A DNA stretch of 32,000 bases. Source: Candidatus Hermodarchaeota archaeon (GTDB lineage Archaea > Asgardarchaeota > Heimdallarchaeia > Hodarchaeales > Hodarchaeaceae). Shown one piece after another: positions 1 to 32,000 of the stretch. The notes beneath the pieces are model-generated. The model was given only the letters and a program-made list of their open reading frames with translations, searched no databases and was not told where the DNA came from. Where the stretch lies: assembly GCA_048886185.1 (NCBI GenBank), contig JBHLKY010000015.1, positions 70,298-102,297 of the forward strand, read 5' to 3'. The stretch's first letter is position 1. Each line of letters begins with the position of its first letter. Both the position numbers and the translations under genes were made by a program.

Positions 1-2
1 CT

Positions 3-3000
3 TCATTAAAGTATTTTTTTAATCAGTGGCTTTCTTTAGAGGAAGTCCGTTATATAGAACCAAATCAAATTTATTCGATAGAACTAGTTCCAGATGATCC
101 AGATTGGTCTACTCAATGGGGCCCCCGAACAATTCAAGCAGATTTGGCTTGGGATATTCAAATGGGAGATCCTTCAACAATTCTGGTTGCAGTAATTGAC
201 ACTGGAATTGACTATAATCATCCAGATTTAAATACTCAATACGTCCCTCTTGGATACGATTGGGTAAATGATGATGATGATCCAATGGATGATCATTCCC
301 ATGGAACACATTGTGCAGGCATCATAGCAGCAACAATTAATAATGCTATGGGCATTGCAGGGATTGCCAACGTGCAGATAATGGCTGAAAAGTTTCTCGA
401 TGCTGGTGGGTCTGGTACTGAGGATGATGCTGCTGAAGCCATTATCCATGCAGTCGATCAGGGAGCAGATATCCTTTCAAATAGCTGGGGTGGAGGTGGG
501 CCATCTACAATCCTAAAAGATGCATTCACATATGCAGTTGACCATGATGTAATTATTGTTGGAGCAGCTGGAAACAGTGCATCTTCGTCTCCACATTACC
601 CTTCTGCTTATCCTGAAGTAATTTCAGTCAGTGCAACCGATAGCCGCGATAGTTTAGCATCTTTCAGTAATTATGGATCAACAATAGAGATATCTGCTCC
701 AGGAGTAGATATATATTCAACAGTCCCTGTAGAAATGGGGAGTTATGCTAGCTATAGCGGAACCTCGATGGCTTGCCCACATGTTTCTGGTGTAGCAGCA
801 CTAATTCTTTCAGAATTTCCAGATTGGACTACGGAACAAGTCAGAATACATCTAAGGGAAGGTACTGATGATTTAGGAGATCCTGGGTGGGATCAATATT
901 ATGGTTATGGTCGTTTGAACGCATATAAAGCAGTAGAACCCCCTCCTATACATAATCTCAAAATTTACTTAACAGCGCCTTCAGGATTGTCTCCAGGGTC
1001 ATCCACATTGGTTAATGTATCAGTGTATAATGTTGGTCAAGAAAATGAGACGAATGTATATGCAGAGCTGTGGATAAATGAAAATCTTGTTCAGAGTACC
1101 ATTTTTCCAAAAGTAATTAGTGGAACCTACAATTTCTTCTCCTATAATTGGTTAGTCATAGATGAAGGTGATTTTAATCTTACTGCATATGTTTCACCTG
1201 TAACGAATGAATCTAATATTATTGATAACTATGCTTACAAACTAGTAATTGTAACATATAATATGATCGGATTTATTTCTACCCATGGAGAAACGAATTT
1301 ACCGAATAATTTAAAACGATTTTATGAGAATTATAATTATTTTGTTGATGAAATCACCTCACCCCTTACCACAACGTTATTAAAGAACTATCAATATCTT
1401 TTCGTTGGAGAGAGTGGAGGAAGTTGGACACCTAGTGAAATCTTGGCAGTAGAGAATTACATTCAAGATGGTGGAGTATTTGTTGGAATTGGGGATACTG
1501 GTCCTGCGGATGGCACATCACAGATCGCTGCAAATCACGGGATTTTTTTTGCAGGTTTTAAGTCAGCTAAAGGTAGTGGACCTACTAAGATTATTGATCC
1601 CTACCATCCTTTAATGAAGAACGTTACAACTATCTTACTTCCCAGTCCCATTAATACTCTGAATGTTAATAATCCTGCTGTTCCCATTATTTGGGATTGG
1701 AATGGATCATATATTTATGGAGCTGCTGTTGATTTTGGTTCTGGCCATCTTCTTGTGTTATCAGACGATTTTTTTGATGTTATATATGCAGAAGACAATG
1801 AAGTAATGTTTGCTAATATATTAACTTGGACATATCGTCTAGATCACGACATCACAGTGTTTCTAGAAGCCCCGATAAACGTTCCCCAAAATAAACTGAC
1901 AATACTCAATGCTACAGTCAGAAATATCGGATTGAATGATGAAAATAACGTTGAGCTCCAAATTTGGATTAATAAAACCTTGAAAATCAGTCAGAACTAT
2001 CCTAGCCTCCCTGTGGGAACATCTAAGACGCTAAGCTACTCGTGGACACCAACTGTTAAGGGGACTTTCAATGTTACTACTTATGTTGTTCCCGTAGCCA
2101 ACGAAAACTTGGTTCTTAATAATTATGATACGGTTTCGGTTAGAGTTGTGTCTGATAGCAGTATAATCCTCTTCGATGAGGCTCATTACCCTGTTTACTC
2201 TATTGGTTCCAACCCTGCTTATGTTAGTGCTGGTGGATACTCTGAGTTTGCTAACGAGGTAATTACTGGAGGGTACAATATTGACACAATTGATCCAGGG
2301 ATAGTCATTGACCCTTCAATATTGAATGGAGTCAATGTGCTAATTATTATAGCTTCTCAGAATGCTTATACAACAGCAGAGCTCGATGCGATCGAGGCGT
2401 GGGTAAAAATGGGAGGATGTTTGTTATTAATTACAGATTGGGGAACATTTGGAAAACAAATGGATCCCTTAGCTGCTCGATTCGAGTTCGATTTTGCAAA
2501 CGATAGACTTAATGATTCTGATGATAATGTAGTGACTGGTTACAATTACCGTATATTCTATGATAGTACAAACATCCTTTCTCATCCTATTACGTTTGGA
2601 GTTTCCCGTGTTGAGATGTATGCTGGAGATGGTTTGGTCGCTGCTCCTATTGGCGAATTTCCCATCATTATTACAGATAATGATGGAACTGCTACTTGGA
2701 GTGAAGGATCAATTGCCTCCGCGGTTTCTTTAATAAGTGTCCTTGAGGGGGGTTCTGCTGGTGACGGTAGAGTTTGTGTTGTTGGTGACTCAAATCTATG
2801 GGATAATTTTTCTGACGCGGATAGTGATGGTGACCCAAATTTCTACGATAGTGATAATGAGATTTTAGCCCGGAATACTATTAATTGGCTAGCCACAGTC
2901 ATAGACAACATGCCCCCTATATTCACTGCATCTCCTAGTAACCTTACTTATCCTGAAGGAACTACAGGATATACACTTAGCTGGACTGCTACTGATACTA

Positions 3001-4625
3001 ACCCAGGGACATACACCATTACCCGAGATGGAGGAAAAGTTGCCAGTAATGTTTGGTATTCTGGCGTACCCATTAATTTAAATGTAGACGGTCTTCCTTT
3101 TGGTACTTACATCTTCAACTGTACTATATTTGATAAGATAGGCAACTCTAATTCTCATACAATCACCGTCACCGTGGTAGATTTTACACCTCCAGAGTTC
3201 ATTATCACTCCTAACGACCTTATCTATTCCAAGGGAACTACAGGACACACACTTAACTGGGTTGCTACTGATACAAATCCAAGGACATATATCATCTATA
3301 GGAATGGAACAAAAATCGAGACTGGATTTTGGGGATCTGACAATCCGATTACTATTAATGTAGATGGACTAGCAGTCGGATCATATTACTTTACAATCTT
3401 GGTTGAAGATTTGTATGGGAATTCTGCAATTGATACAGTGATAGTGACTGTAGTAGACACCACCCCCACTCTTACTTTGACAAGTCCTACTGATATCATA
3501 TATAATGAAAAGGAAACAGGATACAGCATCAACTGGACAGCCACGTCTCTATTCCCTGACACTTACATCATCTACAAAAATGGTACAGAAATCGATACTG
3601 GATCTTGGACATCTGGCGATCCGATTATTATTTATGTGGATGGACTAGCAGTCGGATCATATAACTTCACAATTGTGGTTGAAGATTCGTATGGGAATTC
3701 TGCAATTGATACAGTGATAGTGACTGTTGTTCATATCACCCCAACTCTTACTTTAACGAGTCCTACTGATATCTCATACAATGAGAGGGAAACAGGGTAC
3801 AATATTAACTGGACTGCCACGTCTCTATTCCCTGACACTTACATTATCTACAAAAATAGTACTAAAATCGATATTGGATTTTGGACATCTAGTAATCCGA
3901 TTACTATTAATGTGGATGGACTAGCAGTCGGATCACATAACTTCACAATTGTGGTTGAGGATTCGTATGGGAATTCCGTAATTGATACAGTGATAGTGAC
4001 TGTTGTTCCTATCACCCCAACTCTTACTTTAACGTGTCCTACTGATATCACATATAATGAAAAGGAAACAGGGTACAGTATCAACTGGACTGCTATATCT
4101 CTATTCCCTGACACTTACATCATCTATAAAAATGGTACAGAAATCGATGCTGGATCTTGGATATCTGACAATTCGATTACTATTAATGTGGATGGACTAG
4201 CAGTCGGATCACATAACTTCACAATTGTGGTTGAGGATTCATATGAGAATTCTGTAATTGATACAGTGATAGTGACTGTTATACCTATCACCCCAACTCT
4301 TACTTTTACAACTCCTGCTGATATCACATACAACGAAAAAAGAGGTCGAAATAATAACAATGACGGATCTATACCCCCAGAAAACACCGAAGATTGGTTT
4401 ATACCAGCGATTTTGTTAAGTAATGGAGCAATAGGTGGGATTTTCAGTTTAATAAAATTAAGGAAACGTTTTAATCACAACATAAAACGTAAACCTAATA
4501 TCGAAGAGTTATTCAGATTAACCGACTCAAAATCTATTCATGAGGATCCTATAATGAACAGGCAAATAAAGGAGATGGAACAGAAAATCGCGATTTTGAA
4601 AACTAAAGTATCTAAGAACGAGTGA
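3..4625 (+). CDS. Membrane-anchored S8 (subtilisin/thermitase-like) serine protease, multidomain, 5'-partial
   Basis: The frame is open from base 3 and reads ...EVRYIEPNQIYSIEL-VPDDPDWSTQWGPRTIQADLAWDI (propeptide end plus thermitase-like mature N-terminus), so the TTG at 144 is not the true start. Catalytic triad: VAVIDTG (Asp 198-200), HGTHCAG (His 300-302), GTSMACPHV (Ser 765-767); oxyanion AAGN. Then CARDB-like domain (~951-1250), GATase/DUF4350-like domain (~1260-1835), second CARDB-like (~1843-2155), second GATase/DUF4350-like (~2160-2895), Ig-like repeats, a hydrophobic segment WFIPAILLSNGAIGGIFSLI and a basic tail. Confidence 0.95.
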   Translation, partial: SLKYFFNQWLSLEEVRYIEPNQIYSIELVPDDPDWSTQWGPRTIQADLAWDIQMGDPSTILVAVIDTGIDYNHPDLNTQYVPLGYDWVNDDDDPMDDHSHGTHCAGIIAATINNAMGIAGIANVQIMAEKFLDAGGSGTEDDAAEAIIHAVDQGADILSNSWGGGGPSTILKDAFTYAVDHDVIIVGAAGNSASSSPHYPSAYPEVISVSATDSRDSLASFSNYGSTIEISAPGVDIYSTVPVEMGSYASYSGTSMACPHVSGVAALILSEFPDWTTEQVRIHLREGTDDLGDPGWDQYYGYGRLNAYKAVEPPPIHNLKIYLTAPSGLSPGSSTLVNVSVYNVGQENETNVYAELWINENLVQSTIFPKVISGTYNFFSYNWLVIDEGDFNLTAYVSPVTNESNIIDNYAYKLVIVTYNMIGFISTHGETNLPNNLKRFYENYNYFVDEITSPLTTTLLKNYQYLFVGESGGSWTPSEILAVENYIQDGGVFVGIGDTGPADGTSQIAANHGIFFAGFKSAKGSGPTKIIDPYHPLMKNVTTILLPSPINTLNVNNPAVPIIWDWNGSYIYGAAVDFGSGHLLVLSDDFFDVIYAEDNEVMFANILTWTYRLDHDITVFLEAPINVPQNKLTILNATVRNIGLNDENNVELQIWINKTLKISQNYPSLPVGTSKTLSYSWTPTVKGTFNVTTYVVPVANENLVLNNYDTVSVRVVSDSSIILFDEAHYPVYSIGSNPAYVSAGGYSEFANEVITGGYNIDTIDPGIVIDPSILNGVNVLIIIASQNAYTTAELDAIEAWVKMGGCLLLITDWGTFGKQMDPLAARFEFDFANDRLNDSDDNVVTGYNYRIFYDSTNILSHPITFGVSRVEMYAGDGLVAAPIGEFPIIITDNDGTATWSEGSIASAVSLISVLEGGSAGDGRVCVVGDSNLWDNFSDADSDGDPNFYDSDNEILARNTINWLATVIDNMPPIFTASPSNLTYPEGTTGYTLSWTATDTNPGTYTITRDGGKVASNVWYSGVPINLNVDGLPFGTYIFNCTIFDKIGNSNSHTITVTVVDFTPPEFIITPNDLIYSKGTTGHTLNWVATDTNPRTYIIYRNGTKIETGFWGSDNPITINVDGLAVGSYYFTILVEDLYGNSAIDTVIVTVVDTTPTLTLTSPTDIIYNEKETGYSINWTATSLFPDTYIIYKNGTEIDTGSWTSGDPIIIYVDGLAVGSYNFTIVVEDSYGNSAIDTVIVTVVHITPTLTLTSPTDISYNERETGYNINWTATSLFPDTYIIYKNSTKIDIGFWTSSNPITINVDGLAVGSHNFTIVVEDSYGNSVIDTVIVTVVPITPTLTLTCPTDITYNEKETGYSINWTAISLFPDTYIIYKNGTEIDAGSWISDNSITINVDGLAVGSHNFTIVVEDSYENSVIDTVIVTVIPITPTLTFTTPADITYNEKRGRNNNNDGSIPPENTEDWFIPAILLSNGAIGGIFSLIKLRKRFNHNIKRKPNIEELFRLTDSKSIHEDPIMNRQIKEMEQKIAILKTKVSKNE
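2904..4340 (+). repeat. Five full plus one truncated 276-bp (92-aa) tandem Ig-like stalk repeats in the protease
   Basis: Units start at 2904, 3180, 3456, 3732, 4008 and 4284 (partial, 19 aa). The motif gatggactagcagtcggatc recurs at 3363, 3639, 3915 and 4191 (276-bp spacing). Confidence 0.95.
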
Positions 4626-4862
4626 CAGAATATTAACAAGAATAAATGATTATTTTCCCAACCACACTTTTCATGATATTTCTTAAATTAGGGAAGAATT
4701 TTTGTTCAAGTTTAATTGATGATATTAATGAGTCTCCATTTAGAAAGAAACATAAACAAGAGATAGTGTATTTTACAATATAGAAAAAATCACCATCAGA
4801 ATGTTTCTGTAATTCCTAAATTTTTTGTGTAAATAGGTTCAGTTTAATCTAGTAGGGTGTTC

Positions 4863-4946
4863 CTATGGAGAGTAAGCGGCCATAATCGGGAATTCAGCAT
4901 ACTTAGAAAATGAAGGGTATATTATGGCCGCTACCCCTTTTCATAG
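4863..4946 (+). other. Long imperfect stem-loop (candidate structured RNA or regulatory element)
   Basis: Inner perfect 12-bp stem agcggccataat (4875-4886) / attatggccgct (4921-4932). Outer 10-bp stem ctatggagag (4863-4872) / cttttcatag (4937-4946) with two G-U pairs on the + strand. Confidence 0.6.
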
Positions 4947-5194
4947 AGTTAAACTTAAAGATCATTCTACCAGGTTTTTTTTGGAATTTCTAATAATTCC
5001 TCATTATTTGTGTTAAAAATACACATAATTATTATATCTTATAATAAACAGTTATTTAAACCTTTTTTCTAATAATAACTGCAGTAATTTACAAAGATAA
5101 AGACTTATATTTAGTATTATACCTAACTCAAGTCAAATTGAATATCTTTATAAATTTCTTTTGTTTTTGCTTAATTTTTGCTCCTCTAGAGAAA

Positions 5195-5392
5195 ATGAGG
5201 AGTGAAATAATAAGAATATACTTTGAGAATGAAATCATAATGGAAAAAGAATGGAAATTAGATAAAATTATTAATTTAAACAGGCTAATTATACTGCATG
5301 AGAAGAAATACAAACATACTTGGAACTGTATGGATAATATTCGAAAATTCTCGGAGAAAAGACTAATAATTGTTACAGATGACTGTTACTGA
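5195..5392 (+). CDS. Possible small hypothetical protein (65 aa)
   Basis: ATG at 5195 is in frame with the track ORF 5138..5392 and preceded by GAGAAA. No recognisable motif; could be a chance ORF. Confidence 0.2.
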   Translation: MRSEIIRIYFENEIIMEKEWKLDKIINLNRLIILHEKKYKHTWNCMDNIRKFSEKRLIIVTDDCY

Positions 5393-5666
5393 ATATATAG
5401 TTTCAATTCTATCTGATTGTAAAAAGGAGAAATTATATTATAATCCATTTCCTAATGAGGTCCTCTTTGTCCTGTATTATAAACCAGATTTTGAAAAAAA
5501 TTTTAAAGACAATTTAAAAGCCTTAAATAAGTATGATTCGATAAGCCACCTTTTAGACATGATTTTTCCCAGAGTCCCATCAATTTATCAACATCATATA
5601 AAACTCGCTTTCAATAAGCTAGTAATGATGCATTACCATAACAATACAAATATCCAATTTAGATAA
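5379..5666 (+). CDS. Possible small hypothetical protein (95 aa)
   Basis: ATG at 5379 overlaps the preceding ORF by 14 nt. Composition is globular-like (MTVTEYIVSILSDCKKEKLYYNPFPNEVLFVLYYKP...), with no recognised family. Confidence 0.35.
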   Translation: MTVTEYIVSILSDCKKEKLYYNPFPNEVLFVLYYKPDFEKNFKDNLKALNKYDSISHLLDMIFPRVPSIYQHHIKLAFNKLVMMHYHNNTNIQFR

Positions 5667-5854
5667 ATGTCTTATAATTATGAATCTGGTTGTTTTAATT
5701 GATTAGATTTAGGTTTTTTTTCAATAAGATTATTTTGAAGAGATTTTGGGGGAAAATTAGTTGGAATTATTAAATTATTATAACTACTTTAGATATATGT
5801 GCAATCATGCACCATTTTTATAATTGTAGAAAGACTTATAAGTGAAGAAGAGGG

Positions 5855-6060
5855 AGAAAGGTGAACGTTTAGAAACGTGTGAGAAAACCCCAGACCACTG
5901 GGTAATCATACCTTCGCTGAATTCCCGATTCAGAATATATCAGCTAAATCCCTGACTTCTCAAGTGTCATTTAGTGTCATGGGTAATGCAATAGCTAAAC
6001 AAATGTGGGAGAAACAAGGCAAGCACTAGCCTGGGGAATCTACCCAACAAATTGTTGTTT
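5855..6060 (+). ncRNA. Candidate structured 5' leader or ncRNA upstream of the secreted-protein pair
   Basis: Locally GC-elevated non-coding tract with several hairpins: acgttt/aaacgt, cccag/ctggg, ctgaat/attcag and caacaa/ttgttg. An alternative long-range pairing is ccccag (5888-5893) / ctgggg (6031-6036). Not assignable to a family by eye. Confidence 0.3.
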
Positions 6061-6084
6061 TTAAACATCACTAAACTTTGTTCG

Positions 6085-6092
6085 TTATATAA
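6085..6092 (+). promoter_or_regulatory. Possible archaeal TATA box (TTATATAA)
   Basis: Matches the TATA consensus about 60 nt upstream of ATG 6152. The region is AT-rich and there is no clear purine-rich BRE, so support is weak. Confidence 0.3.
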
Positions 6093-6137
6093 AATTAGCG
6101 AATTTAGTTAAGGTGATCTAAAAGAAAATAAAAAGAA

Positions 6138-6143
6138 AGGTGA
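6138..6143 (+). promoter_or_regulatory. Ribosome-binding site AGGTGA
   Basis: Complementary to the archaeal 16S 3' end and 8 nt upstream of ATG 6152. This favours 6152 over the GTG at 6140 as the start. Confidence 0.55.
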
Positions 6144-6151
6144 AAACATTA

Positions 6152-6772
6152 ATGAAAAAAATAAGTATGAAAACTCTAGTACCCCTAGGAGCCCTAGTTA
6201 TAACAAGTATAGTATTATTTGTTGTAGTAGCTCAACATACCCAGATGAGTAACTGGGAAAGTGTCACTTTTAGTGTCGAAGATACTGATGCATTTGATAT
6301 CCAGATTGAACCCCAATATCCTATTGATGGATCAGTAGATTGCTATAGTCTACGTTATCGTTGCTGGTATACTGTAATTATAATCGTCACCTATCATTGC
6401 AATGGTATTTGGGCGAAGTTGGTTGTACGTTTCTGGTCGTATGATACAACAGCTGGGAAATACTTACCATTCCCCGAAATTGATCCCTCTGTTTGTGAAC
6501 TTATGTTGTCTGACCATCCAGTCGATCCTATTGGTCCACTAATCACCCCTAGCGACGTGGCATTAACTTATAAAACAGGTACCGTAGGTACTCCACTGCC
6601 CAATTACCTTGAAGGTGAATCTCCTGAATACGAATGGGCTGATAGCACTCCTTTAAGTTACTCACTTGCATACGAAATGAAATTCAGGGTTAATCCTGGT
6701 TATCCCCCAAATTCCGAACTCCGAATTTTCATCAGCATGTGGGGAGACCCAACCATACCCCTAACACCATAA
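6152..6772 (+). CDS. Secreted hypothetical protein (206 aa), beta-rich, candidate fibre subunit
   Basis: Basic N-terminus plus hydrophobic helix (MKKISMKTLVPLGALVITSIVLFVVVA), then a beta-strand-like domain with four Cys and no C-terminal anchor. RBS present. Confidence 0.85.
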   Translation: MKKISMKTLVPLGALVITSIVLFVVVAQHTQMSNWESVTFSVEDTDAFDIQIEPQYPIDGSVDCYSLRYRCWYTVIIIVTYHCNGIWAKLVVRFWSYDTTAGKYLPFPEIDPSVCELMLSDHPVDPIGPLITPSDVALTYKTGTVGTPLPNYLEGESPEYEWADSTPLSYSLAYEMKFRVNPGYPPNSELRIFISMWGDPTIPLTP

Positions 6773-6778
6773 GATGTT

Positions 6779-6805
6779 GAGTATGGGGGGATTCCTCCCT
6801 TATTC
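6779..6805 (+). terminator. Weak intergenic hairpin after the 206-aa gene
   Basis: gagtatggggg / ctcccttattc pairs imperfectly with G-U pairs, followed by T-rich sequence. Confidence 0.25.
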
Positions 6806-6894
6806 TACATCTTGTTTAAGAATAAACATGGTATAATAATCACGATAAAGCATAATGAAAAATTATTTTGCGAAAAACTACAGAGGACAATTAA

Positions 6895-8481
6895 ATGGGA
6901 ATAATCACTAAAATTCGATCGCAGCGGAAGAGGATTAACTGGTGGAGAGAGTATTCTCTTTCTCTAATAATTATTTTAGTGATGACTATCGCTTCTGGAC
7001 TAGCATCTTCTCAGTATATTCTTATGAGCGATTGGTACTCTGTGGGTCCTTTTCTCGTAGGATCAGAAGAAGATACGTGTCCTCCCTTGGTCGAGGCAGC
7101 TTTTGTTCCTATCCACGTAGAAAGGACAGAAGGAACTTTCACAATTGATTTCACAGTAATTGATGATATAGATCCTGAACCAGATGTCACCGCAATTCTC
7201 CAAGTTTTTTTGCCAGAAGGCTGGCGAGATTGGGATACTATTGAACATGAGGATGGATCTAAGATCAAAATAGAAATCGATTATGATGATGAAGAAATAG
7301 AAATAAAAGGTCCTAATTCAGAAAAAATCTTGAATGATCTCATAAATCTCGGGGGATTAGTAATAGATAATGGTCAGCTTCTGAAGATCGAGCTAAAAGA
7401 TGATAAAGTAGAGATAGAGCTAATAGAACCCCAAACAGGTAAAATAGAACTAGAAGATTTTGAAGGAGAGCCTATTTCAATGGTGAATAAATTACTTAAG
7501 GTTACAGCTGTGGATGACGCTGGGAATTTAGGTATCGCTACTGCGACCCCATCTTTCGATGATGATAAGATAGACACATGTTCCTCACCGATAGAATTTA
7601 TAGAAGAACAGATAGTCTTATTAGAAAATATAAAGAGTTCAGAAGCAGAAGAAGAAATTGAAACCGCTATAGAATATCTTAGCATGGCGATTGAAGCCTT
7701 CAAAATAGACCTCATAAGATGTGCAATGAATAAAATTAGACTTGCGGTCGAAAACTTGATAGATGCCCAAGATGAAGATGGGGCAGATACTCAAGAAGTA
7801 ATAGATAATCTAATCAATTGGGTTCGATGTATAGTAGATCAAGCTATGAATACTGCTATTGATTTGCTAGGAGAGGAAAATTCACACATCATTGAAGCAC
7901 AAGAAAAATGTGGAACTGCTTTCTTAAAAATAGACCAAGGAAAATACGATGAAGCAATCACGAAATTCAAGGAAGTATATACTGATCTTATGAAAGAATT
8001 GCATAATTATATTTCTACCCTCAGCGTATCTACAACAGACACTTCTGCAACAATTACACTAAGATTATATAGAGTAGGTTTTGTGGTATGCTATTATGGT
8101 ATTGGTACGCCAACATACTCAACTGAAGTTACATCATTATCTCGTAATCATGAAATCATTTTAACAGGACTCATTCCCGACTCTGAATATTCATACTATC
8201 TCGAAATTACTTTTGATCTTGAATTTCCTGATAACCCTGGGGGGAATACCGATCGATATCCATATGATTTAAGCTATCTAACCTTTACAACGACTGATGA
8301 GATGAAAATCACAACTGAAGAACCAACCACTAAAGATGATTCTCTAGGACTTTCTTCTAGCTGGAGTATTTCTTCTGATTTGAGTGATAACACTCCAGGA
8401 TTTGAAATAATTCTTATCATAGTGTGCCTGCTTTCAGGTGTTTTCTTATTTAAAAGAAGAAAAAAATCTAAGCAACCATGA
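6895..8481 (+). CDS. PGF-CTERM-anchored cell-surface protein (528 aa)
   Basis: N-terminal basic and hydrophobic signal, acidic beta-rich region ending LKVTAVDDAGN, helical region, FN3-like segment (SATIT...HEIILTGLIPDSEYSY) and Thr/Ser linker. The C-terminus TPGF-EIILIIVCLLSGVFLF-KRRKK is the tripartite archaeosortase (PGF-CTERM-type) signal. GAGGA upstream of the ATG. Confidence 0.9.
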   Translation: MGIITKIRSQRKRINWWREYSLSLIIILVMTIASGLASSQYILMSDWYSVGPFLVGSEEDTCPPLVEAAFVPIHVERTEGTFTIDFTVIDDIDPEPDVTAILQVFLPEGWRDWDTIEHEDGSKIKIEIDYDDEEIEIKGPNSEKILNDLINLGGLVIDNGQLLKIELKDDKVEIELIEPQTGKIELEDFEGEPISMVNKLLKVTAVDDAGNLGIATATPSFDDDKIDTCSSPIEFIEEQIVLLENIKSSEAEEEIETAIEYLSMAIEAFKIDLIRCAMNKIRLAVENLIDAQDEDGADTQEVIDNLINWVRCIVDQAMNTAIDLLGEENSHIIEAQEKCGTAFLKIDQGKYDEAITKFKEVYTDLMKELHNYISTLSVSTTDTSATITLRLYRVGFVVCYYGIGTPTYSTEVTSLSRNHEIILTGLIPDSEYSYYLEITFDLEFPDNPGGNTDRYPYDLSYLTFTTTDEMKITTEEPTTKDDSLGLSSSWSISSDLSDNTPGFEIILIIVCLLSGVFLFKRRKKSKQP

Positions 8482-8529
8482 ATAACTAAAAGATTTTCCC
8501 TTTATTCGGAGCAGTAGCCCTAATACTGA

Positions 8530-9162
8530 GCTGGTCTAGGGCAAACTGGCCGAACATGGGGGATTTATAGAGGATTGTACTCAAATGAGAAAATCGTCCG
8601 CAATATCGTCATACTAGCAAAAGGGATGAATTCAGGTATCTATCCCCTCTCAACTACCAGTTATTAACCAAAATTTACACAAATCTTTGAAGAAAACCCA
8701 TTTTTACGTATCTCCAGCACAGAGTGATCTGAATTAGGTTTTTACTTAATAAGAAAGATGTTGAGTATTATTTCTCAACCTAAATTCCTGAAGCATGTCC
8801 AAGATATGCGATCTGAGTTCAGTGGGGGATTATTGGAACTTCAAGAAAGTTATTCTGAGAAGATAGTAGATGTCAGAGGCCACGAACTGATGTGGGGGAT
8901 TGAATTTATAGATGAGTTCACCTCATTACATTTTACTTTAACAATGATTAAAAAGGGGGTGTGGTGTGATTATTACTGTTATCACAAGGTTACAAATAAA
9001 TTTTTCCCACTGACTATTATTAGAACTACGGATATAGACGAGATCCTTAAAAGGACAGGAAAGTCCCTAAAGGAAATTAAAATAAATCATGAAATAAAAG
9101 AAAAATCGAATGTAATACAAATCTCTAGATTCTTATTGAATAACATTAAATACATCATGTAA
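8530..9162 (+). pseudogene. Class-III PLP-dependent aminotransferase remnant (C-terminal part only)
   Basis: One frame reads AGLGQTGRTWG...NIVILAKGMNSGIYPLS (PLP-Lys-like codon 8620-8622)...FEENPFLRISSTE*SELG...VRGHELMWGIEF...KFFPL. In-frame stops are TAA 8665-8667 and TGA 8725-8727. The N-terminal part is absent. The track ORF 8758..9162 is only the last piece. Confidence 0.85.
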
Positions 9163-9199
9163 TGAATTGATAATCGATTTCAATAAAGGGCAGGAAACC

Positions 9200-10654
9200 A
9201 TGATAATCATCAGAAATAAAGTTCTAAGATTTAGTCTGAGTATCTTCTGGTTTTTAACAACATTAATTTTGGTTGTTCCATTACTTCAAACGGATTGTAT
9301 TGATTATTATCCCTCTGATGATGAATTTGAGATCCTAGGGTTTAATGTGCAAATTTACTTTGATCCTAAACCCGAACCGGAACCCAAAACCATTTCTTCA
9401 GGCATTGATAAAATTAAGGGGATCATTAATATCACTGGGGAGTTTTCAGGGTATTTTTTTGGAATTATAATTGATTCTTATGGTACCATCTATAACAATG
9501 AGACGATTTTTTCAAACGAAAATATTGGTAAACTCACCATCCAACTCAACTCTTCCCATAAGGCTTATACGGAAGAAATTCTAATTGAAACACCAAACTC
9601 AAATGGTCAATTCACAGTTTACATGGTAGCATACTTTGTTTGGTGGGAGGAAATGACTTACGATTTTTCTGGTGATAAAGTCGTAAAACTTGATGCTGAA
9701 TACCAAAAGCTAGGGTTTGATCTAGCAAATATAATCATTCCAAGTGCGATTTTTCTCTTCTGTATCAGTATGATATTTATCTCTGTGTTTGCATATAGGA
9801 AAATACACAAGCAGAAGGATATTGATACTAATGAGATTAATAAGCGATTAGAGCAAATAATCATATTTAATAAACAGTTTTTTACTCGGTCAGGTGGTTT
9901 TAAAGATTTAGATCTCAATTCCATGATTTCTTGGGACAAACCTGGACAGCTCAATTTATTAGAACAGAGAAAACAAGAGCTAGAACAAAAATTGAAGAAA
10001 TTAGAACCAAGACAGAAAGAATTAAATGGGATTGCTAAAAGATTAGAGGAAGCTAGAAATCCTGTTCTCAATAATGATCTCTTTAAGGTTATTTCATCTC
10101 ACTTTATTCATGCAAGCAGAAAAAGAGAAAATTATCCATCAATCAATCATGTTGAAGAAAAGGTTCGTGAATTAAGGAACTCTCTCAGGGAAGGTAGATG
10201 GGATGAACTACAAGATCTTGAGAAGGTAAAGCTTGCATGGATAATATGCGAATCCTACATACGAGAAACAAACACCGAAGAGGTTTTATTGGGAAAAAAC
10301 AGAGATCCTGAAAAAGAAGCTATAGCGCTTACAATGTATGTCAAGAACTTTATTCAAACCGAAACCAATACACGGTGGCCTCCAGATCGTAACCTAATAT
10401 TAAAAACAATAGAAGAGTCAAAAACAGATTTGGATATAATTAGTAATTTAATAATAAAATTGAGAAAATCAAATAAAAAATCCATAAGAAAATACTTGAA
10501 AAAATGTGAAACCATAAAGCAAGAAGCAGAAGATAATTTGAAATGGCTTAAATCAAGGGAGGCTGATATTGATACTGATATAGCAAGTCGAAATTTAATA
10601 AGATTAAATAAATTAATCAATTTGCTAGATAATGAGCTTAATTTGTTAAGCTGA
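9200..10654 (+). CDS. Hypothetical membrane protein: N-terminal signal/TM, ~160-aa external domain, TM, ~285-aa basic coiled-coil cytoplasmic region
   Basis: Hydrophobic segments FSLSIFWFLTTLILVVPLL and LANIIIPSAIFLFCISMIFISVFAY, the latter followed by RKIHKQK. Heptad-like runs LEQRKQELEQKLKKLEPRQKELNGIAKRLEE. ATG 9200 preferred; the track start is 9167. Confidence 0.85.
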   Translation: MIIIRNKVLRFSLSIFWFLTTLILVVPLLQTDCIDYYPSDDEFEILGFNVQIYFDPKPEPEPKTISSGIDKIKGIINITGEFSGYFFGIIIDSYGTIYNNETIFSNENIGKLTIQLNSSHKAYTEEILIETPNSNGQFTVYMVAYFVWWEEMTYDFSGDKVVKLDAEYQKLGFDLANIIIPSAIFLFCISMIFISVFAYRKIHKQKDIDTNEINKRLEQIIIFNKQFFTRSGGFKDLDLNSMISWDKPGQLNLLEQRKQELEQKLKKLEPRQKELNGIAKRLEEARNPVLNNDLFKVISSHFIHASRKRENYPSINHVEEKVRELRNSLREGRWDELQDLEKVKLAWIICESYIRETNTEEVLLGKNRDPEKEAIALTMYVKNFIQTETNTRWPPDRNLILKTIEESKTDLDIISNLIIKLRKSNKKSIRKYLKKCETIKQEAEDNLKWLKSREADIDTDIASRNLIRLNKLINLLDNELNLLS

Positions 10655-10705
10655 ATAAATTTAATTCAGAAATTGAACGAGATCCATCATAATTGAGCCA
10701 ATAAA

Positions 10706-11059
10706 ATGAATGAATCAATAAAGTTTTTGTACCGTGCTTTGGGAGGCACCCTCCTAATCATCCTGATAATTATTTGTGGAATAATAGCACTTGCTTTTCT
10801 TGTGGCTGGAGTTGCCCTTGCAGGGCTTTCGTGGTTATTATTTATTTCTCCAGATATCTTAAAGACTTATCGTATATCATTCTTAGGTGAACGGGTAGTC
10901 GATCCCTTTCAGGCTTTTTTATTATTCCTTTTATCAGGATTAACCTTAGCAGCTTTTGGTATTATTCTATTTGGATGTCTATATTTTGCTAGTAAAGCCA
11001 TTCAAAAAATAGCTAAAGACTTAATAAGTGAAAGAGCGCAAAGCAAGGAAACTTCATGA
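10706..11059 (+). CDS. Small integral membrane protein (117 aa), paralog A
   Basis: Two long hydrophobic stretches. About 65% identical by hand alignment to the next gene (YRALGGTLL, RISFLGER, SGLTLAA). Lacks the extra C-terminal TM. Confidence 0.85.
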   Translation: MNESIKFLYRALGGTLLIILIIICGIIALAFLVAGVALAGLSWLLFISPDILKTYRISFLGERVVDPFQAFLLFLLSGLTLAAFGIILFGCLYFASKAIQKIAKDLISERAQSKETS

Positions 11060-11079
11060 AAATTCTAATTTAGAATTTT
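11059..11079. promoter_or_regulatory. 21-bp palindrome between the paralogs (possible operator)
   Basis: aaaattctaa-t-ttagaatttt, with perfect 10-bp arms. AT-rich, so chance is not excluded. Confidence 0.3.
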
Positions 11080-11155
11080 GATGATGAATTAATGTAGAAA
11101 ACGAAATAAAAGAATTCTCCCACCTAGATTGAAAAATAGATGCTGTGTAAATGAA

Positions 11156-11602
11156 ATGAGTGAACCAATAAAGTTAGGGTACCGTGCTTTAGGAGGCACC
11201 CTCCTAGTTATTCTGATAATTATTTGCGGAACAATAGCAATTGCTTTTCTAATAGCTGGAATTGCCCTTATGGCATATATTTCATGGTTGCCCTATATCG
11301 ATCCAAGCTTCTTACAGACTATTCGCATATCATTCTTAGGTGAACGGATATTAGATCCTTCCTATGCTTTCTTATTGTTCTTTATATCAGGATTGACCTT
11401 GGCAGCGGTCGGAATTATTATATTTGGGTTTTTATATTATGTTGCTAAAACTGCTGAATTAATTGACAAGGATTTATCAAATTCAGTGGAAAATACTTTG
11501 CCAAGTCTCAAAGTTCTTAAAAGCCGAAAAGGAAAAGCAGTCTTTATATTGGGAATAATGTTGTTTGGCACAGTCCTTACATTTCTCGCTTTAATTTTTT
11601 AA
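11156..11602 (+). CDS. Small integral membrane protein (148 aa), paralog B
   Basis: ATG 11156 aligns with the paralog A start (MSEPIK vs MNESIK). Additional C-terminal TM AVFILGIMLFGTVLTFLALIF. Confidence 0.85.
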   Translation: MSEPIKLGYRALGGTLLVILIIICGTIAIAFLIAGIALMAYISWLPYIDPSFLQTIRISFLGERILDPSYAFLLFFISGLTLAAVGIIIFGFLYYVAKTAELIDKDLSNSVENTLPSLKVLKSRKGKAVFILGIMLFGTVLTFLALIF

Positions 11603-11643
11603 TAAATCATATATTAAGTCTGAATCCATGTCCAGCTTTGATG

Positions 11644-14600
11644 TCATGTATTTTTCTTTCGCTTTAATAACAATGTACTTGCCGTGAAAGACACTATTAC
11701 AACTACACTAAAAGCTCCAAGAAGAAGAATTGGATCAAAAATAACTTCTTCAACTATAACTTGAAATGACTCTTTTGCTGTTTCTACAACATTCCCAGCC
11801 CTATCCTTAATCTCCAAGTACCAATAGTATGTACCATCTTCCAGTTCATCATGATTGAAAGTATGGCTACGGCTTTTAGTAATATCCAATGAACTCCAAG
11901 ATGCTTCTCCTTGATCTTCATGACGATACCATAACAAGACTTTCTCTATTCCAGAAGCATCTTTAGGTTCCCAAACAACTATAGATATAGTATTGTTCAT
12001 TCCTGCTGTTAACACCTCCTCAGTCTGGTTTATTTTAGAGTAACTTGGAGGATTAAAATCACGGACTGTAGAGGACATGGTTTTTGTCGTATCGTTATTC
12101 CCTGCAGTATCATTATACCAGAAATACCACACCCATACATGACCATAAACTAATAGTGAGGAGTCAATCCTAAAACTCTGGTTTTCAGTAACAAGAGCGT
12201 TTAGCCATTTAGATGATGTACTATTATCTTTATAATAGAAATATATTTCATCCACTCCACTAGCATCTGTTGGTTCAGCGATCACAATTGATATTGTAGC
12301 AGATTTATCATATTCTAGGGGAGAAATATCCTGCTGCATAGATAGGAATGAAGGAGGGGTATTATCGGTTACAGTGAAAGTATAGATGATCGTTTGATTA
12401 CTATTCCCTGCAGTATCATTAAACCAGAAGTACCAATCATAAAAATCAGGATATATTAGTGCCTTATTATCAAATGTATAATTGGCAGTGTTTGAAACAT
12501 CTATTGGATCCAACCATAAATTATTATCATGATTATTATGCCGATAATACAATAATATAGTGTCAACTCCACTGGCATCTTCCGGTTCTATCAAATTAAC
12601 AGAAACAGTGAAATCAGCATCGTATTCAGGGTGGCCTTCAGTTAAGTGCCCTGCAACAGGTGCTATAGTATCGATTACTGTAAATGACAAGATATCTGTG
12701 CTTCCATAATTCCCAGCAGTATCGTTGAACCAGAAAAACCAGTCATATACTTGGCTAAAAGTTAACATCGAAGCTTTGAAGGTATAATTCTGGATATAAG
12801 AGACATCTATATGTTTCCATGCTTCATTGTTCACACGATAGTAAAGAAGAACTGTATCTACACCACTAGCATCCTCAGGTTCCGAAATATCGACAGAAAC
12901 AGTATTTGACTCACAATATTGGATTACTGTATCTTCTTGGAATGGATCTTCTGAACCTTGAGGTATTGTTGTATTTTGTTGAAATAGATCAGAAAAAGTT
13001 GGCGCAGTCGTATCGATTATAATAAACGATTGAGTGGCAGTTAGATTGCTATTACCAGCTGTATCATTAAACCAGAAATACCAGTCGTAATTTTGGTTAT
13101 AGCTAAGCATGTCTGCTGTGAATATGTAACTGCTTGTGTCTGAAACATCAACAAAAATCCATGAACCATTATTATTTACCTGATAGTAAAGCAGAATAGT
13201 TTCTACTCCGCTGGCTTGATCAGACTCAATTACGTTAACTTCAACAATATTTGTTTCATCGTATTCAATATGGGTATTTGTTTGAGTGGGATTTGTATAA
13301 GTGGGAGAGGTCTTGTCTACTACACTGAAAGAATAAATTGCTGTTGTGTTTGAATTGCCAGCTAAATCATTAATCAGGAAGTACCACTTGTAAAATTGAC
13401 CATAGATAAACATATCGGATGTAAAAGTGTAATTCTTCATTGTAGTGACATCAACCATTAACCACGCTCCATTATCTACTTGATAGAAAAGTAGAATAGT
13501 GTCAATACCGCTAGAACCTTCAGGTTCATCTGGAATAATAAAAACAGTGTTAAACTCAGTATATTCTGGTAAAGAATTCGTCTGATTCACTTCAGAATAA
13601 AGACGAGGTCCGATATCTGTTATAATAAAGAATAGAATAGGAGTCTGATGACTAAATCCAGAAGTTTCATTGATCCAATAATAACATTCCCAAATTTGTC
13701 CATAAAACAGAAGATCTGAATAGAACATGAAATTATGACTTGTTGAGATATTTATACTAGTCCAGGTTTCATCATCTACCCTATAGTAAAGAAGACAAGT
13801 ATCAATATTTGAAATATTTTCTACTCCAAAGAAGACAATATGATCAAGATCATAATTTACTTCAGCTGTTTCTTGATAAATCCAGATATTATTCTCGCTA
13901 TAGTAATTGAACTGAAGGTACTCGTGATTTCCATCTGGATTACCTAATCCTGGTTTAATATTGAAAATAACTGATGAAATTGAATTGTACGAGGAATTTA
14001 CTAGGTATATACTCGTACTATTTCCACCAGGTCCATTAGATGACGCATACCCCCCTTCTCCACCTATTCCACCAATAATATCAGAAACGATGTTGTTTTG
14101 AATAATGTTATAAGTTGAATTCAAGAGATAAATGCCAATTCCTACACCACCAGAACCCCCAGAGGCTTGATATCCTCCTGTCCCACCTATTCCTCCCTTT
14201 ATGTTCTTAATGGTATTATTTTTGATGATTATGTTTTCAGAATTTAAGAGAAAGATAGCAACACCTGATTCTCCAAGATAACCAGGAATAGTCGATGCTC
14301 CAGTGGCTCCAGCAGCTCCTTGATAGTTTGATATGATATTATTCATAACAGTGATGTTATGACAATTGATTAATACAATCTTTCCAAGATTGGTTGGATT
14401 ACTTTGGGCAGTAAGAGTGTATCCTTCAATAACTGTATCTGCTTGACCGAAAAGGTAGATGATAAGGTTATAATCAAGACGGTTTGTTTGAAGGAGATTG
14501 TTAAAACTATTATTTTCGAGAAAAATGCCAAAAGCTGATCCTTTAGTCCCATTAACATTACCACGGCCACCTATAGCTTCCATTATATTGTTGATATTAT

Positions 14601-17600
14601 TATATCGTAACAGATTTTCAGTGGAGTTAGAGAAATATATTCCTGCACCGATTCCGCCATTCCCTCCAGAGCCATAGGAGCTATCTGCAGTTCCCCCTAT
14701 TCCCCCTATAATATCATTAATCCAATTACTATAAAAACGATTCTTAGTTGAATTAGACAGATATATCCCTGTTCCGATGCCACCATTCCCTCCCGAGCTA
14801 TAGGAACCATTTGCGGCTCCCCCCATTCCACCAGTAATATCAGTAATCAAATTGAAAGAAAAGTAATTATCATGGGAGTTTGACAAAAATATTCCTGCAC
14901 CGATCCCATCATTCCCTCCCGAGCTATTAGTGTCGTTTGTTCCCTCTCCTATTCCCCCACTGATATCAGTGATTGAGTTGAAAGTGATATAATTATCGTC
15001 GGAATAATACAAGTATATTCCTGTTCCAATATTACCAAGTGAATAAGGGTTTTTTATTAAATCTCCCGAATGTTCAATATTGTTAATTTGATTTTCTTGG
15101 ATAACATTATTAGTAGAATGACTTAATGTAATCCCATTGAAACTGATGTTGATAAAAGTATTCGAATAGAGATTATTATTCGAGGAATTTCTTAAATAAA
15201 GCCCAAAATAATTATTTTTGAAAGTATTATCTTTAATAAGGCAATTACTGGCATGATCAAGTATCAGAGGATAGTAATTATTTATGAAATAAGAATTAGT
15301 GATCTGAACACCATCAGTATTGATCCATAAGCTTCCAAATTCACTAGAAGCATTTCCACAATAAGAAATAGAACTGCTGTTCATACGGAAAGAAGAACCA
15401 TTTTTTACTTTTATTTGGTAGGAGTTGGTTGAATCTATGGAAGTAATGGATGACCCAGTTTCAATAGTAAGACTACCACCTTTGAAAATCTCAATACGGG
15501 ATTGACTACTGGATATGTAAGTCATATAAACGGTAATGTTTCGAAGAGTTAGAGTTCCGTTTTTAAGGATAAGTAAATTCCCATTAAGGGTTAAAATATC
15601 ATTCTCAAGAATTATCGTGTGATTTTCGATAATCCAATCACCCATGGATGGTAAATTGAAGTGTTTTACAACAGAGAGCCATACTGTATCTTTTGCTTGG
15701 TTATTCTTTTGATCAAAAACTATCAATGTGTAGTTGTAATCGCCTATAGGAAGTTCAGTGATTTGAAGATCGATTGAAGATCCATTCCAAGGGCCTGAAA
15801 GAATAACAGTTCCATTTTGATAGATGACATAAGAAGAGGGATAAACATCATTAGGAAGCCAACTAAGCTCCGTGTCAGTTACACCTTCAGAAATAGTCAC
15901 ATCAAAAGGATGATTAATGTTGGGAACTGTCAAATCTTCCACATAGAATGATTTAAATCCTACATAGTGGCTAGTATCGTCACTATTACCCGCTGTATCA
16001 TTATACCAGAAATACCAGTTATAAATCTGACCATAGGTAAGCATCTCCTCAGTAAAGGTGTAAGTGCTGGTCTCCGTGACATCCACGATTATCCAAGACA
16101 TAAAGTTTATTCGATAATAGAGTAGGATAGTATCCACACCACTTGCGTCCTGCGGTTCAGTTATAGTTACTGATACGGTATTAGATTCATCATATTCTGG
16201 CTTGACACTAGTCTGTGTTAGATCAGAGAAACTTGGTACAGTGTTATCAATTACATTGAAAAACTGCTTTATGGACTGATCATTGTTACCTGCGGTGTCA
16301 TTAAACCAAAAGTACCACTCATAACTTTGATTATATGCAAGATCTGCAAAAGTGTAACTGCTAGTAGTACTGCAGTCTACCTCTTCCCAAGAATCATTGT
16401 TGATACGATAGTATAATAAAATCTTATCAACACCACTTGCGTCTGATTCTTCACTGACTACGATAGAAACAGTATTGATCTCATCATATTCAGGTGTATT
16501 TGCTACCTGATTTGGAGGTTCTATAATTTCAGGTACAAAATTATCAACTACTTCGAAAGAGAACTCATTACTGAAAGCTATATTACCAACAGTATCATTA
16601 TAACCAATCTTCCATTTGTAAACCTGACCATAGAATAACATTAGATCATTAAAGGTGAAAGATTGAGTAGTTGTAATTTCTACAATTGTAAATGTTTGCC
16701 AATTATTTATTGTATAATTGATCCATACTGTATCGACACCACTAGCATCAAAGGATTCAGTCACTAAAATGGAAACAGAAGTAGAACCATTAAACTCGGG
16801 AGTGGAATCAGTTTGAACTGGTTTAATCTCGACATCTGGGGCATATGAATCTATAACTACAAAAGAAAATTCAGAGCTAATTGCATAATTTCCTATGGAG
16901 TCGTTATATCCAATAATCCATTGAAAGGTTTGACCAAACACCAACAATGATTCATTAAAGGTGTAGTATTGCGTTTTACTAATATTAGCTACTGTGAATG
17001 ACTGCCAATTATTCGAAGTGTAATTAATCCATATAGTATCGATACCTGCGGCGTCAGAGGGTTCAGCCACAACAATAGAAGCAATTACAGTACCATTATA
17101 ATCAGGTGTGGAGGTAGTTTGGCTAGGTGTTATACTAACATCAGGTGAATAACTATCGATAACAGTAAAGGTGAATTCATTACTGGTAGCAAAATTGCCT
17201 GCAGTGTCGTTATAGGCTATTATCCATCTATATATCTGGCCATATTCAAGATTTGTATCTGTAAAGATGAAAGTTTGAGTCTCTGTTATGTTAATCACTA
17301 GAAAATTGTTCCAGTTGTCAATTGTATAATTAATCCAGACAGTATCCACGCCACTTGCATCTCCAGGTTCAGACACAGTGATGGAAGCAATAACGGTACC
17401 GTTATATTCAGGGGTAGTGGTGGTTTGAGCAGCTGGAGTGATTAAATCAGGAATATAAGAGTCGATGACTGAGAAGGAGTGTTCCTCACTCGAAGCGGTG
17501 TTTCCCACAGTGTCGTTATAAAGAATAACCCATTGATAGACTTGGTTATAGAATAATAATGAGTCTGTAAAGACAAATGTTTGTGTTTTTGTAATATTGA

Positions 17601-20600
17601 CCATTGTACTTGTGGCCCAATTGTCGGTCGAATACTTAATCCAGACAGTATCCACACCACTAGCATCTCCTGGTTCAGATACAGTGATAGAAGCAATAAC
17701 GGTACCGTTATATTCAGGGGAAGTGGTGGTTTGAGCAGCTGGAGTGATTAAATCAGGAATATAAGAGTCGATGACTGAGAAGGAGTGTTCCTCACTCGAA
17801 GCGGTGTTTCCTGCGGTGTCGTTGTAAAGAATAACCCATTGATAGACTTGGTTATAGAATAATAATGAGTCTGTAAAGACAAATGTTTGCGTTTCTGTAA
17901 TATTGACCGTTGTACTTGTGGCCCAATTGTCGGTCGAATAATTAATCCAGACAGTATCCACGCCACTTGCATCTCCAGGTTCAGACACAATGATGGATGC
18001 AATAACGGAGCCGTTATATTCAGGAGTAATGGTGGTTTGAGCAGCAGAAGTGATTAAATCTGGACTATAGGAGTCAATGACTGAGAAGGAGAATTCCTCA
18101 CTCGAATCGTTATTTCCTGCATTATCGATAAATACAATCTTCCATCGATACATTTCACCATATGATAAAATTTCATTTGAAAAAGTGTATGATTGAGTTG
18201 AGGTAATATTTTCAATCATAAAGGTTTCCCAGTTGTCTGTGGTATAGTTAATCCACACAGTATTCACACCACTTGCATCTAGTGGTTCTGTAACAAGGAT
18301 TGATGCAGTCACTGAACCATTAAATTCGGGAGTAGATGTTGTTTGACTAGCAGCATCTTCAACATTAGGTAGATAAGAATCAATAACAGTAAAGGATTCA
18401 ATCGTTGTTTGATCACTATTTCCAGCTGTATCATTAAATTTAAAGTACCACATATATTTTTGACCAAAAGTTAGCATATCTGGGGTGAAAGTAAAGTTAC
18501 TTGTACTAGTAACATCTATCTCTACCCAAGAACCAGTATTTACACGATAGCATAGCAAGATTGTGTCTACGCCACTGGCATTTCCAGGATCACTAACCAT
18601 AACGGAAACTGTGTTTGATCCGTTATATTCAGGAGTGGAACTAGTCTGAGTCAGATTAGTGTACTCCATGGAAGTATTATCAGTAACAGTGAACGTTAAG
18701 ATTTCTGTCTCATCATTATTTCCTTCTGTATCATTAAACCAGAAACGCCAATCATAAATATCGCCATAATTGAGTATGGCTTCCGTAAAAGTAAAATTAC
18801 TTGTCGATGTGACATCTATCTCGATCCACATACCACTATTAATCCGATATTTTAGTATAATTGTGTCCACTCCACTTGCATCTATTGGTTCAAATACATT
18901 CACAGATACAGTATTCGATCCATTATATTCGGGAGTTTCTGTAGTTTGTTCTAACATAGAATAAATAGGGGCAGTATAATCATCAACATAAAATGAATAA
19001 TTCGTTGTTTCGGCACTGTTTCCTTCTGTATCATTAAACCAGAATCGCCAATCATAAATATCGCCATAATTGAGCATTTCTTCAGTAAAAATGAAGTAGC
19101 TTGTTAAAGTGACATCAACTTCTGTCCATGACTCACTATTAAGACTATAAAATAATAAAACAGTATCCACTCCTGCAGCATCTGAAGGTTCATTCACAAC
19201 TATAGAAATAGTATTGGATCCATCATATTCAGGAGAAGCAGTCGTTTGTTGAGCAATTTCCTCGATATCAGGTGCATAGGAATCAATCACTGTGAATAAG
19301 AATGCTTCACTAAAGGCTTTATTACCTGCAGTATCATTGTAACCAATAATCCAGTTATATGTTTGGTCAAACTTTAACATCTCCGCAGTAAAAATGAAAG
19401 TTTGGGTTGAAGTTATATTTACAACTGTAAAAGTAACCCAATTATCAAGTGTATAGTTAATCCATATAGAATCTATCCCACTAGCATTCCCTGGTTCTAT
19501 AACAGTAATAGAAGTAGTTACTGTACTATTGAATTCAGGAGTAGCAGTAGATTGAATTGCTGAACTAATTACATCAGGGGCATAGGAATCGATTACTTCA
19601 AAAGATAATTCTTTACTAAAAGCAGTATTCCCTGCAGAGTCGTTATAACCTATTACCCATTGATATTTTTGACCATATACTAATATAGCTTCATTAAATA
19701 TGAAATCTTGAGTAAGAGATATATCAACTAACATGTAATTTAACCAATCATCTATTGTATAATTAATCCAGACAGTATCCACACCACTAGCGTCTCCAGG
19801 TTCAACTACTTGAATTGAGGCAATTACAGAGTTATTAAATTCAGGTCTTGAAGTATTTTGATTGGCTCTAATTAACACATCAGGAACATAAGTGTCTATC
19901 ACAACAAAAGTAAACTCACTACTTGAACCTGTATTGCCAATGGTATCATTGTAGCTTATTACCCAGGAATAAATTTGGGGGTATTCTAACATCTCTTCAG
20001 CAAATGTGAACCTTTGAGTTGAGGTAATATTCACAATCGTGAAATTAATCCAATTATTAATGGTATAATTAATCCAAATGGTGTTTATTCCACAGGCATC
20101 TTCAGGTTCAGTTACCTGAATAGAAGCTGTAACAGTATCATTAAATTCTGGTGTTGAAGTAGTTTGAGATGCCTCAACTATCACATCAGGCGCATAAGAG
20201 TCGATAACTATGAAAGAAAGTTCCTCGCTATAAGCTATATTTCCTGCAAAATCGGTATAACGCATTATCCACTGATATTTTTGATTAAAACGTAACATGT
20301 TTGAAGTAAAGATGAAAATCTGCAATGTAGTAATTTCAGCAACAGTGTAGCTAGACCAATTATCAGTAGTATAGTGGATCCAAAGCCTTTTAAAGCCACT
20401 CGCATCCACCGGTTCATTTACATTAATTGAGGCTATCACACTAGCATTATATTGAGGATTGAAAGTTGTTTGACTAGCGGGGATTATCACATCAGGTGCA
20501 AATGAATCAACCACTGTAAAAGAGAGTTCCTCACTATATCCGATATTGCCTAAACTATCGTTATATCCAATTATCCACCGATAAATCTGATTATATTCTA

Positions 20601-23600
20601 GCATTGCAGCTGTGAAAATGAATGATTGGGTCTGATTAATATTCACAACAACAAAATTATTCCAATCATCTATTGTATAATTTATCCAAACTGTATCCAT
20701 CCCACTAGCATCAGAAGGTTCAGTTACTTGAATAGTTGCCTCTACAGTCCCATTATACTCTGGAGTAGAATCAGTTTGTGATGCCTTCACTATTACATCA
20801 GGTGCATAGGTGTCAATAACTGTAAAGGAAAACTTATTAGAATACCCCATATTACCTACAGTATCGTTATAGCCAATATACCATCGATAGGTTTGATTAT
20901 ATTTAAGTATAGCTTCAGTAAATATGAAAGACTGGGTTGTGGTTATATCCACAATTATAAAGGTTAACCAGTCGTTTATGGTGTAATTTATCCATACGGT
21001 ATCTATACCACTAGCATTAATAGGCTCATAAACTTGAATAGATGCCTCTACAGTCCCATTATACTCTGGATTAGAATCAGTTTGTGATGCATCAATTATT
21101 ACATCAGGCGCATAAGTATCAATTACTGTAAAGGAAAGCTCATTAGAATACCCCGTATTACCTGCAGTATCGTTGTAGCCAATATACCATCTATAAATTT
21201 GACTGTATTTAAGCATTGTTTCAGTGAAAGTGAAAGATTGAGTAAGGGTAATATTCTTCACTATATATGATACCCAATTATCTAATGTATAATTAATCCA
21301 AATAAAATCTAAACCTGCTGCATCCCCTGGTTCTGTTACTGTAATGGAAGTGGTCACAGTTTCATTAAATTCAGGAATAAATGTGGATTGAGTGATAGGC
21401 ACTTCAACATCAGGAATAAAACTATCAATAACATAAAAGAGAAATTCATCACTGAAACCAGTATTACCTACTGTATCATTGTACCCTAATATCCATTGAT
21501 AGGTTTCTCCATATTCTATCATGTCTTCGGTAAATGTAAACATTTCTGTTAAGGTAATATCTATTATTATAAAGGAATCCCAAGAGTCTGTTGTGTAATT
21601 AATCCAAATAGTATCCACACCACTGGCATCAGAAGATTCACTTACATCTATTGATACAACAACACTGCTATTAAATTCAGGATAAGCTGTTGATTGAGAT
21701 GCCACAGAAATCACATCTGGAATGTAAGAGTCCTGAACTGTAAAGAAAAATTCATCACTGTACCCCATATTCCCCAATGAGTCATTATAACTGATTACCC
21801 AATAATAATTCTGATTATATTCGAGCATAGCGTCTGTAAATATGAATGCCTGTGTTTCTGTGATGTCAAAGACTGTGAAATCTTCCCAATTATTCAATGT
21901 ATAATTGATCCATACAGTATCTAATCCTGCAGCATCTGCAGGTTCAAACACGTTGATAGAGGCGATAACTGTGTCGTTATACTCAGGAGAAGAAGTTGAT
22001 TGAGATGCTTTCATTGTAACATCTGGTTCGTATGAATCTCCGACAATAAACAGGAATTCACTACTTGATTTCATATTATTCATTGTATCATTAAACCATA
22101 TTTGCCATAAGTAAGTCTGATCAAATTCCAACATAGATTCGGTGAAGATAAATGTTTGAGACAGTGATATATCTTCAATGGTAAAGGAGTTCCAAAAGTC
22201 CATCGTATATTTAATCCAAACGGAATCTAATCCTGCTGCATCATCTGGTTCGCTTATGGTTACTGATACATGTACAGTTCCATTATATTCTGGATTTGAA
22301 GTAGTTTGAGTTGGTGCGATTATTATATCAGGTGCATATGAGTCAATTACCGTAAAAGAAAATTGCTGACTGTAACCTGTATTTCCGATACTGTCATTAT
22401 AACCAATCATCCATAAATAGACTTGATTAAATTCTAACATTGTATCGTTAAAGGTAAAATCCTGTGTTGGAGTAATATTAACAACTGTATAAGACTGCCA
22501 GTTATTCTTTGTATAATTCATCCAAACTGTATCTAATCTTGCAGCATCATCTGGTTCACTTATGGTTACTGATACATGTACAGTTCCATTGTATTCAGGG
22601 TTTGTAGTACTTTGAGTTGGTCCAGTTATTATATCAGGAGCATAAGAATCAATAACTATGAAAGATAATTCTGAACTATCCTCTGTATTGCCTTCAAGAT
22701 CGCTATATCTAATAAACCATTGACAAAATTGATTATATTCTAGCATTCCTTCAGTAAAGGTGAAAGATTGTGTTGATGTAATATCAGCTACTGTATAAGA
22801 ATACCAATTTTGAAAAGTATAATAGATCCATATTCTGTCTAATCCACTTGCATCAGAAGGTTCTGATACTTGAATGGAGGCTATGACGGTACTATTATAT
22901 TCTGGTGTGTTCGTGGATTGAGTCGAGGCAGTAATAACATCAGGAGCATGAGAATCAATAACTATAAATGAGTACTCTAGGCTTTCTTCACTATTTCCTG
23001 CACTATCATTGTAACTTATTTTCCATCGATAGGTTTGTCCAAACTCTAGCATTAATTCAGTAAAAGTGAATGATTGTGTTTGGGTGATATTCAAAAATAT
23101 AAAATTAATCCAATCGTCTGTTGTATAGTTAATCCACACAGTATCCAATCCACTGGCATCAGAAGGTTCACTCACTTGAATAGAGGCCTCTACAGTCCCA
23201 TTATACTCAGGAGTGGAATCAGTTTGTGATGCTTCAGTTATTACATCAGGGACATAAGTATCAATAACTGTAAAGGAAAACTCATTAGAATACCCCGTAT
23301 TACCTGCAGTATCGTTAAAGCCGATCCTCCACTGATATATCTGGTTATATTTGAGCATACCTTCAGTGAAAGTAAAACTTTGCGTTCCACTTATATCAAC
23401 GACAGTAAAGCTATTCCAATTGGTTATCGTATAATTGATCCATACAAGATCCAAACCACTAGCATTAAAAGGCTCCTCTACAGAGATTAATGCACTTAAC
23501 GTATCGTTAAACTCAGGATATGATGTTGTTTGGAAAGCATCTTCAACAATATCAGGTTGATAAGAATCAATTACAGTAAAAGATTCAACTGTTGTTTGAT

Positions 23601-26600
23601 CTATATTTCCTGCTGTATCATTAAAGGTGAAATACCACTCATATACCTGATTGTAGCTAAGCATTCCAGGAGTGAAAGTGAAATTACTGGTAAGTGTGAC
23701 GTCCACCTCTATCCAGGGCCCATTATTAACATTATAATACAGCAAGATTGTGTCTACTTCACTAACATTATCAGGATCACTAATTACAACTGAAACAGTA
23801 TTTGAACCATTATATTCAGGAGTTGCACTTGTTTGAGATAAATCAGAGTATTCTAAAGCAGTTTTATCAACAACAGTGAAAGAAAGAATTGATGTTTCTG
23901 CACTATTTCCTGCAGTATCGTTGAAAACGAAGAACCAATCATATATCTGACCGTAGTTAAGCATATCTTCAGTGAAGGTGAAATTACTTGTAGTTGTAAC
24001 ATCTTCCTCTATCCAATTCCCACCATCAATTCGATATTTTAACAGTATAGTGTCTATACCACTCGCATCTGTAGGCTCACTCACTGTTATGGAAACAGTG
24101 TTATTTTCATCATATTCAGGAGTAGCTGTTGTTTGTTCGGCATCCTTTATAACATCAGGGGCAAAATTATCAATTACTATAAAAACAAACTCATCTGTAA
24201 ATGCTAAATTACCTGCAGTATCGTTATAGCTGATTCTCCATTTATATGTTTGATCATATTCTAACATGGCTTCAGTAAAGGTAAATCTTTGCGTTTCAGT
24301 AATGTTAACAACTGTATAAGACTGCCAATTATCCAAAGTGTAAATAATCCAGACTGTATCCATTCCACTGGCATTTATAGGTTCCGATACATGAATAGAC
24401 GCCTCCACAGTATCGTTGAACTGTGGATTAGAAGTAGTCTGACTAGCATGGGTAGTAACATCAGGTGCAAAGGTATCAATCACAGTAAAAGCGAATTCCT
24501 CACTAAAAGCAGTATTACCCACAGTATCGTTGTAACCAATCCTCCACTGATATATCTGGTCATATTTGAGCATCATTTCAGTAAAAGTAAAGCTTTGCGT
24601 TTGGCTGATATTAACTACTGTATAGGACTGCCAATTGTTTAAGGTGTAATTAATCCAGATTACATCCACTCCGCTAGCATCTGTAGGCTCATTAACTTGT
24701 ATTGAGACCTCAACAGTATCATTGTACTGTGGAGTGGAAGTAGTTTGACTAGCATGGATAGTAACATCAGGTGCAAAGGTATCAATCACAGTAAAAGCGA
24801 ACTCCTTACTAAAAGCAGTATTACCCACAGTATCGTTGTAACCGATCCTCCACTGATATATCTGGTCAAATTCCAACATGATTTCTGTAAAGGTAAAGCT
24901 TTGTGTTTCAGTAATGTTAATCACTGTGTAAGATAACCAATTATCTAAAGTGTAGTTCATCCAGATAGTATCTACCCCACTGGCATCAGAAGCCTCTGCT
25001 ACTTGAATTGACGCTGTTGTTGTCCCATTAAATTCAGGTGTGGAAGTGGTTTGACTTGCTTCAACGATGACATCAGGGGCAAATTCATCTATAACAGTAA
25101 AGAAAAACTCGCTACTATAAGCCGTGTTACTTTGAGAATCATTATAACCTATTATCCAGCGACAAATTTGGTTGTACTTTAGAAATTCTTCGGTAAAGAA
25201 AAATACTTGTGTTGTTGTAATGTTTACAACCATAAAAGTTTGCCAGTTGTCTAATGTATGATTTATCCAGACCGTATCTATCCCACTGGCATCAATGGGT
25301 TCATCTACCTGAATGGACACCGCAACAGTATCATTGAAATTAGGTGTTGAAGTGGTTTGGGATGCTGTACTTATCACATCAGGTGAATAACTATCAATAA
25401 CTGTGAAAGAGAGCTCTTGACTATCTTTTGTATTCCCTTCAAAGTCTCTAAATCTAATAAACCATTGATACAATTCTCCAAACTTTAAGATTTCCCCAGT
25501 AAAGGTAAAGGTCTGTGTTGGAGTAATATCAGTTACAATATACGTGTCCCAATTATTAATAGTATAATAAATCCACACCTTATATAATCCACTAGCGTCA
25601 TTTGGCTCAAATACTTGGATAGATACTCCTACTGTTCCATTATATTCAGGAGTTGAAGTAGTTTGAGCGGGAGTAGTAATCACATCAGGCGCATAAGAGT
25701 CAATTACTGTAAAAGAAAATTCATTTGTATATCCTGAATTCCCAATACTATCATTAAATCCTATTTTCCAATAATAGATCTGACCAAACACTAACATTTC
25801 AGGAGTAAAAATGAAGGTTTGTGTTATAGTAATATTCTCCTCTATAGTGGTTACCCAATTATCATTTGTATAACTAATCCACACGGTATCCACACCACTG
25901 GCGTCTATGGGTTCACTCACAAGGATAGATGCAACAACAGTGCCATTATATTCAGGTGTGGATGTGGATTGGTTTGCTTTAACAGTAATATCAGGTGCAA
26001 ACGAATCAACGACTGTAAAAGTGAATTTATTACTTGAAGCAGTATTTCCCTCTGTATCATTAAAATTAATTATCCATTCATAGGTTTGGGGATATTCTAG
26101 CATTTCTGGAGTAAAAGTGAATCTTTGCAATGAAGTTATATCCACTACAGTAGAGCTAAACCAATTATTTGTAGTATAATTGATGTATATTATATCCAAT
26201 CCACTGGCATCAGTGGGTTCATCCACTTGAATAGACACTTCTACTGTTCCATTATATTCAGGAGTTGAAGTAGTTTGAGCGGGAGCAGTAATCACATCAG
26301 GCGCATAAGAGTCAATTACTATAAAAGAAAATTCATTTGTATATCCTGAATTCCCAATACTATCATTAAATCCTATTTTCCAATAATAGATCTGACCAAA
26401 CACTAACATTTCAGGAGTAAAAATGAAGGTTTGTGTTATAGTAATATTCTCCTCTATAGTGGTTACCCAATTATCATTTGTATAACTAATCCACACGGTA
26501 TCCACGCCACTGGCGTCTATAGGTTCACTCACAAGGATAGAGGTAACAACAGTACTATTATATTCAGGGGTGGATGTAGTTTGACTAGCGGTGACTTCAA

Positions 26601-29600
26601 TATCAGGAGCAAAACTATCAATAACAATGAATGACAATTCCTTACTAAAAGCGATATTCCCTTCAGTATCATTGAATCCAATCTTCCAAAGATAAACCTG
26701 GCCATATTGAAGCATCTCTGGAGGAAATGTGAAAGACTGGGTTGAGCTTATATCCTCTGTGGTGAATGAAAGCCAATCGTTTGTTGAATAGTTAATCCAA
26801 ACTTTATCCATCCCACTAGCATCAATTGGCTCTATTACATTTATTGAAGCTACAGTACTTCCATTAAATTCAGGTGTTGAAGAAGTTTGACTTTCTCCAA
26901 TTTCAACATCAGGAGCATAAGAATCAATCACTATAAAGGATAGTTCTGAACTATATTTAGTATTTCCTTCATTATCACGATATCCTATCACCCATTCATA
27001 AGTTTGTCCAAAGTTTAACATGGACGAGGTGAATGTGAAACTCTGGGTCTGTGTTATGTTTACTACAATAGTGCTATCCCAATTGTCTGTTGTGTATTCT
27101 ATCCAAACTTTATCCAAACCACTAGCATCTTCTGGTTCTTCTACTTGAATAAACACATAAACTGTATCATTATATTCAGGAGTAGAGGAATTCTGAGATG
27201 CATAAGTTAGAACATCTGGAGCATAAGAGTCCACAACTGTAAAAGTAAATTCCATACTATAAGCTATATTTCCAATGGTATCATTATAGCCTATTTTCCA
27301 CTGGTAAGTCTGGTCATATTCCAATAATCCTTCTGTAAATATATAGGATTGTGTTTCTGTTATATTTTTCACTATATAGGTAACCCAGTTATCCGTAGTA
27401 TAATTTATCCAGACTGTGTCTAGTCCCGCAGCATCAGAAGGTTCGCTTACTTGAATCGAGGTCGTTACTGTGCCATTATATTCAGGATTTGATGTGTTTT
27501 GACTTGCTGTTATTTCAACTTCTGGTGCATAAGGATCCACTACTGTAAAAACAAATTCTTCACTTAGCGCGGTGTTACCTAATGTATCATTATAACCAAT
27601 TAGCCAATTGTATGTCTGACCATATTCTAACATTCCCCCAATAAAAGTGAATGATTGTGTTGAGGTGATACTCACTACTGAAAAAGTCGTCCAATTGTCA
27701 GTGGTGTAATTAATCCACACGGTGGCTAATCCAGCAGCATCCAAAGGTTCACTAACACCAATAGAAGCAATCACTGTATCATTGTATGAGGGAAAATTAT
27801 TTGTTTGAGCTGCTGGTTCATCTACATCCGGTACATATGAGTCAATAACTGTGAAAGCATGTTCCTCGCAGTACTTAATATTCCCTTCAAGATCACTAAA
27901 ACCAATTTTCCATTGATATATGTCAGGATATTTCAATATCTCCTCTGTAAATGTGAATGATTGCGTTGGAGTAATATCAACTACAGTATAGCTAGCCCAA
28001 TTATTGGTAGTGTAATGGATCCAGACACTACTTAATCCGCTGGCATTTGCAGGTTCAGCTACTTGAATTGAAACTACTACTGTTCCATTATATTCTGGCG
28101 TTGCTGTTGTTTGACTAGCAGGGATAATCACATCGGGACTATATGAATCTAATACTTGGAATGAGAATTCATTACTGTATCCTGTATTCCCTGCAGTATC
28201 ATTATAACCAATTATCCAATGATATATCTGGTCATATTTTAGCATTGCAGAGACAAAAGTATATTCTTGTGTACTAGTTATATTCACAATGGTGAAAGAA
28301 TTCCAGTCATTGATTGTATAATTCAACCAAACAGTGTCTATTCCAGCAGCATTAGTGGGTTCACTTATTGTGATAGAAACTCGAACAGTTTCATTATATT
28401 CAGGAGTGGAATCTGTTTGAGTTGCAGCTTCATTAACATCAGGGGCATATGAATCAATTATTATGAATGATAGCTCCTCACTAAAATCAGTATTCCCTGC
28501 TGTATCATTATAACCAACTATCCATTGATAGATCTGGCCAAAACTTATGATTGAAGGAGTAAATGTAAATGATTGCGTTTCGGTAATATCTACCACTTTA
28601 TAGGTATCCCAATTATTTATTGTGTAATTAATCCATACAGTATCTAAACCACTCGCATCATCTGGTTCAGTTACATTAATAGAAGTCACCACAGTCTCGT
28701 TATATTCTAAGATAGACGTATTTTGGCTAGCAGCTTCTTCAACTTCAGGAACATAAGAATCAGTTACAGTAAATGATTCAAAAGTTGTCTGGTCGTTATT
28801 TCCCGCTGTATCATTAAACCAGAAGTACCATGTATACACCTGTCCATAGAAAAGAATACTTGGAGTGAAAGTGTAGTTACTCGTTTCTGTAACGTTTACT
28901 GTTATCCAGTATCCACTATTAATACGATAATACAATAGGATTGTGTCCACTCCACTAGCACCACCTGGATCAATAACGACCACTGAAACAGTATTTGAGC
29001 TATTATACTCTGGAGTTGCACTCGTCTGAGTCAAATTGGAGTATTCTAAAGCAGTTTCATCAACTACAGTGAATGAAAAAGTTGAGGTCTGTTCGTTATT
29101 TCCTGCTGTATCATTGAATAGGAAAAACCAATCATATACTTGACCATATTCAAGCATATCTTCAGTAAAAGTGAAATTACTTGTAGTTGTAACATCTACT
29201 TCTATCCAAGATCCGCTATTAATCCGATAATTTAGTAAAATCGTGTCTATACCACTCGCATCTGATGGTTCATGAATTGTTATTGTTACAGTATTATTTT
29301 CGTCGTATTCAGGGGTAGATGTTGTTTGATTAGCAGCTTTTATAATATCAGGGGCATAAGAATCTATTACATCAAAAATGAATTCTTTGCTAGAGGCACT
29401 GTTACCTAGAGTGTCATTATAACTAATTATCCAATGATAAATCTGGCCATATTCAAGTATTAGATTGGTAAAAATATAACTTTGCGTTAAATTGATATTG
29501 ACCACTGAACTAGTTACCCAATTATCTAGCGTATAATTAATCCAAACTGTATCAATCCCACTAGCATCTGGAGGTTCAGTTATTTGAATCGATGCGATTA

Positions 29601-31998
29601 CTGACCCATTGTATTCTGGAGTAGTAGTGGTTTGGTTGGCCTCTGTTATGACATCAGGAGCATATGAATCTATAACTGTGAACGATAATTCCTGGCTATA
29701 AGCAGTATTTCCTACAGAATCGTTATACCCGATTATCCACCTATAGACCTGATTGTAAATCAGCATTGAGTCTATAAAAGTGTAGGATTGTGTTTCAGTG
29801 ATGTTCACGACACTAAAAGTTACCCAATTATCTAGTGTATAATTAATCCAAACTGTATCAATCCCACTAGCATCTGGAGGTTCAGTTATTTGAATCGATG
29901 CGATTACTGATCCATTATATTCTGGAGTAGTAGTGGTTTGGTTGGCCTCTGTTATGACATCAGGAGCATATGAATCTATAACTGTGAACGATAACTCCTG
30001 ACTAAATGCGGTATTCCCTGCAGAATCATTGTACCCGATTATCCATCGGAAAATTTCACTATAATTTAACATTTCGGCCATAAACGTAAATGATTGTGTA
30101 TCTGTAATATTCACAACTGTATAGCTGACCCAGTTATCCCATGTGTAATTTATCCAAACTGTGTTGATTCCACTAGCATCTGAAGGTTCGTTCACACTAA
30201 TTGAGGTTTCAACTGTACCATTGAATTCTGGTGCATTAGTAGTTTGATATGGTGCTGTTGTTACATCAGGAGCATAAGAATCAATCACTATGAAGGAAAA
30301 TATCTGACTGAAACCTGTATTACTGATTGTATCATTAAATCCTATTAACCAATTGTATGTCTGATTATACTTTAACACCCCCTCTGTAAATGTGAATGTT
30401 TGAGAAGTGGTTATATTCTCAATTATGAAGCTCACCCAGTCATCTGTAGTATAATTGATCCAGACAGTATTCAAACCAGCAGCATCTGCTGGTTCACTAA
30501 TTCCAATTGTTATATTCACTGTATCATTGAAATCAGGAGTATTTGTAGTTTGTGTTGGTGCAATTGTGATGTCAGGTGCATAAGTATCAACGACAGAGAA
30601 ATTAAACTCCTTACTATCTTGAGTATTGCCTTCAAAGTCAGTATATCTGATAAACCATTGATAAAATTGATTATACTCTAGCATTCCTTTGGGAAACATA
30701 AAAGATTGAGTAAGTGTAATATCAGTGACCGTATAAGAAAACCAATTATTAGAAGTATAGTGGATCCACACCTTATTTAACCCACTAGCATCTAAAGGTT
30801 CCTCCACTAGAATAGAAGCTGTCACCGTACCATTAAATTCAGGTGTAGAAGTTGTTTGGTTTGCAGCAACAATAACAGTAGGAACATAACTATCTATTAC
30901 AATGAATGAAAGCTCTTCGCTAAATGCAGTATTACCTGCAGTATCATTATACCCGATTATCCATTGATATATCTGATTATATTCTAGTATCCCAGCTGAA
31001 AAAATGAATGCTTGTGTCAAGGTTATATTAACTAAAGTTGAATCAATCCAATTATTTGATGTGTAATTTATCCATACAGTATCGATTCTTGCAGCATCGG
31101 GTGGTTCGTACACCTGAATGGATGCAAGGACACTTTGGTTGTATTCAGGCATTGTAGTGTTCTGATTGGCTGCCACCGTAACAGTAGGAACAAAGGAATC
31201 CACAACAGTAAATGAAAGTTCGTTGCTATATCCTGTATTACCATAAGAGTCATTATAGCCAATTACCCATTGATATGTTAAATTATAATCCAACATTGAG
31301 TCTGTAAAGGTGAAAAATTGCGTCTCGGTGATATTCACGATAGTAAAGGTTACCCAATCATTTAAGGTGTAATTAATCCAAACTGTATCTATTCCCGCGG
31401 CATCTGGTGGCTCACTTACCTGAATAGTTGTCAACACGCTTTGGTTGTATTCAGGAGTAGTATTATTCTGATTGGCTGCAAACTCGACTGTGGGGGCGAA
31501 AGAATCAACCACTGTAAACCAAAATTCCTCACTGAAGCCAGTATTCCCTATGGTATCATTATAACCTATTTTCCACTGATATGTTAAGCTATAATTCAGC
31601 ATTGAGGCTACAAAGGTGAAGGATTGCGTGGTGGTGATATTTACAACAAAAAAGGTTACCCAATCATTGAAGGTATAGTTAATCCAGACAGTGTTTAGTC
31701 CCGCGGCATCTGATGGCTCACTTACCTGAATAGCTGTCAGCACGCTTTGGTTGTATTCAGGAGTCGTGGTGTTCTGATTGGCTGCCACCGTAACAGTAGG
31801 AACAAATGAATCCACAACAGTAAATGAAAGTTCGTTGCTATATCCTGTATTACCATAAGAGTCATTATAGCCAATTACCCATTGATATGTCAAATTATAA
31901 TCCAACATTGAGTCTGTAAAGGTGAAAGATTGCGTCTCGGTGATATTCATGACACTAAAGGTTACCCAGTTATTTGTAGTATAGTTGATCCAGACAGT
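11644..31998 (-). CDS. Giant repeat-rich surface glycoprotein/adhesin-like protein (>6780 aa), 5'-partial
   Basis: Uninterrupted frame that stays open to the window edge (TVWINYTTNNWVTFSV precedes the track 'start'). 53 tandem Ig-like repeats, one 90-aa IYxNGT Ig module (15667-15936), a parallel beta-helix region (~13870-15660), 7 more repeats, a TM PILLLGAFSVVVIVSFTASTLLL (11665-11733) and the tail KRKKNT. Confidence 0.95.
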   Translation of the reverse strand, partial: TVWINYTTNNWVTFSVMNITETQSFTFTDSMLDYNLTYQWVIGYNDSYGNTGYSNELSFTVVDSFVPTVTVAANQNTTTPEYNQSVLTAIQVSEPSDAAGLNTVWINYTFNDWVTFFVVNITTTQSFTFVASMLNYSLTYQWKIGYNDTIGNTGFSEEFWFTVVDSFAPTVEFAANQNNTTPEYNQSVLTTIQVSEPPDAAGIDTVWINYTLNDWVTFTIVNITETQFFTFTDSMLDYNLTYQWVIGYNDSYGNTGYSNELSFTVVDSFVPTVTVAANQNTTMPEYNQSVLASIQVYEPPDAARIDTVWINYTSNNWIDSTLVNITLTQAFIFSAGILEYNQIYQWIIGYNDTAGNTAFSEELSFIVIDSYVPTVIVAANQTTSTPEFNGTVTASILVEEPLDASGLNKVWIHYTSNNWFSYTVTDITLTQSFMFPKGMLEYNQFYQWFIRYTDFEGNTQDSKEFNFSVVDTYAPDITIAPTQTTNTPDFNDTVNITIGISEPADAAGLNTVWINYTTDDWVSFIIENITTSQTFTFTEGVLKYNQTYNWLIGFNDTISNTGFSQIFSFIVIDSYAPDVTTAPYQTTNAPEFNGTVETSISVNEPSDASGINTVWINYTWDNWVSYTVVNITDTQSFTFMAEMLNYSEIFRWIIGYNDSAGNTAFSQELSFTVIDSYAPDVITEANQTTTTPEYNGSVIASIQITEPPDASGIDTVWINYTLDNWVTFSVVNITETQSYTFIDSMLIYNQVYRWIIGYNDSVGNTAYSQELSFTVIDSYAPDVITEANQTTTTPEYNGSVIASIQITEPPDASGIDTVWINYTLDNWVTSSVVNINLTQSYIFTNLILEYGQIYHWIISYNDTLGNSASSKEFIFDVIDSYAPDIIKAANQTTSTPEYDENNTVTITIHEPSDASGIDTILLNYRINSGSWIEVDVTTTSNFTFTEDMLEYGQVYDWFFLFNDTAGNNEQTSTFSFTVVDETALEYSNLTQTSATPEYNSSNTVSVVVIDPGGASGVDTILLYYRINSGYWITVNVTETSNYTFTPSILFYGQVYTWYFWFNDTAGNNDQTTFESFTVTDSYVPEVEEAASQNTSILEYNETVVTSINVTEPDDASGLDTVWINYTINNWDTYKVVDITETQSFTFTPSIISFGQIYQWIVGYNDTAGNTDFSEELSFIIIDSYAPDVNEAATQTDSTPEYNETVRVSITISEPTNAAGIDTVWLNYTINDWNSFTIVNITSTQEYTFVSAMLKYDQIYHWIIGYNDTAGNTGYSNEFSFQVLDSYSPDVIIPASQTTATPEYNGTVVVSIQVAEPANASGLSSVWIHYTTNNWASYTVVDITPTQSFTFTEEILKYPDIYQWKIGFSDLEGNIKYCEEHAFTVIDSYVPDVDEPAAQTNNFPSYNDTVIASIGVSEPLDAAGLATVWINYTTDNWTTFSVVSITSTQSFTFIGGMLEYGQTYNWLIGYNDTLGNTALSEEFVFTVVDPYAPEVEITASQNTSNPEYNGTVTTSIQVSEPSDAAGLDTVWINYTTDNWVTYIVKNITETQSYIFTEGLLEYDQTYQWKIGYNDTIGNIAYSMEFTFTVVDSYAPDVLTYASQNSSTPEYNDTVYVFIQVEEPEDASGLDKVWIEYTTDNWDSTIVVNITQTQSFTFTSSMLNFGQTYEWVIGYRDNEGNTKYSSELSFIVIDSYAPDVEIGESQTSSTPEFNGSTVASINVIEPIDASGMDKVWINYSTNDWLSFTTEDISSTQSFTFPPEMLQYGQVYLWKIGFNDTEGNIAFSKELSFIVIDSFAPDIEVTASQTTSTPEYNSTVVTSILVSEPIDASGVDTVWISYTNDNWVTTIEENITITQTFIFTPEMLVFGQIYYWKIGFNDSIGNSGYTNEFSFIVIDSYAPDVITAPAQTTSTPEYNGTVEVSIQVDEPTDASGLDIIYINYTTNNWFSSTVVDITSLQRFTFTPEMLEYPQTYEWIINFNDTEGNTASSNKFTFTVVDSFAPDITVKANQSTSTPEYNGTVVASILVSEPIDASGVDTVWISYTNDNWVTTIEENITITQTFIFTPEMLVFGQIYYWKIGFNDSIGNSGYTNEFSFTVIDSYAPDVITTPAQTTSTPEYNGTVGVSIQVFEPNDASGLYKVWIYYTINNWDTYIVTDITPTQTFTFTGEILKFGELYQWFIRFRDFEGNTKDSQELSFTVIDSYSPDVISTASQTTSTPNFNDTVAVSIQVDEPIDASGIDTVWINHTLDNWQTFMVVNITTTQVFFFTEEFLKYNQICRWIIGYNDSQSNTAYSSEFFFTVIDEFAPDVIVEASQTTSTPEFNGTTTASIQVAEASDASGVDTIWMNYTLDNWLSYTVINITETQSFTFTEIMLEFDQIYQWRIGYNDTVGNTAFSKEFAFTVIDTFAPDVTIHASQTTSTPQYNDTVEVSIQVNEPTDASGVDVIWINYTLNNWQSYTVVNISQTQSFTFTEMMLKYDQIYQWRIGYNDTVGNTAFSEEFAFTVIDTFAPDVTTHASQTTSNPQFNDTVEASIHVSEPINASGMDTVWIIYTLDNWQSYTVVNITETQRFTFTEAMLEYDQTYKWRISYNDTAGNLAFTDEFVFIVIDNFAPDVIKDAEQTTATPEYDENNTVSITVSEPTDASGIDTILLKYRIDGGNWIEEDVTTTSNFTFTEDMLNYGQIYDWFFVFNDTAGNSAETSILSFTVVDKTALEYSDLSQTSATPEYNGSNTVSVVISDPDNVSEVDTILLYYNVNNGPWIEVDVTLTSNFTFTPGMLSYNQVYEWYFTFNDTAGNIDQTTVESFTVIDSYQPDIVEDAFQTTSYPEFNDTLSALISVEEPFNASGLDLVWINYTITNWNSFTVVDISGTQSFTFTEGMLKYNQIYQWRIGFNDTAGNTGYSNEFSFTVIDTYVPDVITEASQTDSTPEYNGTVEASIQVSEPSDASGLDTVWINYTTDDWINFIFLNITQTQSFTFTELMLEFGQTYRWKISYNDSAGNSEESLEYSFIVIDSHAPDVITASTQSTNTPEYNSTVIASIQVSEPSDASGLDRIWIYYTFQNWYSYTVADITSTQSFTFTEGMLEYNQFCQWFIRYSDLEGNTEDSSELSFIVIDSYAPDIITGPTQSTTNPEYNGTVHVSVTISEPDDAARLDTVWMNYTKNNWQSYTVVNITPTQDFTFNDTMLEFNQVYLWMIGYNDSIGNTGYSQQFSFTVIDSYAPDIIIAPTQTTSNPEYNGTVHVSVTISEPDDAAGLDSVWIKYTMDFWNSFTIEDISLSQTFIFTESMLEFDQTYLWQIWFNDTMNNMKSSSEFLFIVGDSYEPDVTMKASQSTSSPEYNDTVIASINVFEPADAAGLDTVWINYTLNNWEDFTVFDITETQAFIFTDAMLEYNQNYYWVISYNDSLGNMGYSDEFFFTVQDSYIPDVISVASQSTAYPEFNSSVVVSIDVSESSDASGVDTIWINYTTDSWDSFIIIDITLTEMFTFTEDMIEYGETYQWILGYNDTVGNTGFSDEFLFYVIDSFIPDVEVPITQSTFIPEFNETVTTSITVTEPGDAAGLDFIWINYTLDNWVSYIVKNITLTQSFTFTETMLKYSQIYRWYIGYNDTAGNTGYSNELSFTVIDTYAPDVIIDASQTDSNPEYNGTVEASIQVYEPINASGIDTVWINYTINDWLTFIIVDITTTQSFIFTEAILKYNQTYRWYIGYNDTVGNMGYSNKFSFTVIDTYAPDVIVKASQTDSTPEYNGTVEATIQVTEPSDASGMDTVWINYTIDDWNNFVVVNINQTQSFIFTAAMLEYNQIYRWIIGYNDSLGNIGYSEELSFTVVDSFAPDVIIPASQTTFNPQYNASVIASINVNEPVDASGFKRLWIHYTTDNWSSYTVAEITTLQIFIFTSNMLRFNQKYQWIMRYTDFAGNIAYSEELSFIVIDSYAPDVIVEASQTTSTPEFNDTVTASIQVTEPEDACGINTIWINYTINNWINFTIVNITSTQRFTFAEEMLEYPQIYSWVISYNDTIGNTGSSSEFTFVVIDTYVPDVLIRANQNTSRPEFNNSVIASIQVVEPGDASGVDTVWINYTIDDWLNYMLVDISLTQDFIFNEAILVYGQKYQWVIGYNDSAGNTAFSKELSFEVIDSYAPDVISSAIQSTATPEFNSTVTTSITVIEPGNASGIDSIWINYTLDNWVTFTVVNITSTQTFIFTAEMLKFDQTYNWIIGYNDTAGNKAFSEAFLFTVIDSYAPDIEEIAQQTTASPEYDGSNTISIVVNEPSDAAGVDTVLLFYSLNSESWTEVDVTLTSYFIFTEEMLNYGDIYDWRFWFNDTEGNSAETTNYSFYVDDYTAPIYSMLEQTTETPEYNGSNTVSVNVFEPIDASGVDTIILKYRINSGMWIEIDVTSTSNFTFTEAILNYGDIYDWRFWFNDTEGNNDETEILTFTVTDNTSMEYTNLTQTSSTPEYNGSNTVSVMVSDPGNASGVDTILLCYRVNTGSWVEIDVTSTSNFTFTPDMLTFGQKYMWYFKFNDTAGNSDQTTIESFTVIDSYLPNVEDAASQTTSTPEFNGSVTASILVTEPLDASGVNTVWINYTTDNWETFMIENITSTQSYTFSNEILSYGEMYRWKIVFIDNAGNNDSSEEFSFSVIDSYSPDLITSAAQTTITPEYNGSVIASIIVSEPGDASGVDTVWINYSTDNWATSTTVNITETQTFVFTDSLLFYNQVYQWVILYNDTAGNTASSEEHSFSVIDSYIPDLITPAAQTTTSPEYNGTVIASITVSEPGDASGVDTVWIKYSTDNWATSTMVNITKTQTFVFTDSLLFYNQVYQWVILYNDTVGNTASSEEHSFSVIDSYIPDLITPAAQTTTTPEYNGTVIASITVSEPGDASGVDTVWINYTIDNWNNFLVINITETQTFIFTDTNLEYGQIYRWIIAYNDTAGNFATSNEFTFTVIDSYSPDVSITPSQTTSTPDYNGTVIASIVVAEPSDAAGIDTIWINYTSNNWQSFTVANISKTQYYTFNESLLVFGQTFQWIIGYNDSIGNYAISSEFSFVVIDSYAPDVEIKPVQTDSTPEFNGSTSVSILVTESFDASGVDTVWINYTINNWQTFTIVEITTTQSFTFNDLMLFYGQVYKWKIGYNDTVGNIAFSNEFSFEVVDNFVPEIIEPPNQVANTPEYDEINTVSIVVSEESDASGVDKILLYYRINNDSWEEVDCSTTSSYTFADLAYNQSYEWYFWFNDTAGNNDQSIKQFFNVIDNTVPSFSDLTQTSVKPEYDESNTVSVTITEPQDASGVDTILLYYRINFMSWIIVDVTETSTYTFTEEMLTYGQIYNWYFWYNDTAGNSDDTSHYVGFKSFYVEDLTVPNINHPFDVTISEGVTDTELSWLPNDVYPSSYVIYQNGTVILSGPWNGSSIDLQITELPIGDYNYTLIVFDQKNNQAKDTVWLSVVKHFNLPSMGDWIIENHTIILENDILTLNGNLLILKNGTLTLRNITVYMTYISSSQSRIEIFKGGSLTIETGSSITSIDSTNSYQIKVKNGSSFRMNSSSISYCGNASSEFGSLWINTDGVQITNSYFINNYYPLILDHASNCLIKDNTFKNNYFGLYLRNSSNNNLYSNTFINISFNGITLSHSTNNVIQENQINNIEHSGDLIKNPYSLGNIGTGIYLYYSDDNYITFNSITDISGGIGEGTNDTNSSGGNDGIGAGIFLSNSHDNYFSFNLITDITGGMGGAANGSYSSGGNGGIGTGIYLSNSTKNRFYSNWINDIIGGIGGTADSSYGSGGNGGIGAGIYFSNSTENLLRYNNINNIMEAIGGRGNVNGTKGSAFGIFLENNSFNNLLQTNRLDYNLIIYLFGQADTVIEGYTLTAQSNPTNLGKIVLINCHNITVMNNIISNYQGAAGATGASTIPGYLGESGVAIFLLNSENIIIKNNTIKNIKGGIGGTGGYQASGGSGGVGIGIYLLNSTYNIIQNNIVSDIIGGIGGEGGYASSNGPGGNSTSIYLVNSSYNSISSVIFNIKPGLGNPDGNHEYLQFNYYSENNIWIYQETAEVNYDLDHIVFFGVENISNIDTCLLYYRVDDETWTSINISTSHNFMFYSDLLFYGQIWECYYWINETSGFSHQTPILFFIITDIGPRLYSEVNQTNSLPEYTEFNTVFIIPDEPEGSSGIDTILLFYQVDNGAWLMVDVTTMKNYTFTSDMFIYGQFYKWYFLINDLAGNSNTTAIYSFSVVDKTSPTYTNPTQTNTHIEYDETNIVEVNVIESDQASGVETILLYYQVNNNGSWIFVDVSDTSSYIFTADMLSYNQNYDWYFWFNDTAGNSNLTATQSFIIIDTTAPTFSDLFQQNTTIPQGSEDPFQEDTVIQYCESNTVSVDISEPEDASGVDTVLLYYRVNNEAWKHIDVSYIQNYTFKASMLTFSQVYDWFFWFNDTAGNYGSTDILSFTVIDTIAPVAGHLTEGHPEYDADFTVSVNLIEPEDASGVDTILLYYRHNNHDNNLWLDPIDVSNTANYTFDNKALIYPDFYDWYFWFNDTAGNSNQTIIYTFTVTDNTPPSFLSMQQDISPLEYDKSATISIVIAEPTDASGVDEIYFYYKDNSTSSKWLNALVTENQSFRIDSSLLVYGHVWVWYFWYNDTAGNNDTTKTMSSTVRDFNPPSYSKINQTEEVLTAGMNNTISIVVWEPKDASGIEKVLLWYRHEDQGEASWSSLDITKSRSHTFNHDELEDGTYYWYLEIKDRAGNVVETAKESFQVIVEEVIFDPILLLGAFSVVVIVSFTASTLLLKRKKNT
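11750..13860 (-). repeat. Membrane-proximal array of 7 more divergent Ig-like repeats
   Basis: Same family, 'TILLYY...WYFWFNDTAGN' subtype, with length variation and insertions. The first copy is degenerate. Confidence 0.9.
15937..31998 (-). repeat. Tandem array of 53 Ig-like coding repeats, mostly 306 bp (102 aa), some 297-312 bp
   Basis: Consensus D-S-Y-A-P-D-V...Q-T-T-S-T-P-E-Y-N-G-T-V...E-P-x-D-A-S-G-x-D-T-V-W-I-N-Y-T...W...N-I-T-x-T-Q-S-F-T-F...Y-x-W-x-I-G-Y-N-D-T-x-G-N...F-T-V-I. Boundaries were checked against DNA at 31812, 30894, 29364, 25701, 24171, 20508, 19284 and 16545. Confidence 0.95.
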
Positions 31999-32000
31999 GT

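Follow-up and report, generated by a model that had tools for sequence, protein, structure and literature searches.

TapA donates its N terminus, a homologue of the TasA N terminus, to TasA, and itself possesses a complete Ig fold (PMC10151520); AbpB, encoded beside AbpA, has been proposed as the source of the first complementing strand (PMC9245690). The N-terminal extensions of chaperone-usher pilins have also been compared with TasA (PMC10151520), and divergent members of the TasA superfamily such as AbpA and CanX need HHsearch for their detection (PMC9245690, PMC12518558).

Here we describe a pair of adjacent genes within a 32,000-nucleotide stretch of Asgard DNA (the window), which an earlier note had read as a fibre subunit and its anchored base. 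Asgard archaea are the closest prokaryotic relatives of eukaryotes, and to our knowledge almost nothing is known of how they build and decorate their surface.

The pair resembles TapA-TasA of Bacillus subtilis (PMC10151520, PMC9674648) in that adjoining genes encode a secreted subunit of ~200-260 aa and a larger cell-associated accessory protein, the latter combining a flexible N-terminus that resembles that of the subunit with a complete Ig-type domain, although polymerisation of the Asgard small protein is only putative. Unlike TapA-TasA, it matches neither PF12389 nor a SipW-type signal, its locus contains no dedicated signal peptidase, its anchor is a predicted C-terminal Heimdall-CTERM, and its matched strand switches type between close relatives. 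With AbpA-AbpB it shares an archaeal ~200-aa Sec-secreted subunit beside a larger beta-rich secreted protein, apparent processing by a generic signal peptidase, and the invisibility of any TasA relation to plain HMM searches. It departs from AbpA-AbpB in its host lineage (Asgard, Heimdall/Hodarchaeales), in families that are unrelated by every sequence test run, in the Ig-like domain of the large protein, which is a different and widespread module, and in an explicit sorting signal of lipid-anchor type on that protein.

Chaperone-usher pilins carry short N-terminal strands with alternating hydrophobic residues, which are common to the subunits of one operon and must fit the groove of the partner subunit, giving strand-groove specificity. 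The Asgard pair likewise has short N-terminal segments with alternating hydrophobic residues, but its host is an archaeon without an outer membrane, the window contains no gene identified as a chaperone or an usher, and the anchoring direction and assembly machinery would differ.

Two adjacent secreted proteins share a post-signal peptide

The small gene, P0001 (6152-6772, + strand), translates into a 206-aa secreted orphan, a 'type B' small subunit, which has no C-terminal anchor, bearing out the earlier description. Its signal peptide (6152-6232, +; residues 1-27), as read from the sequence, consists of a basic N-terminus, a hydrophobic core and a small-x-small site with likely cleavage between VVA and Q, and is followed by the N-terminal extension QHTQMSNWESVTFSV (6233-6277, +), delimited by translation and by the motif and alignment tests given below. 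The large gene, P0002 (6895-8481, +), translates into a 528-aa surface protein composed, in order, of a signal peptide, an N-terminal extension, an Ig-like domain, a helical region, an FN3-like region, an S/T-rich linker and a Heimdall-CTERM. Its extension, QYILMSDWYSVGPFLVGS (7012-7065, +), is flexible in the model and begins with the translated motif stretch QYILMSDWYSVGPFLV (7012-7059, +).

The pattern MS[DN]W.SV is common to both proteins directly after the signal helix, and the two segments align with 8 identities plus an N/D pair and one gap, exactly at the positions and with the residues given in the earlier note. Across the 4.84-Mb genome, six-frame ORFs of 50 aa or longer contained the pattern twice, both times in this pair, against 0.026 occurrences expected from composition, and local alignment of the two post-signal segments scored 35, compared with 16.7 ± 3.6 for shuffled sequences (p ~0.001). 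BLASTP of the small against the large protein revealed no similarity beyond this peptide, in agreement with the claim that the remainders of the two proteins are dissimilar. A possible third copy in the S8 protein encoded upstream, 'IILMSS' where the signal helix of that protein ends, rests on four residues only and was taken as chance.

None of 24 other Heimdall-CTERM proteins of the genome carries the peptide, excluding a motif general to secreted proteins. Since the peptide is absent from other secreted proteins and also differs between close relatives, the alternative offered earlier, a generic peptidase recognition site, is unlikely. Inspection of the N-termini found no [KR]-[GA] motif before the hydrophobic stretch that would indicate the class III signal peptide of archaeal type IV pilins; unlike that motif, the shared peptide sits after the hydrophobic stretch.

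Predicted architecture and anchor of the large protein

AlphaFold2 (AF2) modelling of the N-terminal part of the large protein gave a pLDDT above 90 for the Ig-like domain and of 51-57, with no secondary structure, for the extension (model residues 1-20). The domain (7066-7569, +; residues ~58-225) is predicted by AF2 and VIA-align to be a complete Ig/PKD-like beta-sandwich with an insert, VIA-align giving Z scores of 6-7 to Ig/PKD domains over 70-100 residues. A Foldseek search of the N-terminal domain against the PDB returned no match at E<=0.001, and a shape search of the Atlas reached TM scores of only 0.33-0.41, to Ig/PKD clusters. The Ig-like domain occurs without the extension in 382 clusters, and the extension lies outside the conserved domain. 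Behind it, the helical (~residues 232-370) and FN3-like (~372-470) regions (7589-8304, +) are found in long forms only, being missing from short large-protein forms of 276-314 aa; they have weak Pfam matches only (SNAP, 0.028; Pur_ac_phosph_N, 0.12), and residues 372-482 of P0002 match 813-818-aa proteins of sister genomes. The orthologue of P0002 in G010 is 67% identical, and P0008 is 65% identical to P0002 over residues 30-250.

The C-terminus had been described as a PGF-CTERM, and the S/T-rich linker followed by PGF, a TM helix and a basic tail is indeed the arrangement of PGF-CTERM/archaeosortase A substrates in Haloferax and other Euryarchaeota. By profile, however, this end (8389-8466, +) is assigned to the Heimdall-CTERM sorting signal and not to Pfam PGF-CTERM: hmmscan matched residues 499-524 to NF045529 with 29 bits against a cut-off of 24, while PF18204 (PGF-CTERM) reached 11.8 bits, under its cut-off of 18.8. 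P0002 is the top Heimdall-CTERM match among 26 in the genome, 18 of which are over the cut-off. As in archaeosortase A systems, exosortase/archaeosortase-domain genes are present in the genome, three of them (on C10, C8 and C7) over the TIGR04178 cut-off, but no gene reaches the cut-off of ArtA-type TIGR04125 (best 29.9 bits against 75); PF09721 had no match in the genome.

The idea of an anchored base fared well in its layout, in that a flexible extension lies outside a complete Ig-like domain as in the TapA/AbpB arrangement (PMC10151520, PMC9245690), and less well in its anchor, which is not PGF-CTERM proper. The large protein combines a complete Ig-type domain with a free N-terminus like that of the adjoining subunit, and its TapA/AbpB-like membership is best taken as an analogy, a likeness of layout.

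Relatives and models of the small protein

The only relatives of P0001 are P0163 (BLASTP, 8e-26) and P0164 (1.5e-5), both encoded beside large-type genes. P0001 matched no Pfam or NCBIfam family, and word-indexed searches with P0001 and with alignment A1 gave no new relatives. Profile-profile comparison between the small-protein types returned probabilities of 0.3-2.4%; by these comparisons, no homology can be demonstrated between the small proteins of different loci.

A TasA relationship was sought by several routes. PF12389 (Peptidase_M73) had no match in P0001, P0004, P0006, P0010, P0162, P0163 or P0164 at E up to 5-10, and in 400 Asgard genomes, among them that of the window, it gave no match over its cut-off. 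No SipW-type signal (NCBIfam, E up to 1-10) was found on P0001, P0002 or ten other family proteins, profile searching retrieved no solved TasA-superfamily chain, and PDB sequence and profile searches with A3, A4, A6, P0004 and P0006 gave nothing significant. The likeness of [LIM]-S-[DNE] to F-S-D is by eye only. The AF2 model of the small protein, built on the four-row alignment A1, was unusable (pLDDT 38.5); A1 mixed small proteins later found not to be demonstrably homologous. Atlas models of small proteins had pLDDT values of 0.47 and 0.58. Two leads, to be read as leads only, point to Peptidase_M73 clusters: the model of P0163 reached a TM score of 0.51 against a cluster with PF12389 on 27% of its members, and the features of P0012 scored 0.84 to a camelysin cluster.

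Prediction of the hetero-complex, proposed earlier as a check, was performed with ESMFold2 and gave a score of 0.58 for the small and large proteins, against 0.00 for the best of three controls, a score which carries no interface position. Three runs of the pair varied (0.75, 0.32 and 0.58), with at least 4% of contacts agreeing and a partner pLDDT of at least 80. Of 80 solved complexes, 58 pass the ESMFold2 mark, as do 2 of 110 mismatched pairs; those passing at <=0.60 are only 7 of the 80 solved complexes plus both passing mismatches. The prediction favours the hetero-pair weakly. The small chain had a pLDDT of 69-74 with its true partner and 65-71 with unrelated partners, so similar that no completion of its fold by the partner is visible.

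The gene pair recurs and its extensions match within most loci

The earlier note had called for conservation of the pair to be checked, and at least six further Heimdall/Hodarchaeales loci were found to carry it, the post-signal peptides being alike within most loci and unlike between loci. Small and large genes together are present in G010, G019, L024, L029, L030 and L031 and on two contigs without DNA. Across 83 genomes of the class and 400 of the phylum, the small and large families were found only in the window genome (G000), G010 and G019, with the large-protein domain alone in G014; the locus is patchily distributed (3 of 22 genomes of the genus), and a scan of metagenome contigs returned only the L029 contig, already known. 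The public sequencing runs listed as containing the DNA are four sediment metagenomes from a single study, which may be its source, and include no RNA run.

The co-variation test covered the six loci with both sequences, all of one lineage, and left out the small proteins of the contigs carrying P0008, P0015 and P0016; the observed sum of same-locus matches was reached by only 2-12 of 720 label permutations. Matched segments include LSEKAKLQMNV/LSNKAKIQFEF in G019, MLIISNT/MIIISNT in L024 and RLD..DIAVTG/RLDIDLGVTG in G010. The match is modest in G010 and weak in L029, and contains gaps in G000, G010 and L029. It is kept in L030, in which the large gene comes first and the small gene follows downstream; the extension type follows the small-protein family, loci with a downstream small gene included. 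Identical residues are mostly encoded by different codons (e.g. Ser AGT versus TCT), which indicates selection at the protein level and excludes an origin of the match by recent gene conversion.

Pairwise identities between large proteins place the extension in a modular position. It is 9% identical between P0009 and P0015 (domain 80%), 27% between P0002 and P0005 (domain 77%), 42% between P0002 and P0016 (domain 48%) and 95% between P0005 and P0008 (domain 77%). Judged from these values, the extension evolves separately from the domain behind it. The comparisons support the motif as a functional, selected feature of a conserved gene pair.

An S8 gene often accompanies the pair. In the window, a membrane-anchored S8 subtilase with CARDB/PKD-like repeats (3-4625, +; Pfam Peptidase_S8, 3.8e-63; CARDB; K319L-like PKD), whose ORF opens ~600 bp upstream of the window, precedes the small gene. 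Most loci that offer enough context have a related gene close to the pair: a similar gene adjoins it in G019 and L029, a 1168-aa gene takes the same position on the contig carrying P0008, and in G010 only the non-catalytic C-terminal half adjoins it. On the other side of the pair lies a fragment from the 3' half of a class-III aminotransferase gene (8758-9162, +; Pfam Aminotran_3, 8.4e-11). A second copy of this fragment, 66% identical in amino acids and 74% in nucleotides, is located ~11 kb upstream (C15:67752-68290), so that the two copies bracket the S8-small-large block.

Proposed assembly and alternative explanations

We propose that the pair is analogous to TapA-TasA or AbpB-AbpA, its N-terminal strands being matched and swappable, a reading that we hold plausible at somewhat less than even chances. 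On removal of the signal peptides, an extension of ~15-20 residues that follows h-[LIM]-S-[DNE]-x3-h-x-h would be exposed on both proteins. The large protein would be held on the cell by its Heimdall-CTERM and, its Ig-like domain being already complete, its free extension could occupy by beta-strand complementation a site on the small protein that is open also to the small protein's own extension. The anchored protein would thereby tether, and possibly nucleate, the assembly of small subunits on the surface, resembling the part of TapA for TasA and the one proposed for AbpB with AbpA. Because both strands would have to fit one site, they should resemble each other at any one locus and change type jointly from locus to locus. 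Binding through the extension, strand insertion and any polymerisation are inferred.

The same matching could arise if the extension were a locus-specific recognition or processing tag, by which a dedicated partner, the adjoining S8 subtilase or some other factor, cleaves, modifies or sorts both proteins with no need for them to bind each other. G000, G019 and L029 have an S8 subtilase-like gene beside or close to the pair, as probably does the contig with P0008, protease-triggered assembly has a precedent in type V pili, and P0006 weakly matches a Bacteroides 'putative cell adhesion protein' (4k4k; E 0.057). However, G000 and G019 share 65% identity across 399 aa of their S8 regions but have unrelated tags (MSNWESV versus LSEKAKLQ), the neighbour in G010 is the non-catalytic half with the best S8 orthologue ~600 kb off, and sister genomes in which no such pair was detected also carry S8 orthologues; a housekeeping signal peptidase, for its part, would need no tag that varies between close relatives. 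We consider a tag of this kind improbable. Direct pairing of the two extensions, or their stacking in register (amyloid-like or as a beta-zipper), would give a 1:1 or small hetero-complex with neither groove insertion nor a filament, and would explain the within-locus match equally well, since in-register pairing also needs similar sequences. It would suit the alternating hydrophobic runs of the extensions (VTFSV, IQFEFL, VEVEII) and a weakly supported complex whose interface position is unspecified, but the match is imperfect, with its gaps in three loci, and the matched N-termini known from adjoining secreted proteins (TapA/TasA) insert into a sandwich (PMC10151520); to this explanation, too, we give little credence.

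It is very doubtful that the match is a historical leftover devoid of joint function, stemming from an old partial duplication, with the small gene and the 5' end of the large gene exchanged jointly as a cassette. The small gene usually lies directly upstream of that 5' end, so linkage alone would move small-protein and extension types together, and the locus is patchy and bracketed by a duplicated gene fragment. Against this, synonymous sites are scrambled with the residues kept, which argues for purifying selection on both copies for the same peptide; the rest of the signal peptides and the protein bodies share nothing; the match persists in L030 with its downstream small gene; and P0005 and P0008 have conserved the extension better than the domain.

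Strand complementation between the two proteins, if real, would be the first such assembly proposed for Asgard archaea, in families that no profile recognises, and would be tied to the Heimdall-CTERM sorting signal. The wider proposition, an undescribed Asgard surface assembly in which interchangeable matched strands, in discrete specificity types swapped between close relatives, link one or two orphan secreted subunits to a protein anchored by Heimdall-CTERM, we regard as unlikely, though far from negligible. Under it, a strand code could decide which anchor receives which subunit, or could distinguish self assemblies from foreign ones. Should strand complementation fail, the matched peptides would still mark a selected, locus-specific signal that needs explanation.

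A strong stem-loop after the small gene

The stop codon of the small gene is immediately followed by a strong stem-loop (6769-6815, +; -25.1 kcal/mol, z -4.9, equalled by 0 of 200 shuffles), possibly a terminator, an attenuator or a 3' stabiliser, which suggests that transcripts of the small gene may greatly outnumber those of the large gene. A hairpin followed by a U-run is also found after the small gene in G010, G019, L024 and L029.

The peptide shared by the two proteins of the window

The post-signal peptide common to the two neighbouring secreted proteins was found exactly where the earlier note had placed it, in the small protein P0001 (6152-6772, 206 aa, N-terminal signal helix) and in the large surface protein P0002 (6895-8481, 528 aa, signal helix and C-terminal PGF, transmembrane segment and basic tail). 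Searching all six-frame ORFs of the source genome (4.84 Mb, 35% G+C, 75 contigs) for MS[DN]W.SV returned two occurrences, solely in P0001 and P0002 and both directly behind the signal helix, against 0.026 expected from composition, and the two post-signal segments (30 residues each) gave p ~0.001 in a shuffle test. BLASTP found nothing further in common between P0001 and P0002, as had been judged by eye. The peptide is absent from 24 other Heimdall-CTERM proteins of this genome, whose post-signal sequences are unrelated, and it is therefore not a general secretion feature of the organism. The presence of the shared peptide is confirmed, and the case for it is stronger than at first observation.

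Translation of P0001 bore out its description as anchor-less, with no second hydrophobic segment beyond the N-terminal signal helix. The PGF-CTERM anchor ascribed to P0002 has to be renamed: its end scored 11.8 bits against a Pfam PGF-CTERM cut-off of 18.8, and 29 bits against Heimdall-CTERM (NCBIfam, cut-off 24), ranking best among the 26 Heimdall-CTERM-type ends of the genome. Three genes with exosortase/archaeosortase domains are encoded in the genome, all away from the window. Upstream of the pair lies an S8 subtilase that is membrane-anchored and carries CARDB/PKD-like repeats, and downstream an aminotransferase gene fragment. A giant ORF of >6768 aa (11644-31998, minus strand) extends past the window edge and has many Big_13 and CBM53-like repeat matches plus a right-handed beta-helix region.

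Conservation of the gene pair

Relatives of the window proteins carry the source names Heimdallarchaeota and Hodarchaeales. The small-plus-large arrangement, on whose conservation the earlier reading depended, recurs in the sister genomes G010 and G019 and in the loci L024, L029, L030 and L031. The closed genome G010 encodes a P0002 orthologue (67% identical) directly behind a 215-aa secreted protein, and in G019 a secreted protein of 215 aa again comes before the large one, here a 292-aa short form. Database searches added L024 (a 193-aa gene, then a 301-aa gene) and the 523-aa large-type protein P0008, whose gene follows a 1168-aa gene, likely a subtilase, and a 208-aa gene. An exhaustive profile search found four additional proteins sharing this architecture, three with readable loci, ordered small, large, small (L029), large, small (L030) and small, large (L031); the contig of the large-type protein P0015 was read from gene positions only. 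A second small secreted gene, of the P0001 family (type B), stands behind the large gene in L029 (6877-7446) and L030 (983-1621), and the full cassette may be small A, large, small B.

Several ORFs of the G010 and G019 loci (L017 and L018) are broken by masked stretches reading X or N, so where the subtilase-like gene beside the G010 pair begins and ends is uncertain. A 495-aa membrane protein of the window without any family (9167-10654, plus strand) has a homologue with a similar N-terminal 'DDWPSEAEFEVLGFNIQV' a few kb from the G010 pair (L017 1831-2193, minus strand), indicating that the wider neighbourhood is syntenic.

The extensions match within loci

In most loci compared, the post-signal peptides (extensions) are alike within a locus and unlike between loci. 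The small and large proteins read MSNWESV-TFSV and MSDWYSVGPFLV in the window's own genome, LSEKAKLQMNV and LSNKAKIQFEF in G019, MLIISNT and MIIISNT in L024, RLD...DIAVTG and RLDIDLGVTG in G010, and S.LQFYVISDDD and SLGPYQISDED in L030; the match in L029 is weak. Local-alignment scores of automatically cut segments averaged 25-31 for same-locus pairs vs 18-24 for cross-locus pairs, and only 2-12 of 720 locus reassignments, varying with how the segments were delimited, reached the observed score sum. Identical extension residues mostly use different codons (e.g., Ser AGT vs TCT, Arg AGA vs CGT), with third-position identity from 1/6 to 6/10, which indicates that the likeness is kept by selection on the peptide. 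Recent gene conversion as its cause is ruled out on the same grounds.

The extension as a separate module

In the large proteins, conserved sequence of the domain begins at D-T-x-P-P, behind the extension. The domain was found in 382 cluster representatives (E<=0.001), most often as the C-terminal part of big multidomain proteins that lack any such extension. This Ig-like domain is a widespread unnamed module without a Pfam family, frequently standing last in big surface proteins; in the sister genome G014 (L019 3976-5442, minus strand) it stands behind a putative repeat/propeller-type region, as judged by eye. In an AF2 model of the N-terminal part of P0002 (49-row alignment), residues 58-225 reached pLDDT >90 and the 20 residues ahead of them were coil (pLDDT 51-57). 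The model folds as an Ig/PKD-like sandwich carrying an insert (VIA-align Z ~7 over 70-100 residues); Foldseek gave it no clear match.

Among large proteins, extension identity does not track domain identity (9% and 80% for P0009/P0015, 27% and 77% for P0002/P0005, 95% and 77% for P0005/P0008, 42% and 48% for P0002/P0016, 48% and 51% for P0014/P0018), so the extensions form discrete types, and the extension is a module of its own that can be swapped. The types follow the small proteins with which they occur. The MSxW type is paired with type-B small proteins (P0001 vs P0163, 8e-26; vs P0164, 1.5e-5), and the EVEII type with P0162 and P0165, mutually related at 8e-9. Because the type-B gene of L030 lies downstream of the large gene, being linked to that gene's 5' end cannot fully account for this.

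The small proteins and the predicted complex

The small proteins are orphans: they match no family in Pfam or NCBIfam, sequence searches returned no solved relative, and 5.8 billion proteins and 400 Asgard genomes hold almost no homologues. Across loci they share a length of 189-215 aa and a layout of signal peptide, extension, 'h-x-h-E-x-x-Y-P' stretch, 'WY' strand and C-terminal 'F-x-h-x-P-x-x-P' stretch; profile comparison between loci did not establish mutual homology. AF2 gave no usable model of P0001. An Atlas model of P0163 (TM 0.51 to a cluster with PF12389 in 27% of members) and P0012 (feature score 0.84 to a camelysin cluster) are weak leads toward the TasA/camelysin family, both matches lying under the level where chance hits become rare.

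Mature P0001 (28-206) and P0002 (38-227) scored 0.58 as a complex (best control 0.00), classed as weak support with no interface given. In the tool's calibration, 58 of 80 solved complexes and 2 of 110 mismatched pairs attained the mark, and just 7 of the 80 and both passing mismatches did so at <=0.60. Contact agreement between runs was at least 4%, with partner pLDDT of at least 80. The small chain reached pLDDT 69-74 with its true partner vs 65-71 with unrelated ones, and in these models its fold is not visibly completed by the partner.

Possible roles of the matched extensions

The best explanation, which we put forward tentatively, is that matched strands link the anchored large protein to the free small one. 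In TapA-TasA the accessory protein, whose Ig fold is complete, starts the filament by donating its flexible N-terminus, a homologue of the subunit's own (PMC10151520); the small and large pair has the same layout as TapA-TasA and as AbpB-AbpA of Pyrobaculum (PMC9245690). TasA superfamily members are often <20% identical and detectable only by HHsearch (PMC12518558), so a missing HMM match lowers the claim to membership and leaves the mechanism possible. The donor-strand interpretation of the earlier note is partly supported: the strand is matched, selected and modular and the layout is TapA-like, while its filament and strand insertion are still what we infer. If true, this would be a strand-link system in a lineage with none described before; our literature search found no paper joining Asgard archaea with such a pair and none mentioning Heimdall-CTERM.

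It is improbable that the extension is instead a locus-specific processing or sorting tag. The adjacent subtilase is a doubtful partner of the extensions as tag reader, since the window's genome and G019 have unrelated tags but share 65% identity over its N-terminal 399 aa (catalytic domain included), the G010 pair is adjoined by the non-catalytic half only, and sister genomes in which no pair was found also encode orthologues. That the two extensions pair directly, with no insertion, seems equally unlikely, and a leftover of cassette exchange without joint function more so. The locus does look like accessory, exchangeable DNA, given that the pair was found in 3 of the 22 genomes of the genus searched and the ~10.5-kb S8-small-large block is flanked by two copies of a 3'-half fragment of a class-III aminotransferase gene (window 8758-9162 and G000:C15:67752-68290; 66% aa and 74% nt identity), which suggests that an insertion or segmental duplication took place long ago.

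A strong hairpin (6769-6815, -25.1 kcal/mol, z -4.9) follows the small-gene stop codon, and in four other loci (L017, L018, L024 and L029) the small gene is likewise followed by a hairpin with a U-run. Such hairpins would fit a far more abundant small transcript, such as a major subunit would call for.

Follow-up and report, generated by a model that had tools for sequence, protein, structure and literature searches.

The window analysed here, a stretch of 32,000 nucleotides (G000:C15:70298-102297, G000 being the genome of this archaeon), carries on its minus strand the part of one giant gene that encodes the C-terminal half of its protein. The host lineage is Hodarchaeales (Heimdallarchaeia/Heimdallarchaeota, Asgard), as judged from the database names of the protein's relatives. 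On the plus strand, positions 3-4625 encode a large subtilase (Peptidase_S8, E 4e-63), secreted and also equipped with CARDB and PKD-like domains. The gene is cut off by the window start and includes a 276-bp tandem repeat at 3291-4339 (3.8 copies, 88% matches). Two further plus-strand genes, at 9167-10654 and 11129-11602, converge on the 3' end of the giant gene and gave no significant Pfam match. Both are syntenic in G003 (66% and 77% amino acid identity) and in G016 (36% and 45%), and this synteny makes a functional link with the giant protein possible.

The minus-strand ORF was segmented with an HMM made from its own repeat units, which fall into three main subtypes, A, B, and C. The ORF and its 3'-terminal modules are as follows.

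11644-31998, minus strand: window part of the giant ORF, 6,784 aa, 5' end open, frame uninterrupted over 6,784 codons
13801-15885, minus strand: module after the last BB pair, in which a right-handed beta helix (Pfam Beta_helix, NosD; HMM segmentation and Pfam) comes after an unnamed stretch
11647-13800, minus strand: seven B-like domains, then the C-terminal transmembrane helix and the basic tail KRKKNT (HMM segmentation)

The gene is interrupted by a 100-N scaffold gap at C15:102298-102397, starting one base beyond the window end. The 77 bp flanking this gap on each side are identical, as in a k-mer overlap of two contigs, and the number of A units at the joint (D48/D49 in whole-gene numbering) is therefore uncertain. 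After both sides of the gap were joined, the whole ORF amounted to ∼12,568 codons in one frame, in which the unit HMM gave 108 matches, two of them weak or partial, for a protein of ∼107 Ig/Fn3-like domains. From the N to the C terminus, the protein consists of a hydrophobic helix following MKQFNR, a beta-helix head, the domain array, a second beta helix, the seven B-like domains, and a hydrophobic helix preceding the tail KRKKNT, both hydrophobic helices having been called by eye. Within the second beta helix, a 126-bp tandem repeat (window 14613-14927, 2.5 copies) encodes glycine-rich rungs of the form GGxGGxG...GIYLxNS. The array itself holds ∼100 tandem Fn3/Ig-like domains of ∼102 aa each in the order BBB-a18-A9-BB-A18-[C A4 BB A2 C A7]x2-C A3 BBB-A6-BB. 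Its upstream half, at G000:C15:102398-119824, was observed to comprise long arrays of "a" units of 100 to 101 aa and of A units of 102 aa. The array is rich in N-x-S/T sequons, of which the giant protein has 571, or 4.5 per 100 aa.

Pfam assigned Big_13 with scores of 39.0 and 33.2 bits against a gathering cut-off of 27; the match of the unit was weak, and CBM53 was also weakly matched. An AlphaFold2 model of one domain in its true phase (the C-type domain D70), built from an alignment of 124 paralogs and orthologs, gave an eight-strand beta sandwich of Fn3/Ig-like fold with a pLDDT of 91. The best Foldseek matches of the modelled domain were Fn3 domains at TM 0.55 to 0.67, including titin Fn3-85 and A3 (TM ∼0.6). 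With a putative N-terminal signal or anchor, a long array of extracellular type, and a C-terminal membrane anchor, the predicted protein has the build of a giant cell-surface fibre or adhesin, and a giant glycosylated surface fibre is the reading that best fits its sequence.

The segment C-A4-BB-A2-C-A7 was found twice on the minus strand, at an offset of exactly 5193 bp (1731 aa). The type string in the window reads AAAA-[C A4 BB A2 C A7]x2-C A3 BBB A6 BB, the HMM segmentation placing C-type heads at window aa 409, 1324, 2140, 3055, and 3871 and B heads at window aa 919/1019, 2650/2750, and 4279/4379/4479. The corresponding features, together with two pairs of closely similar A domains discussed below, are these.

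25702-30894, minus strand: copy 1 of the 17-domain unit C-A4-BB-A2-C-A7, D53 to D69, in true-domain phase (HMM segmentation)
20509-25701, minus strand: copy 2 of the 17-domain unit, D70 to D86, exactly 5193 bp from copy 1
18382-20508, minus strand: partial third copy, C-A3-BBB, D87 to D93, in which 7/17 positions correspond, followed by A6-BB and not by A2-C-A7
30589-30894, minus strand: C domain at position 1 of copy 1 (D53), without the A-type NYT, NIT, and NDT sequons
27844-28149, minus strand: C domain at position 10 of copy 1 (D62)
25396-25701, minus strand: C domain at position 1 of copy 2 (D70), modelled with AlphaFold2
22651-22956, minus strand: C domain at position 10 of copy 2 (D79), whose closest paralog is D53 at lag 26
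20203-20508, minus strand: C domain heading the partial third copy (D87)
28762-29364, minus strand: BB block of copy 1, the main stretch of clear DNA similarity at lag 5193
23569-24171, minus strand: BB block of copy 2
18382-19284, minus strand: BBB block in the partial third copy, with its final two domains matching the BB blocks at lags 17 and 34
25582-26499, minus strand: D67 (26194-26499) and D69 (25582-25887), 94% identical in G000, their L013 orthologs 71%
17344-17955, minus strand: D95/D96, a recent tandem duplicate of 95% DNA identity and the sole whole-domain difference from L013 in the fixed part of the array

A previous sequence-only reading of the window had described this order of three subtypes at the exact 5193-bp offset. 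The HMM segmentation bore it out, the coordinates given there denoting the same units shifted 40 aa earlier to the true domain boundary. The extent of the super-repeat proposed there held for two complete copies, with the third contributing 7/17 positions for a total of ∼2.4, and the gene continues past the window; upstream of the first C domain, the array's 50 domains (BBB a18 A9 BB A18) show neither a C domain nor a 17-domain period. By hand count, the chance of the same placement of two B and two C domains in 17 slots is 1/14,280, or 1/1,680 with the B domains adjacent, and an identical subtype order at a constant offset is the hallmark of block duplication. Copies 1 and 2 are 66.5% identical in DNA. 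In an ungapped scan, lag 5193 ranked third, with an identity of 0.555, behind lags 306 and 612, but that peak partly reflects a reading register restored by the shorter B units, and the scan was therefore replaced by a domain-wise comparison.

For this comparison, all domains were aligned and examined at three levels (protein, codon-aligned DNA, and third codon positions) with Mann-Whitney tests. The earlier reading had anticipated similarity at lag 17 beyond the B and C positions and off-diagonals at lags 8 and 9; among A domains, none of this was found, and the absence of a lag-17 signal outside the B and C positions is what that reading had itself named as refuting it. In G000, A-A pairs at lag 17 were no more alike than any A pair in amino acids (0.583 versus 0.580), in nucleotides (0.642 versus 0.638), or at third codon positions (0.468 versus 0.466), with p 0.2 to 0.4 across tests, and leaving out the flanks of the B block did not alter the result. 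The signal was equally absent from L013 and from the four-way G000/L013 average. At lags 8 and 9, searched for half-unit homology behind the proposed 9+8 split, A-A pairs showed no signal either, and only C62/C70 paired weakly. In the A-A lag profile, only lags 1 and 2 were raised, because of local duplicates.

Position did leave a trace in the B block. Between copies 1 and 2, where the background DNA identity was 0.631 ± 0.049, the B domains (positions 6 and 7) reached 0.80 and 0.77 and the C domains 0.69 and 0.68; the thirteen A domains ranged from 0.595 to 0.68 with a mean of 0.645, not significantly above that background. Windows exceeding the 99th percentile at lag 5193 were 28712-29392 (the B block), 30559-30677, and 26207-26352; clear sequence similarity at lag 17 thus takes in the B block, over ∼0.7 kb, and two short windows elsewhere. 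In trees, B domains clustered by their place within the block, and C domains grouped across positions (D53 with D79 at lag 26 and D62 with D70 at lag 8) rather than at lag 17. Synonymous divergence was near saturation both for A pairs at lag 17 (pS 0.71) and for random A pairs (0.74), but B pairs had a dS of ∼0.96; hence, either the B blocks were homogenised later or the A domains were overwritten. The A domains supply no independent proof of having been co-duplicated.

Gene conversion among A domains is directly visible from the comparison of G000 with L013. D67 and D69 underwent lineage-specific conversion with the domain count unchanged, and D77, D84, D85, and D73 are 0.73 to 0.75 alike in G000 versus 0.59 to 0.62 in L013, with D84 having the lowest ortholog identity to L013 (0.64). 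Since conversion alters sequence and not domain number, A domains can lose the history of the block while the count stays exact. One of the position-specific signatures proposed earlier, QTDSTPEY, is not position-specific and is part of this converted set: QTDS was present in five G000 domains (D60, D77, D84, D85, and D98) and in none of L013, G016, or L014. Another, ALEYS in the second B domain, fared better, as [LM]EY[ST] was seen between the last two B domains in all four lineages.

Relatives carrying this array numbered three in the collections searched, L013, G016, and L014, all of them fragmentary metagenome assemblies. Searches among 5.8 billion proteins found only P0001/P0007, P0002, and P0003. 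Among the 22 genomes of the genus, A/C-type units occurred in G016 alone, G001 and G033 having B-type N-terminal fragments and G003 and G006 short fragments. A scan of metagenome contigs gave no further relative, and a scan of genome contigs gave two weak, irrelevant bacterial matches. Breaks in the frame were observed in L013 (one, at 9487-9709) and in L014 (∼260, 5160-5206, and 16663), which are either sequencing or assembly errors in repeats or real.

L013, a sister species represented by a metagenome contig, has the order A18-[C A4 BB A2 C A7]x2-C A3 BBB-A5-BB-helix-B7. For nearly every domain from D51 to D95, the best match between G000 and L013 was the positional ortholog (64 to 89% amino acid identity), and one-to-one positional orthology extends from D51 to the C terminus. 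Orthologs had a dS of 0.61 and a dN/dS of 0.20, a sign of purifying selection on the individual domains. The A18 arrays upstream are not one-to-one between the two species, and upstream A arrays within G000 are 75 to 91% identical in DNA, which indicates that these arrays are still evolving in concert, unlike the fixed C-terminal array.

G016:C70 is a distant syntenic ortholog, its downstream neighbours being 45% and 36% identical to those in the window. The contig, which starts within the gene, runs A-C-A7-C-A3-BBB-A6-BB-helix-B7, matching the order of G000 D78 to D101, with the best register against G000 at offset 76. Its A domains were 0.54 identical to their positional orthologs, barely above other A domains (mean z 0.53, p 0.03 to 0.06). 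This positional signal is so marginal that the A domains of G016 cannot date the duplication, and a duplication this old or older would no longer show among A domains. In L014, a 17-kb contig with several frame breaks, the order is ...B6-A13-BB-A6-C-A7-C-A7-BBB-A..., with two C domains among ∼60; its spacing BB-A6-C-A7-C-A7-BBB compares with BB-A2-C-A7-C-A3-BBB in G000. The expectation that orthologs would keep the pattern thus held for the whole order in L013 and for the covered part of G016, but not for the spacers of L014.

These comparisons bear on whether the order or copy number could have come from misassembly of a repetitive metagenomic gene. The assembly is in 75 contigs, the 100-N gap with its identical 77-bp overlap lies directly past the window end, and near-identical units do occur (D95/D96 and D67/D69). 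However, the two 5193-bp copies differ enough at 66.5% identity to be distinguishable by short reads, the frame is open throughout its 6,784 codons, and L013, assembled independently from another sample, shows the same order with orthologs of 70 to 89% amino acid identity. An artefact is extremely improbable; the block duplication is inherited by relatives and so is not an assembly error.

The duplication certainly predates the split of G000 and L013. Its age relative to the split from G016 and L014 was sought in C- and B-domain trees, which gave no order for the two events. A recent duplication specific to G000 and L013, after their separation from G016 and L014, with the missing A signal due wholly to gene conversion, is possible but somewhat doubtful. 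It would account for the B tree, in which the last B domains of copy 1, copy 2, and the third copy in G000/L013 form a clade excluding the G016 positional ortholog and L014 (95/90), for B paralogs inside G000 (0.64 to 0.77) being closer than G016 orthologs (0.51 to 0.65), and for the single BB...C...C...BBB series in L014. Concerted evolution of B blocks would yield the same tree pattern, however, and the two B blocks of L014 are likewise nearest each other (0.88 and 0.73), so that the clade fits either history. The dS of 0.96 between B pairs also exceeds that of 0.61 between G000 and L013 orthologs, and the G016 contig stops short of the informative region.

The sequence-only reading had gone further, taking the block for an ancient duplication retained under selection as a ruler with a period of ∼17 domains. 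An old duplication and purifying selection on the domains were upheld; the ruler was not. In the A band of titin, super-repeats are built from Ig/Fn3 patterns of 7 domains occurring six times and of 11 domains occurring eleven times, and a domain resembles its counterparts in the other super-repeats more than it resembles its neighbours. The archaeal protein resembles titin in its tandem beta-sandwich domains of ∼100 aa, in a subtype order repeated as a block, and in the conservation of orthologous positions between species. It differs in having 2.4 copies where titin has 6 and 11 pattern repeats, in the 13/17 positions that lack positional similarity, and in being an extracellular, putatively glycosylated archaeal protein whose homology to titin is limited to the common fold. 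A period selected to match a periodic partner or a set length, with position-specific domain identities, would by analogy be compatible with the order kept in L013 and in the available part of the distant G016, with C domains of sequon-free character at fixed positions in all four lineages, and with the [LM]EY[ST] linker signature conserved in B blocks. Against such a ruler stand the small number of copies (two in full and 7/17 positions of a third, rather than the same block many times in tandem along the molecule), its absence from the 50 upstream domains, and the spacers of A6 and A7 in L014 in place of A2 and A3. Equivalent positions are more alike in the B block alone: A domains lack lag-17 similarity in G000, in L013, and in their average, C domains pair at lag 26 or 8, and the QTDSTPEY signature is missing from the sister species. 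Conserved order also needs no selection on a period, since neighbouring repeats are ∼64% identical in DNA and unequal crossing-over between them should therefore be rare. A titin-like ruler is thus unlikely.

With a probability of roughly 80%, the pattern is best explained as an old segmental duplication, its order now fixed, within a giant surface protein, giving a local higher-order repeat of ∼2.4 copies and not a gene-wide period. The 17-domain segment C-A4-BB-A2-C-A7 would have been duplicated in tandem, with an older or partial third copy, C-A3-BBB, following it, probably by unequal recombination between A-type units. The copies would since have diverged to a DNA identity of ∼64%, at which unequal crossing-over can no longer be frequent. 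Domain number and order would then have become fixed, each domain being passed on one-to-one while ordinary purifying selection acted on it. Conversion of short tracts continues among the numerous A domains, scrambling their history without altering the count, so that only the rare B and C types would still mark the duplication. Segmental duplication within tandem arrays is a general source of higher-order repeats, the super-repeats of nebulin being one example. As in repeats of the nebulin type, a multi-unit block was apparently copied by unequal exchange, and its period is visible only through variant units. Unlike in those repeats, one or two events seem to have sufficed, the copies have diverged near saturation, and conversion among the common unit would have erased the block signal.

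Giant Ig-like adhesins offer a second comparison. Bap of Acinetobacter is a giant bacterial adhesin of 8,621 aa with repeat types A to G in arrays (PMC4647330), and like it the present protein is a single multi-thousand-residue surface protein with several subtypes of Ig-like modules of 70 to 110 aa. Arrays of this class differ from strain to strain, and in assemblies frameshifts often break them up, as is seen in L013 and L014. Unlike Bap, the present protein comes from an archaeon, ends in a C-terminal transmembrane anchor, has a beta-helix module on either side of its array, and is dense in N-x-S/T sequons; its Pfam matches are Big_13 and CBM53-like and do not include the Big_3_4 of Bap; and a portion of its array stays constant between species, its domains being one-to-one orthologs. 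Giant genes have been reported from Asgard archaea before (Wu et al. 2022, PMC8813620, Extended Data Fig. 7); in the parts of that source bearing on such genes, the focus is on the aloposon twin genes, with no account found of this family, its subtypes, or its block duplication. A wider search of the literature found no description of this protein family.

The C domains are set apart from the A domains by their sequons. In all four lineages, A domains carry sequons at alignment columns 5 (NYT), 45 (NDT/S), and 88 in 88 to 100% of cases, and a further sequon at column 18 (NIT) is kept by A domains in G000 and L013. In all C domains of the four lineages (14/14), the column 5 and 45 sequons are absent and that at column 88 is kept, an absence that is partly definitional, although neither the missing column 18 sequon nor the conservation at orthologous positions is. 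Most C copies also have a C-specific motif resembling R[YF]xDxxGN. C identity has stayed at set positions in four lineages even though conversion is active among A domains. This is the strongest hint that the placement of C domains matters and that some selection acts beyond a purely neutral account. One domain was observed to be half-way C-like: D65 (window 26926-27231; head at ORF aa 1630), with KVWIEYT...GYRDNEGN, has lost NYT and NDT and kept NIT. This state is common to its L013 ortholog H31, and its lag-17 partner D82 is an ordinary A domain.

It can be speculated that the C domains are conserved glycan-free docking sites at set positions in a heavily N-glycosylated fibre, and that the 17-domain duplication was retained as it multiplied them at 8- and 9-domain spacing, scaffolding a partner or lateral self-association. 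This proposal is rather unlikely, but if true, it would mean that a close archaeal relative of eukaryotes bears a periodic scaffold on its surface. The conserved sequon-free C domains are concrete targets for glycoproteomics and imaging.

For the evolution of tandem arrays, the repeated order of rare subtypes proves block duplication and not a functional period, and where conversion acts among common units, an absent lag signal is uninformative on age. Two evolutionary regimes coexist in this one giant repeat gene: the N-terminal arrays are homogenised within each species, and the C-terminal array retains the same domain number and order in different species even though its variable residues have almost wholly turned over. 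For Asgard biology, one of the largest archaeal surface proteins is now documented, whose ∼107 domains, if extended at ∼4 nm each as a rule of thumb, would reach ∼400 nm.
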